A DNA stretch of 64,000 nucleotides from Bacillota bacterium (lineage in GTDB: Bacteria > Bacillota > UBA994 > UBA5500). Made by a program: the position numbers and the translations under genes. The notes under the pieces were generated by a model. The model was not told the origin of the DNA, searched no databases, and saw only the letters and a program-made list of their open reading frames with translations. The stretch is from the NCBI GenBank assembly GCA_029781045.1, contig JAKOXL010000001.1, forward strand, positions 8,084-72,083. Reading direction: 5' to 3'. This document shows, one piece after another, positions 1 through 64,000 of the stretch. Position 1 is the stretch's first letter; each line of letters opens with the position of its first letter.

Positions 1-407
1 GGCGCCAAACTGAACCCCGTATTACCAAACTGGGTACCGATATGGCCGTGCCAGACCGAGAACTAACGCAGGTAGTTGAACTCTACAATGGAGACATAGC
101 AGCCAGCGGGCTGGAGGCCGTCATGTTCGGCCACATTGGTAATAACCATATTCATGTTAATATACTGCCGCGCAGCCTAGACGAGTATCAAATGGGCAGG
201 GAGCTCTATCTTAAATGGGCCCGTGCCATCGTGGCCATGGGCGGCACCGTTTCGGCCGAGCACGGCATCGGTAAGCTCAAGACCGCCTTCTTGCAAGAAA
301 TGTATGGCCAGGAAGGTATAGAGAAGTTCCGTGCCATTAAGAAGCTCTTTGACCCGCAGAATCGACTGAACCCGGGCAATGTCTTTCCCGCGGGCGGAGG
401 TGAATAG
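1..407 (+). CDS. FAD-linked oxidase, C-terminal fragment (GlcD / D-lactate dehydrogenase-like); the gene starts upstream of the window
   Basis: The frame is open from position 1. The C-terminal motifs (HGIGK..., ...NPGNVFP) are typical of GlcD/D-LDH FAD-oxidase C-termini. EtfB/EtfA follow immediately. Confidence 0.6.
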   Translation, partial: RQTEPRITKLGTDMAVPDRELTQVVELYNGDIAASGLEAVMFGHIGNNHIHVNILPRSLDEYQMGRELYLKWARAIVAMGGTVSAEHGIGKLKTAFLQEMYGQEGIEKFRAIKKLFDPQNRLNPGNVFPAGGGE

Positions 408-408
408 G

Positions 409-1230
409 GTGAAGATTATCGTCTGTGTCAAACAAGTTCCGGCCAGCACTCAAGTCCGACTTAACCGGGAAACTGGCACTATCATCAGAGAGGGCGTGGC
501 CAGTATGCTCAACCCCTATGACAGCTACGCCCTGGAAGAAGCTCTGAGGTTGAAGGAAACCTTGGGGGGAGAAGTTACAACTATCAGCATGGGTATACCT
601 AGTGTAGCCGACCTACTCAAGGCCACATTAGCACTAGGCGCCGATAGGGCCATCCTACTCACTGATCGCAAGTTTGCCGGTGCCGATACCCTGGCCACCG
701 CCTACGCTCTGGCCAAAGGCATTAACCGCTTAGGCACCTTTGACCTCATTATCTGCGGCAAACAGGCCATCGATGGTGATACGGCCCAGGTTGGCCCCAG
801 CTTGGCAGAAAAGCTAGGCGTACCGCACTTGACCAACGTACAGCAGATAAAGGAAATTGACGGCCAGAGAATACAGTGTCTGCGCTTAACGGATGCGGGC
901 TATGAAACGGTAGAACTACAACTCCCTGCCCTAATCACAGTGGTGAAGGATATCAACCTGCCGCGATTACCTTCCATAGCCGGGTTAAGAAGGGCTCTGT
1001 CACAACCGGTAACTCTTTGGACCGCCGCCGATGTGGATGCCGACCCCAACCACATTGGTTTGCAGGGCTCGCCTACTCAGGTGACATCCACCTTTGTTCC
1101 AGAACACCAGCGGCAAAGCGAGAGGTTTGAAGGAGACGCCAGCCAGCAGGCCAGCCAACTGGTGGAACGCCTGTCATCCTTGGGACTACTGGGGCCAAGG
1201 GAAGGGGGTTTAAGCAATGATCAGCATTAG
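409..1230 (+). CDS. etfB: electron transfer flavoprotein beta subunit
   Basis: VKIIVCVKQVP N-terminus and EtfB-like sequence. GTG start at 409 with a GGAGGTG RBS 8 nt upstream. The ATG at 379 would overlap the upstream gene and lacks an RBS. Confidence 0.85.
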   Translation: MKIIVCVKQVPASTQVRLNRETGTIIREGVASMLNPYDSYALEEALRLKETLGGEVTTISMGIPSVADLLKATLALGADRAILLTDRKFAGADTLATAYALAKGINRLGTFDLIICGKQAIDGDTAQVGPSLAEKLGVPHLTNVQQIKEIDGQRIQCLRLTDAGYETVELQLPALITVVKDINLPRLPSIAGLRRALSQPVTLWTAADVDADPNHIGLQGSPTQVTSTFVPEHQRQSERFEGDASQQASQLVERLSSLGLLGPREGGLSNDQH

Positions 1231-2401
1231 AGTTGACCAGAATAGGTGCGTAGCCTGTGGCCAATGTGTGGAGGCTTGTCCTTTCGGTCAAATACAATTG
1301 GAGATGGATGTGGCCACCATAGGTGACCGCTGCACCCTTTGCGGCTCCTGTATTAGTGCTTGCCCCTTAGAGGCCATTGAACTAGAAGGTGCACAGCCAG
1401 TCGCTAATACTATGACAGACCATAGAGGCATCCTTGTGTGGGCCGAGTTAAGTGGAGGGCAGGTTAAACCAGTGACCTTTGAGCTGCTGGGAGAAGCCCG
1501 ACGTCTAGCCCACCAACTAGGAGTTCCGGTGGCCGTCGCTCTGCTGGGAGCATCCACTTCGTCGGCAGCCAGCGACTGCATCAAGTACGGAGCCGATCTG
1601 GTCTATCTGGTGGATGATGCTCGCTTGGCGCTTTACAACGATGAGATCTATGCTGCTGTCATGGAACAGATAATACGTATGTATAGACCAGAAATCTTGC
1701 TTATGGGGGCCACCACTTACGGTCGTTCTTTGGCCCCACGGCTGGCTTCCCGTCTGAATACGGGATTAACCGCCGATTGTACCCAGTTGGCAATAGACAC
1801 TGAGAAACGCCTGCTGCTACAGACGCGGCCCGCCTTCGGCGGCAATCTGATGGCTACCATTACCTGCCCGCAACGCAGGCCCCAAATGGCCACCGTGCGC
1901 CCAGGAGTTATGAAGGCCCTACCACCCGATGCAGATCGCCAAGGGCAAGTGATTGTACCTCCTGTGGAAATCCCACAGACATCGAAAACCCGAGTATTGG
2001 AAGTAATACAGCTGCAAGGGGATCAAGTAGACCTGACCGCCGCCGAAATCGTAGTGGCCGCAGGTAAAGGTATAGGTAGCGCCGCCAATATGAAGCTTAT
2101 TGCAGAGCTGGCCCAACTGCTGGGAGGTGTGGTGGGTGCCACTCGCCCCGTGGTGGACGCCGGCTGGATTAGCTACAGCCACCAGATTGGGCAGACGGGC
2201 AAGACCGTATCTCCCAAGCTCTACATCGCCTGTGGCATCTCAGGCGCCGTACAGCATACAGCCGGGATGAGTGGGGCAGAGACAATCGTCGCAATCAATA
2301 AAGATCCCGATGCCCCTATTCACCGCATTGCCCATTACAGCCTCATTGGCGATGTAATAGACATTGTTCAGGCCCTAATAGCTGAGCTGAAAAAACGCTA
2401 A
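1217..2401 (+). CDS. etfA: electron transfer flavoprotein alpha subunit with N-terminal 2x[4Fe-4S] ferredoxin domain (LctC-like)
   Basis: Two CxxCxxCxxxCP motifs (CVACGQCVEACP, CTLCGSCISACP) lie in the first ~65 aa, followed by an EtfA FAD-binding domain. The start overlaps the etfB stop. Confidence 0.85.
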   Translation: MISIRVDQNRCVACGQCVEACPFGQIQLEMDVATIGDRCTLCGSCISACPLEAIELEGAQPVANTMTDHRGILVWAELSGGQVKPVTFELLGEARRLAHQLGVPVAVALLGASTSSAASDCIKYGADLVYLVDDARLALYNDEIYAAVMEQIIRMYRPEILLMGATTYGRSLAPRLASRLNTGLTADCTQLAIDTEKRLLLQTRPAFGGNLMATITCPQRRPQMATVRPGVMKALPPDADRQGQVIVPPVEIPQTSKTRVLEVIQLQGDQVDLTAAEIVVAAGKGIGSAANMKLIAELAQLLGGVVGATRPVVDAGWISYSHQIGQTGKTVSPKLYIACGISGAVQHTAGMSGAETIVAINKDPDAPIHRIAHYSLIGDVIDIVQALIAELKKR

Positions 2402-2624
2402 ACTCGCCGGCAATAAAAGCGACGTCGTATCAAAGCTGGCAACTCCATGGGGTCATTGGCCCAATGGGCAAAGCAGCCCGACAAAGGGCTAGGAACTTGA
2501 GAGTGTACTGAAGAAGTTGCCCATATGCGTTCGTTGCAGGCTACTAAGGCCCAATCAACGCGGTCGTCGTTGCTCTTGGCAGGCACTCTAATATGACCAC
2601 GGCTAAGGGGTACCTCAAAGAAAA

Positions 2625-2658
2625 CAGGGGGCTGTCTTGCGACAGCCCCCTGTTTTCA
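2625..2658. terminator. bidirectional intrinsic terminator hairpin (GGGGCTGTC..GACAGCCCC family) between etfA and trkH
   Basis: cagggggctgtc-ttgc-gacagccccctg followed by ttttc. Lies between convergent genes. Confidence 0.6.
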
Positions 2659-2673
2659 GATATCTATATTTAT

Positions 2674-4122
2674 CTATACTGTAGTCTGCCGCCAGTCCCG
2701 TGGGCTTAGGAGAGCAACCATGGTAAAGAGCTCCAGCCTGCCCATGAGCATGAACAGCGAGAACAATAGCTTGCTGGCACTGCTATAGAAAGAGAAATTT
2801 TGTGCCGGACCTACTAAACGCAAGCCGGGGCCCACGTTGCTCAACGTGGTAATAACGCTGGTCAGGGCCGTTTCCAGATCCACTCCTTCTAAGGAGATAA
2901 CGATGGTGCCAAGCGTTAAGAGTAGCAGATATAGAACCAGAAAACTAGTGATGCTGATGAGAGTATCATCAGACACCACCTTTTTGTCAACCTTTACGGG
3001 CACATAAGCACGGGGATGAAAGATCTTGGCCACTTCCCGCTTAATCAGCTTAGACAGCGAGAGCACGCGGATGACTTTAATACCACCTGCTGTAGACCCC
3101 GCACTGCCGCCAATCAACATGAGCAGAACCAATATCCCTTTGCTAAACGCCGGCCACAAGTCAAAGTCAACAGTGGAATAACCAGTGGTCGTAATAATAG
3201 AGCCAACTTGAAAAAAGGCATCCTTAAGGGCGAGGCCAAAATGCTCATAAGCGCCAGCGATATTTAGACCAATGAGAACTGTGGCCACAGTTATGATACC
3301 TAGATACAAGCGAAACTCCTCGTTATTGATAAGCTGCTTCCACTTTCCTCTGGCGGCATCCACATATAGAGAGAAGTTGGCACCGCAGATAACCATAAAG
3401 ACGCCAACTACCAGCTGCAAGTAAATGCTATTGAAGGCGCCCATGCTTTTGTTGCGAGAAGAAAAGCCTCCCGTGCCAACAGATCCGAAGGTATGCACCA
3501 GCGAATCAAAAAGGCTCATTCCCCCTAGGCATAACAAAACGACCTGCACCAGAGTAATAATGCTATAGGTAACATACAAGACTTTGGCCGTGTCTTTTAT
3601 TCTAGGCGTAATCTTGCCAGCCACCGGCCCTGTAGTTTCGGCCTTATACAGCTGAAATCCGCCAACTCCCAGAGTAGGTAGTAGCGCCACCGTAAAAACA
3701 AGAATGCCCATTCCGCCCATCCAGTGGGTAAAAGAGCGCCAGAAAACTATCCCCCGCGGTAATACTTCCACATCTTTGAGGGCCGTAGCTCCAGTGGTAG
3801 TGAAACCAGAAACGGTCTCAAAAATGGCGTCGGCTATGGTAGGAACGCTATCAGAGAGAATAAAGGGCAAGGCGCCGAATAGCGACACCAGTAACCAGCC
3901 GCAAGCCACAATAGCCAGCCCCTCATGCGCCCTGATCTTCTGGGAGCCTGGAGAAAACCGGCTGAGCAGCCAGCCAATACCGCCAGTTATTGCAATACTC
4001 CAGAAAAATGCAGTAGTGTCATGCTGCTGATAATACAGGGCTATGAACAGCGATGGGAGCATAGATGCGGCTTCAAGCCTTAATAAATCCCCCAAAACCT
4101 TTGCTACTATTCCGTAGTTCAT
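2674..4122 (-). CDS. trkH: TrkH/KtrB family potassium uptake membrane subunit
   Basis: 482-aa polytopic membrane protein with Trk-type repeated M1-P-M2 pore motifs (GFTTTGAT, TTTGYST). Adjacent to trkA. Confidence 0.8.
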   Translation of the reverse strand: MNYGIVAKVLGDLLRLEAASMLPSLFIALYYQQHDTTAFFWSIAITGGIGWLLSRFSPGSQKIRAHEGLAIVACGWLLVSLFGALPFILSDSVPTIADAIFETVSGFTTTGATALKDVEVLPRGIVFWRSFTHWMGGMGILVFTVALLPTLGVGGFQLYKAETTGPVAGKITPRIKDTAKVLYVTYSIITLVQVVLLCLGGMSLFDSLVHTFGSVGTGGFSSRNKSMGAFNSIYLQLVVGVFMVICGANFSLYVDAARGKWKQLINNEEFRLYLGIITVATVLIGLNIAGAYEHFGLALKDAFFQVGSIITTTGYSTVDFDLWPAFSKGILVLLMLIGGSAGSTAGGIKVIRVLSLSKLIKREVAKIFHPRAYVPVKVDKKVVSDDTLISITSFLVLYLLLLTLGTIVISLEGVDLETALTSVITTLSNVGPGLRLVGPAQNFSFYSSASKLLFSLFMLMGRLELFTMVALLSPRDWRQTTV

Positions 4123-5479
4123 GCCGCACGCCTCCTCTACGGCTCGGTTTCATAAAGACATCAAGGGCTTCCACATCTTTGGTCAAGCAGAAAATGATGA
4201 GCCTGTCTAAAGGGTTAATGACTGTGGAACCATTGGGAATGATCACCTGTCCGCCATGGACGATGGCGCCAATAATAATACCCTTCGGAAGCCCCAGCTC
4301 AGCCAGAGACTTGCCAATCACGGCTGGATTATCACCCACGATAAGTTCCGTCACTTCAGCCTCTCCTCCGAGCAAAAGAGAAACCGAGACAACCCGTCCA
4401 CCACGGATAAACCTCAGAATGTGACTAGCTGTAATATTTGTTGGGTTTAAAGCCACATCCACGCCCAGCTTGTCAATTACCTGCACATAGTTGGGACGAC
4501 TAATCTTAGCAATTGTCTTACCCACGCCGGCCTGCTTGGCCAATAGGCACATTAGGAGGTTCTGCTCATCAAAGCCGCTGGCACCAACGAAGGCATCCAT
4601 AGACTGCAGGTCTTCTTCCTCCAGCAAGTTAATGTCGGTGCCATCTCCGTGGATTATGAGAGCATCGTCCAGGTGCTCCGCCAAATACTCGCAGCGGGCC
4701 TTGTCTTGCTCCACGATGGTAACAGCCACGTTGGCTAGGCGCAGTTGTCGGGCCAGATATAGACCTACCTTGCCCCCGCCAAAAATCATGACCTTCTTTA
4801 CCCGCTTCTTGCTATTGGAAAGACCTAAGCGCTCACTCAGTTGGCTTATTCTCTTGCTCTCTCCCATTACATGGACAATGTCATTCTCTAGCAACTCGGT
4901 ATGACCATGGGGAATGATCATTTCCCCGTCGCGAGAGACAGCCACAATGAGTAGGTCTTCTAAACCCAAATCCTTTAGTTGCTTACCTACAAAGCCCTCC
5001 ACTTGACTGACGTTGAAGTCGATCATGGACACTCTGCCTTTAGCAAAATCCTCTGAGTACACAGTGTAGCTGCGGGACAGATAGCGAGATATCTCATTGG
5101 CAGTTGCCAGGTCAGGGTTGACTATATGATCTATACCCATTTCAGCCTTAATAAACCTGAGCTGCTTCGTATATTCGGGGTTGCGGATACGCGCGATCGT
5201 ACGCTTGCAACCCAGTTTCTTGGCGAGGCTACAGATGAGGACGTTAGTTTCGTCGCTACCAGTACAGGCAGTTAATAGGTCATAAGTCTCTATATTTAGC
5301 TCTTTCAACACTTCTAATTCAATGCCATTGGCGTTAACTGTCAACACATCTAGATGATCATTTACACGTTCAATGACTCTCGCATTGGTATCTACCAAAG
5401 TGACATCCACATTGGTATTTAATAAGGATTCGGCCAGTTTGAGCCCCAGTTTCCCGGCTCCAACGACCATGACTTTCAT
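4073..5479 (-). CDS. trkA: Trk system potassium uptake protein TrkA (two NAD-binding plus two TrkA-C domains)
   Basis: Two GxGxxG Rossmann motifs (VVGAGKLG, IFGGGKVG). Start chosen at MKVMVVGAG with a GGAAGGAG RBS; the ORF track start at 5500 lies inside the RBS. Confidence 0.8.
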   Translation of the reverse strand: MKVMVVGAGKLGLKLAESLLNTNVDVTLVDTNARVIERVNDHLDVLTVNANGIELEVLKELNIETYDLLTACTGSDETNVLICSLAKKLGCKRTIARIRNPEYTKQLRFIKAEMGIDHIVNPDLATANEISRYLSRSYTVYSEDFAKGRVSMIDFNVSQVEGFVGKQLKDLGLEDLLIVAVSRDGEMIIPHGHTELLENDIVHVMGESKRISQLSERLGLSNSKKRVKKVMIFGGGKVGLYLARQLRLANVAVTIVEQDKARCEYLAEHLDDALIIHGDGTDINLLEEEDLQSMDAFVGASGFDEQNLLMCLLAKQAGVGKTIAKISRPNYVQVIDKLGVDVALNPTNITASHILRFIRGGRVVSVSLLLGGEAEVTELIVGDNPAVIGKSLAELGLPKGIIIGAIVHGGQVIIPNGSTVINPLDRLIIFCLTKDVEALDVFMKPSRRGGVRHELRNSSKGFGGFIKA

Positions 5480-5631
5480 TCTAACATCTCCTTCCCGCAT
5501 TATGCGGTGTGCATCTATGCTAATAATAATCTGCGAAGATGTCTACCTTGTCAACTACACAAATAGTGCATATTCAAAGGCCATAGAAAATAGAGGGCTA
5601 CCGCCCGCCTAAGGCGGCAGCCCGTTTGCAT

Positions 5632-6618
5632 CTATTTGTAAACAATATCACGGCTTAATGAATGTACTTGTTGCACCCACACTTTCCCCTGGGTATAGGT
5701 CAGTTCGCTGCCATCATCTAGTAGGTATCTAAAGTGGGCTTCTGGCTTATCCTTATGCCAGGTACCGCTCAGTAACTTCCCGTCCCGCAAGAACAAAGCT
5801 TCCCCTTGCCCGATGATATTGATCTCACTCTGAATACCGTCTACCGGTACCTCCACCGTCTTAACCGGTGCTTCAATGATGATAATGTTATGGGCACGAA
5901 TGGCTTCCTGCTCCGCCGTCAGATGGGCCGCACCATTTAGCATTCGGTTATAGCACTGGCTTTCCTCATCATAAACCCAAGAAACCTCGTATTTGGAACT
6001 ATATCTAATATGCAGCTCCTCCACATCCTGGGCTTCGGGCCATTCACCAGTAGGCAGCGCAGGTAGACCATGGGGTTGATAACCGCGTTTGCTGGCTAAT
6101 GCTAACACCGCTTCGCTGGTGGTAAAGGTGGCATGGGGGCTCTTGCGCTGCCGATCCACAAAGAAGGTGGACCCCGCATTAGTAATGGCACATATGCTCT
6201 TAATGCCTAAGGGTTTGCGCAACTCCATGGCATCCATATTGCCGCCCACATGCACCAAAGGTAGATCATAGGGCTTGGCCACCTGCAGGTAATAATAACG
6301 GATGCTGCGGATGGGGCCTACACGCACCGGATTTTGCCAATAAAAGGCGGCCAGAAACCGGGTAATGCCCGTTTCACAGACGAACTCGTAGACAATATCC
6401 GCTTTATCCAAACCGTATTGGGGGCGGGCCCCACTATGATTATCAATCATTGCCATAAAGGCCGCAGCCAGTTCCGGCGTGGGCTCGGGCTCAACGGGTG
6501 TAACAATAGGGTCTGTTGTCGGCCCATCACTGGGCTCCGGTGCATTGACGGGGCTACAACTTGCCATAATAAGCGTAGCCACCAGTATCAACAACAAGAA
6601 AGAAGAACGTTTCAACAT
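5632..6618 (-). CDS. DUF3048 (YerB-like) lipoprotein
   Basis: Signal peptide plus lipobox (LIMASCSP) and a Pro/Thr-rich linker. The similarity to the DUF3048 family is recalled from memory, not computed. AAGGAGGG RBS. Confidence 0.45.
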   Translation of the reverse strand: MLKRSSFLLLILVATLIMASCSPVNAPEPSDGPTTDPIVTPVEPEPTPELAAAFMAMIDNHSGARPQYGLDKADIVYEFVCETGITRFLAAFYWQNPVRVGPIRSIRYYYLQVAKPYDLPLVHVGGNMDAMELRKPLGIKSICAITNAGSTFFVDRQRKSPHATFTTSEAVLALASKRGYQPHGLPALPTGEWPEAQDVEELHIRYSSKYEVSWVYDEESQCYNRMLNGAAHLTAEQEAIRAHNIIIIEAPVKTVEVPVDGIQSEINIIGQGEALFLRDGKLLSGTWHKDKPEAHFRYLLDDGSELTYTQGKVWVQQVHSLSRDIVYK

Positions 6619-6700
6619 GTAGACCCTCCTTTTCCTTTCCCCGCCATAATACCATATTTGTCCATGAAATTGGTTATGCTACACAAAGGGGGGAGTGCTT

Positions 6701-7075
6701 ATGCCTACAGCTAGAATAGAGATTACCCCGTACCATGCGGAGGTGCATTTTGACAATCTGGTTATCAAAACCGGAAGTGAAGAAACACCTTCGCCTTTTC
6801 AGCTGTTCTTGGCCTCCCTTGGAGCCTGTGCCGGCCTTAATGCGGCCGGTTACTGTGAGAATCACGAGCTACCCACTGAGGGGTTAAAGATCATTATGGA
6901 TGTGGAACGGGATCCAGACACCCGGCTGGCCAGCGTAATCAAGATGCAGCTGGTGCCACCCAAAGGTTTCCCGGAAAAACGCAAAAAGGCCCTGTTACGC
7001 GCAGCGGAGGCCTGCTTTGTTAAGCGACACTTTACATCGCCACCTCGGTTTGAAACGAGCATCGCTGAAGAGTGA
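6701..7075 (+). CDS. OsmC/Ohr family peroxiredoxin-like protein
   Basis: SPFQLFLASLGACAG motif typical of the OsmC family. ATG at 6701 with a G-rich RBS; the track start at 6695 is a GTG inside the RBS. Confidence 0.7.
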   Translation: MPTARIEITPYHAEVHFDNLVIKTGSEETPSPFQLFLASLGACAGLNAAGYCENHELPTEGLKIIMDVERDPDTRLASVIKMQLVPPKGFPEKRKKALLRAAEACFVKRHFTSPPRFETSIAEE

Positions 7076-7078
7076 AAA

Positions 7079-7109
7079 AGGGCTGTCGCAGAGACTATGC
7101 GACAGCCCT
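7079..7109. terminator. bidirectional terminator hairpin (GGGCTGTCGCA..GCGACAGCCC family)
   Basis: agggctgtcgca-gagactat-gcgacagccct. A T-run follows on the minus strand (cttttt). Lies between convergent osmC-like and membrane protein genes. Confidence 0.55.
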
Positions 7110-7121
7110 TGAGTTCTATAG

Positions 7122-8891
7122 CTAGGGCCCTACTGCAACTAGAATATACATGTTGTAGTCTATGCCTTCGCCTTCACTCCCGCCCAGATTGCCATTAATG
7201 TGCTGAAAGACGATGCGTAGCCGACATTGCTCACCGATGGCTTCCAGCGTCAACTGCTGGGCACTGAGCGTTTCCCTCACGGTTAGGCCTCCATCCTTCA
7301 AGGCCATAGCAAACTCTTGCAGACCAGTAGCCACCAATTCCTCGCCCCGCCCATTCAACACTGACACCCTCGTTTCCAACGGCGACAGCCGTCGCACCAA
7401 CAATCTGTAATCCGCATTACCCACGCGAAAATCCTGAACTTGCTCCGGCTGTTGACGATAAGAGACGGCCTGTAACAGAACATCGTAACCAGCAACCGCT
7501 AGAGGTTCTTGCGGGTTCAGGCTGATGTGGAAAAACTCACCCAGTTCGGGGGTATACCCGTAGGCGGGTTCAAAGCCCAGTACCTTTTGCATGTCTCTAT
7601 AGGTACTAAAGTCGTCTGGCAGCCAGTTGACATAGGCTAGATAGCCACGGCGCTCCAAATACTGTAAGATATTGGTCGTTTCCCGACGAACTTGCAAGTC
7701 TGTATCGGGCTTTGCCTGCAACTGGTCCGCAACTAATACCCCGGCGCCTTGCAACATCCGCTCCAAACGCTGAATCTGGCTGTTACGCGATATGGTGAAG
7801 GCATCGATGGGTGGGACCACGGAAACGATGGCAAAGGCGGCCGCCAGCAGAGCTATGATACCGTTCTTGGTCTGCGGCCGTATCGTTAGGATTAGACCTA
7901 TCAGGAGGGAGAAAACCCCGAACAGAGCCACATAATAGCGAGACTCGGTCACCCCATAAGCCCGCAACCGAATGGCAACCGACATCAGTTGCATCCCCAC
8001 GATAGGGATCAACACCTTGGGGAAGATCAGCTTGTACAACCAGGCTATCCTGTTGCTCAGACAACTGGCTAGTACAAACAATAGTAGGCCGACCGCCGAG
8101 TAGGCCAAGATCATAGGCCCCAACTGACCCACCGGCCACGCACCACTGAGCCCGATCTTGATGAAATAGGAAAACAGAACCAGAGTATAGGCGAACATGA
8201 GAGGAATGGCGATTTGGGAAACCAGAATCGCCAACACCGACGGGAACTGGCCATCTTCCGCCATGTACCCGGTATAGGAGTGGAAATGGGGTAGACGGGC
8301 CAAATAACTGAGAGTAGCAAAAGAAATCCAGACGATAGCCAACATATAGCCGAAGGCATCCCTATCTACAGGGAAAAGCAGGAGATCAATGGCCCCCAGT
8401 AATACGGCCAAGCCCACCGAGAGCACAGCCGCATAGAGAAAAGACGTTAAAGCCGACTTGAAGTGAACTAAAGCCACCGTATCAAAGTCGTTCTCACCAC
8501 CAGAGGAAGGCAGCCAAATGTAAACACAAAGCATGGCGAACACGGCCACCATAGTCCTGGCAGTTACCACGTAGTCAATGGCCGACACGCTGGCGATGCT
8601 GAGATAATAGAGCAATGTCAGTATAATGGCCAGACCATAGACAGCCAAACGCTGGCCACTCCTATACCGATAGCGTTCACAGGCGAACTGGGCCGTAACA
8701 CCAATGAAGGCTCCCAGCAAGAAGACAAACATTAGCTTCTGCAGAATCAAATCGGGGGTGCGGTGAAGAGAGATCATATAACAAGTCAATGCTGTGCTGC
8801 TGAACAAGCAGATGACCGTTAGCGGGAATCGGGTTACCGCCTGGTAAAAACCCTGCAACATCTTCCCCAGTGTGACAAGCAACGCTCTCAT
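7122..8891 (-). CDS. polytopic membrane protein with C-terminal soluble domain (possibly DUF4153 family)
   Basis: About 10 hydrophobic segments, then a ~200-aa hydrophilic C-terminus. Start at MRALLVT with a GGGAGGGGAG RBS (the track ORF extends into the RBS). Family assignment is from memory only. Confidence 0.4.
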   Translation of the reverse strand: MRALLVTLGKMLQGFYQAVTRFPLTVICLFSSTALTCYMISLHRTPDLILQKLMFVFLLGAFIGVTAQFACERYRYRSGQRLAVYGLAIILTLLYYLSIASVSAIDYVVTARTMVAVFAMLCVYIWLPSSGGENDFDTVALVHFKSALTSFLYAAVLSVGLAVLLGAIDLLLFPVDRDAFGYMLAIVWISFATLSYLARLPHFHSYTGYMAEDGQFPSVLAILVSQIAIPLMFAYTLVLFSYFIKIGLSGAWPVGQLGPMILAYSAVGLLLFVLASCLSNRIAWLYKLIFPKVLIPIVGMQLMSVAIRLRAYGVTESRYYVALFGVFSLLIGLILTIRPQTKNGIIALLAAAFAIVSVVPPIDAFTISRNSQIQRLERMLQGAGVLVADQLQAKPDTDLQVRRETTNILQYLERRGYLAYVNWLPDDFSTYRDMQKVLGFEPAYGYTPELGEFFHISLNPQEPLAVAGYDVLLQAVSYRQQPEQVQDFRVGNADYRLLVRRLSPLETRVSVLNGRGEELVATGLQEFAMALKDGGLTVRETLSAQQLTLEAIGEQCRLRIVFQHINGNLGGSEGEGIDYNMYILVAVGP

Positions 8892-9249
8892 ACTTCTCCC
8901 CTCCCTGGCTTGTTTATCTTCCCTATAACCATATTTATCATTTCCCCTTTTATCCTTACAGATTATATTCCCTAACCTTCCCATGACTTCGCCGGCTAAT
9001 CTTCTCATCCCTGCCCAGTTTTGACGTACCGTGGGTGGAAAGATCTAGTGAGTCCTCCTAGAGGGGACAGGGGTGGGTAAACTTGGTCAACAAGACTAAC
9101 TATATGACCTGCTGGACCATTACCTACCGCGCCGCTTTAGGCAGACCGGCAGTCGTGGTGCGGTATAAGGAGGAACCCTTGTCATCAAGCAACCGCGTCA
9201 CAAGGAGGATCGCCACCAGCGCATACTAAGCAAATAGTAACAACGGGGC

Positions 9250-9285
9250 TGTTCGCCTGCTGGCGAAGAGCCCCTAACCAATTAT
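9250..9285 (-). terminator. terminator-like hairpin downstream of the YpeB-like gene (variant of the GGGGCTGT palindrome family)
   Basis: ggggctgttcgcc-tgct-ggcgaagagcccc, with one mismatch. A T-rich run follows on the minus strand. Confidence 0.4.
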
Positions 9286-9295
9286 GCCGCAAACA

Positions 9296-10699
9296 CTAGC
9301 GCTGCCAATCAAGCCACTCTTGGGTGTACTGCCATTGCCCTCTTTCTGTAGCGCGCGGTTCCCTACCCAAAATAACTCCCGTCTCCGCATCAAAATAGGC
9401 GTAGTCTACCCCCGGCATATTCGCTAAAGGAATGGCATAGGCCAACCTTTCCTCATAACCTCGCCCATCTACAACCGTGAGATGGGGCGTTTCATTCACA
9501 ACAAGGGCTGGGTCTAAGCTATCGATTATATCATCGGCGCTGAGGGAGGCTGCGAAGTTCAGTGGAAGGGGATACTTATCGTAATATAGATCACATTGCA
9601 GCCTAATGGCCGTAGCCATACCGCCGTCAGCGAACTGAGAACAGTAGGACCAAAGCTGGCGACTTTGTAAGGGCACATTCTGTCGCAGCACTACAAACTC
9701 CATACTATAAGAAGTCGCGTCCTGGTGGTAACGGTAGGGGATAATCTCCTCACCCTCCGTTTGGCCCCAGGCCAAGGCCAGAGTCCGAGATAACTGGGCT
9801 AGAAGGTCTAAATCGGGCCTAGGTAGAGAGGCCTCTACTTCCACCACATGCCCTCCAATTTCACTAACCAACACAGTCAAATCCACAGCTGGGGACCGAA
9901 TTGCGAAATCAACTCGCCACAAGTTCCCGTCAGTTTTCCTGCCTCTGTGCACCTTAATCTTTGGCTCTTCCTTGGCCACCAAGTCGGCGTTTTGCAGGAA
10001 CTCCTGCGCCCGTGCCAGCGCCTCAGCTTCGGTGATTCTGGCTTCGCCACTATACCATAGTCCCGGCCAGCTCTGTGGTGGTTTCGCCCGCCCCCGCCGA
10101 TGGGCTTGATAACCCTCATCCTGTTCCCCCGCCTCTTGTAACGCCATTTGCTCGAGCCAGCTATCAAAGGCTTCTTGCACCAGCGGGGTATCCTTCACCT
10201 GTTGCCAGTCGCGACCATAAACCAAGTCCAAGAGAGCCTCTGTCCGCTCTTTGGTGGCAAGAGCCCATTGGCGCAGCTCATGCAGAGATGCTCGCGTTCC
10301 GTGGGGCAGGATACCCTGTAATTGGCTGACATAGGCAAGATAGTCGATAATTGGTCCCCAAGGGTGATGAAGCATCGTATTAAGCATGTAATCATTGCGC
10401 CACGGCGCTGTGAATGGTGCTACAGCCAGTTGGCCGTAGGCTCTCTGTGCCGCAGTTACGGCACCCTGCAGTGCTTCGCTTCTCATAACCTCTTCTGGGC
10501 CCAGTAGGACCTGGGTGAGCTGCTGATCCATGGTTGTTAGCCAGCCCGACTGCTCACGGAGCCAGCGGGCTAAGGATTCCCTCTGGGTGTTTTCTATACG
10601 AAGATAGTATTGATGCTTCTGGCGAAAGCCCCATCCGACTAAGACCACAGCCAACAAGACCAAACCCACCAAACACCACCGTTGCCAGCGTTTGCGCAA
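9296..10699 (-). CDS. membrane-anchored YpeB-like protein with C-terminal PepSY-like repeats
   Basis: N-terminal TM segment. GWGFRQKHQ...ENTQRE resembles the B. subtilis YpeB N-terminus (GYWGYKEHQEK...ENNYQRAF). The C-terminus has Y-x-DAETG-x-I PepSY-like motifs. No sleB is adjacent. Confidence 0.45.
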   Translation of the reverse strand: MRKRWQRWCLVGLVLLAVVLVGWGFRQKHQYYLRIENTQRESLARWLREQSGWLTTMDQQLTQVLLGPEEVMRSEALQGAVTAAQRAYGQLAVAPFTAPWRNDYMLNTMLHHPWGPIIDYLAYVSQLQGILPHGTRASLHELRQWALATKERTEALLDLVYGRDWQQVKDTPLVQEAFDSWLEQMALQEAGEQDEGYQAHRRGRAKPPQSWPGLWYSGEARITEAEALARAQEFLQNADLVAKEEPKIKVHRGRKTDGNLWRVDFAIRSPAVDLTVLVSEIGGHVVEVEASLPRPDLDLLAQLSRTLALAWGQTEGEEIIPYRYHQDATSYSMEFVVLRQNVPLQSRQLWSYCSQFADGGMATAIRLQCDLYYDKYPLPLNFAASLSADDIIDSLDPALVVNETPHLTVVDGRGYEERLAYAIPLANMPGVDYAYFDAETGVILGREPRATERGQWQYTQEWLDWQR

Positions 10700-10812
10700 C
10701 CTTCTCCCTCCATGCTATTTTACCGATCTCTATTAGCCATTCTATGTCTCCTGCAAAAAAGCGTGTCGCCACCGAGTGGCGACACGCCTCTTTGCTCCGA
10801 TTCAAGAGCTAC

Positions 10813-12060
10813 TTAAAGTATGGACTCGCTAACCCCGGCAATGCCGGCCATCATTGTGGCCAGAAGGAAGATGATCTGCGGCCCCTTGTAGGCATTGGTA
10901 GAGTCCCACCATTCTTTGGTGGTATGCACCATGCCCGCGTTGCCACCACCGCCAACACAGACGGCTGGAATGCCCTTGGCAATGGGCGGATTGGCGTTGG
11001 TGTTACCTCCGTGCCCCAGTGTGGGCTCCATACCCATGTCTTTAATCAAGGCATAGGTGGCCTGCACTATCGGAGCGTCTGCCGGTTGGGTGCCGGCCTT
11101 TACGTCCACATAGGTTTCAATGTCGTAGGTGATGGTGTCCATCCCCCAGCGGGCGGTTTCTTCGGCGCAGGCCTCTTTGATGCACTGCAGAACTTTCCCG
11201 TACAGGATATCGAGCTCCACTTGGCAGTCGGAGCGCATGTTCATCTTGATGGTGGCTTTGGGAACGATGGCATGTATAGCCGCATCGTTACCAGCGTGGA
11301 AGTTGCTGACGGCGTAAGTAGTCTTGGGCGATACGGGCACTTCCAGATCAGCAATTTTGGCTACCGCCCGGGCCGCCGCATGTAGCGGATTGGCCACCTT
11401 GCCAAAGGCCCCATAGGCGTGGCCACCAATGCCGTAGAAGTTGACGGCAAAGGTCTTCATTCCCGTTGCCTCGTAGGTAATGGTGTCAATGCTGGCGCCA
11501 TCGATATTGATACACCCGATGATATTGTCATGGTCAGCAAGAAAATCCTTCATGCCACCAAAACCACCCATGCCCTCCTCACGGGATGTGCCCATGAAGA
11601 TGAGGTCATGCTCGGTTTCAATCTGGCTGTGGTTGAAGGCGCGTAGAACCGATAGTACGGCCGCCAAACCTCTAGTGTCATCGGCCATGCCAGGGCAGTG
11701 GTAAACCCCATCCCTTGGTTCTGGGCGACCGGCGACTGTGCCTTTAGGGAAGACCGTGTCCAGATGGCCCTCTATGACAATGGCCTTACCTGTGTTACCT
11801 TTGCCCCGCCGCACGCCGAAGGCATTGCCATGGCGATCCACCTGTACGTCCTCCAGACCTAAGGCCGCCAGCTTATCGGCAAAAGCCCTAGCTCTATCCC
11901 ACTCCTCAAAGGTGGGCGCCTCAATGACAACCAGATCCAGCTGATCCTCCAAGGTGTTCTGCTCATCAGCCTGAATGAACTCCATCCCCCGCTGTACCGC
12001 CTCTAAACCTTTTAGCCGCTCATACGTCTTGGCAATCCTCTCCGACACTACGTACTCCAT
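10813..12060 (-). CDS. M20 family metallopeptidase (ArgE/DapE/CPG2-like)
   Basis: HxD...GHLDTVFP metal-binding motifs and an M20 dimerisation-domain pattern. Start at MEYVVS with an AGGGAGG RBS (the track ORF is longer). Confidence 0.75.
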   Translation of the reverse strand: MEYVVSERIAKTYERLKGLEAVQRGMEFIQADEQNTLEDQLDLVVIEAPTFEEWDRARAFADKLAALGLEDVQVDRHGNAFGVRRGKGNTGKAIVIEGHLDTVFPKGTVAGRPEPRDGVYHCPGMADDTRGLAAVLSVLRAFNHSQIETEHDLIFMGTSREEGMGGFGGMKDFLADHDNIIGCINIDGASIDTITYEATGMKTFAVNFYGIGGHAYGAFGKVANPLHAAARAVAKIADLEVPVSPKTTYAVSNFHAGNDAAIHAIVPKATIKMNMRSDCQVELDILYGKVLQCIKEACAEETARWGMDTITYDIETYVDVKAGTQPADAPIVQATYALIKDMGMEPTLGHGGNTNANPPIAKGIPAVCVGGGGNAGMVHTTKEWWDSTNAYKGPQIIFLLATMMAGIAGVSESIL

Positions 12061-12157
12061 AGTAAGGCCTCCCTCTTGATTCTTATCACTTGGAACGGGT
12101 TTCCCCTTGTGTTTTATTTCTGTAGCCGTATCATTATCCCTGCTGGAAAAGATAAAA

Positions 12158-12181
12158 AGGGCTGTCGCAAAACAGCCCCTT
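12158..12181 (-). terminator. terminator hairpin (GGGCTGTCGCAAAACAGCCC) between the CBM-repeat gene and the M20 peptidase gene
   Basis: aagggctgtcgcaaaacagccccttat. A T-run follows on the minus strand (ctttttatctttt). Confidence 0.5.
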
Positions 12182-12192
12182 ATCATAGCAAA

Positions 12193-13611
12193 TTAGGTCA
12201 AGCGGCAGAAAATCACGTTATCTATATCCAATTCTGGGGTGGTTTCAGCATCATCGTCAGGGCAGCCGAATTGCACACGCGCGGCCACGGCGCCTCGAGG
12301 AGCAGGCTCCGTTACGCCAGCGTAAACCAACCACTTAATGGTGGTGATGCCGTTGCTCTCATGATTACTCTGTAAGATGGCACTTAACCCCAGACCGATT
12401 TCGTTACCGTTTCTATCCAGCCAGATAACTTGGGCCGTGAGATTACTCAAACCGTTACGGGCTCGGAAAGCAAAGCTCAACAGGAAGCAGTGATTCTCAG
12501 CGTAGCGGAGGGGAACATCTTGAAATAGGAAAGAGCCATCGTCCATTTCCGCATATTGGGTACCTTCATAGGAATCGTCTGCCGATGGAGTATCCACATC
12601 ATCGAAGGTCCAGGAGGTCAAACCGTTTTCAAAACCGGGGTTGAGAATTAAGTTAGTAGAGGCTACCCGGATGAAGATGACCTGATCAATATGCAGTGGT
12701 TCGGCAGTGAAGAAGATGATTCTGGCACGCACTGCTCCACGAGGGGCAGGACTGGTGACCCCAAGATAGGTCAGATATCCACCTTGCGTCAGCAGGGTGA
12801 GATTAGGAACAATGAGTTGTAAACCGGGTTCGCCGATAACCGTATCATTCCGATCCAACCATAATACTTGCACCGTTACAGCCGCCAAGGCAGGCGAGTG
12901 GTATCCAACACCTAGCAGATAGGTGGAGCCCCGAGGATGACGGGAGATGTCCACATCCTGCTGCAGCACCGCATTATCGGCATTGGCTACCGCTGCCCCT
13001 ATACCCTCAAGCCGGAAGAAGTAGCTGGGGGCAAAGGTCTCTGTTGTCCAAGAAGTCAAGCCTATTTCAAAACCCGGGTTGTTTACCAGGTTGCCACTGA
13101 GAACAGGGGCCAAAACTATCTGATCCAGTTGAATGAAGCTGGCTTCATTGCCTTCCTGTTTGGTAAATACCAAGCGAGCAAAGGCCGCCTGTGCCGGGGA
13201 AGGGTCCACAATATGGAAATGAGTCACCCGTTCGCTGTCCAGATCAGTCACCGCCTTAGGGTTAATGAAGAGACGGGCACCGTAACCAATAATCCGTTGG
13301 AAACTATCTAGCCAAATTACCTCCACAATCAGGCGCGGTGGGGGGACCAGCTCGGTCACCTGGGAACTTCTGAGGTTGAAGCTTAGGAGCAGAGGGTAGC
13401 CTCTTACCCCAAACAGAGGAATGTCCTGCCAAAGGGCAGCCTGTTCCGGCCCCATTTCCACCAGAAGGTTCCCTTCATAGGTGGGATGGCTGATGATTTC
13501 CACGTCACCAAAGATCTGCCACTCGGCAAAGTCCTGCTTGAAGCTTGGATTCTGGACCAGGTTTAGACCGGGGACGGGCCTACGCTCAACCCTGTATCTC
13601 CGTCTGGCCAT
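12193..13611 (-). CDS. protein made of three tandem CBM4/9-like (carbohydrate-binding, jelly-roll) domains, no signal peptide
   Basis: Three ~150-aa repeats each open with N(L/P)xFExGLTSW-type motifs (LVQNPSFKQDFAEW, LVNNPGFEIGLTSW, LILNPGFENGLTSW). Start at MARRR with AAGGAGGG 7 nt upstream. Confidence 0.55.
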   Translation of the reverse strand: MARRRYRVERRPVPGLNLVQNPSFKQDFAEWQIFGDVEIISHPTYEGNLLVEMGPEQAALWQDIPLFGVRGYPLLLSFNLRSSQVTELVPPPRLIVEVIWLDSFQRIIGYGARLFINPKAVTDLDSERVTHFHIVDPSPAQAAFARLVFTKQEGNEASFIQLDQIVLAPVLSGNLVNNPGFEIGLTSWTTETFAPSYFFRLEGIGAAVANADNAVLQQDVDISRHPRGSTYLLGVGYHSPALAAVTVQVLWLDRNDTVIGEPGLQLIVPNLTLLTQGGYLTYLGVTSPAPRGAVRARIIFFTAEPLHIDQVIFIRVASTNLILNPGFENGLTSWTFDDVDTPSADDSYEGTQYAEMDDGSFLFQDVPLRYAENHCFLLSFAFRARNGLSNLTAQVIWLDRNGNEIGLGLSAILQSNHESNGITTIKWLVYAGVTEPAPRGAVAARVQFGCPDDDAETTPELDIDNVIFCRLT

Positions 13612-13840
13612 GTCTTTTCCCTCCTTTCTCAAGTAGCTGCTTTCCCAATATTGTATGCAGTATAGAATGGTGGTGTGTCATTGTGGCTACACCAACAAGC
13701 TGGCAAGACAAGCAGCAAACCTTTGTACTCAAAGATAGACAAGTGGCATTGCGGAAAGCGGCGTGGTGAACGCCTATGGTATAATAGTTCGCGACCCAAA
13801 TGGCGAGCATTGCTCTAACAGAGGATGAAAAGACTGGGGG

Positions 13841-14773
13841 ATGAGCATGAGGAAGAAGTGGCAGGGTGAGGCGATGTTGCTGCTGGCCGCACTTATTTGG
13901 GGGGCCGCTTTTGTAGCCCAAAGAACAGGCATGGAGTATGTGGGGCCATTTACCTTTAACGGTATCCGCACTCTGCTGGGTGCACTGGCTCTGGTGCCGG
14001 TAATTGTGCTGATGAATAGGCAGCAGAAGGGACAGGGCGAGTCAAGCCCCGCGCAGATGGCCAGAGAAAAAAGGAACCTGCTGATCGGCGGTTCCTTGTG
14101 CGGAATCATATTGTTCGTGGCCAGTTCCTTGCAGCAGTACGGCCTAGTCTATACCACTGCTGGCAAGGCGGGCTTTATTACGGCCTTGTATATAGTCTTT
14201 GTTCCCCTGTGTGGGCTCTTTCTGAAGCGAAAGATCCGCCCCTTGCTGTGGCTGTGTGTAGGCTTGGCTACTCTAGGGCTCTATTTACTCTCGGTGCAGG
14301 AAGGGTTTGCTATTAACAGTGGTGACCTGCTGGTCTTGGCCTCGGCCTTCGCCTTTACGGCCCACATATTGGTCATTGACCATTTTTCTCCCCAAACCGA
14401 CGGGGTAAAGATGTCGTGCTTGCAGTTTCTTGTCTGCGGAGTTCTCTCGCTGCCCTTCATGTTAGCTTTTGAGACCGTCAACTGGTCAGACATCAAGGCC
14501 TGTTGGCTGCCCATTGCCTATGCGGGCATCTTATCCTGTGGAGTGGCCTATACGCTGCAAATAATCGCGCAGAAGCGAACGGAACCCACCATTGCTTCTC
14601 TCCTACTATCTCTGGAGTCGGCCTTTGCCCTGCTGGCGGGCATGGTTATTCTGCACGAACAGGTTTCCTCGCGGGAGGCCGTCGGCTGTCTCATCATGTT
14701 CGCCGCCATTATCTTAGCCCAACTACCCGAAAAGAGGCGTCGGGTAACCCGTGGAACTAGTACCGAATTCTAA
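13841..14773 (+). CDS. DMT superfamily (EamA-like) transporter
   Basis: Ten predicted TM helices with two EamA-like halves. Divergent from the CBM-repeat gene. Confidence 0.75.
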   Translation: MSMRKKWQGEAMLLLAALIWGAAFVAQRTGMEYVGPFTFNGIRTLLGALALVPVIVLMNRQQKGQGESSPAQMAREKRNLLIGGSLCGIILFVASSLQQYGLVYTTAGKAGFITALYIVFVPLCGLFLKRKIRPLLWLCVGLATLGLYLLSVQEGFAINSGDLLVLASAFAFTAHILVIDHFSPQTDGVKMSCLQFLVCGVLSLPFMLAFETVNWSDIKACWLPIAYAGILSCGVAYTLQIIAQKRTEPTIASLLLSLESAFALLAGMVILHEQVSSREAVGCLIMFAAIILAQLPEKRRRVTRGTSTEF

Positions 14774-14868
14774 CCGAGCAGCTTGCTGCTGATTCTAGGA
14801 AGATACCTATGGTACAATAAGGAAGTGCCAGCTAAGAACCCGGGCAAGCGCGAAAGGAGAGGAGCTAT

Positions 14869-15420
14869 ATGGTCTTATCGGACAAGTCGATTAGAGAGCT
14901 ATTAAGGCAAGGGGAGTTGACCATCAGTCCTTTAGAAGATTCCCAGATCCAGCCGGCCAGTGTGGATATACGTTTGGGTAACACCTTCAGCATAGTAGAA
15001 GATACCAGTGAGGGAATACTTGTCTTAGACAAAAGGATCAGCTATAAAACCATAACCACCGACCGCTATGTTCTCATGCCCGGCCATTTCGTTTTGGCAA
15101 CAACCATGGAGTACTTCTCCCTCCCCAATAATCTAACCGCCTTTGTTGAAGGTCGCAGCTCCATCGGTCGCCTCGGCCTCTTTATACAGAATGCGGGCTG
15201 GGTCGACCCGGGCTTTGAAGGTGAGATTACTTTAGAACTCTTCAACGCCAACCGCACTGCCATCGAGCTGCGGGCCGGGCGCCGTGTAGGGCAGCTGGTC
15301 TTTGCCCAACTGGACCAGGAAGCCCAAAACCCTTACCGGGGGAAATACCAAGGCCAAAGGGGCGCCACTGGATCTCGTATATACCTGGATACGGAAGTAA
15401 GGCTAAACCCACAGGGTTAA
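14869..15420 (+). CDS. dcd: dCTP deaminase
   Basis: 183 aa with the [13 protein letters not shown]-terminus and a dUTPase-like fold typical of Dcd. Confidence 0.85.
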
Positions 15421-15429
15421 CCATGGAAG

Positions 15430-15465
15430 AGGGGCTTTCGAAAAGCCTCTTTTTGTCCCCTGCAC
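15430..15465 (+). terminator. intrinsic terminator downstream of dcd
   Basis: agaggggctttcgaaaagcctcttttttg is an imperfect GC stem followed by a T-run. Confidence 0.5.
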
Positions 15466-15982
15466 ACCTCATCTTCTGCTGACTGCAACGGGTGTCGTGT
15501 GCTCACACATACCAAGAGAACTCGCCCCATATATCTATAACACAGCCTATGGCGTCTAGAGGGGGCGATGTTTTGCCGCTGATCCTTTGCAGTGACCTGC
15601 TGGCCACATGGGGCTATGGTCAGGTCTTGGCACTACTGAATTTCCATCTAGTTGACCGGGGCCATGATCTGGCGACCATTGGTGTGCTCAATGCCACAAT
15701 GCTGCTGAGCAGCCTTATTCGTTCTAGGCTTACTGCATACCCTGGGCGCCATTATTGGTACCCGCCTAGGAGCCATACTACTGCAACAATCAAGTCAGCA
15801 CCTGCTGCTGGTGGCAACTGCAGGCATTGGCTTGGCCCTTTTGTTGGCTGTTATTTCGTTAACCAATGAAAAGAAAAAACCGCAAAGCCCTTAGCCTGCG
15901 GCGTTCCGCGTTCATCGTCATACACCTACTTCTAATTGCTCTCCGGAGGCCCCTTACCTGACCCATTTTCAGATCAAAAAGG

Positions 15983-16018
15983 CTTTTCGGCAAGCGCCGA
16001 AAAGCCTTTGTTCTCATT
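15983..16018. terminator. bidirectional terminator hairpin immediately 3' of tRNA-Ser(GGA)
   Basis: ggcttttcggc-aagc-gccgaaaagcc is an 11-bp perfect stem with T-runs on both sides. Confidence 0.6.
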
Positions 16019-16022
16019 AAGA

Positions 16023-16117
16023 TGGCGGAGGAGGCGGGATTCGAACCCGCGACACGGTTTTTGACCGTGTACTCGATTTCCAGTCGAGCGCCTTAGACCA
16101 TCTCGGCCACCCCTCCA
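16023..16117 (-). tRNA. tRNA-Ser (anticodon GGA), class II with long variable arm, CCA encoded
   Basis: The reverse complement starts GGAGGGGTGGCCGAG...; anticodon stem-loop CTCGA-CTGGAAA-TCGAG; GGTTCGAATCC T-arm; 3' CCA. Confidence 0.85.
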
Positions 16118-16209
16118 ACAAGTATTGACTTATGCACTTACTGAGTATAGCGTCAAAATCACAATCTGTCAAATGTCATTTGCTGTTACAAAACTAGGAT
16201 TACGACAGT

Positions 16210-17619
16210 TTAAGCCTTTTGCCAGATACGAGTGCCAACACTTACCTTGTTGCAGGTACCATTGTAGGCATGAAACTCCAATACTAATCCCGGCGGAAGA
16301 ACTTCGCCAGATCCGGATGAAGTGAAGACACTCCCACCACAGAACAAAAGTGGTTCGCAGTGCTTATCATTTTGGGCAACCAATACACCATTGGCGTTTA
16401 GCGCAATGCGAAGCTCTTCGTCGGCCTCCTGAGAGCTATAGACCCCAGTATAAATCGCCGGATTCTCAGGCTTACCGGACCAAACTTCATGTACCGAGTC
16501 GTGCTTTTGTTCTAGCGGCAATCCTAGCCTCATATTGAGGGCCGCATTGGTCAAAGGCGAACAATCTATGTCGCTGAGATTTGTCAAGACTGTAACAGCA
16601 AAGGCGCCATCCTTAATAAAACATCCGATAGCAGAGACTCCGGTTAACCCACCGTCATGCTCGCAAATAGCCACATCTTCAAACAAGCGCTTATACAATC
16701 CGTAGCAGTAAGTACCCCTTTTTGTCTCTGCGAAAGCCCTGCCAACAAGCCGTTCTACACAGCTTTCAGGGAAGATCCGTTTGCCGCCGTAAACCCCCCG
16801 GCAAGACAACGCCATGAAATACTTGTTCATATCCATTGCCGTTGACTTGATCCAGCCACAGCCTCGGTAAGGCGGGGCGTTATCCCAGTTGTTTGTACAA
16901 TGGATAACGCCATTCTTATCTTTAGTGAAGAGGCTTGTAACATTACCTTTCGGCAATAGAGCGTTCAGATCAAAACTGGTGCGTTCCATTCCTAAGGGTT
17001 GGAAGATACGCCGGTCTGCATAGGTTTCTAACGGCTCTCCTGCCGCTTTATCTATTACACTCGACAGCAGTGCGTAACCTTCGTTTAAGTAGCTCATATA
17101 TCGCCCTGGAGGTCCGAGAACGCGGAAGTTATCCCCTTGCGCAATGAAGGAGATGATGTCGTCTATATGCTCCACCTTGGTCGTGGACTCGGCCTTATAT
17201 CGTTCCTGTATCTCTGCCCTCCAGGGCTCCGTGGGAGTATGCCAGGCCAAAGACCAATCTAAGGTTGGTAGCGGTGGGATCCCGGCAGTGTGATTGGCCA
17301 AATGGTGCACCAACACTGCTTCCTGGGGAGTTCCTGGAATGCGGAAGTCAGGTAAGTACTTCGCTACCGGATCGTCAAAACTGAGTTTACCTTCATGCTC
17401 CAACAAGGCAGCCGCCAGACAAGTAATGGATTTGCTCAATGACGCTATACCAAAAATAGTGTCTGCCGTTGCCTTTTCTTTTCCATCACAGTCCCGGTAG
17501 CCGAATCCCCGGCTATACAGCACTCCGCTATCGTCGCTGACACAAATTGCTGCACCCGGCACCTCTTGCCGCTTAAGCTCCTGAGCAACATGCAAATCAA
17601 GCTTGGCCCAATCGTACAT
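16210..17619 (-). CDS. serine hydrolase, beta-lactamase / S12 D-peptidase family (D-aminopeptidase/D-stereospecific peptidase-like)
   Basis: SxxK active-site motif (ASLSKS). ~470 aa with a C-terminal extra domain as in S12 D-aminopeptidases. Paralog of the 18504-19919 gene. Confidence 0.75.
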   Translation of the reverse strand: MYDWAKLDLHVAQELKRQEVPGAAICVSDDSGVLYSRGFGYRDCDGKEKATADTIFGIASLSKSITCLAAALLEHEGKLSFDDPVAKYLPDFRIPGTPQEAVLVHHLANHTAGIPPLPTLDWSLAWHTPTEPWRAEIQERYKAESTTKVEHIDDIISFIAQGDNFRVLGPPGRYMSYLNEGYALLSSVIDKAAGEPLETYADRRIFQPLGMERTSFDLNALLPKGNVTSLFTKDKNGVIHCTNNWDNAPPYRGCGWIKSTAMDMNKYFMALSCRGVYGGKRIFPESCVERLVGRAFAETKRGTYCYGLYKRLFEDVAICEHDGGLTGVSAIGCFIKDGAFAVTVLTNLSDIDCSPLTNAALNMRLGLPLEQKHDSVHEVWSGKPENPAIYTGVYSSQEADEELRIALNANGVLVAQNDKHCEPLLFCGGSVFTSSGSGEVLPPGLVLEFHAYNGTCNKVSVGTRIWQKA

Positions 17620-17671
17620 TATCTTTCCTCCGCTCCACAGTCTCTACCGCGACCAACCAGGAAGCGCAGGC

Positions 17672-18469
17672 CTACACTATCCACTTTAATGTTCGCAACA
17701 CCTCATAGTAGCACGGGCTCTCAAAGGTTACTATGTTGGCCGTCTCCCTTTTGACTCCTGGGAAATATGAGACCTTTTCGGCATAGGTGTGCTCTTTGAA
17801 GAAAATCTCGACCTTAAAGTGTTCGGGCAGTTTGATCTTCGCTGCTTGCAAGTCTTGCCGTACGGCCTTTTCTGCCGCGTTACGGATATTCTCAACCACC
17901 AGATCCGGTGAATAGTTTCTTGTTAGGCTACCACTTCCGTCTTTGGTTGGCACCGTCAACAGACTGGGATGTAGTTCGTTTTCGTCCTCACAGAGCATTT
18001 TGTCTCCAGAGAGCAGTACAGTAGGCACTCCTTCCAAAGCACAAGCCCAGCTATAAATCATGAACTCGGAAGCAAAACGACCGTTAATCTTGATCCAAGC
18101 AGGCCTGCCAGTGAGCGTGTGAGACAGAGGATTACCCATCTTGCCAGCGGCCGAATGATAACCAACAAACATGGCACAGTCAAAGGTTTTATCTACTCCT
18201 TCAACCATGAGGTAAGGATGGCCCGACGTGTTACGCAGTAGTACTACATTTTTTGGCATTTGGGCCGGGTCTAGGTTTAGCCCGGAACCATGGGCATCTT
18301 TCACATAGACTTCAGTTGCCCCGCCGGCAAAGGCACCTTCACAGGCCGCCAATACTTCCCGCGTCATTTGCTTAACATGGGGAGCTGCCATCGGTTCCTG
18401 CGTAAAGGTTTCCTTCCATTCCGTCGTACTGGCGATACCTTCAATATCCGCGCTGATAAATACCTTCAT
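17672..18469 (-). CDS. dppA: D-aminopeptidase DppA (peptidase M55)
   Basis: MKVFISADIEGIA N-terminus and the M55 family pattern. 265 aa. Confidence 0.8.
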   Translation of the reverse strand: MKVFISADIEGIASTTEWKETFTQEPMAAPHVKQMTREVLAACEGAFAGGATEVYVKDAHGSGLNLDPAQMPKNVVLLRNTSGHPYLMVEGVDKTFDCAMFVGYHSAAGKMGNPLSHTLTGRPAWIKINGRFASEFMIYSWACALEGVPTVLLSGDKMLCEDENELHPSLLTVPTKDGSGSLTRNYSPDLVVENIRNAAEKAVRQDLQAAKIKLPEHFKVEIFFKEHTYAEKVSYFPGVKRETANIVTFESPCYYEVLRTLKWIV

Positions 18470-18503
18470 GTGGTCTTATCCTCCCTTTCAAGCTAGCGGC
18501 TAG

Positions 18504-19919
18504 CTAAAGCCTTTGGTACATTCTATTGCCCGTCTGCATAGCCCAAGCTTTATCATTGCGAATGTAGAATCTTATCAGCATGCAATCCCGTAATGGGTTG
18601 CCACCTTCTCGGGGAGCCAGGAAGTAATTCTCTCCACAGTAGACTAGGGGCCGCTTTTCTCCTTCAGCAAAAGTGAGCACCAATCCGCCCTTCTCTCTCG
18701 CCACCTTATAGGGATAAGCATAAATTGGCATACCATGCTCCCGCGCCCCATAGAAACCTTCATAGATCCAAGGTTCCTGCGGCGGCCTCTGGGAGATTAC
18801 GAAGTTATGAGTATGCTCTTCAGGGTTATGACCTTGGGCAATATTGAAAGCTCCCATGAGAATGCGTACAGCGTCCACGTTACCCACGTTGGTCAAAACT
18901 GTACCCGCAATCCCCCGATCTTTGAAGAATGCCCCTGCGGAGGAGACTCCTTTTAAGCCCCCGGCATGGGAAAACAGCACTTCCCCGCGACAACGGACTT
19001 TCGCCAGACCATAGGCATAGACACTGGTCTTCAGAGTGGGGAAATCATTGCCCAGCAGCCTATCCACTACGCTCTCAGGCAAGATACGTCGGCCCTCAAA
19101 TACTCCATTTTGCGATAGCATCTTGTAGTACTTATACATATCGTGGCTCGAAGAAATAATCCAGCCACAACCACGGTAGGGAGGAGCCATTTGCCAATTG
19201 TCCGAAGCGGTGACTTCTCCATTTTCCTCTTTAGTAAAGACCTGGGTTACGTTATCGAAATCTTTAAGACGGTGATAGCCTAAGGCTGTACGGGTCATAC
19301 CTAGAGGCTGAAAGACCTTTTTTTCCATATACTCTTCAATGCTCATATCAGCTGCCTGGTCCACAATGGACGAGAGTATGGCGTAACAATCGTTGGAGTA
19401 GCTGGTATACTCCCCAGGTTGCCCCAACACTTGGTAATCGCCTTCCATTATATAGTCTATAATGTCTTCTACTGTATCGACTTTGATTAGACTATCAAGC
19501 TGGTCTACCGTCCGTTTCTCTCCCGGATCGCGTTCGGTATGCCTAGCCATACAGTGGGTGAGGGTAGGTAACAACGGCAACCCGGTGGTATGACTCAAGA
19601 GATGCTTAATAAGCACCGCATCCTTGGGTGTTCCCGGTATCTTAAAACGGGGGAAGAAGCGGGTAACCGGATCATCCATGCTCAACTTGCCTTCATGCTC
19701 CAGCAGCGCAATACAGGTGGCCGTCACCGCCTTCGATAGAGATGCAACGCCCATTATTGTATCGCCATCCACCGGCTTTTCCCTTTTTCCATCTCTATAA
19801 CCGTAGGCCTTATCGTAGACTATCCCGTTTCCGTCGGAAAAGGTGATCGATAAGCCTGGGATGTTCTGCCTTTCCATTTCCTTGATGATAAAGCTGTCCA
19901 TTAAGTTCGCATTAAACAT
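18504..19919 (-). CDS. serine hydrolase, beta-lactamase / S12 D-peptidase family
   Basis: ASLSKAV SxxK motif; paralogous to the 16210-17619 gene. Start at MFNANL with an AGGGAGGAT RBS. Confidence 0.75.
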   Translation of the reverse strand: MFNANLMDSFIIKEMERQNIPGLSITFSDGNGIVYDKAYGYRDGKREKPVDGDTIMGVASLSKAVTATCIALLEHEGKLSMDDPVTRFFPRFKIPGTPKDAVLIKHLLSHTTGLPLLPTLTHCMARHTERDPGEKRTVDQLDSLIKVDTVEDIIDYIMEGDYQVLGQPGEYTSYSNDCYAILSSIVDQAADMSIEEYMEKKVFQPLGMTRTALGYHRLKDFDNVTQVFTKEENGEVTASDNWQMAPPYRGCGWIISSSHDMYKYYKMLSQNGVFEGRRILPESVVDRLLGNDFPTLKTSVYAYGLAKVRCRGEVLFSHAGGLKGVSSAGAFFKDRGIAGTVLTNVGNVDAVRILMGAFNIAQGHNPEEHTHNFVISQRPPQEPWIYEGFYGAREHGMPIYAYPYKVAREKGGLVLTFAEGEKRPLVYCGENYFLAPREGGNPLRDCMLIRFYIRNDKAWAMQTGNRMYQRL

Positions 19920-19947
19920 ACATATCCTCCCTACATTCAACTTCAGG

Positions 19948-21069
19948 CTACCGAGAGCTAAGAATACTCATTATCGCGGAGGCTAATGTGTCCACTGAAC
20001 CAGCATTGTTAGCTAATACAACCACTCCAGCCTTTGACTGCGGGCAGAAAATAGTGGTAGAACAGTATCCTCCGACCAATCCGTTATGGTCGTAGATCTT
20101 TCCGTAGGTGGTGTTGCCGATATGCCAACCTAGACCCACAGTCCTTCCGCCGGAGAAATGGGTTTGCTGGGCCAAAGCCATAGCTGCAGACAAACGCTCA
20201 TCCACCGACATAGCACCTAAATTGGCCGCCAAGAAGCGGATCATGTCGCGGGCCGTACTCTTAATACCGCCTGCCGCCTGCAAGGCGTCGAAGTCCCATT
20301 CCTTTCCAGGCGTGCCACTGGCCAGATGGGGTCCAGCCTTGCGAGCCTGCAGAGTCTCATCGGGAAAAACTGTGGTAGACGACATGCCCAACTTATCACA
20401 GATCAGCTCTTTCAGCATGGCGTCATAGGGCTTTCCGTAGGCATCAGACAAACACTCCCCTAGGACCCCCATACCTAAGTTGGAATACTCATAGCGGGTC
20501 CCGGGGGCCCAGCGTAGCGCATTTAGCCGCATGAACTCATTCATATCCTCACGGCTAAAGTCGGCAAAGGGGTTCATGGGATTGAGTACAACCGGATCAC
20601 GGGGCAAGGCGGAGCTATGGGTGGCCAGATGCTTCAAGGTCATCTCCACACCATCATACTCACCGGCTTTACACCCGGGAAAAAACTCTTTCACCGGTGT
20701 ATCCAGAGAAACTATTCCCTGCAACGATAGATCGGCCAGTATTGTGCCAGTGAAGGTTTTAGTCAGCGAAGCAATTTCAAACAGCGTGTTCTCATCAATC
20801 GGCTTGCCGTCTTTATGGGTACGGCCGTAGTTAAAGTAGGCGATCTTTCCATCTTTAACAACCGCTACTGCCATGCCCATAAAACCCTTGGAGTCAAAAT
20901 AGGCTTGGCATTCCCGCCCAATCTTCTCGCGCAGTTCCTTGTCTTCCAGAAAGGGTAACTCGCCCGCCTTTGCGCCCCCTCCAGACAACGAGGAACAGGC
21001 CGCGATCATGGCAGACATGACTATTACAGCCACCAGACCTAACCATTGCCTGCACCTTCTTGTAGACAT
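19948..21069 (-). CDS. beta-lactamase family (class C-like) lipoprotein
   Basis: Signal peptide plus lipobox (MIAACSS). ASLTKTF SxxK motif. 373 aa. Confidence 0.75.
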   Translation of the reverse strand: MSTRRCRQWLGLVAVIVMSAMIAACSSLSGGGAKAGELPFLEDKELREKIGRECQAYFDSKGFMGMAVAVVKDGKIAYFNYGRTHKDGKPIDENTLFEIASLTKTFTGTILADLSLQGIVSLDTPVKEFFPGCKAGEYDGVEMTLKHLATHSSALPRDPVVLNPMNPFADFSREDMNEFMRLNALRWAPGTRYEYSNLGMGVLGECLSDAYGKPYDAMLKELICDKLGMSSTTVFPDETLQARKAGPHLASGTPGKEWDFDALQAAGGIKSTARDMIRFLAANLGAMSVDERLSAAMALAQQTHFSGGRTVGLGWHIGNTTYGKIYDHNGLVGGYCSTTIFCPQSKAGVVVLANNAGSVDTLASAIMSILSSR

Positions 21070-21099
21070 AAAGCGCGCACCTCCTTAACGCTGCCGAAG

Positions 21100-23193
21100 C
21101 TAAACCAAGAGACACGATACCCAATGGCCCGGCTCCACTTCCCGCAGTTTAGGCTCCTCTTCCCCACAGCGTTTTTGACAGACTGGGCAGCGGGTATGGA
21201 AGGCACAACCAGAGGGTGGATTTACTGGGCTGGGCATATCGCCTTCTAACCTGATGCGCTCACCCTTGTCACCGCTTATCTTAGGCACCGAAGACAGGAG
21301 TGCCTTTGTATAAGGATGCAAAGGATTGCGGTAAACATCCTTCTTGTCGCCGAGTTCAACGATTTTTCCCAAGTACATGACAGCCACCCGATCCGAGATA
21401 TGGTGCACAACCGCCAGATCATGGGAAACGAAAACGAGCGACAGTTCATAGTGCTCTTGTATCCGTCGCAAGAGGTTAATAATCTGCGCCTGAATTGACA
21501 CGTCCAGGGCCGAAACCGGCTCATCACACACAATTAGCTTGGGGTTGACCGATAAGGCCCGAGCGATACCAATGCGTTGCCGCTGGCCACCCGAGAACTC
21601 ATGGGGGTAACGGTTAAAATAGGAACGTTCCAAGCCGCATTCGTCCATCAACTCTAAAACCCGCAACAGGATCTCCTTTTCCGAGGTCAGAGTGCGCTGA
21701 ATACGGATTGGTTCGGCAATAATCTCACCCACCGTCATGCGGGGATCCAGTGAGGCATAGGGATCTTGGAAAATGATCTGCATAACCTTGCGGTCAAACT
21801 CGGGGTTGCGATGTCCGGTGGAGAGGAAATCGGCAGCCGAGCTGTGGAAGAATCCGTACATAAATGTGTCGGCGTTCGGGAAGCTAGGACCCCAGTCGCC
21901 TAAGAAGGACTGCACGTTACCGGTGGTGCGCTTGTCAAACCAAACGCCGCTTTCCACCTGATCGATCTTGGCCGTCATATTGCAGGCGGCAAAGTCCTGT
22001 TGCATGATCTGGTAAACCTGATAGAAGGTGCCGGTACCCACACAAGTCATCTCAAACTCGATACCATCCGGATAACCAGCTTCAGCTAGTAAAGCTTTAG
22101 CCTTCTCTGGGTTGTACTCAAAACCTGGTAGATTGGGATCATAGCCAGGAACACCTTCCGGTAGAATGGTGTTAACAGCCGGCCACAGACCCTTGAAGAA
22201 CTCTCTGGAAATCTTGTCATTGTCAAAGGCATAGGCAACAGCTTCGCGCACCTTGGGGTTATCGAAGGGCTTTTTGCCATTGTTCATGACGAAGAAGACT
22301 TGCGAGAGGGAGTTCTGAATCTTTACGTTATCTGCGAAGTCTGGGTTAGACAGATACTGTTGAGCCATGGTCAAGCCAAGACCACAATAGTCGATGTTAC
22401 CTGCCTCAAACTCTAGATATCTGGTGTTCTCATCCATGTTGTAGAACTCGAAACCATCCACATTGGGCTTTAGGGTACGTCCATTGTAGACGTTATGGTT
22501 ATAGTTGGGGTTAGGCTTCATAACGATCTTGGTCTCTGGATCGAAGGACTCTAAGATAAAGGGACCCGTACCAACAAGTGTATCAATACCCCAACGATCG
22601 CCGGCTGCTTCGCGGGCGTGCTTAGGCACAATACCTAAGTATTCGTTGGCCAGAGCATGAACAAAGGCAGCATAGGGGCTCTCTAGCGTGATGGAGAATT
22701 TGTACTTGTCAATGACCTTGAAGCCTGCCAAAGAATCGGCCTTGCCATCCATCATTTCTTTGGCGCCCAAGATGAAGTCAATCATCCAAGTGTTGAGACA
22801 GTTGGTGGCTGGATTGAAGAAGGTATTGAAGGTATACTCTACGTCTTCACTGGTGAGCTCAACACCATCATGGAAGAGAATGCCTTCTTTAAGTTCAAAG
22901 GTGTAGGTCAAGCCGTCTTCACTAACAGTTGGGAAATCCTTCACGAGCAGTGGGTACATTTCGTACGTAAAAGGCCGCTGGCCAATAAGGGGTTCACAGA
23001 TAAAGCTGTAGGGGGTGGCCACTCGTGGATAGGTGGATTTCATCGCATCGATATGGCCATCCGTGCCGTAGTCTCCACCTAACCGCATAATCTTGTCGCC
23101 GCTAGGCTGAGGCTCAGGGGTTGATGGGGTACATCCGACAAGCGCACTGATGAGCATAAGTGAAACTAACAGGACTGCCAAAAACCGCTTCAT
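21100..23193 (-). CDS. chimeric ORF: family-5 peptide/nickel substrate-binding lipoprotein fused in-frame to the C-terminal half of an OppF/DppF ATPase lacking Walker A; probable internal deletion remnant of an opp/dpp operon
   Basis: N-terminal lipoprotein signal (LVGCTPS) and an SBP_bac_5-like body reaching the ...NPEFDRKV motif. The ORF then continues directly into [25 protein letters not shown]..., with the ABC signature FSGGQRQR, Walker B LIVCDEP and the C-terminal oligopeptide-ATPase extension. No GxxGxGKS/T is present. Start at MKRFL with an AAGGAGGAT RBS. Confidence 0.6.
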
Positions 23194-23221
23194 ACGTATC
23201 CTCCTTTGTTTTTTGTGGCAA

Positions 23222-23247
23222 TAAACGAAACATCTCATCGATGTTTA
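23222..23247. promoter_or_regulatory. inverted repeat AAACATC-N5-GATGTTT; candidate TetR operator just upstream of the SBP::OppF ORF
   Basis: Perfect 7-nt inverted repeat with a 5-nt spacer, 30-50 bp upstream of the 23193 start codon, in the region divergent from the TetR gene. Confidence 0.25.
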
Positions 23248-23447
23248 TGCCCAACTTCCATTACCACTGCAAGGAATTCCTACTCTCCCGACGAATAACA
23301 TAGCATGCTAACTATCTCGTAAGCCATCCGAGAATTCTGATAAGCATTACTTAATCTAGTTTTTCTTTCAAAAATGACACACTTTTGTAACCTTTACCGA
23401 TATATCTATCAATCAAGGGAAATCACTTTGGGAAAGGGGTGTTCTAG

Positions 23448-24070
23448 GTGACTAATGATACATCGCGCAAAGAACTGGTGTTTAATGCCATAGAAGCTCT
23501 TCTGCTAGAGGAAGGCAGGAAGAGCCTAACCTACGCCAAGATCTCCGAAAGGTGCCATCTACACACCAATACCATCACCTACTATTTCCAGAGCAAAGAA
23601 GATATGATGGTCCAGTTTTTCCAGTACATCGTAGACAGGGACAACGCTAATCTACCGCCTTCTTTACCCACGTGCCCCAAGGCATGACACCGGTGGAAGC
23701 CTTCAATATGTTAATCGATTACATCATAGATGGAGGCCACCTGGAGTCAAAAACTCGACGCTTGCTCAACTTGTATCTGCTGCCACACAAGGATATCAGC
23801 CCCAAGGTGCGAGAGCTGTTCTCCAGAATACACAACACGGCTTGTGCCAACGAGTTAAAGGCCATTGAGATGTACAATAGTCTAGGCATTATCAACGCCG
23901 ACAAGATAAGAGAAGCCTTTGCCGATATAACCTTTGTTTCTTCCGGCCATTCTCTGATCAAACTGTTCGGGGTTGATTGTGTTGATATCGATTTGGCACT
24001 GCATCATGCCAAAGAACGTATAAAGAAGACTTTGCTCAAACCCGAGTATTATGAGGAATGCGCCAAATGA
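23448..24070 (+). pseudogene. TetR/AcrR family transcriptional regulator, split by a frameshift near 23651-23687
   Basis: The N-terminal TetR HTH (TYAKISERCHLHTNTITYYFQSKEDM) is in frame 1 and stops at 23687. The ligand-binding-domain-like remainder is in the +1 frame, open from 23651 to 24070. The combined length of ~205 aa is typical of TetR. This could be a sequencing error. Confidence 0.5.
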
Positions 24071-24079
24071 AGCAACAAA

Positions 24080-24115
24080 AAACGGATGCTAGTACAAGCA
24101 TCCGTTATTTCTTGC
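24080..24115. terminator. intrinsic terminator after the TetR gene, bidirectional with the tRNA-Ser end
   Basis: aacggatgct-agtaca-agcatccgtt followed by atttcttgc. Confidence 0.6.
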
Positions 24116-24120
24116 TTAAC

Positions 24121-24212
24121 TGGCGGAGAGAGTGAGATTCGAACTCACGGAGCAGGATCGCTGCTCACCCGCTTTCGAGGCGGGCGCCTTAAACCACTCG
24201 GCCATCTCTCCC
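24121..24212 (-). tRNA. tRNA-Ser (anticodon CGA), class II, CCA encoded
   Basis: The reverse complement begins GGGAGAGATGGCCGAGTGG; anticodon loop CTCGAAA; long variable arm; GGTTCGAATC T-arm. Confidence 0.85.
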
Positions 24213-24673
24213 TATTTTTCTCTTAACTCCGCAAAAAAGCGACGTAACAGCTGACTGCTTTCCTCAGCCAAAACCCCTGAGGTAACTTCCACCCGGTGGT
24301 TCAACCGTTCATCCCGCACCAGATCCAGCAAGCTACCGCAGGCACCAGCCTTCTTATCAGGGGCCGCATATACCAAATGGGGTATGCGGGCCTGCACAAT
24401 GGCTCCTGCGCACATAGGGCAGGGCTCCAAGGTAACGTAAAGCGTACACCTGGTGAGCCGCCAGCCGCCTAAAACTCGGTTGGCTTGGCGAATGGCCAGC
24501 ATCTCGGCATGGGCCGTGGCATCGCGCTCTGTTTCCCGCAAATTGTGGGCTTTAGCGATAATAGCACCGTCGCGTACAATGACGGCCCCCACCGGGGTCT
24601 CCCCCAACTCATAGGCCTTCCGCGCTTCCGCCAGTGCTATCTGCATAAAACTCTCATGGAGTTCTTGCATCGC
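24212..24673 (-). CDS. tadA: tRNA adenosine(34) deaminase TadA
   Basis: CDA-fold zinc motifs HAEMLAI...PCPMCAGAI. Start taken at MQELHESFMQIALAEA; the longer track ORF runs into tRNA-Arg. The stop codon abuts or overlaps the tRNA-Ser(CGA) 5' end. Confidence 0.8.
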   Translation of the reverse strand, partial: AMQELHESFMQIALAEARKAYELGETPVGAVIVRDGAIIAKAHNLRETERDATAHAEMLAIRQANRVLGGWRLTRCTLYVTLEPCPMCAGAIVQARIPHLVYAAPDKKAGACGSLLDLVRDERLNHRVEVTSGVLAEESSQLLRRFFAELREK

Positions 24674-24745
24674 CAACCACAACCCTTTAAGTCTATCTGC
24701 AAAGACAGACAGTGCGCCTCCCAGCGCACTTACCTTGATTGCTAA

Positions 24746-24821
24746 TGGCGCACCCGGAGGGAATCGAACCCCCGACACGCGGTTTAGGAAACCGCTGCTC
24801 TATCCACTGAGCTACGGATGC
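24746..24821 (-). tRNA. tRNA-Arg (anticodon CCT)
   Basis: Reverse complement GCATCCGTAGCTCAGTGGATAGAGC...; anticodon loop TTCCTAA; ...GGTTCGATTCC...CCA. Confidence 0.85.
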
Positions 24822-24827
24822 ATAAAA

Positions 24828-24904
24828 TGGCGCGCCCGGCAGGATTCGAACCTGCGACCACCGGATTCGTAGTCCGTTACTCTATCCAGCTGAGCTACGG
24901 GCGC
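24828..24904 (-). tRNA. tRNA-Arg (anticodon ACG)
   Basis: Reverse complement GCGCCCGTAGCTCAGCTGGATAGAGT..; anticodon loop CTACGAA; ..GGTTCGAATCC..CCA. Closely resembles canonical bacterial tRNA-Arg(ACG). Confidence 0.85.
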
Positions 24905-24912
24905 ATAAAAAA

Positions 24913-25008
24913 TGGCGGAGAGGGCGGGATTCGAACCCGCGACACGGCTTTGGGCCGTGTAACCGCTTAGCAGGCGGCCGCCTTCGACCTACTCGGCCAC
25001 CTCTCCGC
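24913..25008 (-). tRNA. tRNA-Ser (anticodon GCT), class II
   Basis: Reverse complement GCGGAGAGGTGGCCGAGTAGG..; anticodon loop CTGCTAA; long variable arm; GGTTCGAATCC; CCA. Confidence 0.85.
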
Positions 25009-25087
25009 ATCGCCTATCTATTGTAACACGTCTTCACCGGGCTGCGCAACCACCATTTACTGCCGCTAGCCCGAAAAGAGACTTTGC

Positions 25088-25178
25088 TGGCGGAGAGAGA
25101 GGGATTCGAACCCCCGGTCCCTTGCGGGATCACTGGTTTTCAAGACCAGCGCCATAAACCACTCGGCCATCTCTCCGC
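25088..25178 (-). tRNA. tRNA-Ser (anticodon TGA), class II
   Basis: Reverse complement GCGGAGAGATGGCCGAGTGGTTTA..; anticodon loop CTTGAAA; long variable arm; GGTTCGAATCC; CCA. Confidence 0.85.
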
Positions 25179-25230
25179 ATCATCGAGCAACGTCAAGTTT
25201 AGCATAATTTTCGGCCGTAAGTCAATTGCA

Positions 25231-26511
25231 TCATCTGGTAGGCCGGGTAATACGCTCTACACCCATATACGGCCGCAAGACTTCGGGCACGATTACTTCG
25301 CCTTCCGCCGTCTGGTAGTTCTCTAAAATTGCGGCTACAGTACGGTCAACAGCGAGCCCCGAACCATTCATAGTATGTACAAATTCGGGCCGTGCTTTCG
25401 GTTCCGGACGATAACGAATATTGATACGCCGCGCTTGGAAATCTTCGAAGTTGCTCACAGAAGAAATTTCCACATAGCGGTCGTAACTGGGCATCCAGAC
25501 CTCCGGATCATACTTCATGCTGGCGGTAAAGCCCAAATCACCAGTACACATTTTCATCACTCGGTAAGGCAAGCCCAAGAGCTGCAGAATGTGCTCCGCA
25601 TCGTTTAACAGCTTTTCCATTTCTTCATAGCTGGTTTCTGGCCGCGTAATCTTCACCAGCTCCACCTTATGGAATTGATGCATGCGGATCACACCACGGG
25701 TATCTCGCCCAGCCGATCCGGCTTCCCGCCGGAAGGAAGGGCAGTAGGCCACATAGTAAATAGGTAGCTGGTCGGCCTCCAAAATCTCGTCCCGGTGCAG
25801 GTTCGTTACCGGCACTTCTGCCGTCGGATTGAGGAAATAGTCGGTATCCGTTAGCTTAAAGGCATCGTCTTCAAACTTAGGCAGCTGGCCCGTACCCGTC
25901 ATGCTGGTGCGGTTAATTATGTAAGGTGGTGAGACTTCTCTATACCCATGCTGTTGGGTATGGACGTCCAGCATGAAGTTGATTACAGCCCGATGCAGTT
26001 TGGCCCCCAACCCCTTGTAGGCAATAAAACGGCTACCGGTTACTTTGGCACCCCGCTCCCAGTCGATGATGTCCAAATCGGTGGCCAACTCCCAGTGAGG
26101 CTTGGGCGTAAAATCAAACTTCGTCGGCTCCCCATGACTACGCACAAAAACATTGGCCGTTTCATCGGGTCCAACAGGTACGCTTTCATGGGGCATGTTG
26201 GGTAGCGATAGTAATTCTGCCTCCAAGTCGGCTTCCACTTGGCGCAGCTCCTCATCCAGCTCTTTTATGCGTTGCCCCAGAGCTCGGGTTTCTTCGATCA
26301 GACTGCTGGCGTCTTGCTTAGCTTTCTTTAGCTGAGCCACCTGTTGTGAGGCCTGATTACGGCGATTCTTAAGCTGCTCCACCTCAGCTAAGATGGTGCG
26401 TCGCCGCTCATCCAAACGCAAGAATACATCCAGATCAGCATCCACACCCTTGTTGATTATGGCCTGTCGCACCTTTTCCGGATTGGCACGAATAAACTTA
26501 GGATCTAACAT
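25231..26511 (-). CDS. serS: seryl-tRNA synthetase
   Basis: N-terminal [15 protein letters not shown], a coiled-coil arm and class II aaRS motifs. 426 aa. GGGGAGGAAGG RBS. Confidence 0.9.
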
Positions 26512-26534
26512 ATACCTTCCTCCCCTTACTTACT

Positions 26535-26830
26535 TTGTTACTTCGCTGCAAAAAAACAAAGTCCCTCACTAAAAGTGAGGGACGGGAAAACCGCGGTACC
26601 ACCCTGATTGACCCAAAATGGGCCCAGCTCTGCACAGATAACGGCTGTCCCGGTCCCAGTCTACCTGGTCTGCTCCCAAGCGGAATACTTCTCAGCGCCA
26701 CGGTTCCCACCTACCACCGTGTCTCTTCAACTGCGCCTGATAGAAGCAATTTCTTGTTCATCGCATTTAGCAGTTTATTTGCGATAGTATATCACTGACA
26801 TGTGGGCGATGCAAGCCACCATAGCCTGCG
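26535..26830 (-). promoter_or_regulatory. T-box riboswitch leader of serS (likely UCC Ser specifier) with terminator/antiterminator
   Basis: On the minus strand the conserved T-box AGGGTGGTACCGCGG lies at 26590-26604. It is followed directly by the terminator CCCGTCCCTCACTTTTAGTGAGGGAC plus TTTGTTTTTTT. An upstream AGAGA GA-motif and a UUCCGC segment sit in the candidate specifier loop. Confidence 0.75.
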
Positions 26831-27010
26831 TTATTTAACGCTTCCCTTAGGTTTCCCAGCACCATAGCCGATTATTCTGGAAAAACGGGCCTACAGCCAC
26901 CCCTGCCGTTGCACTTCTTGTCAACTGGTGATATAAACTAAAGTAGAATACAATATACACAAGTGCTGCGCGTAATCTCCAACAAGCAAAATTTAAAAGG
27001 AGTGACTGTC

Positions 27011-28204
27011 ATGAAAGAGCGCTTGTCGACCCGTGCCAAACAGATTAGCCCTTCTGTTACTTTAGCCATTGACGCTAAAGCCAAGCAGATGGTGGCACAA
27101 GGCATCGACGTAATCAGTTTTGGCGTTGGCGAGCCCGATTTTGACACGCCTGAGCACATTCGCCAGGCCGGTATCGATGCCATCAACAGTGGTTTCACCC
27201 GTTACACCGCTGCCGCCGGTATAGCCGAGCTCAAAGCCGCCATTTGTGCCAAGTTTAAACGAGACAATGGTCTAGAGTACACCCCCGATCAGATTGTGGT
27301 TTCCAACGGTGCCAAACACTCCCTCTACAATGCTCTCCAAGTGCTGGTAGAGGAAGGCGATGAGGTTATCATCCCTGTGCCCTATTGGGTCAGCTACACC
27401 GAAATGGTTAAACTGGCCGGCGCCACCCCCGTATTTGTGGAAACCAAAGAAGAGAACGATTTCAAAGTGCAGGTAGCAGATCTGGAAGCTGTTGTTACCG
27501 AGCGGACCAAGGTTCTCATGCTTAACAGCCCCAGCAACCCCACTGGTATGGTCTACGGGGAAGACGAGCTTAAGGCTATCGCCGATTTCTGCCTTAAACA
27601 TAACCTCTTTGTTATTGCCGATGAGATCTACGAAGAGCTGGTATACGACGGCGCCAAGCACTACAGCATCGCCAGCGTTGAGCCTAAGATTAAGGACTAC
27701 ACCGTTGTCGTTAATGGTATGTCCAAAGCCTTTGCGATGACTGGTTGGCGTATTGGTTATACCGCCTCCCATGTGGATATCGCTAAGGCCATGAGCAGCA
27801 TGCAGAGCCATGCCACTTCCAACCCCAACTCTATTGCCCAGAAGGCTAGTGTGGCTGCGCTCAACGGCTCTATGGAACCTGTTCGTGCCATGGTGGCCGA
27901 GTTCGCCAAACGCCGCGAGTTTATGGTGGAGCGGGTCAATCAGATTAAGGGTCTCTCTTGCCGTAAGCCGCTGGGTGCCTTCTATGTTATGGCCAACGTA
28001 CAAGAGCTGATTGGCAAGACCATTGGCGGCGAAGTGATCAAAGATGATCTGCATCTTGCTGCCGTCCTGTTGGATAAGGCCCATGTGGCTGTTGTTCCGG
28101 GTGCTGCTTTCGGTGCCGCCGGTTACATGCGTCTATCCTATGCCACTTCCATGGAGAAGATCAAGGAAGGTCTCGATCGCATCGACAAGTTCATTAACGG
28201 CTAA
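27011..28204 (+). CDS. aspB: aspartate aminotransferase (class I PLP-dependent aminotransferase)
   Basis: Aminotransferase class I/II motifs, including the PLP lysine region (NGMSKAFAMTGWRIGY). Start at MKERLS with an AAAGGAGTG RBS; the track ORF starts 48 nt earlier without an RBS. Confidence 0.85.
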   Translation: MKERLSTRAKQISPSVTLAIDAKAKQMVAQGIDVISFGVGEPDFDTPEHIRQAGIDAINSGFTRYTAAAGIAELKAAICAKFKRDNGLEYTPDQIVVSNGAKHSLYNALQVLVEEGDEVIIPVPYWVSYTEMVKLAGATPVFVETKEENDFKVQVADLEAVVTERTKVLMLNSPSNPTGMVYGEDELKAIADFCLKHNLFVIADEIYEELVYDGAKHYSIASVEPKIKDYTVVVNGMSKAFAMTGWRIGYTASHVDIAKAMSSMQSHATSNPNSIAQKASVAALNGSMEPVRAMVAEFAKRREFMVERVNQIKGLSCRKPLGAFYVMANVQELIGKTIGGEVIKDDLHLAAVLLDKAHVAVVPGAAFGAAGYMRLSYATSMEKIKEGLDRIDKFING

Positions 28205-28212
28205 CACATCTT

Positions 28213-28245
28213 GGGGGCTGTCGCAAGACAGCCCCTTTGGTTTTT
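28213..28245 (+). terminator. intrinsic terminator after aspB (GGGGCTGTC-GCAA-GACAGCCCC plus T-run)
   Basis: ggggctgtc-gcaa-gacagcccc followed by tttggttttt. Confidence 0.65.
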
Positions 28246-28376
28246 ATTATGCTCTGGGGCAATCCCGGTAACGACAGATGGCCCGGTTGTCCTTGGCTGG
28301 ATGCCCTGGTTTTGCCACAGCCCTACGGAATGCAAAGAAAAGGAGGCTGTTTTGCGGCAACCCCTTCTTTTCCTAA

Positions 28377-28913
28377 TTAGATAGGAAGGTCAACCAACTG
28401 TTGGCGCAATGCTTGCCTGGCCCGGTACAGGCGGCAGCGAACTGACTCGATGGAGCACTCGAAGGCCTGGGCAAGTTCTTCATAGGACAGGCTTTTGATA
28501 TACTTTAGAATAAGCAAGTTGCGGTAAATCTCGGGCAGACGGGCTAGGGCCTGCTCTAGCGAGCGGCGTAGATCTTGCAATTCTAGGCGACGCAAAACAT
28601 CGTTGCCCACGCTAAGACTGGCCTCGGTCTGGTGCAGCTCGGCCCAATTGTCATCGAGGGATACCTGATACAACCGGGAGTTACGTTGGCAGTAATCTCT
28701 GTATACGTTAGCCATAATGCGCTGCACCCAGGTGGCAAAAGCAGCCTCTCCCCGAAAACGGGGCCAGGCGCTATAGGCTTTCATCAGCGCTTCTTGCACC
28801 AAATCCTCCGCTTCTTGCCAATTGCCGGTTAAGGCCCGGGCCTGCATACGGAGCTTTTCCCAGCAAGCACTAAGAGCGTGCTCGAAGGACTGGGCCGTTT
28901 GTTCAAAACTCAT
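28377..28913 (-). CDS. RNA polymerase sigma-70 factor, ECF subfamily
   Basis: Sigma-70 region 2 (DLVQEALMKAYSAW...) and region 4 HTH (SYEELAQAFECSIESVRCRLYRAR). Start at MSFEQTA with an AAGGGGTGA RBS. No anti-sigma ORF is adjacent. Confidence 0.8.
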   Translation of the reverse strand: MSFEQTAQSFEHALSACWEKLRMQARALTGNWQEAEDLVQEALMKAYSAWPRFRGEAAFATWVQRIMANVYRDYCQRNSRLYQVSLDDNWAELHQTEASLSVGNDVLRRLELQDLRRSLEQALARLPEIYRNLLILKYIKSLSYEELAQAFECSIESVRCRLYRARQALRQQLVDLPI

Positions 28914-29025
28914 CGGTATCACCCCTTGTATGTTTTTCCATTGCCTGCCCATAATTAAAGGTACAAGCGGATCGTTGCCGCCTCACAACGGCATCTCAAA
29001 CTATCAGGTAAAGGAACTGATCGCC

Positions 29026-31155
29026 TTGCCTATTGCTAAAGAGAAAGAACTACCTCGTGAACAGACAAGCCCCATAAAACGTTTTCTCAAGCGGGCCCTC
29101 TTTACTGGAGCGGCTTTAGTGGCCATTGCTCTAATTCTGTTGGCCACTTATGTGGTCTTCTGGCCCTTCGAACTTAAGACTCCGGAGCGTACAACCAACA
29201 TACTGGCCGACGATGGGCAGCTACTGACCAGCATCTATGTGGAGAATCGCCGGCCGGTACCCTTATCGGAAATCGCCCCTGAATTCTTGGATGCGGTGAT
29301 TGCCGTAGAAGATAGCCGTTTTTATCAACATCGGGGCATTGATTTTATTCGTCTGGGCAAAGCCATTTTGGTCAACATTCAGACCCGCTCCAAGGCCCAA
29401 GGTGCCAGCACCATAACACAACAGCTGGCCCGTAATTTATATTTAACCTTAGAGAAGAAATATAGCCGGAAAATTATGGAGGCTATCCTGGCTCTGCAAC
29501 TGGAGCAACACCTAACCAAAGATGAGATTTTGGAGCTTTACGTCAATCAGATTTATTACGGTCACGGGTTATATGGCATTCAGAATGCGGCCCGCTTTTA
29601 TTATGGAAAGGATGCGGCCGATCTCACTCTAGCCCAATCTACCATGTTGGCCGGCATCATCCGGGTGCCCGAAGTCTACTCTCCCATCAACGATTTTGAG
29701 ACCGCCCGCAAGAGACAGCGGGTAGTGCTCAACCGTATGGTTGCTACCGGAAAACTGACACCCGAAGAAGCCGATGCGGTGTTTGAGCGCGAGGATGAAG
29801 TAAGGCCTGTACAACCTGAACCCCAGAACATTTCGGCCGGTTACGTGCGGGGTGTTATAGTCCAGCACTTGAGCAACCGTTATCTCAATGGGGCCCAATA
29901 TGCTTACAAGGGAGGCCTTACTATACAAACCACCATTAATCGCGAACTGCAGGCAGCCGCCGAAGCGGCTGTGAAGGAGGGCCTCGACTATCTCACTAGA
30001 CAGGGCCTGTTGCGCCTAGATGTGGAAGGAAAACCCATCGCCGACGTGGCTCTAGTGGCCCTCGATCCCAAGACGGGGGAAATCAAGGCCATGGTTGGTG
30101 GCAAGAACTATCGAGAAAGCACCTTTAATCGGGTCTATGCCAAACGACCACCCGGGTCTACGTTCAAACCTATCATGTATGCGGAGGCTTTGCGGCAGGG
30201 CAAGGTCACCTTAGCCACCCCTATTCTCTGCGCCCATGAGTCCTTCACCATTCCGGGGCAGAAGGAGCCCTGGGAACCCAAAGACTTTGGCGGCCGCTAT
30301 CATGATCGGGAGCTAACTGTGCGGGAAGCTATTGCCGTATCCGACAACGTGATAGCCGCTAAGGTTATGCGGGATGTGGGACCTACCCCGGTAGTAGAGC
30401 TAGCCAAGAGCCTAGGTATTCCTCTTCAAGCCAAGGATGCTGTTTTATCTCTAGCCCTAGGGACCGTGGATATATCGCCCCTAGAGCTGGCTGTAGCCTT
30501 CGCCACCTTTGCCAACCAAGGGCAACGGGTTGAACCGCTGTTGATCCGCAGCATTCAAGACCCCAATAATCGGGTCTGGGAAAGCAACTCCCCTAAGAAC
30601 CCCGTGCCCGTGCTCGACGAACGCATCACCTGGCTGATAACCAATGCCCTAAAGGACGTAATCCGCACTGGTACGGGGACCCCTGTCCGCAACTGGTGCA
30701 GCGATCCCCGAGTTGCCGCGAAAACAGGCACCACCGGCAACAGTGTCGGCCGGGTTAATAGTGCTTGGTTGGCTGGTTACACACCCGATTTGGTGACCGT
30801 TGTCTATATTGGCGCCGATGACTACGAGCAATCTATCGTGCCGGGCAACAACTTGGGCGGTGGTACTCTGGCCGGAGCCATTTGGGGTCGTTTCATGGGT
30901 AAGGCCCAGCAAATTCTGCCCAATACGCCGGAACCCCCAATGCCGGAAGGTATCGTCAAAGAGGAGATTTGCACCGCATCAGGCGAAAAGGCCACCTTCC
31001 GTTGTCCCGAGGAGACCCGCACCCAAGAATACTTCTTGCAGGAATATGCGCCAGACCAGGGCTGTTCCGTGCACGGTGGTAGCTGGTTCGACCCCGGCGA
31101 GGACCGACCTTGGTGGGAGATCCTCTTCCCCAATCTCTTCCGCCCTAGACGCTGA
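29026..31155 (+). CDS. class A penicillin-binding protein (PBP1A-type transglycosylase/transpeptidase)
   Basis: N-terminal TM segment; GT51 motifs (EDSRFYQHRGID, RNLYL); transpeptidase motifs STFKP, SDN and KTGTT. The start is uncertain: a TTG at 29026 with AAAGGAA upstream is proposed, because the track ORF start overlaps the divergent sigma gene. Confidence 0.75.
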   Translation: MPIAKEKELPREQTSPIKRFLKRALFTGAALVAIALILLATYVVFWPFELKTPERTTNILADDGQLLTSIYVENRRPVPLSEIAPEFLDAVIAVEDSRFYQHRGIDFIRLGKAILVNIQTRSKAQGASTITQQLARNLYLTLEKKYSRKIMEAILALQLEQHLTKDEILELYVNQIYYGHGLYGIQNAARFYYGKDAADLTLAQSTMLAGIIRVPEVYSPINDFETARKRQRVVLNRMVATGKLTPEEADAVFEREDEVRPVQPEPQNISAGYVRGVIVQHLSNRYLNGAQYAYKGGLTIQTTINRELQAAAEAAVKEGLDYLTRQGLLRLDVEGKPIADVALVALDPKTGEIKAMVGGKNYRESTFNRVYAKRPPGSTFKPIMYAEALRQGKVTLATPILCAHESFTIPGQKEPWEPKDFGGRYHDRELTVREAIAVSDNVIAAKVMRDVGPTPVVELAKSLGIPLQAKDAVLSLALGTVDISPLELAVAFATFANQGQRVEPLLIRSIQDPNNRVWESNSPKNPVPVLDERITWLITNALKDVIRTGTGTPVRNWCSDPRVAAKTGTTGNSVGRVNSAWLAGYTPDLVTVVYIGADDYEQSIVPGNNLGGGTLAGAIWGRFMGKAQQILPNTPEPPMPEGIVKEEICTASGEKATFRCPEETRTQEYFLQEYAPDQGCSVHGGSWFDPGEDRPWWEILFPNLFRPRR

Positions 31156-31861
31156 TATACCCATCCGCATAGGAGGGGACTAGGGAGCTATAGTTGCTGC
31201 GGGCGGCATGCAACACATCTTCCTTAAGCCCCAACTGACTCAATCCCTGCCCGCTGGTGGTCTGCAGGAAGAATTGTTCCAAGTTGCAGGCCGCTTGTCG
31301 ATAGCTGGCCAAGGCGATGCGCGCTCCATCGGTCAACTGCACCACCGGGGCGCGCTTCTCTACTTCCGCGATAATCAACCCGGCGCACAGCACGTCTTCC
31401 GCCGCTATCTTACCAAGAGTGCCAGAACAGACTAGCAAAACGTCGGAGGCCGACGCCAACAGTCTCTCCGCCACCGCACTCCCGTTAGCCATGCTGGCAA
31501 TTAGGATTTGCTTACTACTGGCAACCCGTTGCAGTGCTCGGGTGCCATTGGTGGTGGTAAATACGATGGGCTTGGCTTCTGGCAACTGCAGATATTCCCG
31601 CGGTGAATTACCAAAATCAAAGCCGGGAGGCCGTAATCTATTACGCTCACCACCTAAGTAACAGCCGCCCCGCTCCCCATACTTGGCCGCCAGCACCTGC
31701 GCTTCTTCAAGAGTAGCCACGGGAACAATATGGGGTGCCCCTCCTGCCAAGGCCGCCAAAATGGTACTGGTGGCCCGCAACACATCGATAACCACCGTGG
31801 TTTTGCCCGTTAAGTCGTCCGGTACTAGTTCTAAGACAAAGGCCACATCGATACTTACCAA
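31145..31861 (-). CDS. 2-phosphosulfolactate phosphatase family protein (ComB-like)
   Basis: VVIDVLRATST... N-terminal pattern and a size of 238 aa, consistent with the ComB family. Assigned from memory of family signatures. Confidence 0.5.
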   Translation of the reverse strand: MVSIDVAFVLELVPDDLTGKTTVVIDVLRATSTILAALAGGAPHIVPVATLEEAQVLAAKYGERGGCYLGGERNRLRPPGFDFGNSPREYLQLPEAKPIVFTTTNGTRALQRVASSKQILIASMANGSAVAERLLASASDVLLVCSGTLGKIAAEDVLCAGLIIAEVEKRAPVVQLTDGARIALASYRQAACNLEQFFLQTTSGQGLSQLGLKEDVLHAARSNYSSLVPSYADGYISV

Positions 31862-31875
31862 ACCCTTTCCCTCCT

Positions 31876-32547
31876 CTAGTCTCTAGGAGTGACTACAACT
31901 AACAATAGTCCCTCTTCCACTTCTATAGAGCATTCGGTGGCCACGGGAATGTTGCTAATTCCCAGACCTTGGCCCCAGCTCAAAGTAGCATCAGTGAGCG
32001 GCCAATGAAAACCTTTGGCCGTAACCCCTCGGGCCACGGGAGCAAAGGCCATGATTGAAACCAGTTGATTACTCTCTGGTCGGAGCGTTACTTTGTCGCT
32101 TACAAAATAGGCGTCGGTGGTTCCATCGGTAAAAGAAATACGGAATCCCTGCTGCGCAAAAGGAGCGAAAAGCAATAGGTTGGCTAGAGAATGGTCCAAA
32201 CGACTTCCCCAGCCCCCCACCACCAGCAGTTGGCGGTGACCACGAGCTTTGATGACCTGCCAAGCCAGCTCGGTGTCGGTATAGTCCTTCTCACGGTCAA
32301 AGGTTAACAGCTCAACCCCTTGCTCCCTGGCGGCTTGCAGCAGGTCTAAATCAATGGAATCGAAGTCCCCTACCAAAAGGTGAGGCCAACGGCCCAGGCG
32401 ATGCAGGTGCTTAAGAGCTCCATCGGCACAGACCAGGTAATCGTCGTCCTGCAATCGCCGAGCAACGCCCGCCAGATCTGCATAGGAACCGTTGCTAAAA
32501 ATGACCGCTCGAGCGGCGGTCACTTGCTCTCCCTGCCTCATATTCAT
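31876..32547 (-). CDS. thiamine diphosphokinase
   Basis: GDFDSI catalytic motif and a C-terminal TPK thiamine-binding beta domain. 223 aa. Confidence 0.6.
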   Translation of the reverse strand: MNMRQGEQVTAARAVIFSNGSYADLAGVARRLQDDDYLVCADGALKHLHRLGRWPHLLVGDFDSIDLDLLQAAREQGVELLTFDREKDYTDTELAWQVIKARGHRQLLVVGGWGSRLDHSLANLLLFAPFAQQGFRISFTDGTTDAYFVSDKVTLRPESNQLVSIMAFAPVARGVTAKGFHWPLTDATLSWGQGLGISNIPVATECSIEVEEGLLLVVVTPRD

Positions 32548-32558
32548 CCCAGCTTTCC

Positions 32559-33626
32559 TTATTCTTCTCGTCCTAAATATCTGGCTGCCAGATGAACACT
32601 CACCAGACCGGTTAGTATTAGATAAGCAATGGGTCCAAAAGCCGGCTCATTACCGGCGGCAAAATACCCCCGTACGATTTGGGCCGAAATGAGGGTTGGC
32701 ACGATACTACTTACACGCTCTAGCCACAGGGGTAGCACCACTGGCACGGCAGCCAGGAACATGGCCGGCAGTGTCAACAGAAAGCGTAAGCCGTTCCCCT
32801 CATTGCTCCCGCGCACGTAGGAACCGATGAGCACCCCTAAGGCCACCGAGTTAAAGCAAATGCTAACTATAATGAGGTAAAACTGAGGGTCGGTGACAAA
32901 GGGCGCTGGTAAGATAACGCCAGTCAGCACCACAATGGCCAGCAAGGGCAATAGGGCGCTAAACAAACCCGCCCCTACCTTAGCCCAGACAATCTGACGA
33001 TCGGTCAACGGCGATTTGCGCAGAGAGATTAAGGTGTTTTTGTGGCGCTCCATGCTGATACTCTGCTGACCTAGGCTCATGGCCGTCATAACCCCCATAA
33101 TGACAAAGAGGGAAGAATAGACCAATTGCCCCATAGAAGTAACCGGTTGACTAACCTCCACCACTTGCCAGGAAATGGGCAGAAGGATGCTCTCCGGGTC
33201 AGCAACCAAATCTGCCAAAGTCTCCATGGCCCGCAGTTGATTACTGTCTCGCACTATTTCGGTAAAGATAGCTTGCGCCACAGTACCTTCTGTTTCCGTC
33301 AGGTTGGCATACATGGTAACTTCCCGCGACTGCAAGACCAGATAGGCATGAATGGCTCCTGCTTGCAGCCGTTTAGCCGCCTCCGGCTCGCTTAGCGGCC
33401 AGATGACAAGCTTAATATTGCTGGCTGCCGCTTCTTGTACCCGCTGCTCTAAGGTGGGCAGATAGGCCGGATTGCCTACTAAGGCCACCTTTACCTCCAG
33501 CGACTGATCTTGTAGATAGAAGTTGGCAGCCAACAGAATCAGAGGCACAATGATCATCCAAAGCAATTCTCGCCGATTTCTTAGCACGGTGCGAATATCT
33601 TTTTTCAGCAGCACATAACCCTTCAT
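32559..33626 (-). CDS. ABC-2 family transporter permease
   Basis: N-terminal TM segment, a large extracytoplasmic domain and a C-terminal 5-TM ABC-2 membrane domain. Overlaps the upstream ATPase gene by 4 nt. Confidence 0.6.
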   Translation of the reverse strand: MKGYVLLKKDIRTVLRNRRELLWMIIVPLILLAANFYLQDQSLEVKVALVGNPAYLPTLEQRVQEAAASNIKLVIWPLSEPEAAKRLQAGAIHAYLVLQSREVTMYANLTETEGTVAQAIFTEIVRDSNQLRAMETLADLVADPESILLPISWQVVEVSQPVTSMGQLVYSSLFVIMGVMTAMSLGQQSISMERHKNTLISLRKSPLTDRQIVWAKVGAGLFSALLPLLAIVVLTGVILPAPFVTDPQFYLIIVSICFNSVALGVLIGSYVRGSNEGNGLRFLLTLPAMFLAAVPVVLPLWLERVSSIVPTLISAQIVRGYFAAGNEPAFGPIAYLILTGLVSVHLAARYLGREE

Positions 33627-34525
33627 TGGGCAACCTCCTGATAGACCCGTTGATAGACATCTTCTAGAGCTGCCCCCTGCTTTTGCATATCCAGCACCGC
33701 AATCTGTTGTTCCGTCAGGGCTGCCAATACTCTCTGAAGGTTTTCCGGCCTGTTTAGCACCGAAATAACGCCGGGAGCCGGAGTAGTTATTAGTCCCTCC
33801 AACCCCTGGGGCTGGGCATCAACCCGCAGCTCGATGTAGTCATAAAATCCGTATTTCTCTTTTATCTTCTCCAATGTGCCGGAGATGACCATCCTGCCTT
33901 CTTTCATAATGCCCACTTCCTGACAAAGGTCCGCCAACTCCCGCAGATTGTGGGAAGCGATTATCACCGTCATCTCGTTATATTGCAGCAAGTAGTGGAT
34001 AAAATCTCGCAGGCTCTGCATAGCCAGCGGATCCAGGCCCGAAAAGGGCTCATCCAGAAAGAGCAGCCGTGGATTGTGAATGCAGGCGGAGAGGATGGCC
34101 ACCTTCTTGCGCATGCCGGTGGAAAGACGTCCTACCTGCTGGCGGCGCCACTCGTCTAATTCGAAGCGTTGCAGGAGCTCACCTATGTTGCGGCTAACGC
34201 CATAAAGGTCAGCAAAGAAACGCAGCGTCTCCTCCACCGTCAATTCGTCATAGAGGCGCAGATTCTCCGTCAATAGGCCCGTCAGCCGCCGAATGCGTTT
34301 CTGGTCCTTAAGCAGATCTAACCCCAATATCCAACCGGAACCTTTCGAAGGTGCCAAAAGGGTGTTGAGGAGCATAAAGGTGGTAGTTTTACCGGCCCCG
34401 TTATGGCCAATCAGACCATAAATACTATTGGCCTTAATCATCAGAGACAGGTCCTTAACCGCACAAGTCGGACCTATCTTACTGACGAAAGTCTTAGTCA
34501 ACCCATCAGTGATAATGGCGTTCAT
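33623..34525 (-). CDS. ABC transporter ATP-binding protein
   Basis: Walker A (GHNGAGKTT), signature (LSTGMRKK) and Walker B (LLFLDEP). Start at MNAIITDG with a GAGGCGGGG RBS. Confidence 0.8.
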   Translation of the reverse strand: MNAIITDGLTKTFVSKIGPTCAVKDLSLMIKANSIYGLIGHNGAGKTTTFMLLNTLLAPSKGSGWILGLDLLKDQKRIRRLTGLLTENLRLYDELTVEETLRFFADLYGVSRNIGELLQRFELDEWRRQQVGRLSTGMRKKVAILSACIHNPRLLFLDEPFSGLDPLAMQSLRDFIHYLLQYNEMTVIIASHNLRELADLCQEVGIMKEGRMVISGTLEKIKEKYGFYDYIELRVDAQPQGLEGLITTPAPGVISVLNRPENLQRVLAALTEQQIAVLDMQKQGAALEDVYQRVYQEVAQ

Positions 34526-34661
34526 GGTTCCCCGCCTCTCTAACATGAGCATGAATATCATATAACGTTCTACTCACTGGCCCCCAATCCCTGCATTTTG
34601 AGCAGGAATAGCTGGCACCGACGCGAAAGAAACATTAGAACAAAAAAGAGGGTGAAGTAGG

Positions 34662-36665
34662 TTGCAGAACATACTAGCCAAAGTTAAGAACGAGTTTTCT
34701 GGTAATAGGGCTTTTGCCCACGTGGCCGAAGTTGCTCAACATCACCGTATTCAGGCCAGCCCCGGCTTTCGGGCTGCTGCCGAGTACTGCCAAAAGATGC
34801 TCCGGGAGCAGGGCATAACGGCGGAGATTCTCTCCTACCCGGCCGATGGCCAGACCACCTATTGGACCCAATTGATGATGGAAGAGTGGAACTGCGAAGA
34901 GGCGACCTTGGATCTCATCAGTCCAGCTCAAGAACGTCTAGCCAGCTTTGCCGATAACGCATTCTCTCTGATTCAACGCAGTATCAGCACCCCTGAAGAG
35001 GGAGTGGAAGCCCCCGTAGTTTTGCTGGATCGAGGCGACAGCCCGGAACCCTATGAGCAGTTGGATCTCCGCGGCGCCATCGTGTTCACCGACGGAGATA
35101 TCAACAAGGTTCGATCCTGGGCCATCGAAGAAAAGGGCGCCATCGGTATTATCAGCGACCGCATGGTAGAATTTGCTCCCATTCGGCATCGCTACGACAT
35201 TCCCGATGCTTTACAATATACTTCTTTTTGGTGGACGGGGAAGGAAAAGCGGTGTTTCGGTTTTGTGCTCTCTCCTAAGGTCGGTGACCGTCTGCGCCTG
35301 ATCTGCCGCCGCCTGCGGGAAGAACATGCGCAAGATCCCAGTAAACCTGCATACCCCAAAGTAAGGGCTTTCGTTCGGGCGTCCCTTTACCAGGGTCAGA
35401 TCGAGAATGTGACAGGTCTCATCCCTGGCCAAGCCGAGGAAGAAATAGTAATCACTGCCCATCTCTGTCATCCCAAGGCTTCCGCCAATGATAACGCCTC
35501 CGGCGTGGGAGTAGCTCTAGAAGCGGCCCGCACCCTTAACCAGCTGATTACCTCAGGGGAGTTGCCCCTGCCCCGACGTTCTATCCGTATTCTATTAATC
35601 CCGGAAATGACAGGTACCTATGCCTATTTGGCAACCAATGAGGAACGTATGCCCCAAATGTTAGCCGGAATTAATCTAGATATGGTGGGTGAAAACCAAG
35701 ACCTTTGCAAGGGACCTCTAGTACTAGAGTATCCGCCAGAAGCGGCCGGTTCCTTTGTGGGAGATCTGTTGGCCGCCATCATGGAGGAAGTGGCCGCCGA
35801 GAGCAAGAATCTGGCCGGCACCTCATCCTATGCCCTCTTTAAACATGCGATTGCGCCCTTTTCCGGTGGCAGCGACCACTACATCCTTTCCGACCCGACC
35901 GTGGGCATACCCTGCCCTATGTTGATTCAGTGGCCTGACAAATACTATCACACCAGCGAGGATACCTTAGATAAGGTGGATCCAGCTATGCTTTATCGCG
36001 TAGGCTGTATGACAGCCACCTATGTCTATCTCCTGGCCAACATGGGACTGAAGGAAGCCAGATGGCTCCTTTCGGAAAGCCGTGGGCGCTACTTACAGCA
36101 ATTGCAGCGCCTACTCAACGCCAGCGCAGAACAGCAGCTTAGGGCCTTTTCAGAGGCCGAGTTGCAAACCACTTGGCAACGGGTGCAATATAAACTTGAG
36201 CGTCGCAGTGCTGAACTAAACAGTATCAAGCGCTTCTTAACCCCAGAGGAGCAGGCTCTGTTTGCCGAGCCACTAACGGCAGAGAACCAATTCCTAAAGC
36301 AGCTCACCCATTCCCTCTGGCAGCACCATTTGCGGGAGTTAGGCGTCCAAAGGGTGGCGGAACCGGCGCCAATCTCTGACCCTGAACTGCAATTGGTGCC
36401 CCGTCGTCTCTTCCGTGGTCCTATCAGTATGCGAGGCAAGCTGGAGGCCCTATCTCCCGCCGATAGGCAGGCCTTTGACAAGCTAATAAGTAACCACAAG
36501 GAAGTGGCCCGCAGTGCCACCTATCTGGTCTATTGGGCCGATGGCAATCGCAACATTGCCGAGATTGATCGGTTGGTACAGATGGAGACGGGCGTTAGCG
36601 ATCCCTACTTTGCCCTTAACTACTTCCGTTTCCTGGAGAAACTAGGACTAGTAATTTGCCAGTGA
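34662..36665 (+). CDS. M28-like aminopeptidase-domain protein with a long C-terminal extension (DUF4910/DUF2172-like)
   Basis: M28-type metal-binding region (HLCHPKASANDNASGVGV). 667 aa with a ~250-aa helical C-terminal extension. Family call is from memory. Confidence 0.45.
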   Translation: MQNILAKVKNEFSGNRAFAHVAEVAQHHRIQASPGFRAAAEYCQKMLREQGITAEILSYPADGQTTYWTQLMMEEWNCEEATLDLISPAQERLASFADNAFSLIQRSISTPEEGVEAPVVLLDRGDSPEPYEQLDLRGAIVFTDGDINKVRSWAIEEKGAIGIISDRMVEFAPIRHRYDIPDALQYTSFWWTGKEKRCFGFVLSPKVGDRLRLICRRLREEHAQDPSKPAYPKVRAFVRASLYQGQIENVTGLIPGQAEEEIVITAHLCHPKASANDNASGVGVALEAARTLNQLITSGELPLPRRSIRILLIPEMTGTYAYLATNEERMPQMLAGINLDMVGENQDLCKGPLVLEYPPEAAGSFVGDLLAAIMEEVAAESKNLAGTSSYALFKHAIAPFSGGSDHYILSDPTVGIPCPMLIQWPDKYYHTSEDTLDKVDPAMLYRVGCMTATYVYLLANMGLKEARWLLSESRGRYLQQLQRLLNASAEQQLRAFSEAELQTTWQRVQYKLERRSAELNSIKRFLTPEEQALFAEPLTAENQFLKQLTHSLWQHHLRELGVQRVAEPAPISDPELQLVPRRLFRGPISMRGKLEALSPADRQAFDKLISNHKEVARSATYLVYWADGNRNIAEIDRLVQMETGVSDPYFALNYFRFLEKLGLVICQ

Positions 36666-36699
36666 ATGTGCCAAGAGACAAGAGAAAGGAGCTTGACTT

Positions 36700-37638
36700 A
36701 TGAAAATTCTTATTACCCATCGCGCCTCAGAGCAGCATATTGCCACCATTAGAGCAGCGGTACCGCAGGCAGAGATCGTCGTCACCCACGATGAGGCGGA
36801 AATCGCCGCCCATATGCCTACGGCCAACGTGATCTGGGGCAGCAACTTTTCGGCCGAGCTTTTACCCCAGTGCCCCCATTTGGCTTTTATACAGGTCTCC
36901 TCTGCCGGCGTCGATCGTCTCTTGAGTCCCGAACTGTTGGCCCATCCGGTGCAACTGATCAATGCCCGTGGCATTCATGGAACCACCATTGCTGAGCATG
37001 TGTTTCTACTGATGCTGGCACTGGCTCGCCAGTTTCCGGCTATGCAGCAAGCCCAGCAGAAACATGAATGGATTAGGGTCAGCCCCCAACTGCTGGCCAA
37101 TAAGACCATAGGCATCATCGGCTATGGTAGTATAGGGCAGGCCATTGGTCAGCGGGCTAAAGCCTTTGGCATGCGCGTTCTAGCCCTGCGGCGCAATCCG
37201 GAACCCGACCAATGGGCCGATGAGGTCTGGGGCAATGATAAACTGCACCAGCTACTACCCCTGTGTGATTACGTGGTACTGGCCACGCCGTTGACACCGG
37301 AAACTCGGCACCTCATCGGTGCTCCTGAGCTTGCCTTATGTAAACCCACCTCCATCCTAATCAACATTGCTCGCGGGCCGGTAGTCGATGAACCAGCTCT
37401 CATCGCCGCTCTACAGAATGGAACCATTGCTGGTGCAGGTCTTGACGTGTTCTGTCAAGAGCCCCTCGACCCAGCCAGCCCCCTATGGGATATGCCCAAC
37501 GTGATCGTCACCCCCCATATGGCGGGGCATATGCCCAACTATGACGACAATGTGCTGGACATTTTCCTAGAAAACTTACGCCGCTATCAAGCCCACCAGC
37601 CTCTGATCAACGTGGTCGATAAACAGGCCGGCTACTAA
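36700..37638 (+). CDS. D-isomer specific 2-hydroxyacid dehydrogenase family, NAD-binding
   Basis: GIIGYGSIGQAIGQRAKAFGMRV Rossmann motif, with a catalytic His/Glu/Arg pattern of the D-2-hydroxyacid dehydrogenase family. Confidence 0.8.
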   Translation: MKILITHRASEQHIATIRAAVPQAEIVVTHDEAEIAAHMPTANVIWGSNFSAELLPQCPHLAFIQVSSAGVDRLLSPELLAHPVQLINARGIHGTTIAEHVFLLMLALARQFPAMQQAQQKHEWIRVSPQLLANKTIGIIGYGSIGQAIGQRAKAFGMRVLALRRNPEPDQWADEVWGNDKLHQLLPLCDYVVLATPLTPETRHLIGAPELALCKPTSILINIARGPVVDEPALIAALQNGTIAGAGLDVFCQEPLDPASPLWDMPNVIVTPHMAGHMPNYDDNVLDIFLENLRRYQAHQPLINVVDKQAGY

Positions 37639-37710
37639 ATAAGGCAGAACTGGGCAGGGTATAATTACCTGCATGACGACTGAACAAAACCAAAGTGAGG
37701 TGTATAAAGA

Positions 37711-38205
37711 ATGGACCGGGAGATATTTGACCAGGGCATTACTTTTTCCGCATACCTGGACAAAATGACTGACAGCCGACGGGAGGGTTTTATGGCCAGT
37801 TACAAGCAGGTGAAATTGGAGGCGGAAGATCATAGTACCCTCGCCCGTTTGACCTGCCCCATCTACGTAGCTGCCTTCAGCGAAGACTGGTGTGGCGATT
37901 GCCGTATCAACCTACCTGTGTTGGTGAAGTTGGCGGAAGCGTCCCGTTGCCTGGAAGTACGTTGTTTCGGTTGGGAGGAACAGCGGGAGTTGGCCAACCA
38001 GCTGGGCGTGGAACGGATACCGACTTTCATTTTCTACAACAAGAACTTCGAAGAAATTGGACGCTGGGTGGAACGTCCAGCCGCCGTCGTCCAGGCCCTT
38101 AACCTGCCAGACGAAGAAGAGAAGCGCAAAGTTCGTATCGCCTACAATCAGGGCCATTTCCATGAAGACACCATCGAGGAAATTCTAGATATTTTACACG
38201 CGTGA
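37711..38205 (+). CDS. thioredoxin-fold protein (CGDC active site)
   Basis: W-CGDC-R motif in a thioredoxin-like context. 164 aa. Confidence 0.6.
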   Translation: MDREIFDQGITFSAYLDKMTDSRREGFMASYKQVKLEAEDHSTLARLTCPIYVAAFSEDWCGDCRINLPVLVKLAEASRCLEVRCFGWEEQRELANQLGVERIPTFIFYNKNFEEIGRWVERPAAVVQALNLPDEEEKRKVRIAYNQGHFHEDTIEEILDILHA

Positions 38206-38273
38206 TTTTGTAGCCAGCGGGTGTGGTATACTGGGCATGAACGGTTCTTAGTTTGAAACAAGGAGGTTACATA

Positions 38274-38471
38274 ATGAAGATCACCAAGACCATGGGAATT
38301 CAAGAAGTTGTTGAGAAATATCCAGAGACTGTGCCCATTTTCTTCAAGCATGGCTTAGGTTGCCTCGGGTGCGCCGCTGCCCGTTTTGAGTCTATTGAAC
38401 AAGGGGCTATGGCTCACGGCATCGATGTGGATGCCCTCATTGCCGACCTGAACAAAGCTGTCGGTGAATAG
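38274..38471 (+). CDS. DUF1858 domain protein (small redox disulfide protein)
   Basis: MKITKTMGIQEVVEKYPETVPIFFKHGLGCLGCAAARFESIEQGA matches the DUF1858 pattern. AAGGAGG RBS 7 nt upstream of the ATG at 38274. Confidence 0.6.
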   Translation: MKITKTMGIQEVVEKYPETVPIFFKHGLGCLGCAAARFESIEQGAMAHGIDVDALIADLNKAVGE

Positions 38472-38481
38472 GTGGTAAAAG

Positions 38482-38515
38482 AGAAGGGCTGTCGCAAGAC
38501 AGCCCTTCTTTCTTT
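38482..38515. terminator. bidirectional terminator (GGGCTGTC-GCAA-GACAGCCC family)
   Basis: agaagggctgtc-gcaa-gacagcccttct followed by ttctttc. Lies between convergent genes. Confidence 0.6.
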
Positions 38516-38579
38516 ACGGTATCCGCTGGCGGTGGTCGCTTGGGACATGTGAGATCCTAGTGCGAACACCCGTCAGTAG

Positions 38580-39512
38580 TTACTCTAAGACATATACTTT
38601 CATTTTCCGTCGACCAAACTTCTTCATTTCTTCATAGGTTTCCATAAAAATGTCTATCTTGTTGCCTTTTATTGCGCCACCCGTATCCATCACCTGATAG
38701 ATACCCGAGTACTTCTTTCCTACCGCATCTAAACCTTCCACATATACTCTGGTGTTCATAGGAAGAACTCTAAGGTCGGCGGCTATAGTCAGGCCCGCAA
38801 CAGCCGGCTTGCCAGAAGCGGTCATACCACCCCAAGCGTCGTCGGGTTTACCCGTAACCGGGTCGATATCAGCGGTATAAGCAGTTGCTTCTACTGTGAG
38901 CACCTTGCTGTAGCGCAATGTCTGACCACCTCGCGAGATGGTGGCAATGGTGCCCTCTTCGATCATTCTGTCCTGCTTTTCTACTACCGTTACCGTGTCT
39001 ATGAGTTTACGTTCCTGCTCTTGCCCATTTTCTTTTATTACTTGATAGGTTTTAATAACCTTACCGTTGATGCCCGGTTGTATTTCCCTGATCTCCCCCC
39101 GATTCAAAGATCGCGAGGCTACCCGAATAGTGCGATAAGGAACCACTTCCTCCTCTCGTAGCAATTCATGGGTTACCCGGACCACCTTTACCCGCATATC
39201 GTCTACTAGCGGACTAGCGGGATCGGGCTCCACCCGGTCCAATGGGCCCAGTGTCACACCTGCGAACCGGACCGCATCGCCTACCGTGCGAGCACTCGTC
39301 CAAACACTCCTCTCTTTGCCGTCCACCATCACGGTTATCCGCTTAGCGAACATGAGCCGTTGTAGAGTCTGGCTCGGTGTCAATTGACCAATATTCGAGG
39401 CTGCCAGCTGAGCATAGGGCACACGGTCGACAAAGAAGCTCATAACTAAGACCAGTACGCAGCCAACAATAGCCAAAAGGGCAAAGTGCAGGAGCTTTTT
39501 CGATCCTAACAT
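38580..39512 (-). CDS. YabE-like cell-wall binding protein (DUF348/G5/3D domain architecture)
   Basis: N-terminal TM segment. The central region resembles G5 and the C-terminal region resembles a 3D (RlpA-like) domain with conserved D..D..G. Synteny is near oriC, as for B. subtilis yabE. Confidence 0.55.
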   Translation of the reverse strand: MLGSKKLLHFALLAIVGCVLVLVMSFFVDRVPYAQLAASNIGQLTPSQTLQRLMFAKRITVMVDGKERSVWTSARTVGDAVRFAGVTLGPLDRVEPDPASPLVDDMRVKVVRVTHELLREEEVVPYRTIRVASRSLNRGEIREIQPGINGKVIKTYQVIKENGQEQERKLIDTVTVVEKQDRMIEEGTIATISRGGQTLRYSKVLTVEATAYTADIDPVTGKPDDAWGGMTASGKPAVAGLTIAADLRVLPMNTRVYVEGLDAVGKKYSGIYQVMDTGGAIKGNKIDIFMETYEEMKKFGRRKMKVYVLE

Positions 39513-39786
39513 ACAGGATCCTCCCTTCTTGCTTCTGCCAGGACATTATAGTTTAACTAGTCTCAGCAAGTCAAACCTAACGCCCTGATACCATTTTTGC
39601 CCAAGACACGGATCCCTATACGCCAAAGACTTCCCTTAATTATAAATATGCACTTTCTTACTATAAGATTGGCTATATACTATCGTCAAATACCTCTCAC
39701 GTCAAATGGTAGATGTAGTAATGACTAAGCCACCAGACTATGTATATAATCACAAGAGAAGACATGTAAGAAAGGGGACCCAGTAA

Positions 39787-40797
39787 ATGTCCGAAAAATT
39801 GGTTGAAATAGTACGCGGTGATCTGGTGGAGAGCATACACCGGGGCGACCTGGCTGTTGTGGATTATACCGGTCGTCTACTCTATTCGGTAGGCGACCCG
39901 CAAGGAAAGATTACATTTATTCGCTCGGCCTCTAAGCCGATCCAGGCCATTCCCATTATTACCAGTGGCGCTGCAGATCACTTCGGCTTTACCGAGCAAG
40001 AATTGGCCGTATTCTGTGCCTCCCACGCAGCGGAGCAAATCCATGTGGAAACAGTGCTGGGTATCTTGGAGAAAATTGGGCTCACAGCTTCTGCCCTGCA
40101 ATGTGGTCGCCATCTACCCTTTAACAAAGAAGCAGCCGATAAGTTGGTGCGCAGTGGACAAGAACCCAGCGAGGTCCATTGCAACTGCTCCGGCAAGCAT
40201 TCCGGCATGCTGGCACTCGCCCAACACATGGGTTGGGATGTGGCCAGTTATCTGAGCATTGAACACCCGGTGCAACAAGCCATGCTACAAAGTATGGCTA
40301 CCTTCGCTGGCATGGAAGCCAAAGATATTGCCATCGGTGTAGATGGCTGTGGCGTTCCCGTCTTCGGCCTGCCGGTGTATAACATGGCCCTTGCCTGGGC
40401 GCGGCTCGCTAACCCTGAGAGTCTAGATTCGGCCAATGCCCAAGCCGCCCAACGCATTACCCGGGCCATGACCGCCCATCCACTGTTAGTCGCTGGCACT
40501 GGACGTCTCTGCACTGGCCTTATGACCCATCTCAACGGTCGCTTAGTGGCTAAGAGCGGAGCCGAAGGGGTCTATTGCGTTGGTATTCTAGGACAAGGTA
40601 TCGGTATAGCCGTCAAAATCGAGGACGGTAACGGCCGGGCTACCGGACCCGCCATCATCGATGCTTTGAGACAAATAGGGTTCTTGACCCCGGCCGACTT
40701 GGAGAACTTGAAGGAATTCCACAACCCCATCATCTATAACCATCGGCGCGATGTGGTGGGCGAGACCCGCGCCGCTTTCACCCTCGTAAGACACTAA
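39787..40797 (+). CDS. asparaginase (Rhizobium-type L-asparaginase II family)
   Basis: N-terminal VEIVRGDLVESIHRGDLAVVD...FIRSASKPIQA pattern of the PF06089 family. 336 aa. Assignment is from memory. Confidence 0.55.
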   Translation: MSEKLVEIVRGDLVESIHRGDLAVVDYTGRLLYSVGDPQGKITFIRSASKPIQAIPIITSGAADHFGFTEQELAVFCASHAAEQIHVETVLGILEKIGLTASALQCGRHLPFNKEAADKLVRSGQEPSEVHCNCSGKHSGMLALAQHMGWDVASYLSIEHPVQQAMLQSMATFAGMEAKDIAIGVDGCGVPVFGLPVYNMALAWARLANPESLDSANAQAAQRITRAMTAHPLLVAGTGRLCTGLMTHLNGRLVAKSGAEGVYCVGILGQGIGIAVKIEDGNGRATGPAIIDALRQIGFLTPADLENLKEFHNPIIYNHRRDVVGETRAAFTLVRH

Positions 40798-40837
40798 GGT
40801 CCGATGCCTCCGCAGGCGCATAAAGTGCAGTCGCACT

Positions 40838-41066
40838 AAGGTTTTCAAGTACCCCGTGCGGATACTGCTATGGGGCCGTTGGTCATACGCACGGCGCGTT
40901 GGGCCCAACAATCAGTAGAACGAAGGAGCCAAGGGAAAGCAGCGACAACAGGCCCAGCTGCCCTTGAACAGCTCATTCCGACCGAGGGTGGGCACAGGCG
41001 CTCTAGTGTGACCACGGCCATCGGTAGAACAAACAACAAGGGGCTGTTTTGCGACAGCCCCTTTTA
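40838..41066 (+). repeat. copy 1 of a ~230-nt conserved noncoding element (candidate sRNA or MITE-like repeat) ending in a GGGGCTGT..ACAGCCCC terminator hairpin
   Basis: About 75% identical to 47349-47590. Shared blocks are gtcgcacta(a/g)gg, atacgcac(g/a)gcgcg, aaagcag(c/a)gacaa, agctcattccgac and gcgctctagt, then the family hairpin. Confidence 0.5.
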
Positions 41067-41158
41067 TGGTCTGGAGGGCAGTGGGCAAACAAGAGCCCTA
41101 GCACCCAACCGCTATCTGAGATCTTCCTAGGACAACCCTTCTTAACGGCAATTCTCAC

Positions 41159-42265
41159 TTAGGCACGGGAAAGCACGCTAATGCTGCCGTTCTTGCTAGC
41201 AGCCATCACCTGCGTTTTGATGGCCGCCTGCTGCCAGTTTTCCGTAGATGCCTTATAGTGTTGCTTATCCTCTACACTAGCCACAAGGGCTGGCAAATCA
41301 ACACTTACACGGCCGCTTCGTGTCTGCAGGTCCAGCTGGTACCCCCTGGCGTCTCCCGTAGCCAGCTCAACTTGCACCGAACCATTGGTGGTAGTTAGAG
41401 TAATGGTGCCATCGCTGGTGGGTTCCAGAACCCCGCGAATCGAGCCATTCTTGCTAGTTGCTAAGAGGGAACCAACTTGAGCCGTAACCGTTATGCTGCC
41501 GTTCTTGGTCTCCAATTGCCAATCATCATGGGATTGCCCTCGTACCTTGATGGAGCCGTTCTTGGTCACAGCCCTACCGGCACCACAAACCTCTTCCACG
41601 GAAATAGAACCGTTCTTGCTCACTAGATCCATCTGGGTCAGCAACCGACGAGGGATGGCAATGTCAAAGGAGACGGAGCCGCGGATTTCTTCGCTCACTC
41701 GCCAGGCCAACTGCAGTTCCCCATCTTTCTGTTCCTCGTTTTGCAGCAAATATTGCTCCACCAACTGCCGGGCCTCTGCCTCACTATCGGCTTGAACTCG
41801 AAAACGTAACTGCACCGCGATATGTTCATCATCACTGGCCCGCAACCGTAGGTTACCGTTCTTGCTACTAATGTCCAAGTGTAATCTCTCTACCGTATCG
41901 GGAATGGCAACGGTCCGCTGTTCTTCCCAGGTGTAATGGGTGCCCCAGTGGCCGCCCAAAAACCCCTGCAGCCAGTCGGCTAGGCTCTGCCCCTCTCCCA
42001 ACTCCTGACTAATAGCCGATCTCACCTCTTGTAGGGCATCCTCTACCTCACTGGTGATTTCCTCTCCGATCTCCCGCAGTTCCTGCCCCAGTTCTTCCAA
42101 CAATGATGGGCTTTCCCTCATCACCGGCACCGGGATAGGTCCAACCTCTGGAACCTCCGGGGGCACCGACGTCCCTTCCAGTGCCTTGAGCAGGGCCAGG
42201 GCCTCTTCCGAGTTGATACGCCCCTGCTCCAACAGTTTTAGAATCCGCATTCTCGCTTCCGACAT
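41159..42265 (-). CDS. DUF4097 (YvlB-like putative adhesin / beta-helical repeat) protein with N-terminal helical domain
   Basis: N-terminal MSEARMRILKLLEQGRINSEEALALLKA motif. The C-terminus has repeated KNGSI(x)V beta-strand repeats. Paralog of the upstream gene. Confidence 0.6.
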   Translation of the reverse strand: MSEARMRILKLLEQGRINSEEALALLKALEGTSVPPEVPEVGPIPVPVMRESPSLLEELGQELREIGEEITSEVEDALQEVRSAISQELGEGQSLADWLQGFLGGHWGTHYTWEEQRTVAIPDTVERLHLDISSKNGNLRLRASDDEHIAVQLRFRVQADSEAEARQLVEQYLLQNEEQKDGELQLAWRVSEEIRGSVSFDIAIPRRLLTQMDLVSKNGSISVEEVCGAGRAVTKNGSIKVRGQSHDDWQLETKNGSITVTAQVGSLLATSKNGSIRGVLEPTSDGTITLTTTNGSVQVELATGDARGYQLDLQTRSGRVSVDLPALVASVEDKQHYKASTENWQQAAIKTQVMAASKNGSISVLSRA

Positions 42266-42282
42266 CCGGTCTTACCTCCCCA

Positions 42283-43374
42283 CTACACATTGATCTTAAT
42301 CGCCCCACTGACTGTGCGGGCCTTTACGGTCTGTTGCCATTCCTTATCGGCAAAATCTGGCGACTCGGCCACCAGCACGCGCTGTCCCGGCCGTTTCTGC
42401 TCTTCGTGCACTAGCAGGTCGGGCAAGTTATGCTTGATGCTACCGGCGGTGGTAGCTGCATCAATGCGGTAGCCGATGGCAGCCCCATGCGGCAGCTCGA
42501 CCTTAATAGAACCATTGATCGTGCGCAGATCCAGCTGGCAATCGCTGGCGCTAGTGATCTCCACATTGATCCCACCATTGGCGGCTTGAGCCTGCCCTCT
42601 TTCGATTACACCCTCAATCGTCACCGCTCCGTTAACCGAGCTGGTTTGCAAGTCCTCAGCTTGCAGCTTTTCTCCAGCTACTTTACCGTTTACCGTTTTC
42701 AGCACCATCATAGTAGCAGCCAAATTGGCCAGCTGAATGCTACCGTTGGTGGAAGCCAGACATATCTCGCTGTACTGGCGCTCGGGCGCTAGCAACTCCA
42801 TACTCACGCTGGCGTTTTGACCAAACAGGCGCCGTGCTTCTACGGTTAGATGACCTCCTGCACTGTCTACGCGCACCAGCCTATCAGCTATAGCCTTGGC
42901 ATTAGCTTCATCGTCAGCCCGCACCTTTAATTGCAGGCTTAAATGCCAGCGCTGATCAGGGCTGCGCCCCAACTCAATTCGGCCATTGGTGTTCTGCAGA
43001 TGGATCCGAGGGCTCTCCTCCGAAAACTCCCCTTCCATATGGCGCTCAAAGGAAAACTCCCTTCTGCCACCCAGTAGCCCGCCTAGAGCCCGCCAAGTCT
43101 TCTCCGGCCACAGACGCTGTGCTTCACTTTTTACTTTTTCGGCCTCGACCCGAGCTGCACGAGCAATTTCCCGCGCACGGGCTACTTCCTCTCTTACTGC
43201 CTGCCGCGCTCTACGTTCTTCCTCCTGCACAGCTCTGTGCAGTGTGGATGGGGTTTTGTCAGCTGTTCTGCTCTGAGCCAGAGCTTCCAACAACCCTACC
43301 GCTTCATCAGCCGTGATCTTGCCTTCTTCCAGCATCCGTAACACCAGCATTTGCTCTTCTGACATAGCAAACAC
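42283..43374 (-). CDS. DUF4097 (YvlB-like) protein, paralog of the downstream gene
   Basis: N-terminal SEEQMLVLRMLEEGKITADEAVGLLEAL motif. The C-terminus has NGxI/TNGSI repeats. Confidence 0.6.
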   Translation of the reverse strand: MFAMSEEQMLVLRMLEEGKITADEAVGLLEALAQSRTADKTPSTLHRAVQEEERRARQAVREEVARAREIARAARVEAEKVKSEAQRLWPEKTWRALGGLLGGRREFSFERHMEGEFSEESPRIHLQNTNGRIELGRSPDQRWHLSLQLKVRADDEANAKAIADRLVRVDSAGGHLTVEARRLFGQNASVSMELLAPERQYSEICLASTNGSIQLANLAATMMVLKTVNGKVAGEKLQAEDLQTSSVNGAVTIEGVIERGQAQAANGGINVEITSASDCQLDLRTINGSIKVELPHGAAIGYRIDAATTAGSIKHNLPDLLVHEEQKRPGQRVLVAESPDFADKEWQQTVKARTVSGAIKINV

Positions 43375-43385
43375 CTCCTGCTTTA

Positions 43386-43414
43386 ATATAAGCGCATATC
43401 CTTGCCATTGTCAA
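43386..43414 (-). promoter_or_regulatory. near-consensus sigma-A promoter (TTGACA-17-TTATAT) for the tandem DUF4097 genes
   Basis: On the minus strand TTGACA is at 43409-43414 and TTATAT at 43386-43391, with a 17-nt spacer, about 12 nt upstream of the 43374 start. Confidence 0.45.
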
Positions 43415-43531
43415 TAGATCTATTGAGAAAATAAAGGTCCGAACCTTGAATTCTATTAGGTTACAAACTCGCATTTCTGAGCATAAGTAAAGAGCCCAAC
43501 CTTGCGGTGGGCTCTTGTAGCTTTATGTTTT

Positions 43532-43699
43532 TTAAGCTGGGTTGGGAGCACCAACGGGGCAAACAGCAGCGCAAGCCCCACAATCGATGCACTTATCCGG
43601 ATCAATGACGTAAATATCACCTTCAGAAATTGCATCTACAGGGCATTCGGGCTGGCAAGCACCGCAGGCGATGCAATCATGACTAATCTTATAGGCCAC
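43532..43699 (-). CDS. fdx: clostridial-type 2x[4Fe-4S] ferredoxin (55 aa)
   Basis: AYKISHDCIACGACQPECPVDAISEGDIYVIDPDKCIDCGACAAVCPVGAPNPA matches the classic clostridial Fd pattern. GTG start with a GGAGGTG RBS. Confidence 0.8.
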   Translation of the reverse strand: MAYKISHDCIACGACQPECPVDAISEGDIYVIDPDKCIDCGACAAVCPVGAPNPA

Positions 43700-43788
43700 G
43701 GCCTTCACCTCCCCTCGCCGACATTGGCAATATGACAATACCATTGCCTTACCAGTCATATTATACATGAAAGTTTTCACCTAACCCA

Positions 43789-44301
43789 CTAGTAACCGAT
43801 TAAAAGAAAACTTTTTAGAGCCAAATACAAGCGGCGGATGTTGGACAGGCTATCGGCCGTGCTTACCAGCAGATTATCGCGCCGGCCTTTACCTCCACTT
43901 TTCTCATAAGGTATTAGAAGCACAGCGTGCTCGATCAGCTCCGACTCCACGAATTTGCAAACATCACGCCAGACATTAAAGTGTTTGCCCTTTTCCACTT
44001 CCACAGCCACTTTCCATCCCGGGTGATAGAAGTCAATCTCAAAGTCTGAATCGGGGGCAAACAGCCCAGGCACCTGCTGACTGGTTACTCCGTGGTGGAA
44101 ACCCAACTGCAGAAGAGCCGGGCGTAACAACCTCTCTACATCTTGGCTACGCGTGTAGCGCCCATCCCTAATCCTGACTAGCTCTTCTGCCTCACTGGCC
44201 ACGATCTCAATCAATTTCTGCTGCAGAGGATTAGCCTGTTCCACAAACACATATGTATGAACGGGGCCATTCACTGCGCTCCCTCCCCAAGGTCTTGGCA
44301 A
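43789..44301 (-). CDS. hypothetical protein with possible PD-(D/E)xK nuclease-like motif
   Basis: A D...EVEK segment (FEIDFYHPGWKVAVEVEKGK) could be a PD-(D/E)xK core. No other recognisable domain. The start is uncertain. Confidence 0.3.
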   Translation of the reverse strand: MPRPWGGSAVNGPVHTYVFVEQANPLQQKLIEIVASEAEELVRIRDGRYTRSQDVERLLRPALLQLGFHHGVTSQQVPGLFAPDSDFEIDFYHPGWKVAVEVEKGKHFNVWRDVCKFVESELIEHAVLLIPYEKSGGKGRRDNLLVSTADSLSNIRRLYLALKSFLLIGY

Positions 44302-44395
44302 GACTAGCCAGCTTGTCGGTTTTGGTATACTATCCTAGTGTATAGCAATAGAACTTATCTATACAGGCGCATATGGCGCTGGGAGGTGGAGAGTC

Positions 44396-45154
44396 TTGCC
44401 GGAAAAGATGGAACAGCTATTGGCACTGGGTCTTTATGCGGGCGATCTGCTACTCGGTAGCGGGGCCGAGATTTACCGGGTTGAGAGCACCATATACCAT
44501 TTACTTTCGGCTTGCGGAGCCTCCGATGTGGATTGCATTGCTACTCCCACCGCAATTCACCTTTCTGCCCACGCCTACGGACAAGTGGGCACCCGGGTTC
44601 GCCGCATTAGGAAGCGTTCCACCAACTTAGGCCGAGTCGCTGCCATCAACACCCTTTCCCGCTCCCTCACAGGGCGGGAGAACGATCCCTTGGTTGTTCT
44701 ACAACGTCTGCAATGCATCGAAGCAGACACGGAAAACAATTTGGTGGCCCTTGGCCCGTGGGCGGCTGCCCTGGGAGGAACCGCCTTTGCCACGCTTTTT
44801 GGAGCTAGAGATTGGGAGCTGCCATCAACAGCGCTAGTGGCCTGGCTAGTCTTCCAGTTTTCCACCTTTCTACGTCGACAAGGTATCGCCTCATTGCTGA
44901 CCGATTTTCTCTCCGGCTTTTTGGCCGGATTAGGCGCCCTTACCCTCACCCTTTTGCTACCAGGGATGCCCTATGACCGCATAATCCTCGGCGCCATTAT
45001 GAGCCTGGTACCCGGAGTCTTGCTTACATCCGGAGTACGCGACGTACTGGCCGGGGATTTGCTTTCAGGCATAGTTAGAACCAACGAGGCTCTCTTTACC
45101 GCTGCAGCCCTCGCTGCCGGTGTGGGTGCCATACTAGGGTGGTGGATTAGATGA
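44396..45154 (+). CDS. threonine/serine exporter family protein (ThrE N-half, DUF1212)
   Basis: The N-terminal region resembles DUF1212 and is followed by TM helices. The start is translationally coupled to the next gene. Confidence 0.65.
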   Translation: MPEKMEQLLALGLYAGDLLLGSGAEIYRVESTIYHLLSACGASDVDCIATPTAIHLSAHAYGQVGTRVRRIRKRSTNLGRVAAINTLSRSLTGRENDPLVVLQRLQCIEADTENNLVALGPWAAALGGTAFATLFGARDWELPSTALVAWLVFQFSTFLRRQGIASLLTDFLSGFLAGLGALTLTLLLPGMPYDRIILGAIMSLVPGVLLTSGVRDVLAGDLLSGIVRTNEALFTAAALAAGVGAILGWWIR

Positions 45155-45603
45155 GTATACCCCATGTAGCCGGACAGTTTTTGATCGCCTTTATCGCCTC
45201 CACAGCCTGGAGCGTTATTTTTCGTGCCCCCAAAAGGCGCATAGCTTTGGCCGGTCTCACCGGCGCCCTCGGCTGGATGGGATGGATGTTAGCTGGTGCT
45301 ATGGGCTTGGAAATCGTGGGGCGCACCGCCTTAGGGGCATTTGCCGTGGGTATTTCCGGGGAAATAATCGCCCGCCTCTGGCATGAACCAGCCACCGTAT
45401 TTCTTACACCCGGCATCGTGCCTTTGGTTCCGGGGGTAACTATCTACTCAGCCATGCAGGCCTTCGTGGTGGGCGACTACCTGGGCGGACTCAGTTTCAT
45501 TACTCAAGCCCTTTTGGCCGCAGGAGCCATAGCCGGTGGTTTGGCCATTGCCACCACTGTTGTGCGGGCCGCCTTACGCTCCCAGCGCCGAGGTAGACCA
45601 TAA
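45151..45603 (+). CDS. threonine/serine exporter family protein (ThrE C-half, DUF3815)
   Basis: Four-TM small membrane protein with a 4-nt overlap to the upstream DUF1212 gene. This pair is the typical split-ThrE arrangement. Confidence 0.65.
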   Translation: MSIPHVAGQFLIAFIASTAWSVIFRAPKRRIALAGLTGALGWMGWMLAGAMGLEIVGRTALGAFAVGISGEIIARLWHEPATVFLTPGIVPLVPGVTIYSAMQAFVVGDYLGGLSFITQALLAAGAIAGGLAIATTVVRAALRSQRRGRP

Positions 45604-46499
45604 TGCTAGTCGCGCTGCTGCTTCCCCTCGTACTGCTAATTGCGGCGGGCGCCCTAGCTCGACACGCACTCAAGGTCGAGGCCAAGCCACTAGCCCGCCT
45701 CACCCTATATCTCTTAAGCCCAGCCCTCATATTTAACTCCCTCTACCATTCCAACCTAACCGGCCCCCAGCTGGCCAAGCTATCCTTTGGGACCGTCTTG
45801 CTGATAGTAACCCTCTCTTGGGTTTTGACCGGGCTATGCCATGTGTTACGCTGCCCGCTGCAGCTAGTCGGCGCCCTGCAATTGGGGGCCGTGTTTATGA
45901 ACGTGGGGAACTATAGCTTACCCATTGTTGCAGCGGTTTGTGGTAGCGAAGGGTTAGAACGGGGGGCGGTGATCATGGTGGTCCACCAAATGCTGATGTT
46001 CACCTTGGCCGTCTACTTCGCCGCCCGCGGCACTTTGGGTGCTAAAGCAGCCCTTGGTAAAGTGGTGCAGATGCCGACCGCCTATGCTGCCCTCTTGGCC
46101 CTCATTCTACGGTTCTCGCGCTTGCCTTTACCCCAATGGTTGGCGCAAACCGTTGCTCTCCTGTGCCAGACCTCGATTCCCATCTTTCTACTCCTGCTTG
46201 GCATTCAACTGGCTGATATGTTCTTTAGCCATCGCTGGCTGCTCCTCAGCATGGGCGCCTGCTTTAAGCTGGGGTTGGCTCCCCTCGTCGCCAATCTCTT
46301 GGCTCGACTACTGCATTTTGATAGCCTCAGTCACCAGGTCTTCGTACTAGCCGCTGCGTCTCCTACAGCCGTGGTAACCACCATGTTAGCCGTGGAGTTT
46401 GATGCCGAACCGGAACTGGTTTCCTCCCTGACTCTCGTAACCACCCTCTTTAGCCTCTTTACCATCCCCTTTATTATTAAACTTTTAGGCTTGGGCTAA
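45603..46499 (+). CDS. AEC (auxin efflux carrier) family transporter
   Basis: 298-aa polytopic membrane protein with AEC-like N- and C-terminal repeats. Overlaps the upstream stop. Confidence 0.65.
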   Translation: MLVALLLPLVLLIAAGALARHALKVEAKPLARLTLYLLSPALIFNSLYHSNLTGPQLAKLSFGTVLLIVTLSWVLTGLCHVLRCPLQLVGALQLGAVFMNVGNYSLPIVAAVCGSEGLERGAVIMVVHQMLMFTLAVYFAARGTLGAKAALGKVVQMPTAYAALLALILRFSRLPLPQWLAQTVALLCQTSIPIFLLLLGIQLADMFFSHRWLLLSMGACFKLGLAPLVANLLARLLHFDSLSHQVFVLAAASPTAVVTTMLAVEFDAEPELVSSLTLVTTLFSLFTIPFIIKLLGLG

Positions 46500-46553
46500 C
46501 ATAGAACTTGGCCCGCCCCCATATCTTAATAGCGAATAGGGGGTGCAAGCTCT

Positions 46554-47333
46554 ATGATGTTCTTTATTCCTAGACGCAAAATCCTTCTCCTCACCAGTCT
46601 GATATTAGTACTGGCCGTGGGTTTTACCGCCAGCCGCTTCTACTCACCGGAGCAAGCGGGGCAAGTGATCAGCACGTTGCTCAACTTCAACCGTAAGGTC
46701 CCTATATACTGTGTGCAAACTGATGAAAAGCGTATTGCCATCAGCTTCGATGCGGCCTGGGGCGCCGATCGTACCGATGAGTTACTGACCATTCTCGACG
46801 AGTACGATGTGAAAACCACCTTTTTCCTGGTGGCCTTCTGGCTAGAAAGATACCCGGAGGTGGCAGCCCGCATCGCTGCTGCTGGCCATGAAATTGGCAA
46901 TCATAGTGCCACTCATCCGCACATGGCCCAGCTTTCCAAAGAGCAAATCCGCCAAGAAATACTAACCACCCACCAGCTGATTAAGGAGATCACCCAGCAA
47001 GAAGCTAAACTATTTCGCCCACCCTTCGGCGAGTACAACAACCTGCTCTTAGATACCTTAGAAGAGTTGGGCTACTACACTATCCAGTGGAGCATCGATT
47101 CCCTGGACTGGCGTCCCACTACACCAGAGGAAATCGTACAGCGGGTAACCAGTAAGATAGCTCCCGGTGCCATCGTTCTCTTCCATAATAACGGGGAGCA
47201 TACACCGGCCGCCCTGCGACCCATATTGGAGTACTGTCGACAAGAGGGCTATGAGGTGGTGCCCATTTCCGAACTCTTAATCAAAGGAGATTACTATATC
47301 GACAAGAGCAACGGTATGATGAGACCCAAATAG
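46554..47333 (+). CDS. polysaccharide deacetylase family protein (NodB domain, PdaB-like)
   Basis: N-terminal TM segment. NodB motifs (FDAAWG, HSATHPHM, RPPFGEYN, LFHNNG). Confidence 0.75.
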   Translation: MMFFIPRRKILLLTSLILVLAVGFTASRFYSPEQAGQVISTLLNFNRKVPIYCVQTDEKRIAISFDAAWGADRTDELLTILDEYDVKTTFFLVAFWLERYPEVAARIAAAGHEIGNHSATHPHMAQLSKEQIRQEILTTHQLIKEITQQEAKLFRPPFGEYNNLLLDTLEELGYYTIQWSIDSLDWRPTTPEEIVQRVTSKIAPGAIVLFHNNGEHTPAALRPILEYCRQEGYEVVPISELLIKGDYYIDKSNGMMRPK

Positions 47334-47348
47334 GAGGCACATTAAGGG

Positions 47349-47590
47349 TGCCGTCGCACTAGGGTCTCTAGCATCCGAACCAGGAAGCTATTGCTATTGG
47401 GGCCGCAGATATACGCACAGCGCGCTGGACCCAATAATTGGGAGAGTGAGGGAGGCAAGGAAAAGCAGAGACAAGGGGCCAATTGCCTTGGGAGCCGAGC
47501 TCATTCCGACAGAGCTGGGCTGCGCTCTAGTATGGCCATGGCCCGCAGGTGCATAACGAAACAGGGGCTGTCGTGAGACAGCCCCTAATG
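47349..47590 (+). repeat. copy 2 of the ~230-nt conserved noncoding element (candidate sRNA/MITE-like), ending in the GGGGCTGTC-GTGA-GACAGCCCC hairpin
   Basis: See copy 1. Lies between convergent genes. Confidence 0.5.
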
Positions 47591-47601
47591 CTTTTCAAGG
47601 C

Positions 47602-48759
47602 CTATACCACCGAAGGTTCTCTGAACAACTCGCCACGGGCAAAGCGGCCTAGACTCATGGGCTCGATGGGAATCTCCGTTTTCTGTCCGAGGATACTCTG
47701 GGCCAACAGCACCCCCACCATGGGGGCGATCATAAAACCATGGCCGCTAAAGCCGCAGGCCAGATAGAAGCCGGGTACCTCCTCCACCGGCCCCAGAATG
47801 GGGGTTCTATCGGGCGTCATATTGTAAAGTCCCGCCCACTGGCGCACCACCCGGATATGCCGTAGGGGTGGCAGCAGCCAGGTTATTTTCTCAGCCATTT
47901 CCTCCAGGAACTGCCAACTAGCTTCCATATTATAGCCTGGCTTCTCCGTCGGATCCCCTAACCCCATGATGAAGCTGCCATGGGGAGTTTGCTGGCAGTA
48001 GAGGTTATGATGGAAAGACATTACCATGGGGCGCTGCATAGGTTCCACCGGCTCAGTAATAAGAATCTGATGCCGCTCCGAGTGGGTAGGAATCTCGAGG
48101 CCCACCATAGCAGCCACATCCTGCGACCAACCTCCTGCCGCGTTGACTACTACGGGGGTAGAAACATAGCCCCGGTCGGTATGCACCCCTTGGATGCGGT
48201 CGCCATCCCGCTCAATACCGGTGACCGTCGTATTGGTATAGATCTCGACTCCTAAGCGGCGTGCTGCCTTGGCATAGGCGTCGGTTACTTTAAAGGGATT
48301 GCAATGGCCATCGGTGGGGCAATAGGTGGCGCCCAACAGCTGCTCCGTGTTCAAATGGGGTACAACTTCCTTGGCCTCCGCCGGTGTCAACAGTTCTACC
48401 TGTAAGCCGTGGGCCTTTTGCAGGGCCACATTCTTTTTGAATTGCTCCCAGCCGGCTTCCGTATAGGCTAGCAGCAGATAGCCACCCTGGTTAAACTCAA
48501 TGTCATCGTCGTAGTCCAGTTCTTCATTCATGTTCTCAAACATACGCACACTGGCCATGGACATACGTAGGTTCATCTCCGTACCCCATTGGGCCCGCAC
48601 TCCAGCCCCACAGCGGCCGGTGGCTCCACTGGCCAAGAAATTTCGCTCCAACACACAGATATTGGTAAGCCCCCGCTTGGCCAGATTATAGGCAATAGAA
48701 ACACCGTTAACACCTCCACCAATGATTACCGCATCAGCAGTCTTCTTCACGGGGCTCAC
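47602..48759 (-). CDS. FAD-dependent oxidoreductase (DAO family; sarcosine oxidase beta / OoxB / proline dehydrogenase beta-like)
   Basis: N-terminal ADAVIIGGGVNGVSIAYNLAKRG dinucleotide-binding motif. 385 aa. Last gene of an overlapping five-gene operon. Confidence 0.75.
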   Translation of the reverse strand: MSPVKKTADAVIIGGGVNGVSIAYNLAKRGLTNICVLERNFLASGATGRCGAGVRAQWGTEMNLRMSMASVRMFENMNEELDYDDDIEFNQGGYLLLAYTEAGWEQFKKNVALQKAHGLQVELLTPAEAKEVVPHLNTEQLLGATYCPTDGHCNPFKVTDAYAKAARRLGVEIYTNTTVTGIERDGDRIQGVHTDRGYVSTPVVVNAAGGWSQDVAAMVGLEIPTHSERHQILITEPVEPMQRPMVMSFHHNLYCQQTPHGSFIMGLGDPTEKPGYNMEASWQFLEEMAEKITWLLPPLRHIRVVRQWAGLYNMTPDRTPILGPVEEVPGFYLACGFSGHGFMIAPMVGVLLAQSILGQKTEIPIEPMSLGRFARGELFREPSVV

Positions 48760-49033
48760 CTCCTAAGATGGCGGCAAAGGTAACCGGCCTACTGGGCTGC
48801 CTATATTTGGCGGGCTTCTGCTCTCTGATGGGCACGCCGGTCATAGCCGCTATTTCTCGCTCAATTAGGGCACGGCAGGTACGACCCTGGCAGGGCCCCA
48901 TTCCGGCTCTCGATATGCGTTTTATCTCATCCACCGTCGTGTAACCTGAAGCGATTAGCTCACGCAAGCGTTTCAGGGTCAGATCCTCACAGCGGCAGAT
49001 AATTGTCTTCTCATCGGGTCCCATCCGTTTCAC
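48734..49033 (-). CDS. (2Fe-2S)-binding BFD-like domain protein
   Basis: CRCEDLT...GPCQGRTC cysteine pattern of BFD-like [2Fe-2S] domains. 99 aa. Confidence 0.65.
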   Translation of the reverse strand: MKRMGPDEKTIICRCEDLTLKRLRELIASGYTTVDEIKRISRAGMGPCQGRTCRALIEREIAAMTGVPIREQKPAKYRQPSRPVTFAAILGGEPREEDC

Positions 49034-49517
49034 CCTCCACCATTATATTACGCACTTCCTGGGCCAACTCCCTGGGCACCGCCAGATGAACAATAGCTGT
49101 GCGTTCAAAGGTGGGCGGGTTCTGCACCCTAATCACTCGGCCCTTACCCACCGGCTCACCAGCTCTATTGAGGGCGGTAACCACTTCTCCCGGCTGGGGC
49201 AATGGTAAAAGCTCATAGGGCAACTTCAGCAGGGCCTCAGTTTCGCTATAGGTCATATCTACCACAAAGATGGCTAGGCCCGGACAGTTGGCCACACAGA
49301 GTGCACAGCCATTGCATTGGTCCCAATCGATCTGTGGCCTATCGTTTATGTCAGCAAAGGGCCGTATTGCATCTTGCCGACAGGCGGTGGCACAAGGATT
49401 GCATGGTATACGTTGAAAACACTCAATAATAGCCACTGGCCCTTTAGCCAACCTTTCTTCCGTTGGTAGGACTTCTGCCAGATCGGCAACCGTCGGAATC
49501 CCTGTACTCTTAAGCAT
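49011..49517 (-). CDS. 4Fe-4S ferredoxin-like subunit
   Basis: CNPCATAC and CNGCALCVANCP cysteine clusters. 168 aa. Confidence 0.55.
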   Translation of the reverse strand: MLKSTGIPTVADLAEVLPTEERLAKGPVAIIECFQRIPCNPCATACRQDAIRPFADINDRPQIDWDQCNGCALCVANCPGLAIFVVDMTYSETEALLKLPYELLPLPQPGEVVTALNRAGEPVGKGRVIRVQNPPTFERTAIVHLAVPRELAQEVRNIMVEGETDGTR

Positions 49518-50604
49518 CAGCAGTCACCCCTTTCTCTACCCAGGCCAGACCAGCGCGAATCTTCTCGCCTACTGGCCCAGCACGTAGAGCCGACAGCTGG
49601 GCCTTAGCTTCTGCCAGTTGCTCCTGCGCCTCTTTACCCCCTAGCCCTAAGCTCAAAGCGGCACTAAGACCGGCTAGTTGACCTTCCACCATAGCACTGC
49701 TGGCCTCTTCCACTCCCGCCACATCGCCGGCCACATAGATGCGGGGATTACTGGTGCAGAGGTGGGCATCGCGCACCGCCACAGTTCCACCCAACTCAGG
49801 CACATACTTCATCTGACACCCAGCCTGCCACAACAGGTCGCTGAGTGGCGACAGCCCCACCGCTAAACAGATGACATCTACGGCAAAGTGCCGTTCCGTA
49901 CCGGCAACAGGTTGCCGGTTGGCATCCAGCTGCCATATGGTCGCCCCTTCCACCGCCTCTTCTCCATGGGCCTCTTTAATGGTGTGGCTAGTGTAGATGG
50001 GTACGCCGGCCCGACGGACCTTAGCCGCATGTACTAGGTAGCCCCCGATGGTGGGAGCCGCTTCTACGATTGCCGCCACCTCCACTCCCGCCTGCAGCAG
50101 CTGATAGGTAACAATGAGTCCGATATTGCCGGCTCCGACCATGAGCACACGGCGCCCTGGTCTGACTCCGTGCACATTCATTAAGGTCTGCACCGCCCCC
50201 GCTCCATAAACTCCGGGCAGATCGTTATTGGGGAACGCCAACATCCGCTCACAGGCACCAACAGCCACGATAATCCGTTGGGCCCGCACCTTGATAACCC
50301 GGCCCTTATGCTCCGCCAACAATACGCCGTCTTCGTAAATGCCTAAAACTGTAGCTTCCTGCAGAATTGCTATGTTTTCTTGGCTGCGGGCTGCGGCCTC
50401 CAGCTTTTTGGCGATTGCTATCCCCCGACTGCCAGCAAACTGCTGTTGGGAGCCAAAGAACTTGTGGGTTTGCTTAATCAACTGCCCCCCCAGGTGGTCG
50501 GATTCGTCCAACAACAAGACTTGGGCACCGAGCTGGGCTGCCGCCACAGCGGCCCGCAGACCGGCGGGACCACCACCAATTACTGCGATCTGCGTGTTAA
50601 TCAT
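49510..50604 (-). CDS. FAD/NAD(P)-binding oxidoreductase (sarcosine oxidase alpha N-terminal / OoxA / HcnB-like)
   Basis: IAVIGGGPAGLRAAVAAAQLGAQVLLLDE, plus a second Rossmann motif (VGAGNIGL). Confidence 0.75.
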   Translation of the reverse strand: MINTQIAVIGGGPAGLRAAVAAAQLGAQVLLLDESDHLGGQLIKQTHKFFGSQQQFAGSRGIAIAKKLEAAARSQENIAILQEATVLGIYEDGVLLAEHKGRVIKVRAQRIIVAVGACERMLAFPNNDLPGVYGAGAVQTLMNVHGVRPGRRVLMVGAGNIGLIVTYQLLQAGVEVAAIVEAAPTIGGYLVHAAKVRRAGVPIYTSHTIKEAHGEEAVEGATIWQLDANRQPVAGTERHFAVDVICLAVGLSPLSDLLWQAGCQMKYVPELGGTVAVRDAHLCTSNPRIYVAGDVAGVEEASSAMVEGQLAGLSAALSLGLGGKEAQEQLAEAKAQLSALRAGPVGEKIRAGLAWVEKGVTADA

Positions 50605-50906
50605 CTCAACACTCCCTTCCCTTGTTGAGTTTCCACGCGCATGCCTGCCCGCAGCTTTTCAACACAAACGCGTACATTGGGTACCCCGTCCACCGTCATT
50701 AAGCAGGATGAACAGGCACCTATGGCACAAAAAAAGCCCCGTGGCCTTTTCTTCACATGACTATGGCTTAAGGTTCTGATACCAGCGGCATGCAAGGCTG
50801 CAGCAATCGGTTCTCCCTCATAGCCCTCCAGTTGCTGGCCGTCAAAGGTAAAAGTCACCTTGGGCCCCTTCTCAAACTGCAAAATGGGATGATCCGTAAT
50901 TCGCAA
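50601..50906 (-). CDS. (2Fe-2S)-binding subunit (HcnA / OoxA N-terminal domain-like)
   Basis: C-x-AIGACSSC-x..C cysteine pattern. TTG start at 50906 with a strong GGAAGGAGGA RBS; the track ATG at 50936 has a weak RBS. Confidence 0.55.
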   Translation of the reverse strand: MRITDHPILQFEKGPKVTFTFDGQQLEGYEGEPIAAALHAAGIRTLSHSHVKKRPRGFFCAIGACSSCLMTVDGVPNVRVCVEKLRAGMRVETQQGKGVLR

Positions 50907-50974
50907 CCTTTTGTCCTCCTTCCGTATAAATTCCATATTGTTAATCTTCTGTCTAGAGCATTAAACTCCTGCTT

Positions 50975-51014
50975 CTAGCAAAGAAAAGGGTGATCCACTA
51001 GCGTGCATCACCCC
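50975..51014 (-). terminator. terminator-like hairpin plus U-run inside the 5' leader of the amine-dehydrogenase operon (candidate attenuator)
   Basis: On the minus strand GGGGGTGATgcacgctagtggATCACCC is followed by TTTTCTTTGC, about 70 nt upstream of the start codon. Confidence 0.4.
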
Positions 51015-51124
51015 CATAATTACCATATGAGTCCGGCTATCGATTATTACTTTCTCAGCGGCATCCAGCTCACTCCTGCTCGTCATTAGCATAAGCTAAT
51101 GCCATTGCAGCATACAGGATATAG

Positions 51125-51172
51125 CAAGAGCCGAGGGAGACACTAGGTAGTCCTAGCATTTCCCCCGGCTCT
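51125..51172 (-). terminator. probable terminator of the soj-spo0J-DUF554 operon
   Basis: On the minus strand GAGCCGGGGGA...TCTCCCTCGGCTC forms an 11-bp stem with one mismatch and a structured loop. Confidence 0.3.
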
Positions 51173-51173
51173 C

Positions 51174-51842
51174 TTAGAATCTGGCTAACAGAGCTGCGAT
51201 CAGTATGGAGGGCAGAAGATTGCCTACGCGGATCTTCTTCATCTCTAAAATGTTCAAACCGATGGCGACTACCAAGATGCCGCCCACCGCACTCATCTCG
51301 GTAATCATCGCTTCACTAATTAACACCGATATCCATTGGGCTCCAAGTGTTATAGCCCCCTGGTAGACGAGAACCGATAAAGCCGATAGTGCTACCCCCA
51401 TACCCAGAGTGGAGGCAAAGAATATGCTGGAGATGCCGTCCAGCAAAGACTTGGCAAAAAGGGTTTCGTGGTTTCCCGTTAGGCCGCTTTGCAGCGATCC
51501 CATAATGGCCATGGCCCCCACACAATAGACTAGAGTAGCCGTGACAAACGCCTCTCCCACATTTCCCCCCTTGCCCAGAAGGCGTTCCGCCCTTTGCCCG
51601 AAGCGCTGCAGACGGTCCTCAATTCGTAGCGCTTCCCCCACAAGGCCACCCAGCACTAGGGACGCAATCAAGATAAGGCTATTGTTGGTTTCCCATGCAC
51701 CCTTAAGGCCAATAAGCACAATGGCTAACCCTATGGCAATGCCACTGGTCTCCTTGTACTTATTGGGAATACCGGAACGCAAGAGCACGCCCAACAAGGT
51801 ACCTGCACAAATTGCTGCCGCATTTACTATGGTGCCTAACAC
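51174..51842 (-). CDS. DUF554 family membrane protein
   Basis: VLGTIVNAAAICAGTLLG N-terminus typical of DUF554. GTG start with a GGAGGT RBS; the longer track ORF overlaps the RBS. Lies 19 nt downstream of the spo0J stop. Confidence 0.6.
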   Translation of the reverse strand: MLGTIVNAAAICAGTLLGVLLRSGIPNKYKETSGIAIGLAIVLIGLKGAWETNNSLILIASLVLGGLVGEALRIEDRLQRFGQRAERLLGKGGNVGEAFVTATLVYCVGAMAIMGSLQSGLTGNHETLFAKSLLDGISSIFFASTLGMGVALSALSVLVYQGAITLGAQWISVLISEAMITEMSAVGGILVVAIGLNILEMKKIRVGNLLPSILIAALLARF

Positions 51843-51860
51843 TTTAATACCTCCTGCCAA

Positions 51861-52721
51861 TCACTGCTGCAAGAGCAACTCCAAAAGACGTTCCAGTTCT
51901 TCATTGTCATAGTAGATGATTTCAATCTTACCCCGCTTACGCCCTGGCAGTAGTCGCACTTGAGTTCCCAAGGTGGACGCCAGTCGCCGCTCCAAGTCTT
52001 CGATTTCCGCTGGGCGTTTTTTCTTTGTTTCACGTGAAACAGAAGCAGCCTGTCCTGCCAAGTGGCGCTTAACCAACTCCTCCGTCTGTCGCACGTTCAA
52101 TCCCTGCTCGATCACCATTTCTGCTAGACTAAGTTGCAAAGCCGGATCCGCCACGGCCAAAAGGGCGCGCCCATGACCAGCAGAAATTGTTTCACGTGAA
52201 ACAAGCTCCTGCAAAGCCTGGGGTAGCTGCAATAGCCGCAGCGTATTGGCCACATGGGGACGACTACGGCCTACCCTTTGGGCCACCTCCTCCTGCGTCA
52301 GCCCCAGCTGTTTCATCAGCTGTTCATAACCCCGGGCTTCATCTAGGGGATTCAAATCCTCCCGCTGCAAGTTCTCCACGATGGAGAGCTCCATCATCTC
52401 CCGATCGCTTAACTCCTTGACCAAGGCTGGAATATCCTCCAGCCCCGCCAATTGGGCCGCCCGACAACGCCGTTCGCCGGCCAATAGCTGATAACGTTTC
52501 CCCTTGGGTCGGACTATAACGGGCTGCAGTATACCGTGCAGCCTTATGGATTCGGCCAACTCTAGTAAAGTCTCCTGCTCAAATTCACGACGAGGCTGAT
52601 ACGGATTAGGATCAATCAAACGCAAAGGCACTGTAGTTACATCCTTAGCCGTTTCCGTTCCGGGGTCAACTGGTATTAAGGCCTCTAACCCCCTACCTAA
52701 ACGCGATCTAGCCACGAGCAA
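51861..52721 (-). CDS. spo0J: chromosome partitioning protein ParB/Spo0J
   Basis: ParB box (LLAGERRCRAAQLAGL) and an HTH. Lies downstream of soj. Confidence 0.9.
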   Translation of the reverse strand: MLVARSRLGRGLEALIPVDPGTETAKDVTTVPLRLIDPNPYQPRREFEQETLLELAESIRLHGILQPVIVRPKGKRYQLLAGERRCRAAQLAGLEDIPALVKELSDREMMELSIVENLQREDLNPLDEARGYEQLMKQLGLTQEEVAQRVGRSRPHVANTLRLLQLPQALQELVSRETISAGHGRALLAVADPALQLSLAEMVIEQGLNVRQTEELVKRHLAGQAASVSRETKKKRPAEIEDLERRLASTLGTQVRLLPGRKRGKIEIIYYDNEELERLLELLLQQ

Positions 52722-53472
52722 TTACCTCCTTAGCCAACTCCGAGTAAACTTCAGCTCCCCTAGACTTGGGATCGTAAATTATAATCGGCTGCCCAAAGCT
52801 GGGCGCCTCACTCAAGCGCACATTGCGGGGAATAATGGTGGCAAAGACCTTTTCTCCAAAGTAGTTCTGCACTTCCTCCACCACCTGCTGCGATAAGTTG
52901 GTACGGGAGTCATACATGGTCAGCAGTGCCCCGAACACCTCCAACTTGGGGTTCAAATGCCGTTGCACCAACTGAATGGTGTTTAGCAATTGCCCCAATC
53001 CTTCTAATGCATAGTACTCACACTGCACAGGGACCAGCACCCCATGGGCAGCCGTAAGCGCATTTAAAGTGATAAGTCCCAAGGAGGGCGGACAATCAAC
53101 TAGAACATAGTCATAAAAGGCCAATACGGGTTCCAAAGCCTCTTTCAACTTGGTCTCCCGCGATATGGCCGGCACCAGTTCAATCTCGGCACCCGCCAAC
53201 TGAATAGTAGCCGGCACCAGCTCCAGCCCCGTAACCTCTGTGGGCTGAATTACCGCCTCCACTGGCAGCCCATCGATCAAGACATGATAGATACATCGCC
53301 GCAACCGACGCCGGGCAATGCCTAAACCGCTGGTGGTATTCCCTTGGGGATCCACGTCAACAACTAAGACCTTCTTTCCCTCCTGGGCCAAGCAAGCCCC
53401 TAAGTTGACGCAGGTAGTGGTCTTGCCGACTCCTCCCTTTTGATTGGTAATGGCTAATACCTTGGCCACCAC
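52708..53472 (-). CDS. soj: chromosome partitioning ATPase ParA/Soj
   Basis: Deviant Walker A KGGVGKTTT. 254 aa. Confidence 0.9.
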   Translation of the reverse strand: MVAKVLAITNQKGGVGKTTTCVNLGACLAQEGKKVLVVDVDPQGNTTSGLGIARRRLRRCIYHVLIDGLPVEAVIQPTEVTGLELVPATIQLAGAEIELVPAISRETKLKEALEPVLAFYDYVLVDCPPSLGLITLNALTAAHGVLVPVQCEYYALEGLGQLLNTIQLVQRHLNPKLEVFGALLTMYDSRTNLSQQVVEEVQNYFGEKVFATIIPRNVRLSEAPSFGQPIIIYDPKSRGAEVYSELAKEVIARG

Positions 53473-53570
53473 TCTTCACTCCTTATGTCATAATCGCACC
53501 TACCCAGTTGTCCCTGCTTACTTCTCTCTTCACCGCTTTTACTCCTGCCAAAGCGAAAGAAAAGGCCTGG

Positions 53571-54389
53571 TTAATTGCTCATTAACCAGGCCTTCCAATC
53601 GGCTTCAAGAACCAACAGCGGCGCACCATAAACCGCTTCCAACGCGGAGAAAAAGGGCTGTCCTTGCTCCATTAACTGCAAAAAACGCGCCATCCCCCCA
53701 TCTCCCAGCTGTTCATATAGAAACCTAACCAAGCTTAAAGACTCTTGATACACCACGTTCTCCGGCAAAGCCGAAAACTCACGGGACAGTTGCCTCAAGC
53801 TGTGGGGTTGTTGGCGCCAATCATCTCCGCCTTCCTGCCAGACATAACCACGCAGGCGCATTTCCCAGTACTGGGCCATGCCCTCGCTAAACCAAACGGG
53901 ATAAGCCGCCACTGCCTGATAATCAAGCAACAAGTGGGCTAGCTCATGCACTACTGGGCCAAGCAGACTATAATGGGTCAAAGCATCATCCCGATTCAAA
54001 TGGGGCTGCCAAGCCTGGGACCCCAGAAGCTCCAACCTACCAAGATAATAGGCTCCAAGGGTGGGAGCATAGTCGCCGGCCCCCAAAGCTACCTGTAACG
54101 ATTGCTGCGATTCATGCAGTCTCACCCTAATCGGTTTGGGAGTCCGATCGGATAACCATGCCTGCAAATCCACTAACCCCTGTTCCAATAGCTCCAGAAC
54201 AAACTGGGCCTCCTCCCGGTCGTTCGTATACAACAGTTCGAAGTTCTCGCTCCGCAGCACCTCTCCCTCACCCAGAGGCCGCCAACGGCTAAGGGTGCGA
54301 ACTACCCTATAGCCAGGTCTCCAAGGCATGACAAGTACTGTGATTAACGTGATGATCAACAGCAGATCAATTCCTTTAAACCGGCGCAT
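53571..54389 (-). CDS. membrane-anchored putative zinc metallopeptidase (HExxH) inserted between noc and soj
   Basis: N-terminal TM segment. HELAH motif with a downstream Glu (WFSEGMAQYWE), suggesting a gluzincin. Start at MRRFKG with an AAGGAGGTGA RBS. Confidence 0.45.
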   Translation of the reverse strand: MRRFKGIDLLLIITLITVLVMPWRPGYRVVRTLSRWRPLGEGEVLRSENFELLYTNDREEAQFVLELLEQGLVDLQAWLSDRTPKPIRVRLHESQQSLQVALGAGDYAPTLGAYYLGRLELLGSQAWQPHLNRDDALTHYSLLGPVVHELAHLLLDYQAVAAYPVWFSEGMAQYWEMRLRGYVWQEGGDDWRQQPHSLRQLSREFSALPENVVYQESLSLVRFLYEQLGDGGMARFLQLMEQGQPFFSALEAVYGAPLLVLEADWKAWLMSN

Positions 54390-54482
54390 TGCTCTCACCT
54401 CCTTTTTCTTAGTCAAAACAAAAAGCACTGCTCCGTAGAGCGTGCTTCCTATTATACATTATGTAAACTAGCTTTGACCAGC

Positions 54483-55310
54483 CTAACGTTTGGCAATACG
54501 GACCGTCACCGTTAGGTAATCTTCCTCGTCCTGCTCCATAACCTCCGCCTTGATACCGGCCTCTTTCATCAATCTTGCAGCATCGCGCACAGTATTGAGG
54601 AATATACGCACATCTTTTGGAACAAAACGGCGGACGGGTTTATGGGCCGTAGCCGCTACTTCCTCCGCACTGCTGCCTGCCAAATATTGCTCGATTATAT
54701 CTTCCGTTTGCTTAACGTTGAGGTTCTGAGCAATGGCCAACTCGGCCAACCGTAGCTGCGCCTCTGCCTCCTTCACCCGTAGCAAGGCACGGGCCTGTCT
54801 CTCATTGAGCTTCCCCGCCGCCAGCAAATTCTTAACCGGTGAAGTCAAGCCTAATAGCCGTATTTTATTGGCTATGGTTGACTGACTCTTTCCCAGCCGC
54901 AGGGCCAAATCTTCTTGTCGTATATCAAACTCATCAATCAGCTGCTGATATGCCGCTGCTTCTTCCAGCGGGTTGAGATCTTCCCGCTGCAGATTCTCAA
55001 TCAAGGCAGCTTGTGCCACTTCTCGATCCGTATATTCTTTAACTATAGCCGGAATAGTCTGCTGCTTGGCCAACTTGGCCGCCCGCCAGCGCCGCTCCCC
55101 GGCAATAAGCTCATAAACACTTCCTAAACGTCGTACGATGATGGGCTGAATCACACCCATCTGGCGTATGGAATCTGCCAATTCTTGTAATTTAGCCTCA
55201 TCAAACTGTCTCCGCGGCTGATAAGGATTTACTTTTATATCTTCTAATGGAATGCTGATGATTTGCTCCCCTGGCCCTGAGTTTCCTCCAAACCAACGCA
55301 CAGCCATCAC
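54483..55310 (-). CDS. noc: nucleoid occlusion protein Noc (ParB-like)
   Basis: ParB N-terminal motifs (VIQPIIVRR, LIAGERRWRAA). Position between rsmG and soj, as in Bacillus. Confidence 0.8.
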   Translation of the reverse strand: MMAVRWFGGNSGPGEQIISIPLEDIKVNPYQPRRQFDEAKLQELADSIRQMGVIQPIIVRRLGSVYELIAGERRWRAAKLAKQQTIPAIVKEYTDREVAQAALIENLQREDLNPLEEAAAYQQLIDEFDIRQEDLALRLGKSQSTIANKIRLLGLTSPVKNLLAAGKLNERQARALLRVKEAEAQLRLAELAIAQNLNVKQTEDIIEQYLAGSSAEEVAATAHKPVRRFVPKDVRIFLNTVRDAARLMKEAGIKAEVMEQDEEDYLTVTVRIAKR

Positions 55311-55371
55311 CCCTTCTCTCTCTTATTCTGCTTGCAAGGGCGTCTCTCCTTCCCGCTACAGCCAAATATGC

Positions 55372-56094
55372 TTAGAGCAAGGGGCGTTTCTCCGCCAACC
55401 CGGGACGACGCGGAAACTTGCTGGGAGTGGAACTGTACTTGTCTACCCGCACCAAGGTGCGGGCTGCACCAGAAGGCAATCGCCATTCGCAGGTCTTGCC
55501 CCTATCTCCCCCCAGAAGCGCCAAGCCCGGCCCCGCTTCCGCCAACTCCTCTGCCATCTCCGGACCTTTCTGAGCCACAAAACATCCGCCCACCCGCACC
55601 AAAGGCATACAATACTCCGCCAGAGTTGCCAGCCGAGCCACGGCGCGAGCCACTACTAAATCGTACTGTTCGCGGAAATGGGGGTCATGTCCTACCACTT
55701 CTGCCCGCTCGCAGACCACGCCAACCTGCTTTGCCAAGCCCAGCTCGTTCACTGCCATCTGCAGAAAACGGGTCTTCTTGTTAATGGAATCCAATAGTAC
55801 AACTTGCGTGTTAGGAAAGGCTATGGCTAGAACTAGACCAGGGAAACCTGCACCGGTACCCACATCTATCACACTTTCTACCGAGGCCATATCCACTGCT
55901 AAAGCCACCGACAGAGAATCCAGGAAGTGCAGTTCATAAATCTCTTGCAGACCAGTGATGCGGGTTAGATTGATCCTTTCATTCCACTCCTGCAAAAGCC
56001 GACTGTAATGGGACAACTGGTCTAAAGCTGTACTAGACAAAGAAACCCCTAGCCGCTCCGCTTGTGCTCGCAACCACCCATTGCTTTCACTCAC
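55372..56094 (-). CDS. rsmG: 16S rRNA (guanine527-N7)-methyltransferase RsmG (GidB)
   Basis: SAM-MTase motif (DVGTGAGFPG) and conserved synteny after mnmG. Confidence 0.9.
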   Translation of the reverse strand: MSESNGWLRAQAERLGVSLSSTALDQLSHYSRLLQEWNERINLTRITGLQEIYELHFLDSLSVALAVDMASVESVIDVGTGAGFPGLVLAIAFPNTQVVLLDSINKKTRFLQMAVNELGLAKQVGVVCERAEVVGHDPHFREQYDLVVARAVARLATLAEYCMPLVRVGGCFVAQKGPEMAEELAEAGPGLALLGGDRGKTCEWRLPSGAARTLVRVDKYSSTPSKFPRRPGLAEKRPLL

Positions 56095-56106
56095 AACCTA
56101 TTCCCC

Positions 56107-57975
56107 CTACTTATGGGCCTTGAGGGCCACCAGAAGTACACTGATGTCGGCCGGCGTAACACCCAGAATTCGACTGGCTTGTCCCACCGATTGGGGACGA
56201 TGTCGAGCCAGTTTCTCCCGCGCTTCCATAGACAAGCCCAATAGCCTGCTGTAGTCAAAGTCTTCGGGAATCCGCTTTTCCTCCAAACGCAAGAAGCGCT
56301 CCACACTCTCAATCTGTTTCTGGATGTACCCGGCATATTTGACCTCAATCTCCACCCGTTGACGGAGGGTAGCTGAGGCGGCTGCCACTGCTTCTGGAGC
56401 AAAGGGCAAGAGAGCCTCTAAGTTCACCTCGGGCCGCCGCAATAACTGGGCTAAAGACGCTCCCTGTGTCAGAGGAGAAGTACCTGCCGCTATTAGCACC
56501 TCATTGACTTCCGGGCTAGGCGGCACCACAGTGCTCTCCAGCAGCTCTTTCAGCTCCTCCATCTGGCGCACCAGTTCCCGGTGTTCTCTGATGGCCTCTT
56601 CCCCAACCAGGCCCACCTGCCAGCCCTTTTCCCGCAAGCGAACATCCGCATTATCATGACGCAAGAGCAAGCGATATTCGGCCGCCGACGTGAGCATTCG
56701 ATATGGCTCGCTCACACCCTTGGTGACCAAATCATCGATCAATACTCCAATATAGGCCTCTGAGCGCTTCAGGATCAGCGGTTCCCGTCTCCTTAAGAAT
56801 TGGGCCGCATTAATACCGGCCATTAACCCCTGGGCAGCCGCCTCTTCATAACCCGACGACCCATTTATCTGACCAGCGGAAAACAGCCCTCTAATGGCCT
56901 TAAACTCCAGCGATAACTTCAATTGTGTGGGGTCAATATAGTCATACTCAATAGCATAACCTGGCCGCAGAATCTCTGCCCTTTCCAGCCCCGGGATGGT
57001 GCGTAAAGCAGTATACTGCACGTCCTCCGGCATACTGGTGGAGAAGCCCTGCACATACATCTCATCGGTGTCATAACCTTCCGGTTCCACAAAAATCTGA
57101 TGTCTTTCCTTGTCTCGAAAGCGCACAACCTTATCTTCCAAGGAGGGACAATAGCGGGGTCCCACTCCTTCAATCTCTCCACTATAGAGCGGTGCTCGGT
57201 GCAGGTTCTCCAGGAAAATGCGATGTGTCTCAGCGTTGGTATAGGTCAACCAGCAAGACAACTGTTTCCCATAGCAGTTAAGGAGCCCAGAAAAACCCTC
57301 CGGCAGGTCATCGCCCGGTTGCTCCAACATAAGCCTGGTATTAACGGTCTTACCGCTTACCCGCGGCGGGGTACCTGTCTTAAACCGGCCCATGCGGATA
57401 CCCAGCTTCTGCAGACTAGCCGTAAGAGCTAGAGCAGGCTGCAGGCCGTTGGGGCCGCTGGCAAAACTGGTCTCCCCGATTATTATCCGCCCGCGTAGGT
57501 AAGTGCCGGTGGTAAGAATAACACAGGGGGCCAAAAAGACGGTACCCGTCTGTGTTTTTACTCCCCTCACTTGACCGTCTTCCACCAACAACTCATCCAC
57601 CATCGCCTGTCGTAAACTTAAGCCCTCTTGACTGGCCAAGACTTGCCGCATCCGGCTTTGATAGCGTTGCTTATCTACCTGGGCCCGCAGTGCCTGCACC
57701 GCTGGTCCCTTGCTGGTGTTTAACATGCGTACCTGTATGCAGCAGGCATCCACTGCCCGCCCCATTTCACCGCCTAAGGCATCGATCTCTCGCACAATAT
57801 GACCCTTAGCTGGACCCCCGACCGATGGATTACAAGGCATAAGAGCCACACTATCCAAACTGGAAGTCAGCATCAATACTCGGAAACCTAAACGGGCAGC
57901 AGCCAGACCCGCTTCACAGCCCGCGTGTCCAGCTCCCACAACGATCACATCGTAATTGCCTGCCACAAAACCCAT
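56107..57975 (-). CDS. mnmG: tRNA uridine 5-carboxymethylaminomethyl modification enzyme MnmG (GidA)
   Basis: [19 protein letters not shown] motif. Start at MGFVAG with a GGAGGG RBS. Confidence 0.9.
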
Positions 57976-57992
57976 TGTCTTGCATCCCTCCG

Positions 57993-59366
57993 CTATTTGC
58001 CGATGCAAAAACGACTAAATATCTCCTGCGCCAAGCCCGGACTAGCCTTAAGACCCACCATTTCACCTAGACGATCGGCGGCTGCCTGCAAATCGATTTG
58101 CACCATATCCAAAGGCCAGCCGGAAGCCACCGTTTGCTCTGCTGCTCTAAGGCTACCCAGGGCTTCTCGCAACAACTGCTCCTGCCTAACGTTGGCTACA
58201 AAGGGACTGTCCGGTTGTAATATGCCCTGAAGCACCAGGTCGGCTATGGCCGCCCGCAGCTCATCCAACCCCTCGCCGCTGATGGCAGCTACTCTAAATA
58301 CCCTCTCCTGTGCCAGACGCTCTTCATCGGCAGCCGATAACCCCAAAGGTAAATCTCTTTTATTCAGCACCACAAACCGCCGCTGTTCCTTCACCGCCGC
58401 CAAGGTAGTCAAGTCTTCCCGCTCCAAAGGTCGACTCTGGTCAATTACTACCAGCACCAAATCAGCTTCTTGCATGGTCTGCTGAGCCAAAGACACCCCT
58501 ATGCGCTCCACCGGATCTTCTGTCTCCCTTAACCCGGCTGTGTCCAAAAGGCGAATAGGAATGCCTGCAACAGAGAAATACTCTTCAATAACATCGCGGG
58601 TGGTACCAGCAATGTCGGTCACAATAGCCCTTTCCTTTCCCACCAGGGCATTCAAAAGCGAAGACTTACCCACGTTAGGGCGCCCCACGATGGCTACCTG
58701 CAGCCCCTCCCGTAGTACTCTTCCGGCAAAACTGGTGCTGAGTAAGAGCTCTACCTGATGGATAGCCTCCTCTAGGCCTTCTAACATGCGTCTACTAGTG
58801 ATTTCAGGAATATCATGTTCTGGAAAGTCAATGCTGGCTGCGGCCGTGGCCAACAACCCCATGATCTGCTCGCGAATAGCCAAGACCCGCTCCGAAAGCT
58901 CACCCCGCAGTAGGCGGCCCGCCTGTTCCAGTGCCGTCTTAGACTTAGCCTGAATAAGATCAATCACGGCTTCCGCTTGCATTAAATCCAGTTTGCCATT
59001 GAGGAAGGCCCGCTGGGTAAACTCACCTGGTTCGGCTAAACGTACCCCCAGGCGTAGTAGAAGAGCTAATATCTCCCGCGTAATCAAGGCGCCGCCATGA
59101 CTGTTTATTTCCACCACATCTTCGCCCGTGTATGAATTAGGCCCCGGCATATATGTAACTAGCACCTGGTCTAGCATCTGTTCCTTTTCATCTACGACAT
59201 AACCCAAATATAGGTGGCGAGCAGCAAAGCTCTTCTTCTCCCGTCCCCGGGTAGTACGGAAGACCCGCTGTAGAGTGGCGAGAGATTCCGGACCACTCAT
59301 GCGTACAATACCAATCCCGCTTTCTCCCGGAGCCGTAGCGATAGCTGCGATGGTTGTCTGCTCCAT
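57993..59366 (-). CDS. mnmE: tRNA modification GTPase MnmE (TrmE)
   Basis: G-domain motifs ([14 protein letters not shown]) and the C-terminal CIGK tetrapeptide. Confidence 0.9.
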
Positions 59367-59467
59367 TTTAATCCACCTCCCGGCTGTGATACTATATTAT
59401 ACCCTAGCGTCCCTAGTAAAAGAAAAACCCGTGGCAGCCCTTGCTGCCCGGGTTTCTGGCTCAGCAT

Positions 59468-60085
59468 CTACTTCAGCGCAATAACTACCTTCCGGTAGGG
59501 TTCTTCCCCTTCGCTATAGGTAACTATTTGGCTATCGTGTTGCAAAGCTGTATGGATAATACGCCGCTCATGGGCGCACATGGGCTCCAACATAATCCGC
59601 CGCCCCGTACGCTTTGCCTTTTCCGCTAACCAAGTAGCCAAGCGCAACAAGGCTTCTTCTCGCCTTGCCCGATAACCGCCGGCATCAAGCACTACCCGTT
59701 GCCGCGCTTCCGTGTTGCGATTATATACCACATTGGCCAAGTACTGCAGCGAATCCAGGGTTTGACCATGCTTTCCAATTACTAACCCTAGGCCTTGCCC
59801 TTCCAAATCCGCCTTGATAACTTCATCGGTTACCTTCACATCTACACGCACCCGGGCCCCCATACGTTCACAGACGCCTGTTAGAAAGTCGACCAGTCTC
59901 TGTAACGGATCCGGTTTTACAGTAACCTTAACTTTGGCCAATTTTCCCCCTAAAATACCAAAAAATCCTTTGCTCGGTTCCTCCAGTATCTCTGTTTCTA
60001 CCTGTTCCGAGCTAACTCCTAGTTCTGCTAGAGCTAAAGCTATGGCTTCCTCCACTGTCTTACCTTGCTTTACCACGCTTTGCAT
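59468..60085 (-). CDS. jag: Jag/KhpB (KH plus R3H RNA-binding protein)
   Basis: N-terminal Jag_N (MQSVVKQGKTVEEAIALALAELG) and a C-terminal R3H domain. Lies downstream of yidC. Confidence 0.85.
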   Translation of the reverse strand: MQSVVKQGKTVEEAIALALAELGVSSEQVETEILEEPSKGFFGILGGKLAKVKVTVKPDPLQRLVDFLTGVCERMGARVRVDVKVTDEVIKADLEGQGLGLVIGKHGQTLDSLQYLANVVYNRNTEARQRVVLDAGGYRARREEALLRLATWLAEKAKRTGRRIMLEPMCAHERRIIHTALQHDSQIVTYSEGEEPYRKVVIALK

Positions 60086-60770
60086 CTGGTAGCCCTCCCT
60101 CCTTCAAGCTATACTGGCGCTCTAAGAAGCGGGTAACGAGGTGATGTTGTATGATAGTAAAAACGTTGCGGGATACCCAATAAAGTCCTACAGCCACCGG
60201 GTAGCTAATGGTGATCCATCCCATGAAAATGGGCAAAATGAGGTTCATGGAGCGCATCATGGCCGCATCTTGGCCACTACCCTGGCTTATCTGCTGTTGC
60301 TGGATAACAGTTGTTAAGACAGAAAGAATTGGCACCACCAAATATCCAGGATTCTGCCGTATAAGCATCCAGAAGGTCTGCTGGGCATCAGGCAAAACAA
60401 GACTTAGACCCAAAAAGGAGGGAGCCGAACTAAATATCTCCGGCTGTCTTAAGGCACTAAACATGGCTATAATGATGGGAAACTGTATTAAGATAGGAAA
60501 ACAACCGGCTGCAGGGTTTATCCCATATTCTTTCCAAAGAGCTAATGTCTCTTCATTAACCTTATCGGGATCCTTGTACTTCTTTTTTATCTCCTCTACC
60601 TTAGGAGCAACCAACTTCATCTTATAAGAAAACTGCATTTGCTGTAAGTTCAAGGGAAAAGTTATAAGCATCACTACTAAAGCCATCCCAATAATGGCCA
60701 ATCCATAGCTTCCGGTAGCTTCAGCTAAGGAATTTAGAATGACGCTCATTAAATTGGTTAGAAAAGCCAA
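60060..60770 (-). CDS. yidC: membrane protein insertase YidC/OxaA (SpoIIIJ-type, short form)
   Basis: 236-aa 5-TM 60-kDa IMP family member. Synteny rnpA-yidD-yidC-jag. Confidence 0.85.
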   Translation of the reverse strand: MAFLTNLMSVILNSLAEATGSYGLAIIGMALVVMLITFPLNLQQMQFSYKMKLVAPKVEEIKKKYKDPDKVNEETLALWKEYGINPAAGCFPILIQFPIIIAMFSALRQPEIFSSAPSFLGLSLVLPDAQQTFWMLIRQNPGYLVVPILSVLTTVIQQQQISQGSGQDAAMMRSMNLILPIFMGWITISYPVAVGLYWVSRNVFTIIQHHLVTRFLERQYSLKEGGLPDAKRGKAR

Positions 60771-60790
60771 TTAAACTCCCTCCTCATACC

Positions 60791-61012
60791 CTAAACTAAT
60801 GGATCATAGCCGCCCGGGTGCAACGGATGACAGCGGAGTATCCGCCTTATCCCCAACAAAAGTCCTTTGCCTAATCCATACTTCTCCAAGGCTTGAATCA
60901 TATACTCGGAACACGTAGGGCGAAATCGACAGTTAGGGCCGAGAATAGGAGATAGAAAACGCCTATATAAACCTACCATCCCAATCAACCCTTTGGTTAA
61001 CAATCTACTCAT
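60791..61012 (-). CDS. yidD: membrane protein insertion efficiency factor YidD
   Basis: [38 protein letters not shown] matches the YidD family. Confidence 0.8.
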
Positions 61013-61346
61013 CCTGCCACAAACCTGCTTTCTGGGTCAGCTTGGCCAACGATTGGACAATTTGAGCATAACTCGCATCCCGTGCCGCAACCCGCACGAT
61101 TACTACCAAATGATAACCGGGCTTAACCTGTCGACTCTGGGCGCGCCAAGCTTCTCGTACCAAGCGTTTTAAGCGATTGCGCCCCACACTTCCCGCTACC
61201 TTACGGCTCACCGATATGCCGAGCTTCACGCCTGAAATCGATCGCGGTAAATAGTACAAAACCAAAAATCTATCAGCTACCGATTTGCCCTCTTGATAGA
61301 CAGCGCTAAAGTCACTGCGCTTGGTCAGGCGTTCTTCCTTGCGCAT
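61005..61346 (-). CDS. rnpA: ribonuclease P protein component
   Basis: 113-aa basic protein containing the RNR motif ([10 protein letters not shown]). Confidence 0.85.
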
Positions 61347-61434
61347 ACTTTAGCCTCCCAATCGCCACATTCTTAGTAAATTATACCACAATCCCCTGGC
61401 GTCCATGCGAAAAAAAGGCCACGCAGTCGCGGCC

Positions 61435-61569
61435 TTAAGCAGATAGCACTTTTCTCCCTCGCGCACGCCTTGCTTTTAGGACCTTGCGTCCGCTTGCCGT
61501 GCTCATACGCTTGCGAAAGCCATGTACTTTCTTACGTACCCGGTTATTGGGCTGAAAAGTTCGTTTCAC
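61435..61569 (-). CDS. rpmH: 50S ribosomal protein L34
   Basis: (M)[46 protein letters not shown] start with an AAAGGGGTG RBS; the longer track ORF is an upstream in-frame extension. Confidence 0.9.
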
Positions 61570-61689
61570 AGCGATACACCCCTTTCTCAGAACAAAACCC
61601 TGCAGTATCCCAGCCATTATAGCAAATAGGGAACCAGGAATCAATGTGATTCCCGCTGCTACCTGCGGGTTTGGATAAACTGGTTGTAC

Positions 61690-62020
61690 ACAGTTGTGGA
61701 TAACTCTATCTACAACCCTGTTAGTTCACATAACATGTGTCAATTTCACATAAAATGGGGCCATAATGACATCTCTTTGTGGAAAAGGTAGTAGATTTGG
61801 GCCTGTTTAGGTAACAAAATGGTAACAAGACTACTTTTTTATGTCTTTTATCCACTAAGTTATCCACAGCTTGTGGACAAGGTTGTTTATAACGTGGGCG
61901 AACGTTTAATCGTATCAGTTCTGGACAATACCCAATCTGACAATATTCGTGCCATCAGACATTTATCCACAGCTTTTGTGGACTTTTTGTGGGTAATTCC
62001 AGAAGTTATTCACAAATTAT
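61690..62020. promoter_or_regulatory. oriC part 1: DnaA-box cluster between rpmH and dnaA (includes the dnaA promoter region)
   Basis: Perfect TTATCCACA / TGTGGATAA boxes at 61695-61703, 61860-61868 and 61963-61971. At least six 1-mismatch boxes (e.g. 61848-61856, 61872-61880, 61978-61986, 61989-61997, 62007-62015). Confidence 0.75.
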
Positions 62021-62090
62021 ATGGCGTTTGTGGTAGAATTTATGTACGACTTGTTGAAAACTGTCAAACGAGGCGAGGGGGTATCAACAA

Positions 62091-63443
62091 TTGGTTAGCA
62101 AAACCGACTACCAAATAATCTGGGAGGCAGCGCTTAACTCTCTGGAATCCCAATTAAGTAAACCAAGTTTTGAGACATGGATTCTTTCCTTAGAACCGGT
62201 AGCGCTACAACAAGATACGCTGGTTTTGCGGGTTGCCAATGCATTCAACCGTGATTGGCTGCAAAACCAATATTCATCCATAATCACCGATTGCCTACGG
62301 GCCACATCTGGTAGATCCCTTAATATTCGCTTCGTTTTGCCCCATGAAAACTTAGAATCCTTAGAAGATGAAATAGAACAGGTTACTTTACCAGCAGAAA
62401 AGCACGATGGTGATGATTGTCCTGAACTCAACCTAAATCCTAAATATACTTTTAGCTCCTTTGTTATTGGTGAAAGTAACCGTTTTGCTCATGCCGCATC
62501 CTTGGCAGTGGCAGAAGCACCGGCTAAAGCTTATAATCCTCTCTTTATTTACGGTGGTGTAGGTTTGGGTAAAACCCATCTCTTACATGCCATCGGGCAT
62601 TACGTGCGAGAACACTATCCACACTTGACGGTCGTTTATCTATCCTGCGAGAAATTTACCAACCAGTTCATCAGCGCTATTCAGTACAAGCGCAGCGAAG
62701 AATTCCGTAACCGCTATCGTAATGTGGACATACTCATGGTTGACGATATTCAGTTTCTCGCCGGAAAAGAACAGACCCAAGAGGAGTTTTTCCACACTTT
62801 TAACGCCCTACATGAAGCCAACAAACAGATAATACTCTCCAGCGACCGCCCACCCCGTGAAATAGCGACCCTGGAAGAAAGGCTCCGTTCCCGTTTTGAA
62901 TGGGGTTTAATTACAGACATACAACAGCCCGATCTAGAGACAAGGACAGCTATTTTACGCAAGAAGGCGGAACAAGAGAATCTAAAGGTAGATAACGACG
63001 TGTTACTGCATCTGGCCAACCGGATAAATAGCAATATTCGGGAGCTGGAGGGAGCGCTAACGCGTATTTATGCCTATGCTTCTTTCACTTCGCGCCCCAT
63101 TACGACCGATCTGGTAGATGAAGTCCTGAAGGATACGCTGGCTGGAGAGTTTAAAAGGGAAATCACCATCGAGGCCATTCAGAACTTAGTTGCCCAGCAC
63201 TTTGGTATTCGACCGAGTGATATGAAGGCCAAAAAGCGCACCCGCACAGTGGCTTATCCACGACAAATCGCCATGTATCTTTGCCGCCAGCTGACGGAAC
63301 ACTCCTTACCTCGCCTAGGTGAGGCCTTTGGCGGCCGCGATCATACCACTGTTTTGCATGCTTGCGAAAAGATAGAAAATGAAATGGCTAATGATAAGGA
63401 GCTGGCTGCTTTAATTGAAAAGCTTACTAAGGAACTAAGGTAA
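62091..63443 (+). CDS. dnaA: chromosomal replication initiator protein DnaA
   Basis: AAA+ motifs ([23 protein letters not shown]) and the C-terminal DNA-binding helix. TTG start with a GAGGGGG RBS. Confidence 0.95.
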
Positions 63444-63452
63444 GCTGTTAAG

Positions 63453-63600
63453 AATGTGGACAAGCAACGTTATTAGTCCACAGAATAAGACACAGCCCGA
63501 GAGATGAGAGAACCTAGCATGAGGGCAGTTATCCACAGCATTCACAGCATATATGACTAATACGGCTATCATTTATCTTATTCTTGTACTTAAGCCAATA
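63453..63600. promoter_or_regulatory. oriC part 2: DnaA boxes plus AT-rich DNA-unwinding element between dnaA and dnaN
   Basis: Boxes TGTGGACAA (63455-63463), TTAGTCCACA (63473-63482) and TTATCCACA (63529-63537), then AT-rich atatatgactaatacggctatcatttatcttattcttgtacttaag. Confidence 0.55.
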
Positions 63601-63632
63601 TGCCCAAACCGGGAACGAAAGGGGTATAAAAA

Positions 63633-64000
63633 ATGATTATAGATATCGATAAAGGTCTCTTTCTTCAGATGCTACAGACAGTAGGCCAAATAGTTCCCAT
63701 TAAGCCTGTTATCCCTTCTTTGGCTGGCATCTTTTTGCAGGCCGATAATAACCAAGTACGCCTGACCAGTAATAATCTGGAACTTAGTATTTCCATCGTA
63801 GGTGAAGCCATTATCAGCGAACCAGGAGAGGCCCTGATTCCCGCCCGTATACTGACAGAAGCAGTACGTCGAAGCCCTGCTGAGCGAGTTGTACTAAGAC
63901 AGCCAGCTGGTAGGTCGGCCGTCAGTTTTCAAAGTGGCAGCGTACATATGGAGATTTTGACCTTGCCCGTGGAAGAGTTTCCCGAGTTGCCCCAGTTCTC
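63633..64000 (+). CDS. dnaN: DNA polymerase III beta subunit (sliding clamp), N-terminal part; continues beyond the window
   Basis: MIIDIDKGLFLQMLQTVGQIVPIKPVIPSLAGIFLQA... is a typical DnaN N-terminus. GAAAGGGG RBS. Confidence 0.85.
   Translation, partial: MIIDIDKGLFLQMLQTVGQIVPIKPVIPSLAGIFLQADNNQVRLTSNNLELSISIVGEAIISEPGEALIPARILTEAVRRSPAERVVLRQPAGRSAVSFQSGSVHMEILTLPVEEFPELPQF

Follow-up and report, generated by a model that had tools for sequence, protein, structure and literature searches.

SPRITE is a small interspersed repeat made of a terminator-like hairpin and a U-rich tract, and it lies near the 3' ends of coding sequences (CDS) (PMC3049150). It is strongly enriched between convergent genes, with no clear target-site duplication (TSD) and no insertion sequence (IS) partner (PMC3049150). 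It is found in one species group, and its authors thought that it had been co-opted as a terminator (PMC3049150). The ERIC or IRU repeat of the Enterobacteriaceae is an imperfect palindrome of transcribed intergenic regions. It is often located at gene 3' ends and is co-transcribed with them (PMC3184786). ERIC copies carry internal indels and are present or absent at orthologous sites, and the RNA hairpin is reported to alter the stability of the upstream mRNA (PMC3184786). Correia elements (CREE) of Neisseria and bcr1-type elements of the Bacillus cereus group are listed as repeats as well (PMC3184786). The BOX element of the pneumococcus has conserved end modules and a variable middle that leaves the fold undisturbed, and it is transcribed with its neighbours (PMC3049150). 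REP sequences, including BIMEs and REPINs, are extragenic palindromes found mostly 3' of coding regions, next to unidirectional or convergent open reading frames (ORFs). They are plausibly transcribed, and roles in termination and mRNA stabilisation have been proposed for them. REPs are 20-40 bp long and carry an unpaired GTAG or CGTC tag, and those with GTAG are tied to RAYT transposases (Di Nocera et al. 2013, PMC3733652).

The repeat described here lies in a 64-kb stretch of DNA from a Bacillota bacterium, which we call the window. We put a probability of about 0.6 on its being a lineage-specific, non-autonomous and non-coding interspersed repeat that is co-transcribed as a 3' untranslated region (3'UTR). 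It would thus be a new family of a familiar kind. In behaviour it is closest to SPRITE, ERIC, BOX and REP, and it is a sequence member of none of them; for SPRITE this is the expectation, because the lineages differ. Like SPRITE, it was found to have a terminator hairpin with a T tract and to sit at CDS 3' ends, including convergent junctions. SPRITE is ~105 bp long and AT-rich, with an 18-bp duplex and no extra rod, whereas the present unit is 230-330 nt long and G+C-rich, with a separate rod of 150-240 nt and a bidirectional terminator of ordinary size. With ERIC it shares the palindrome at gene 3' ends, the internal indels and the presence or absence at orthologous sites. ERIC differs in its length of ~127 bp, its terminal inverted repeats (TIRs), its TA flanking motif and its lack of a terminator; it belongs to another phylum and is dissimilar in sequence. 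The modular build, with conserved ends and a variable middle that is absent or expanded, recalls BOX. BOX, however, has tandem boxB units, TIRs and TSDs, whereas here it is the apex of one hairpin that varies, and no TSD was seen. Correia and bcr1 elements are long-hairpin repeats of 100-160 bp that are co-transcribed with their neighbours and may be processed at the RNA level. They differ from the present unit in having defined TIRs and TA or TTTAT duplications and in lacking a built-in terminator. The solo hairpins of the family in the window behave like REPs. On inspection of their sequences, they are flanked by A and T tracts and the GTAG or CGTC tag of REPs is absent. A ~190-bp intergenic repeat of Bacillus subtilis, reportedly described by Kunst and colleagues in 1997, has another sequence and another host and is a lead only.

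Members of the repeat family in the window

The original prediction described two elements of about 230 nt that could be aligned end to end at about 75% identity. A blastn search within the 64-kb window aligned 40825-41066 (copy 1) with 47346-47590 (copy 2) at 71.4% identity over 259 nt (E 8.5e-25). In a MAFFT alignment of 40800-41100 with 47310-47630, the mean column identity of the two copies was 78%, so that the claimed similarity is borne out. Every conserved block that had been named was found in both copies. The terminator hairpin said to end each copy is also there, as GGGGCTGT-N6-ACAGCCCC at 41040-41061 and 47564-47585. The copies differ by indels of 2, 3, 2 and 4 nt, and six-frame translation gave no shared or open reading frame across them. 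The proposal that they are non-coding therefore holds, and a protein-coding reading was dropped. Pfam assignments of the neighbouring genes agree with the predicted + strand orientation between convergent genes for both copies. Copy 1 has an Asparaginase_II gene (+) upstream and a DUF4097/SHOCT gene (-) opposite it; for copy 2 the corresponding neighbours are a Polysacc_deac_1 gene (+) and a DAO oxidoreductase gene (-).

Both copies are real, yet the family does not stop at two: in all, three long copies and three short derivatives lie in the window (Table 1). These were found with nhmmer profiles built at first from copies 1 and 2 and later from 11 long copies. The third long copy has ETF-alpha (+) and TrkH (-) as neighbours. 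It retains P1 (GGUCAU/AUGACC), the AAAGCAGC..GACAA block, the 3' core at 2583-2603, the tail and the hairpin at 2625-2652, and corresponding segments have been deleted from both strands of its rod. The covariance model (CM) R1 missed this copy at E<=1. Among the short derivatives, the internally deleted copy lies downstream of a gene for a 3D-domain protein (38580..39512, -). The 3' fragment begins 60 nt past a solo family hairpin at 28213-28236. The degenerate module next to copy 1 lies 3' of the convergent gene at 41159..42265; it faces copy 1 and has its hairpin in common with it.

Table 1. Features of the repeat family in the 64-kb window
Feature	Position	Strand	Evidence or context
Copy 1, leader, GTGCAGTCGCACTAAGGTTTTCAAGTACC...	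40825..40871	+	Begins 27 nt past the Asparaginase_II stop codon at 40797
Copy 1, rod, a single long irregular hairpin	40872..41020	+	CM R1 133.9 bits, E 8.5e-34
Copy 1, 3' core module, GCGCTCTAGTGTGACCACGGC	40998..41018	+	3' strand of P2/P1
Copy 1, A-rich tail (41021-41037), terminator hairpin and T tract	41021..41070	.	Terminator scoring
Degenerate 3' module with tail	41031..41119	-	nhmmer model positions 243-338, E 9e-9 (score inflated by the hairpin in common with copy 1)
Copy 2, leader, GGGTGCCGTCGCACTAGGGTCTC...	47346..47397	+	Begins 12 nt past the Polysacc_deac_1 stop codon at 47333
Copy 2, rod, homologous to that of copy 1	47398..47544	+	CM R1 97.9 bits, E 5.4e-24
Copy 2, tail and terminator hairpin AGGGGCTGTCGTGAGACAGCCCCT (47563-47586)	47545..47590	.	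Scored as terminator on both strands
Third long copy, divergent	2440..2652	+	nhmmer E 4e-13 to 6e-13; pattern match; alignment
Internally deleted copy: leader GGGTGTTCGCACTAGGATCTC, GCGACCACCGCC, tail, hairpin	38478..38575	-	nhmmer
3' fragment: P1 end, tail, degenerate hairpin GGAGGCTGTTTTGCGGCAACCCC	28290..28371	+	nhmmer E 2e-5 to 3e-5
Solo family terminator hairpin, AAGGGGCTGTTTTGCGACAGCCCTTT on the - strand	12156..12181	-	Stem scan
Further solo family hairpins	7081-7107, 28213-28236		Stem scan

No 21-mer of the family is more conserved than the 3' core, and its pattern GCRCTCTARTRTGRCCAYGGC matches the window at three places, where 0.02 would be expected. Exact occurrences of the hairpin stem GGGCTGT/ACAGCCC in the window number six, against 0.01 expected. 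Together with its variants, this stem makes up about half of the strong terminator-like hairpins of the window. The hairpins have G+C-rich stems of 10-14 bp with A tracts on the 5' side and T tracts on the 3' side, and they are terminator-like on one or both strands. That of copy 1, AAGGGGCTGT-TTTGCG-ACAGCCCCTT at 41038-41063, is a bidirectional intrinsic terminator; it was scored as a terminator on the - strand, and its tail on the + strand is TTTTATGG. The leader of copy 1 has homologues in copy 2 and in L008, L009, L010, L015, L018 and L019 (L numbers are our labels for loci collected from other assemblies). The window includes oriC and carries copies densely.

Searches of existing collections gave no known relative. 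Across the whole window, only tRNAs reached the gathering thresholds of Rfam. At E<=10 the two starting regions had just chance-level matches, on the terminator, and at E<=1 the long-form copies L002, L004, L005, L009 and L013 had none. Known RNA families (6S, raiA, OLE, HEARO, T-box, riboswitches and others) were set aside, with no match at the gathering threshold. A plasmid, phage or viral origin was dropped, as blastn found no similar DNA in plasmid and phage collections and a pattern scan of viral contigs was empty. A text search of the literature for the core motif returned no paper.

Fold of the unit and its position relative to genes

The unit consists of a leader of ~45 nt, a rod of 150-240 nt, an A-rich tail of ~20 nt, the hairpin and a T tract. 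A full leader starts with (GGGG)CTGTCGCACTAAGGTTTTCAAGTACCC.... The rod has a base formed by P1 and P2, a large internal loop, helices P3-P5 and an apex of ~10 to 130 nt, and copies 1 and 2 are short-apex versions. In copy 1, P1 pairs 40872-40888 with 41006-41019, and P2 consists of AGCGC/GCGCU, UUG/CAG and GCCCAA/UUGGGC; a large internal loop and a short apex follow. The original prediction had proposed another closure, in which a left block CACTAG and a right block CTAGTG formed a long closing helix or the TIRs of a mobile element. This helix is not supported. The blocks read CACTAA...CTAGTG in copy 1 and CACTAG...CTAGTA in copy 2, with five of six bases complementary in each copy. The family consensus, CACTAA / CTAGTA, is not complementary (4/6), and the blocks do not pair with each other in any predicted fold. 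They serve as a CTAG microhomology for the deletion in L024. The actual closing helix is P1, GGCCGUUGGUCAUAC / GUAUGACCACGGCC.

One rod is common to the single-sequence folds of 10 copies. A hand-drawn structure of 48 pairs was laid over 13 rods, which are related sequences aligned with MAFFT, and 89.4% of its cells are paired, against 31-42% in controls in which the pairing partners were slid. Changes on both sides of a pair number 9, against 3.2 +/- 1.3 in shuffles (0/500) and 2-4 in the slid controls. Clear compensatory changes were seen in P2, where C-G becomes U-A in L016 and G-C becomes A-U in L005, and in P1, where the divergent copy L034 has U-A for C-G. The helices of the rod thus exceed both kinds of control, with modest covariation. 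Most copies have z-scores of -3 to -9 against mononucleotide shuffles. Copy 1 folds at a minimum free energy of -69 kcal/mol (z = -4.57), with none of 200 shuffles equally stable, and it is the only one of the three long copies in the window to fold significantly better than shuffles. In copy 2, P1 and P2 are partly broken, with 27 of 39 model pairs and the 3' core (47522-47542) retained, and its stability is no better than that of shuffles (z = -0.71). The third copy does not rise significantly above them either (z = -1.41). In 10 of the 13 copies the + strand is slightly the more stable of the two. Over the 13 copies, G-U cells outnumber A-C cells by 36 to 12, mostly at three inherited pairs. 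This asymmetry and the strand difference lean weakly towards RNA rather than DNA as the level at which the structure matters. The covariation and the G-U excess argue with modest strength that pairing of the rod is maintained under some selection, which would not be expected of pure junk.

Almost every copy follows a same-strand ORF and starts 2-100 nt past its stop codon. Convergent junctions account for about half of the loci, as a raw count among those collected. Where the neighbouring genes are codirectional, all copies but one (L004 5762-5949) are in the sense orientation. A crude consensus scan for a sigma-70-like promoter in or before the leader found none in three copies; a candidate, TTCAAG-18-TATAGG, was rejected since it fails the consensus scan. 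Since the unit sits between the stop codon and the end of the transcript, it is most likely co-transcribed as the 3'UTR and terminator of the upstream gene.

Syntenic sites, exchange and decay

Genome and metagenome collections were scanned with the 21-mer GCRCTCTARTRTGRCCAYGGC, and this gave ~20 genuine further loci plus a few chance matches. More members than the original two are therefore found both in the window and in related DNA, and the total is more than 25 loci. Copies are present in two Bacillota metagenome-assembled genomes (MAGs), CALNBW01 and JAMNZE01, with at least six copies in Bin_42 (GCA_023622465.1). They are also present in the bioreactor or fermentation metagenomes MTKW01, OWOZ01 and UOOI01. 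Because the 3' core was the bait of these scans, its apparent universality is partly an effect of ascertainment; its retention at two syntenic sites that were anchored by proteins is free of this effect. CM R1 found no further full copies in 301 kb of fetched DNA. Neither nhmmer nor the covariance model detected the family in relatives at 70-72% protein identity. All members found belong to one group of uncultured Bacillota.

Syntenic contigs were located through homologues of the asparaginase, at protein identities of 89%, 83%, 75% and 70-72%. At the 3' site of the asparaginase gene, the window has a full unit, the 89% relative has just GTGCTCTAGTATGACCACGGCC and a terminator, and the 83% relative has a degenerate core with another hairpin. 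No copy is found at this site in the 75% and 70-72% relatives, where a plain terminator stands instead. At the 3' site of the deacetylase gene, the window has copy 2 in full, and the 89% relative (L031/L025) has the leader and the 3' half; the 83%, 75% and 70-72% relatives (L032, L034, L038) have no copy. Full-length conservation, as expected of an independent sRNA gene, was thus found at neither site. At the 38.5-kb junction, only the window has a copy; the six relatives, from 89% to 70-72%, have a plain terminator there. In the hairpin that the window carries at this junction, the outer stem is orthologous to that of L029 and the inner part is of the family type. Comparison of the filled site with the empty ones revealed no target duplication. 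The 75% relative (L034) carries a divergent copy elsewhere, as an insertion of ~350 nt in an otherwise conserved asparaginase promoter region. In the window, L029 and L032, a 20-nt 3' core (GCTCTAGTATGACCACGGCC) has been conserved at an orthologous site where the flanks have diverged. This conservation may reflect gene conversion or else a sequence-specific function.

Copies at different loci can be nearly identical in their 3' parts. L010 is identical to L025/L031, from a different locus, along a 99-nt tract that begins at GAGCTCATTCCC and closes with the hairpin; L010 and L025 presumably belong to one genome, as their common metagenome suggests. Window copy 2 and its orthologue L025 are ~70% identical across the same 99-nt part. 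Similarly, copy 1 and L018 have 96.8% identity over a 94-nt 3' tract and unrelated 5' parts. L002, L018 and L024 are deletion derivatives whose breakpoints fall at short direct repeats (microhomologies). The 3'-anchored fragments at first hinted at truncation of the 5' end as in retroposons. This idea was weakened because L025, L024 and 38478-38575, which appear truncated, keep a diverged leader and are internal deletions, and also because the database scans are biased towards the 3' core.

The leader opens with a copy of the left arm of its own terminator, in three versions that differ in sequence (consensus, L013 and L034). In young copies, the duplex of the leader with the right arm of the terminator has -24 to -30 kcal/mol, against -12 to -25 kcal/mol for the terminator hairpin. 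In the diverged copies (L009, L013, L016, L034 and window copies 1 and 2), the duplex has -7 to -18 kcal/mol, and the terminator hairpin about -13 to -21 kcal/mol, or -18 to -21 kcal/mol if L034 is left aside. The terminator of L009 covaries and its leader does not follow. The repeat in L034 is direct and reaches outside the palindrome. A closing helix between leader and terminator (P0) was rejected as a switch since it decays while the terminator is maintained. The leader arm is accordingly treated as a trace of history.

Origin and possible role of the repeat

The original prediction had offered a new small-RNA family or a miniature inverted-repeat element (MITE). Its description of the elements as non-coding, structured, absent from Rfam and present in more than one copy stands. 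Neither a consistent TIR with TSD, as in a classical MITE, nor, in the three copies scanned, a promoter-like site was found. That the family is multi-copy and dispersed favours a repeat over a small RNA. According to the reading that we favour, the full unit would comprise the leader, an imperfect inverted repeat that folds as a rod, the A-rich tail and a bidirectional intrinsic terminator. Judging from its position, it would be co-transcribed as the 3'UTR of the upstream gene and provide the terminator of that gene. By analogy with ERIC, Correia and REP, the RNA rod may influence the stability or processing of the 3' end of the upstream mRNA. The family would have spread to many terminator-proximal sites. 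Copies would swap 3' parts through recombination or gene conversion, with their common hairpin as the anchor, and would afterwards decay as deletions, often at microhomologies, remove internal and 5' segments. The outcome would be a series that runs from full units to bare terminators of the family type. Hairpin-anchored recombination or gene conversion is our preferred model for the spread, with modest confidence. The loci compared revealed no transposase partner, no consistent TIR with TSD and no clean empty site that would reveal a duplication.

Spread with no transposition at all, wholly by hairpin-anchored copy-choice or gene conversion, is a possibility that we consider unlikely. One palindromic stem is common to many terminators in these genomes. 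A 3' end that stalls or breaks within one hairpin could therefore pair with a second copy, whichever way the latter points, copy more or less of the 3'UTR cassette next to it, and return at a microhomology. The result would be a terminator cassette that propagates itself and overwrites unrelated genes at their 3' ends; its conserved 3' core and rod would persist owing to their action on the host mRNA. Such copy-choice would account for the terminator-anchored series of partial copies, the mosaics and the identical 3' tracts across loci. It would likewise account for the face-to-face modules at 41031-41119 and the half-converted hairpin at 38.5 kb. A classical MITE, that is, a deletion derivative of an IS moved in trans by a transposase that recognises TIRs and leaves a TSD of fixed length, with a preference for terminator hairpins, is likewise improbable. 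The family is small (<~400 bp), non-coding, multi-copy and dispersed, has a long hairpin, is present or absent at orthologous sites, and retains both ends in its internally deleted copy. In young copies the terminal 12 nt form an inverted repeat (GGGGCTGTCGCA ... TGCGACAGCCCC), but this repeat equals the terminator arms and decays in diverged copies, and the 15-bp repeat of P1 is internal. A direct repeat of 8-11 nt, (A)GGGGCTGT, surrounds the body of several copies; it coincides with one arm of the terminator, so that it may be something other than a target duplication. L034 has a 9-nt direct repeat, ATACCGTTC, beyond the palindrome, with GAGACCACTGA / TCAGCAATCTC just inside, yet the insertion exceeds the interval between these repeats and is not bounded by them. 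A check for TSDs gave no consistent flanking duplication of fixed length. The 38.5-kb junction, with its lack of duplication and its hairpin of orthologous outer stem and converted inner part, also speaks against a MITE, as does the leader arm of L009, which does not follow the terminator arm. No transposase gene adjoins any copy in the annotated loci, and mosaics with identical 3' and unrelated 5' parts point to recombination and not to transposition of whole elements.

The remaining explanations assign the element a function of its own. Bona fide sRNAs, transcribed independently or cut from 3'UTRs, could act in trans through the single-stranded conserved CAUUCCCACAG loop, or by base pairing between the 5' strand of P1 (GGCCGUUGGUCAUAC) and solo 3' cores of other mRNAs. 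We regard this as rather unlikely. It would fit the covariation of the rod, the slightly better folding of the + strand (10/13 copies), the intrinsic terminator at the end of every unit, the well-conserved internal-loop sequence GCTCATTCC, the 3' core kept at an orthologous site in three lineages, and the divergent L034 copy that lies away from any upstream gene. The lack of a promoter-like site in elements that begin a few nucleotides past the upstream stop codon, the truncated or missing copies at syntenic sites, and the loss of folding in two of the three long window copies argue against conserved, independently transcribed sRNA genes. The absence of the family at 70-72% protein identity and the many fragmentary copies count against them too. 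A switch in cis within the 3'UTR is far less probable. The leader arm (GGGGCUGUCGCA) would compete with the left arm of the terminator for the right arm (UGCGACAGCCCC), and how far transcription reads through into the downstream or convergent gene would depend on how the rod is folded. The consensus, L013 and L034 do all open with the left arm of their own downstream hairpin, and the leader:right-arm duplex beats the hairpin in young copies. This duplex decays in diverged copies while the terminator stays and the leader of L009 does not follow; moreover, the adjacent left arm should win kinetically, and the direct repeat of L034 past the palindrome suggests history and not pairing. Equally remote is an element that works as DNA, either as a cruciform or as a protein site, for example in origin-proximal chromosome organisation, that would make use of the long inverted repeat and of the perfect palindrome TTGGGCCCAA. 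The location of a dense set of copies around oriC, the almost equal folding of both strands, a perfect 10-nt palindrome in the rod and the P1 strands of L006, which are swapped in order and are still inverted repeats, are in its favour. The strong sense orientation and the placement between stop codon and terminator are unexpected for a DNA-binding site, and G-U pairs in the consensus helices would be A-C mismatches on the opposite strand.

If the interspersed-repeat reading is right, an uncultured Bacillota lineage of digesters and bioreactors carries a previously uncatalogued repeat family, from which about half of the strong terminators in the 64-kb origin-proximal window would derive. It would add no new category, as SPRITE, ERIC, BOX and REP already live in a similar way. 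The housekeeping genes concerned would offer a natural series of 3'UTRs with a full rod, half a rod, the core only or a bare hairpin. Such a series could be used to test the effects of long 3'UTR hairpins on mRNA stability and on bidirectional termination in Firmicutes. The family also fragments short-read assemblies and would be a useful marker for binning and scaffolding; four assemblies are broken at the element.

The terminator hairpin as a dispersed repeat

Of the strong terminator-like hairpins of the window, about half have one stem in common, GGGCTGTCGCA...TGCGACAGCCC, which occurs there both with and without the remainder of the repeat. At the site in the relative L032 that is orthologous to that of copy 2, which follows the polysaccharide deacetylase gene, the element is absent. 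L032 carries the family hairpin at 8553-8585 as a 33-nt perfect palindrome, GGGGCTATCGCAAAAG-G-CTTTTGCGATAGCCCC, in which a G-to-A change is compensated by a C-to-T change. In effect, the family hairpin by itself constitutes a dispersed palindromic repeat.

Hairpins with the shared stem and genes of the replication origin region in the window
Feature	Position	Strand
Shared-stem hairpin	2625-2652	
Shared-stem hairpin	7081-7107	
Shared-stem hairpin	12156-12181	
Shared-stem hairpin	28213-28236	
Shared-stem hairpin	28343-28364	
Shared-stem hairpin	38483-38510	
Shared-stem hairpin	41038-41063	
Shared-stem hairpin	47563-47586	
Replication origin region	54483-63443	
yidC, jag, mnmE, mnmG, rsmG, parB	within 54483-63443	-
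dnaA	62091-63443	+

Insertion, rearrangement and assembly breaks

The sequence preceding the asparaginase gene (window 39512-39787) is conserved in four lineages, and its conserved blocks include CACGTCAAAT and TATGTATATAATCAC, the latter probably the -10 region. Between these two blocks the relative L034 (9367-10001) has an insertion of ~350 nt that carries a divergent copy of the repeat. At another locus, L006 (3844-3960, minus strand), the halves of the closing helix P1 occur in swapped order: the 3' strand comes first, the 5' strand (GGCCGTTGGTCATACGCACAG) follows 44 nt later, and CACAGAAGTTG stands after each of the two. In four independent short-read assemblies (L027, L028, L030 and L033) the contig ends inside or right at the repeat, which is the behavior expected of a high-copy, high-identity repeat.

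A palindrome within the rod

The rod of most copies contains a 10-nt perfect palindrome, TTGGGCCCAA, inside the 5' strand of the second helix, P2 (e.g., window 40898-40907). Its partner in the predicted structure is UUGGGC in the 3' strand. Two copies of the palindrome could pair with each other; alternatively, the palindrome could be a protein site.

Gene orientation and neighboring RNAs

The replication origin region lies within the window and GC skew is negative along 1-60 kb; therefore, the genes upstream of all three long copies are transcribed head-on to replication. The window also holds six tRNA genes (16026-16116 and 24124-25176, minus strand), five of which are clustered. Elsewhere, a T-box leader (L005 562-773; 99.8 bits) starts 24 nt past an element without terminator, and a ribosomal protein L10 leader (L013 2389-2526) is found ~1 kb from the copy in L013 (3573-3873).

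Follow-up and report, generated by a model that had tools for sequence, protein, structure and literature searches.

A dispersed intergenic element with a covarying rod fold, perhaps a structured RNA-level repeat of 3' UTRs, in uncultured Bacillota

The copy-2 locus and its counterparts in the window

The window, that is the whole 64-kb stretch of Bacillota DNA analysed here, contains an intergenic spacer bounded on one side by the stop codon of a + strand polysaccharide deacetylase gene and on the other by a - strand FAD-dependent oxidoreductase gene (DAO), as the initial annotation had described (Table 1). The spacer had also been proposed to hold the second copy of a noncoding element, and this is confirmed by blastn, since region 47334-47601 gave a single long match to the window, at 40814-41062 (71.4% over 259 nt, E=7e-25). 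The homologous span of copy 2 covers 47335-47586, is 71% identical to 40814-41062 and terminates at a 10-bp hairpin. In a MAFFT alignment of copies 1 and 2 the mean column identity is 80%, with long invariant blocks, and in both copies the element starts 3-40 nt past the upstream stop codon. A reading of the element as a small protein-coding gene was rejected, the ORFs at 47391-47576 and 40870-41130 not being common to the copies. Moreover, whole modules and indels of 1, 2, 3 and 4 nt distinguish the copies from one another.

Table 1. Coordinates of copy 2, of its surroundings and of the related features in the window
Feature	Position	Strand	Remarks
Polysaccharide deacetylase gene (PF01522)	46554-47333	+	upstream co-oriented gene; stop TAG 47331-47333
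Small 5' hairpin GGCAC-ATTAAGG-GTGCC	47336-47352	+	3 nt past deacetylase stop; common only to copy 1 (GCGC-ATAAA-GTGC)
Copy-2 5' extension	47353-47398	+	module 0, variable stretch, conserved GCTATT (47393-47398)
Module 0, GTCGCACTAGGGTCTCTAGC	47353-47372	+	contains CACTAG of the initial annotation
Copy-2 structured core, reduced form	47399-47545	+	cmsearch 101 bits
P1a	47400-47405/47539-47544	+	pair coordinates from alignment A4
P1b	47410-47414/47530-47534	+	G47408-C47536 pairs too; A47409.G47535 mismatch
P2	47419-47423/47522-47526	+	alignment A4
P3, CCCA/TGGG	47430-47433/47516-47519	+	register set by eye
P5	47444-47447/47499-47502	+	alignment A4
P5b	47450-47451/47495-47496	+	alignment A4
P4a	47456-47460/47486-47490	+	alignment A4
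Best-conserved unpaired block, CTCATTCCGACAGAG	47500-47514	+	large internal loop, 3' side; opposite AATAATTGGGA (47433-47443)
A/C-rich linker between P1 and terminator	47546-47562	+	partly conserved (yCCGGAAC) in MTKW01 copies
Bidirectional intrinsic terminator hairpin, 10-11 bp	47563-47597	+	T-rich tails on both strands; member of window-wide hairpin family
FAD-dependent oxidoreductase gene (DAO, PF01266)	47602-48759	-	convergent; last gene of - strand operon; synteny anchor
Asparaginase II gene	39787-40797	+	copy-1 neighbour
Copy 1	40820-41064	+	core 40872-41021, conserved loop block 40975-40988, terminator hairpin 41038-41063
DUF4097 gene	41159-42265	-	copy-1 neighbour, convergent
Copy 3, decayed	about 2440-2653	+	between + gene (1217-2401) and convergent - gene (2674-4140)
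GGGCTGT-N-ACAGCCC hairpin sites	2629-2648, 12159-12178, 28215-28234, 38486-38505, 41041-41060, 47565-47584		all at gene ends

The window holds three copies in total, the third of which is decayed. In copy 3 the 3' tail GGCACTCTAATATGACCACGGCT (about 2583-2605, within a tail region at 2578-2605), the linker and the hairpin (about 2625-2652) are clear, similarity upstream of the tail is weak and the CTCATTCCGAC loop is missing. Searched with a covariance model (R1, see below), the window shows exactly two full copies, at 40872-41021 (121 bits) and 47399-47545 (101 bits; E=7e-22), with 15 bits on the opposite strand; copy 3 was not detected in this search. Next to copy 1, a 9-nt direct repeat (CACTAAGGT) is found at 40792-40800, overlapping the asparaginase stop, and at 40835-40843, in the 5' block of the copy; it could be due to chance or be a trace of the origin of copy 1.

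The hairpin described at 47563-47586 is present and consists of the pair A47563-T47586, of GGGGCTGTC (47564-47572), of the loop GTGA and of GACAGCCCC (47577-47585). It had been taken for the signature of the element, and in this respect the initial annotation has to be corrected: it belongs to a separate hairpin family which is also found at element-free gene ends, both in the window and in relatives. The pattern GGGCTGT-N(2-14)-ACAGCCC occurs at six sites in the 64-kb window, against 0.01 expected by chance. Three of these sites are preceded by a copy of the element, and the hairpins at 12159, 28215 and 38486 are plain gene-end terminators without the element, those at 28215 and 38486 being identical (GGGCTGTCGCAAGACAGCCC). 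Furthermore, the orthologous gene ends of element-free relatives bear a hairpin of the same type, and a terminator scan called the hairpin on the - strand at both copies 1 and 2 and also on the + strand at copy 2. Given the element-free sites, the gene ends of the relatives and the terminator scan, the hairpin is a local intrinsic terminator and not an element signature.

Fold and covariation of the element

Single-sequence folds of both strands were mutually inconsistent and did not discriminate the strand; they were set aside for comparative analysis. Eight colinear cores were aligned with E-INS-i after removal of their large insertions, and RNAalifold, applied to this alignment ahead of any model building, returned de novo a single nested rod. 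From the outside inwards, the rod is formed by P1a (GGGCCG/CGGCCC), P1b (GGUCAUAC/GUAUGACC), P2 (AGCGC/GCGCU) and P3 (GCCCA/UGGGC), and in its inner part by P5 (GAGY/GCUC), P5b (RG/CY), P4a (GCCAAGG/CCUUGGC), an A-rich bulge and P4b (GCAGCGAC/GUCGCUGC). Between P3 and P5 lies a large asymmetric internal loop, the strands of which (5' AAYAAT..GGAGYGARGGAG and 3' GCTCATTCCRACAG, AUUCCRACAGnG) are nearly invariant. It is the unpaired strands of the internal loop, and not the termini, which are the best-conserved parts of the element; the CTCATTCCGACAGAG block of copy 2 is nearly invariant across 17 copies. In the apical part of copy 2 (47461-47485) the 3' strand of P4b is gone. By eye only, the conserved loops were also considered as K-turns, T-loops or rRNA mimics; the support was too thin for any of these to be claimed.

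The helices are maintained by compensatory substitutions. In the seed pair table, G-C exchanges with A-U and C-G with G-C in P3, C-G exchanges with U-A in P2 and P1a, C-G with G-C, U-A or A-U in P4a and C-G with G-C in P4b; exchanges occur in P5b too. The diverged copy L022a (loci outside the window carry L numbers) retains P4b in a wholly different sequence, GAGCGGUCAG/CUGGCCGCUC. In an 11-copy model alignment 91.3% of the cells are paired, compared to 31-40% when the partners are slid by ±1-3 positions and to 85.5 ± 0.7% in column shuffles (0/500). Fourteen pairs are changed on both sides, against 1-5 in the slid controls and 6.8 ± 1.7 in the shuffles, none of the 500 reaching 14, and the covariation score is 0.177, against 0.013-0.043 when slid and 0.106 ± 0.009 when shuffled (0/500). 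This covariation rests on 11-13 related sequences and on an alignment (A4) fitted to the model; the slid control preserves the relatedness and yet falls far below the observed values. The structured element is thus real.

The covariance model R1 comprises 168 positions and 49 pairs. Copies 1 and 2 match it over model positions 1-168, partly by construction as both are in the seed, and the non-seed copies L025, L003b, L022a, L005 and L009 score 52-150 bits.

A closing helix between CACTAG and CTAGTG arms had been considered for the element, with the remark that, if it exists, substitutions that weaken it would favour a repeat over an RNA. In copy 2, CACTAG (47357-47362) and CTAGTA (47527-47532) both exist. 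However, this helix can form in no copies other than copy 1, copy 2 and L004 and is not kept in L007 or L011. On its 3' side it overlaps the conserved P1b, and it competes with P1. The actual closing helix is P1, GGGCCG..GGTCATAC / GTATGACC..CGGCCC. The 5' block GUCGCACUARGG is module 0, common to the window and MTKW01-type copies, and its partner UAGURUGAC is the part which overlaps the 3' arm of P1b. The 5' extension block is homologous in copy 1, L004, L007 and L011, its pairing with the 3' tail not being conserved. In copies 1 and 2 and in L004, the pairing between the 5' block and the 3' tail is about as stable as P1 (-25 to -27 compared to -20 to -30 kcal/mol). Given that these arms are not the closing helix of the family, weak pairing there is no argument against RNA structure.

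With regard to the strand, the ratio of G.U to A.C was 22:13 on alignment A4 and 11:8 on alignment A3, and the RNAalifold energies were -44.0 for the given strand and -46.6 for its reverse complement. Both strands fold about equally well because the rod is nearly self-complementary. The weak bias and the similar energies therefore leave only the context for assigning the sense strand: the terminator invariably stands 3' of the element, where it shields it from the transcription of the convergent gene.

Distribution and turnover of the family

Databases were scanned with patterns derived from the blocks invariant between copies 1 and 2 and biased toward the 3' modules. The scan of species-representative genomes gave three loci, in two uncultured Bacillota MAGs, and the metagenome scan gave nine, in two metagenomes (MTKW01 and the fermentation metagenome UOOI01), the strict pattern matching only 4-5 contigs per metagenome. 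No match was obtained in a scan of viral contigs, nor in plasmids and phages. Against Rfam 15, only tRNAs reach gathering in the window, namely a cluster of five tRNA genes (24124-25176) and one isolated tRNA (16026-16116), all on the - strand. At E<=10, region 47200-47750 gave two chance matches of about 12 bits (STAXI and SNORD49), and six loci with long forms gave no Rfam 15 match at E<=1. Searches of the literature by keyword and by conserved sequence strings returned chance primer matches only. Judging from these searches, the family appears to be uncatalogued and, as sampled, restricted to a narrow clade of uncultured Bacillota.

Around 20 more copies were recovered from uncultured Bacillota MAGs and from metagenomes, and together they outline a modular rod whose core measures 147-312 nt and contains nine helices. 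Large optional modules enter at two fixed points. An insertion of ~70 nt at one helix tip is seen in L004, L009, L010, L012 and L025 and an optional branch, module X, in L003a, L003b, L010, L011 and L012; forms without the 5' half are L002, L006 and, in part, L005. On the MTKW01 contigs L006 and L007, 'NN' scaffold joins lie inside the P4 region, and these two copies may be chimeric assemblies of different copies.

Thirteen of the 15 copies with a definable upstream gene lie 50-170 nt downstream of a co-oriented ORF (three closer, one farther), and most copies occupy convergent intergenic spacers. A strong GC hairpin is found 10-25 nt beyond the 3' end in 12 of 18 copies. The genes next to the copies are of unrelated kinds (asparaginase, deacetylase, peptidase and others), and an all-vs-all comparison of the ORFs within ±4 kb of the copies revealed no protein common to the loci, only synteny or spurious ORFs through the element. 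The sites are set among housekeeping genes of conserved order close to oriC, the window adjoining gidA/gidB/parAB.

Syntenic relatives were retrieved through the DAO protein. At the copy-2 site, the long form is present in the same orientation in L012 (88% DAO identity) and inverted in L025/L026 (87%), the latter about 83% identical to L012. A diverged copy is present in L022 (85%), plus two more within 20 kb. In L021 (92%) the 5' half is lost; by eye, P1a-5' is joined at a GCCG microhomology to the 3' strand where P4c meets P4b. Of the element, L027/L028 (84-86%) retain no more than 3'-tail remnants and L023/L024 (76-79%) nothing. The spacer of L024 (76%; 11150-11828) is 679 nt long and carries an unrelated direct repeat of ~250 nt (GGCATCGCCAGCGCCGGAGGGGTGCGCTCTGACGGGGCTGTGGGAGATGGGAGA...).

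At the copy-1 site, only a terminator is found in L022, L023, L024, L027 and L028, in spacers of 54-134 nt, and the closest relative, L029/L030 (89% asparaginase identity), carries an internally deleted derivative in which a 5' stub and the 3' tail are kept. This derivative led us to reject the 5'-truncation series as a sign of retro-insertion, as it corresponds to an internal deletion. The spacer that holds the copy L022a is 613 nt long, against 290 nt in L024 and 39-136 nt in L021, L023, L025 and the window; on these spacer lengths, L022a is a second lineage-specific gain. In the 5' flank of the L010 copy (~470-505), a 3'-tail remnant of the diverged L022-type subfamily is found on the opposite strand (GGTCGTGGACCTGCTCGCGAGCGTGTGGCCCA), which suggests adjacent or nested insertions. 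The comparison of sequences shows that new loci acquire copies and that, at syntenic sites, copies are inverted, undergo internal deletion or disappear.

The neighbouring DAO gene is essentially saturated at its 4-fold sites, with 27-52% identity between genomes, and the element cores are 68-83% identical (71-83% for most pairs, positional orthologs included). The similarity of the cores while 4-fold sites are saturated therefore points to selection or to homogenisation among copies, not to neutral persistence. The similarity of copies within a genome (UOOI01-type versus MTKW01-type signatures) could reflect gene conversion or master-copy amplification instead of selection in place. The decay or loss seen in L021, L027, L028, L029 and copy 3 shows that individual copies are dispensable, as expected of a selfish repeat.

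Nature of the element

The initial annotation had left open whether the element is an RNA or a repeat. It was right to do so, both being true of a dispersed family with compensated helices, and it is in the specifics of the hairpin and of the closing helix that it erred. We hold it to be probable, by a modest measure, that the element is a structured RNA-level dispersed repeat located in 3' UTRs just before intrinsic terminators. At copy 2 the element would have no promoter of its own; the upstream gene would be transcribed through it, with the element as 3' UTR, and transcription would stop 17 nt further on at the bidirectional intrinsic terminator already in place. The folded domain would act in the RNA and would most likely bind a protein or protect the 3' end, as a module of the host mRNA or of a 3'-UTR-derived fragment, with the invariant internal loop as putative recognition surface. 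The family would multiply by duplication, with new copies settling in 'safe' positions close to terminators, mostly in convergent intergenic regions.

The known kinds that come nearest are the ERIC/IRU and pneumococcal BOX repeats, which are dispersed, modular and intergenic and fold as RNA hairpins inside transcripts, and structured 3'-UTR elements. By description, the element resembles ERIC/IRU and BOX in being multi-copy, intergenic, usually in presumably transcribed 3' or inter-cistronic regions and built as a long imperfect palindrome, with size variants due to fixed-site insertions or module loss, no transposase of its own and a patchy presence at syntenic sites. In contrast, it has no known sequence relationship to them, it belongs to a different phylum, and it is larger and more ornate, with nine helices, optional branches, a conserved asymmetric loop and a low copy number (2-3 per 64 kb). 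With 3'-UTR-derived sRNAs and structured 3' UTR stabilisers, which use the intrinsic terminator of the mRNA, it shares the position between stop codon and terminator, the apparent lack of an own promoter and a structured domain directly 5' of the terminator; however, a 3'-UTR-derived sRNA is a single locus belonging to one gene, whereas here one fold stands behind unrelated genes. OLE, ROOL, GOLLD and raiA are also multi-helix RNAs of Bacillota or metagenomes with invariant loops, variable insertions and a context uninformative on function. Unlike them, the element, which has no Rfam match to any of these families, has a smaller core, multiple copies, little stability per locus and no associated protein genes.

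If the fold is expressed, it would be a new multi-helix RNA architecture with clear covariation, from a MAG-only Bacillota lineage outside Rfam 15. Its combination of conserved structure with repeat-like turnover may help to test selfish DNA against domesticated RNA modules at mRNA 3' ends. Without a model such as R1, the copies would be mis-scored as 'conserved intergenic unknowns'.

The main rival, which we consider unlikely but by no means negligible, is a MITE-like or palindromic non-autonomous DNA element, whose fold would form in ssDNA or as a cruciform, with fold and loop recognised by a transposase or recombinase; it would insert ahead of terminator hairpins, transcription and RNA folding being incidental. 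The turnover described above speaks for it, with lineage-specific gains (the copy-1 site that is terminator-only in five relatives, the L022a spacer), an opposite orientation at one site (L025/L026), an inverted remnant beside L010, three copies within 20 kb in L022 and decay at many loci. Moreover, the P1 arms amount to an imperfect inverted repeat of some 15 bp, the two strands fold equally well and half of the six window hairpins are preceded by a copy. However, there is no transposase or common protein within ±4 kb of about 20 copies and no direct repeat (TSD) was seen to flank copy 1, copy 2 or L004; the sites to compare for a TSD are a deletion derivative in the closest relative L029 and more distant empty sites that are unalignable. 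The P1 arms resemble TIRs, with conserved sequence running past them on both sides (GCTAT and yCCGGAAC), and it is the strands of the internal loop, not the termini, that are conserved best. Furthermore, at about 71-80% identity, copies sharing a genome are old and not the product of a recent burst, the partial copies are explained by in-place deletion, and neither plasmids nor phages gave a copy.

The known MITEs (Correia/NEMIS, RUP) are likewise non-coding, with inverted-repeat-like arms (here P1), gains at new loci, nested or adjacent remnants and a preference for gene ends, but the element differs from them in that no TSD or strictly terminal TIR was found, by conservation beyond the arms and by old, divergent copies with compensated helices. 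A structured scaffold followed by a short variable 3' segment, with 5'-shortened versions keeping the 3' end, recalls the IS200/IS605 PATEs and the TnpB omega-RNA. Nevertheless no tnpA, tnpB or iscB stands beside any copy, no Rfam IS605-orfB or HEARO match was obtained, the truncations are in-place deletions and, in contrast to an omega-RNA, the 3' linker is partly conserved and hence not guide-like. Integron attC sites were rejected, as the ends show by eye no GTTRRRY/RYYYAAC core sites and the copies lie in housekeeping synteny, mostly in convergent spacers.

A more speculative pair of ideas, which we regard as doubtful, is that of a new class of terminator-targeting mobile structured RNA, SINE-like and with no known mobilising enzyme, whose ornate fold would be under selection in the RNA and which would spread, possibly by an RNA or ssDNA intermediate, to positions immediately 5' of intrinsic terminators, or of a new protein-binding ornate RNA whose invariant loop (GCUCAUUCCGACAG / GGAGYGARGGAG) would bring a conserved cellular factor to the 3' ends of mRNAs.

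Somewhat more doubtful still is the possibility that the copies are independent trans-acting sRNA genes with their own promoter and terminator, pairing with targets or sequestering a protein in the manner of multicopy sRNAs or of RNAs of the 6S or CsrB type. The terminator on the 3' side in 12 of 18 copies would suit such genes, as would the GGA-rich conserved strand AAGGAGCGAGGGAGCCAAGGAA. At L003b and L002 the upstream gene is divergent and an own promoter would be needed if they are expressed; by eye, an extended -10-like TGATATAAT is seen ~100 nt upstream of L003b (L003 ~6025-6035, - strand). A scan for consensus sigma-70-like promoters before copy 1, copy 2, L003b and L002 found none, TGATATAAT not being called because its -35 is poor. 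Against independent genes also stand the start of copies 1 and 2 so close behind the upstream stop and the lack of a match to the Rfam models of 6S and other sRNAs. Like 6S RNA, the element is a rod some 150-200 nt long whose large internal loop is set between helices, but RF00013 is unmatched at E<=10, the element is multi-copy (at least three in 64 kb) and within putative 3' UTRs, and its loop is asymmetric and conserved in sequence.

It is very improbable that the element is a cis-regulator of a neighbour gene, that is a riboswitch or attenuator in which the 5' block and P1b compete for the 3' tail as a switch. The alternative pairing is about as stable as P1 in copies 1 and 2 and in L004, and the L010 copy is followed by a co-oriented gene with an RBS, but the neighbours are unrelated, most copies follow a gene and are opposed by a convergent one, and the family does not conserve the alternative pairing.

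A generic REP-type or terminator repeat without higher-order structure, or a chance similarity, is scarcely credible: the terminal hairpin is indeed a generic repeated palindrome, but the homology extends over 250 nt (E=7e-25), is kept across genomes with saturated neutral sites and comes with multi-helix covariation, so that the structureless REP-type repeat entertained in the initial annotation was not what was found, and the core measures 150-310 nt compared to about 35 nt for REP. REP/BIME was likewise rejected for the element as a whole, which is not a palindrome of 20-40 nt; only the separate terminal hairpin is REP-like.

The GGGCTGT-N-ACAGCCC hairpins may be a clade-specific terminator or a REP-like family in their own right. 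The copies and the hairpin family coincide with contig ends in the metagenome assemblies of this organism. Contig breaks were considered as evidence of multiple copies and mostly rejected, the breaks falling on the hairpin at 41033-41072 and not on the core. Independent Logan and JGI assemblies of the window organism (L013-L020, L032) end at or near this copy-1 hairpin, one of them inside the core (~40965), and it appears that palindromic repeated hairpins fragment the assemblies.

Follow-up and report, generated by a model that had tools for sequence, protein, structure and literature searches.

The window analysed here, a stretch of 64,000 nucleotides from a Bacillota bacterium, carries five overlapping genes (g1–g5) on its minus strand at positions 47602–50936, with consecutive overlaps of 4, 8, 23 and 26 nt, and an ORF check of the window found all five open reading frames to be real. 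The gene content given in the preliminary description (in order, an HcnA-like 2Fe-2S protein, an FAD/NAD Rossmann protein, a ferredoxin-like protein, a BFD-like protein and a DAO-family protein) was borne out by the reading frames and by the Pfam matches (Table 1). The order g1–g5 was kept in nearly all of the 80 genome loci collected, and cysteines C33, C39, C42, C46, C68, C71, C74 and C78 of g3 were invariant among 38 homologs. The true start of g1 is almost certainly the TTG at 50906 and not the upstream ATG at 50936, as judged from homologs whose alignment begins at residue 11, from the length of 101 aa assigned by gene callers in relatives, from the loss of the upstream ATG in the related locus L089 and from a Shine-Dalgarno sequence that is kept in relatives. 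Similarly, g4 was called as 96 aa in relatives and probably starts at the ATG at 49024. A mini-ORF (ATG CTC TAG) following an AGGAG upstream of g1 was dropped, its ATG being absent in L089. The gene preceding the operon encodes a DUF554 membrane protein, is co-directional with it and is separated from the g1 reading frame by a spacer of 237 nt; the order parB-DUF554 was also kept in relatives.

Table 1. Features of the five-gene operon, its upstream spacer and its flanks, in order of position in the window.
Feature	Position	Strand	Evidence or remarks
Two-way terminator hairpin at the operon end, common to the convergent polysaccharide deacetylase gene	47562–47587	both	Terminator scan, both strands
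g5, DAO-family FAD dehydrogenase, catalytic (beta) subunit	47602–48759	−	Pfam DAO 6e-85
g4, BFD-like 2Fe-2S / SO_alpha_A3 subunit	48734–49033	−	Pfam SO_alpha_A3 3e-13, Fer2_BFD 3e-11
g3, ferredoxin-like subunit, 2x[4Fe-4S] type, 168 aa	49011–49517	−	Pfam Fer4_7/Fer4 4e-06
g2, FAD/NAD(P) Rossmann flavoprotein (Pyr_redox_2)	49510–50604	−	Pfam 7e-34
g1, 2Fe-2S (Fer2_4) subunit	50601–50906 (ORF as listed to ATG 50936)	−	Pfam Fer2_4 1e-31
Shine-Dalgarno GGAAGGAGG ahead of the g1 TTG	50915–50923	−	Read in the sequence; kept in relatives
Candidate SigH-type box GCAGGAGTT-N11-ACAGAAG	50946–50972	−	−35/−10 layout; GAA ending 40 nt upstream of the start codon
Terminator hairpin: 10-pair stem, G.G mismatch, GCUA loop, tail UUUUCUUU	50980–51015	−	−20.5 kcal/mol, z = −4.46
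Lineage-specific spacer including the CATTAGC-ttat-GCTAATG hairpin	51016–51125	−	blastn of all fetched loci: nothing outside the same species
Hairpin A, 21 bp, right after the DUF554 stop, without a proper U-tract, lineage-specific	51126–51173	−	−35.6 kcal/mol, z = −6.89
DUF554 membrane protein gene, co-directional, last after parA-parB	51174–51860	−	Pfam DUF554 1e-80

The enzyme encoded by these genes was compared with proteins of known structure. The best solved relative of g5 was the beta subunit of PDH1, the dye-linked L-proline dehydrogenase of Pyrococcus horikoshii (1Y56_B; 307 bits, 1.7e-90, residues 7–378), and the protein was closer to it than to SoxB (206 bits, ~1e-59) or glycine oxidase (~1e-33). 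The alpha subunit of PDH1 (1Y56_A) was matched by g1 at residues 10–88, by g2 at residues 109–259 and by g4 at residues 412–481, and its three domains (Fer2_4-like, dinucleotide-binding flavoprotein and BFD/SO_alpha_A3) are those of g1, g2 and g4, in the same order. The PDB matches of g2 were 2GAG_A, 1VRQ_A and 1Y56_A. By alignment, g1 and g4 correspond to the N-terminal and C-terminal domains, respectively, of PDH1 alpha, and g2 corresponds to the middle part of PDH1 alpha and of SoxA. The earlier proposal of kinship with PDH1, sarcosine oxidase, HcnABC and OoxAB-type complexes is right and can be narrowed to an L-proline dehydrogenase whose alpha subunit is split; judged from sequence, the operon is a genuine and widely conserved bacterial counterpart of the archaeal iron-sulfur/flavin enzyme.

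The operon proteins are annotated only generically, and the predicted substrate is probably proline, an assignment based on the proximity of the DAO subunit to Pyrococcus PDH1 beta, on the neighbouring genes and on the sigma-54/PrdR-like control found in other taxa. The gene order of the operon is conserved across many anaerobic Bacillota, as well as in Atribacterota and other phyla. An aldehyde dehydrogenase encoded directly downstream of g5 scored over the equivalog cut-off for L-glutamate gamma-semialdehyde dehydrogenase in six of the seven loci tested, and an aldehyde:ferredoxin oxidoreductase (AOR) together with a ferredoxin was found downstream of the operon in 14 loci. Upstream of the operon, 11 loci carry sigma-54 activators and 7 carry SNF symporters, with the activator of L007, the sole one tested, being PrdR-like (607 bits), and sigma-54 −24/−12 matches were located 28–97 nt ahead of g1 in 17 of 70 loci. 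Genes for P5C dehydrogenase, AOR and the activator are all absent from the window, and it is in other taxa that they back the proline assignment. By this context (P5C dehydrogenase or AOR downstream, SNF symporters and PrdR-like activators upstream), the bacterial operon would constitute a proline-to-glutamate oxidation route.

Both hairpins singled out in the preliminary description of the spacer are real; the GC hairpin with its tail lies within 5 nt of the coordinates given earlier and 74 nt ahead of the TTG, and CATTAGC-ttat-GCTAATG lies at 51084–51101. The former consists of the stem-loop GGGGGUGAUGCAC-GCUA-GUGGAUCACCC (50988–51015), whose stability was reached by none of 200 shuffles, and of an interrupted U-tract (UUUUCUUU, 50980–50987); it was overlooked by the built-in terminator scan because of the G.G mismatch in its stem. 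Scan and folding revealed no further canonical terminator after the DUF554 stop and ahead of this hairpin. Folding of the full 237-nt spacer gave z = −6.25, with hairpin A beginning one nucleotide past the DUF554 stop. The 160 nt from that stop to the terminator hairpin are unusually structured, an observation that lies outside the main explanation given below. Hairpin A was rejected as a repeated mobile element, since it is present in one copy in the window. An origin of the first 160 nt by decay of a ybjN gene, of the kind in L001 and L095, was also unsupported; tblastn with YbjN proteins returned chance hits only, and the scores of colinear alignments with L089 and L094 were reached by 75 and 31 of 200 shuffles, respectively, whereas that of the ybjN remnant of L001 was significant (0 of 300 shuffles).

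Conservation of the spacer was evaluated by blastn against the fetched loci. Of the 237 nt, nucleotides 161–237 alone were conserved with L089 and L090 and nucleotides 195–237 alone with L001 and L095, and nucleotides 1–160 had no homolog in the fetched related loci outside the same species. Homology to related operons is confined to the hairpin and the 43 nt that follow. L089 carries an inserted ybjN gene, and the homologous hairpin begins 32 nt past the ybjN stop (L089/L090), for which reason it is taken as the ybjN terminator in L089; in L095, an analogous terminator begins about 10 nt past the stop of a truncated ybjN. The gap between the hairpin and the downstream box was 8, 8, 80, 81 and 84 nt in five loci, and L003, L093, L094 and L167, among the loci with enough upstream sequence, kept the box with no terminator by the scan criteria. 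The spatial relation between terminator and box is not conserved across relatives.

The box sits 8 nt downstream of the U-tract in the window, and nothing else in the spacer is conserved with L001 and L095. Its consensus is RnAGGAnnT-N11/12-nnnGAAn. The box, which lies downstream of the hairpin, was found in 11 related loci, the GAA ending 37–42 nt before the start codon in ten of them and 99 nt before it in L087. SigH promoters combine a −35 element RnAGGAwWW with a −10 element RnnGAAT, 11–12 nt apart (PMC7438776, Table 3). With the matrix taken from that table, which was built for Clostridioides difficile and may not represent the sigma factor of the host, the box was the top match in 11 of 11 relatives. 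The likeness to the SigH promoters of C. difficile and Bacillus (PMC7438776) lies in the AGGA and GAA elements, spaced 17–18 nt apart, and the difference in the final T of the −10 element, which is replaced by G, C or A in the boxes of all relatives. The window box scored a modest 10.6 bits, a value that 16 of 200 shuffles attained. No sigma-70-like promoter was found in 47000–52000 at the scan thresholds. A sigma-54 promoter in the window spacer was rejected, the GG-GC spacing of TGGCAT-N6-ATGCT (51088–51104) being one base too long, and a looser match, AGGA-N18-AGAA, lies upstream of the hairpin at 51078.

The explanation that we favor, and hold with good confidence, joins a split PDH-type complex oxidising proline to a hairpin that terminates the upstream unit and to an operon promoter in the box downstream of it, with no attenuation. 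The alpha subunit would be divided over g1, g2 and g4, with the ferredoxin-like g3 inserted between g2 and g4 and g5 as the catalytic beta subunit, and the complex would most likely convert proline to pyrroline-5-carboxylate, passing electrons via FAD and Fe-S centres. The hairpin is most likely an ordinary terminator abutting the operon promoter and not a regulatory leader; it is predicted to act in vivo as the intrinsic terminator of the parA-parB-DUF554 unit, and of ybjN in the relatives keeping that gene. Transcription of the operon would most likely start from the AGGA-N17-GAA box, resulting in a 5′ UTR some 30 nt long that would hold only the ribosome-binding site, and the layout of the box suggests sigma-H, the transition-phase factor. 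Sigma-54 promoters and PrdR-like activators appear to drive the operon in other lineages, which points to control at initiation and not by attenuation.

Leaky read-through, by which the operon would be partly co-transcribed with parAB-DUF554 and the hairpin would set a fixed, unregulated level beside the operon's own promoter, is unlikely to be the explanation. The genes are co-directional across a spacer of only 237 nt, and both the interrupted U-tract and the G.G mismatch would suit a leaky terminator. Nothing is directly contrary to such read-through, which is compatible with the favored explanation and adds no regulation; the relatives with a terminator-box gap of 80 nt or with no terminator show that the arrangement is not a conserved one.

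The preliminary description had proposed a transcription-attenuation leader instead, with a promoter upstream of the hairpin, a region (51016–51125) sensing a ligand or protein and the hairpin as a conditional terminator of the operon. A good terminator so close to the start codon, the strong structure of the spacer and the loose match at 51078, which could be an upstream promoter, are in its favor, and it is nevertheless very unlikely. Searches with Rfam 15, T-box and glycine models included, found no family in the whole window at the gathering threshold, and only chance snoRNA and miRNA matches in 50850–51250 at E ≤ 10; T-box, glycine and other riboswitches were rejected on this result. Across orthologous operons, no relative carries a homolog of the putative sensor region, conservation being limited to the hairpin and the box, and the box lies downstream of the hairpin or, in four loci, occurs without one. 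In L089 the hairpin trails the ybjN stop, only 31 nt from the coding gene; an upstream terminator, like a leader lacking conservation in orthologous operons, is what the description itself had named as refuting. No competing antiterminator was found, the best fold being 16.6 kcal/mol less stable when the 3′ arm of the terminator was blocked, and of the promoter that such a leader would require, no sigma-70-like candidate was found in the region scanned and TGGCAT-N6-ATGCT is wrongly spaced for sigma-54, with the loose match at 51078 as the one candidate.

It is highly improbable that the folded 160 nt together with the hairpin (50980–51173) arose recently as a cis-regulatory RNA or sRNA gating parAB-DUF554 read-through, as a species-confined new class of attenuator. 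An independent, lineage-specific small RNA gene running from hairpin A to the terminator (51173–50980) would accommodate the strong folding, the canonical terminator at its end and the absence from relatives, which would indicate recent insertion or evolution, but is the least credible proposal, given that the scan detected no promoter, that Rfam gave no hit, that the sequence is single-copy without homologs and that the position of the first hairpin better fits a 3′ UTR.

The attenuator lead can thus be dropped, and no new proline or secondary-amine riboswitch is indicated here. The useful remainder is the enzyme family, a five-gene, split-alpha, ferredoxin-containing PDH-type operon, for which no paper characterising the bacterial form was found in the literature searched.

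The arrangement of the spacer resembles known cases of a terminator abutting the next promoter, with a GC stem and U-tract after a co-directional gene and the box immediately beyond; likewise, the U-tract of the L005 hairpin runs into a sigma-54 −24 element. It differs from a plain terminator-then-promoter layout in that the terminator stands apart from the DUF554 stop by 160 nt of RNA that is structured and specific to the lineage. Among the enzymes, SoxABDG (PDB 2GAG, 1VRQ) resembles the operon in SoxB, the counterpart of g5, and in soxA model positions 14–100, 169–498 and 515–598, matched by g1, g2 and g4, respectively. Nevertheless, soxA positions ~600–996 (the folate/GCV_T part) have no counterpart among g1–g5, neither soxD nor soxG was found among the five genes, and Fe-S domains and a ferredoxin are found instead. 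Heterotetrameric sarcosine oxidase was ruled out on these grounds and on the soxA and soxB model scores (163 and 241 bits), which are far under the cut-offs of 1164 and 529. HcnABC (HCN synthase), OoxAB (opine oxidase) and LhpBEF (D-hydroxyproline dehydrogenase) consist of a 2Fe-2S protein, a Pyr_redox_2/BFD flavoprotein and a DAO flavoprotein, encoded in Proteobacteria by two or three genes without a separate ferredoxin subunit. Their building blocks are like those of g1–g5, from which they are set apart, by description, by the extra ferredoxin gene; this group has been discussed in PMC4575208. The closest likeness is to P. horikoshii PDH1 (PH1363/PH1364; PDB 1Y56), in its beta subunit and its alpha domains, whereas here alpha is split over three genes, g2 and g4 are separated by a 2x[4Fe-4S] ferredoxin gene, and the host of the predicted complex is an anaerobic Bacillota bacterium. 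Thermococcus profundus and P. horikoshii have a four-subunit (alpha-beta-gamma-delta) L-proline dehydrogenase, whose operon encodes two flavoproteins and two further subunits, one ferredoxin-like and one small. The presence of a ferredoxin-like and a small subunit beside two flavoproteins is shared, and g3 and g4 may match those subunits, as compared by description alone. The bacterial form is a reasonable target for enzymology, one that extends the known archaeal system and does not represent a new kind.

The stem-loop at 50980-51015, which a preliminary description had taken for a transcription-attenuation leader, was evaluated within the 237-nt spacer between the DUF554 gene (nt 1 side) and g1, the first operon gene. 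The hairpin itself is real: GGGGGUGAUGCAC-GCUA-GUGGAUCACCC followed by UUUUCUUU folds with -20.5 kcal/mol (z = -4.46), and none of 200 shuffles was as stable. The whole spacer is also strongly folded (z = -6.25), with a CATTAGC/GCTAATG hairpin and a near-perfect 21-bp hairpin at 51126-51173 (hairpin A, -35.6 kcal/mol). Hairpin A, which starts one base past the DUF554 stop codon, occurs as a single copy and in none of the relatives; it is devoid of a U-tract, so that 50980-51015 is the first canonical terminator after DUF554. Relatives were fetched by exact-protein look-up, and the spacer was compared with all loci by blastn. Spacer nt 161-237 (hairpin and downstream) were ~79% identical in the orthologous loci L089 and L090; in L001 and L095 conservation was confined to nt 195-237, past the hairpin, and nt 1-160 had no homolog beyond the same species. 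A ybjN gene (PF10722), variable among close relatives, lies between DUF554 and g1 in L089, L090 and L094. The homologous hairpin of L089, GGGUGAUUCAU-GUUA-AUGGAUCACCC plus U5, begins 32 nt past the ybjN stop codon and differs from that of the window in a top stem pair altered on both sides (C-G to U-A); from its position it is the predicted terminator of ybjN, with no room for a sensor. A truncated ybjN in L095 is followed ~10 nt after its stop by a different terminator, and L001 keeps a terminator of the L095 type together with a significant ybjN remnant. The ybjN terminator outlasts loss of the gene. Comparison with these relatives was considered decisive on what the hairpin is, and the attenuation leader was not supported, the leader being unconserved in orthologous operons and the hairpin being the apparent terminator of the upstream unit. 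The lineage-specific 160 nt from the DUF554 stop to the terminator, strongly folded, might still hold a species-specific attenuator or small RNA, which we regard as very improbable. This segment showed no detectable derivation from ybjN and no repeat copy within the window, an Rfam search of the spacer gave no match, either at gathering thresholds or with E <= 10, and no antiterminator of comparable strength was found, blocking of the terminator 3' arm in folding costing 16.6 kcal/mol.

The operon thus appears to be preceded by an ordinary terminator-promoter junction, at which parA-parB-DUF554 transcription would end at 50980-51015 and that of the proline dehydrogenase operon would start from an AGGA/GAA box at 50946-50972, giving a 5' UTR of ~30 nt that would bear the ribosome-binding site alone. 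The box, RnAGGAnnT-N11/12-nnnGAAn, was present in 11 related loci. The distance from its GAA end to the start codon was 37-42 nt in ten of them and 99 nt in L087, whereas the terminator tail lay 8 nt from the box in the window and L089 and 80-84 nt from it in L001, L095 and L004, which argues that the box, and not the hairpin, is fixed relative to the gene. L003, L093, L094 and L167 had no terminator by the criteria of the scan. When the 240 nt preceding g1 were scored with a position matrix from 27 mapped C. difficile SigH promoters (PMC7438776, Table 3), the box ranked first in each of the 11 loci, and its spacing of 17-18 nt was that of the C. difficile promoters. The window box had a modest score of 10.6 bits, which 16 of 200 shuffles also attained, and the final -10 base was T in none of the loci, so that the sigma factor can only be inferred. 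Another site, GCAGGAGTA-N-AGAGAAG at 53546 (minus strand), in the spacer upstream of parA and ~75 nt before its start, scored 11.7 bits with the same matrix; a Spo0J-like gene in the corresponding neighbourhood of C. difficile is counted as SigH-dependent (PMC7438776). The alignment of g1 homologs begins at residue 11, g1 is called at 101 aa in relatives and L089 lacks the upstream ATG, so that the true g1 start is almost certainly the TTG at 50906, downstream of GGAAGGAGG. If g1 is taken from the longest-ORF start, ATG 50936, it is 10 codons too long and the ribosome-binding site falls inside the extension (50904-50936); this long form (111 aa) is also picked by automatic callers in the window's species.

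Features of the window and state of ybjN in related loci (ybjN positions are those of each locus)
Feature	Position	Strand	Content
g5	47602-48759	minus	Pfam DAO
g4	48734-49033	minus	Pfam SO_alpha_A3 + BFD-like 2Fe-2S
g3	49011-49517	minus	Pfam 4Fe-4S dicluster ferredoxin
g2	49510-50604	minus	Pfam Pyr_redox_2
g1	50601-50936 (ORF as listed)	minus	Pfam Fer2_4
Two-way terminator	47562-47587	both	separates operon end from convergent polysaccharide deacetylase gene
DUF554 gene	51174-51860		upstream of spacer
parB	51861-52721	minus	
parA	52708-53472	minus	
Second ParB-like (Noc-type) gene	54483-55310	minus	
ybjN, L089	1515-1970		intact
ybjN, L090			intact
ybjN, L094	1307-1759		intact
ybjN, L095	~269-500		truncated
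ybjN, L001	4276-4440		degenerate remnant
ybjN, window			undetectable

Species-representative genomes were scanned for orthologous operons, and 80 loci were returned, many from Bacillota and others from Atribacterota, Zixibacteria, Riflebacteria and further groups, with the same five-gene order in nearly all. Directly downstream of the operon, a ferredoxin and an aldehyde:ferredoxin oxidoreductase were found in 14 loci and an aldehyde dehydrogenase in 10; six of the seven aldehyde dehydrogenases tested passed the NCBIfam equivalog cut-off for L-glutamate gamma-semialdehyde (P5C) dehydrogenase. Upstream neighbours included PAS-containing sigma-54 activators (11 loci), SNF sodium symporters (7) and GntR/FCD regulators (7). 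The sole activator tested was nearest to the proline-responsive PrdR, with 607 bits against a cut-off of 795 and the N-terminal 125 residues absent. These neighbours point to proline as the likely substrate; none of the accessory kinds (P5C dehydrogenase, aldehyde:ferredoxin oxidoreductase, activator, symporter, GntR/FCD) was found within the window. Variant architectures were noted for L045, L061, L049 and L166, the last (1508-6413) with Fer2_4, Pyr_redox_2, ferredoxin, BFD, ferredoxin and AOR and with the DAO gene absent from the 6.5 kb examined; in L045 and L061 the DAO gene is a more distant one, with 34-39% identity to g5, and lies upstream of g1, not after g4.

Strong sigma-54 -24/-12 matches were found 28-97 nt before g1 in 17 of 70 loci, accompanied by TGT-N10-ACA palindromes, a kind described for enhancer-binding-protein sites in Clostridiales (PMC6615313). 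The palindromes (e.g., TGTCAATATACTGACA), together with repeated GTGTCAG motifs, occur upstream of the -24/-12 promoters, 100-300 nt before g1, in L007, L010, L020, L033, L040 and L005, where the adjacent PrdR-like activators probably bind them. The terminator scan was crude, some of these palindromes being wrongly scored as terminators. The window's order of terminator followed by promoter recurs in L005, where a terminator-like palindrome leads straight into the -24 element. Control of the operon family would be exerted at initiation, depending on lineage by a SigH-like promoter (window clade), by sigma-54 with a PrdR-like activator, or by GntR/FCD regulators.

The window also covers a replication-origin neighbourhood (51861-63443), where a 450-aa plus-strand ORF (62091-63443) is probably dnaA, judging by position and length, and lies ~11 kb from the operon; long minus-strand ORFs are of lengths that would suit mnmG and mnmE. 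Six minus-strand tRNA genes, five of them clustered, were located by Rfam at 16026-16116 and 24124-25176, and two adjacent paralogous minus-strand genes at 41159-43374 encode SHOCT-like and DUF4097 ('toastrack') proteins.

The five minus-strand ORFs of the composition first described were borne out by their positions and Pfam domains. No SoxA C-terminal part, SoxD or SoxG was found among the five genes and soxA/soxB scores were far under cut-off, by which sarcosine oxidase was ruled out. The DAO subunit g5 was closest to the beta subunit of PDH1, the L-proline dehydrogenase of Pyrococcus horikoshii (1Y56_B), with 307 bits versus 206 bits for heterotetrameric SoxB; glycine oxidases were also well below. 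PDH1 alpha residues 10-88, 109-259 and 412-481 were matched by g1, g2 and g4, respectively, which indicates an alpha subunit split over three genes, and the ferredoxin g3, with eight invariant cysteines, is encoded between g2 and g4. The matches to 1Y56 refine the gene content to a predicted split-alpha PDH-type L-proline dehydrogenase, which would be a new bacterial member, as yet uncharacterised, of a known kind of enzyme. In PDH1 the alpha chain is one subunit, whereas in the window operon it is divided, with a ferredoxin gene added.
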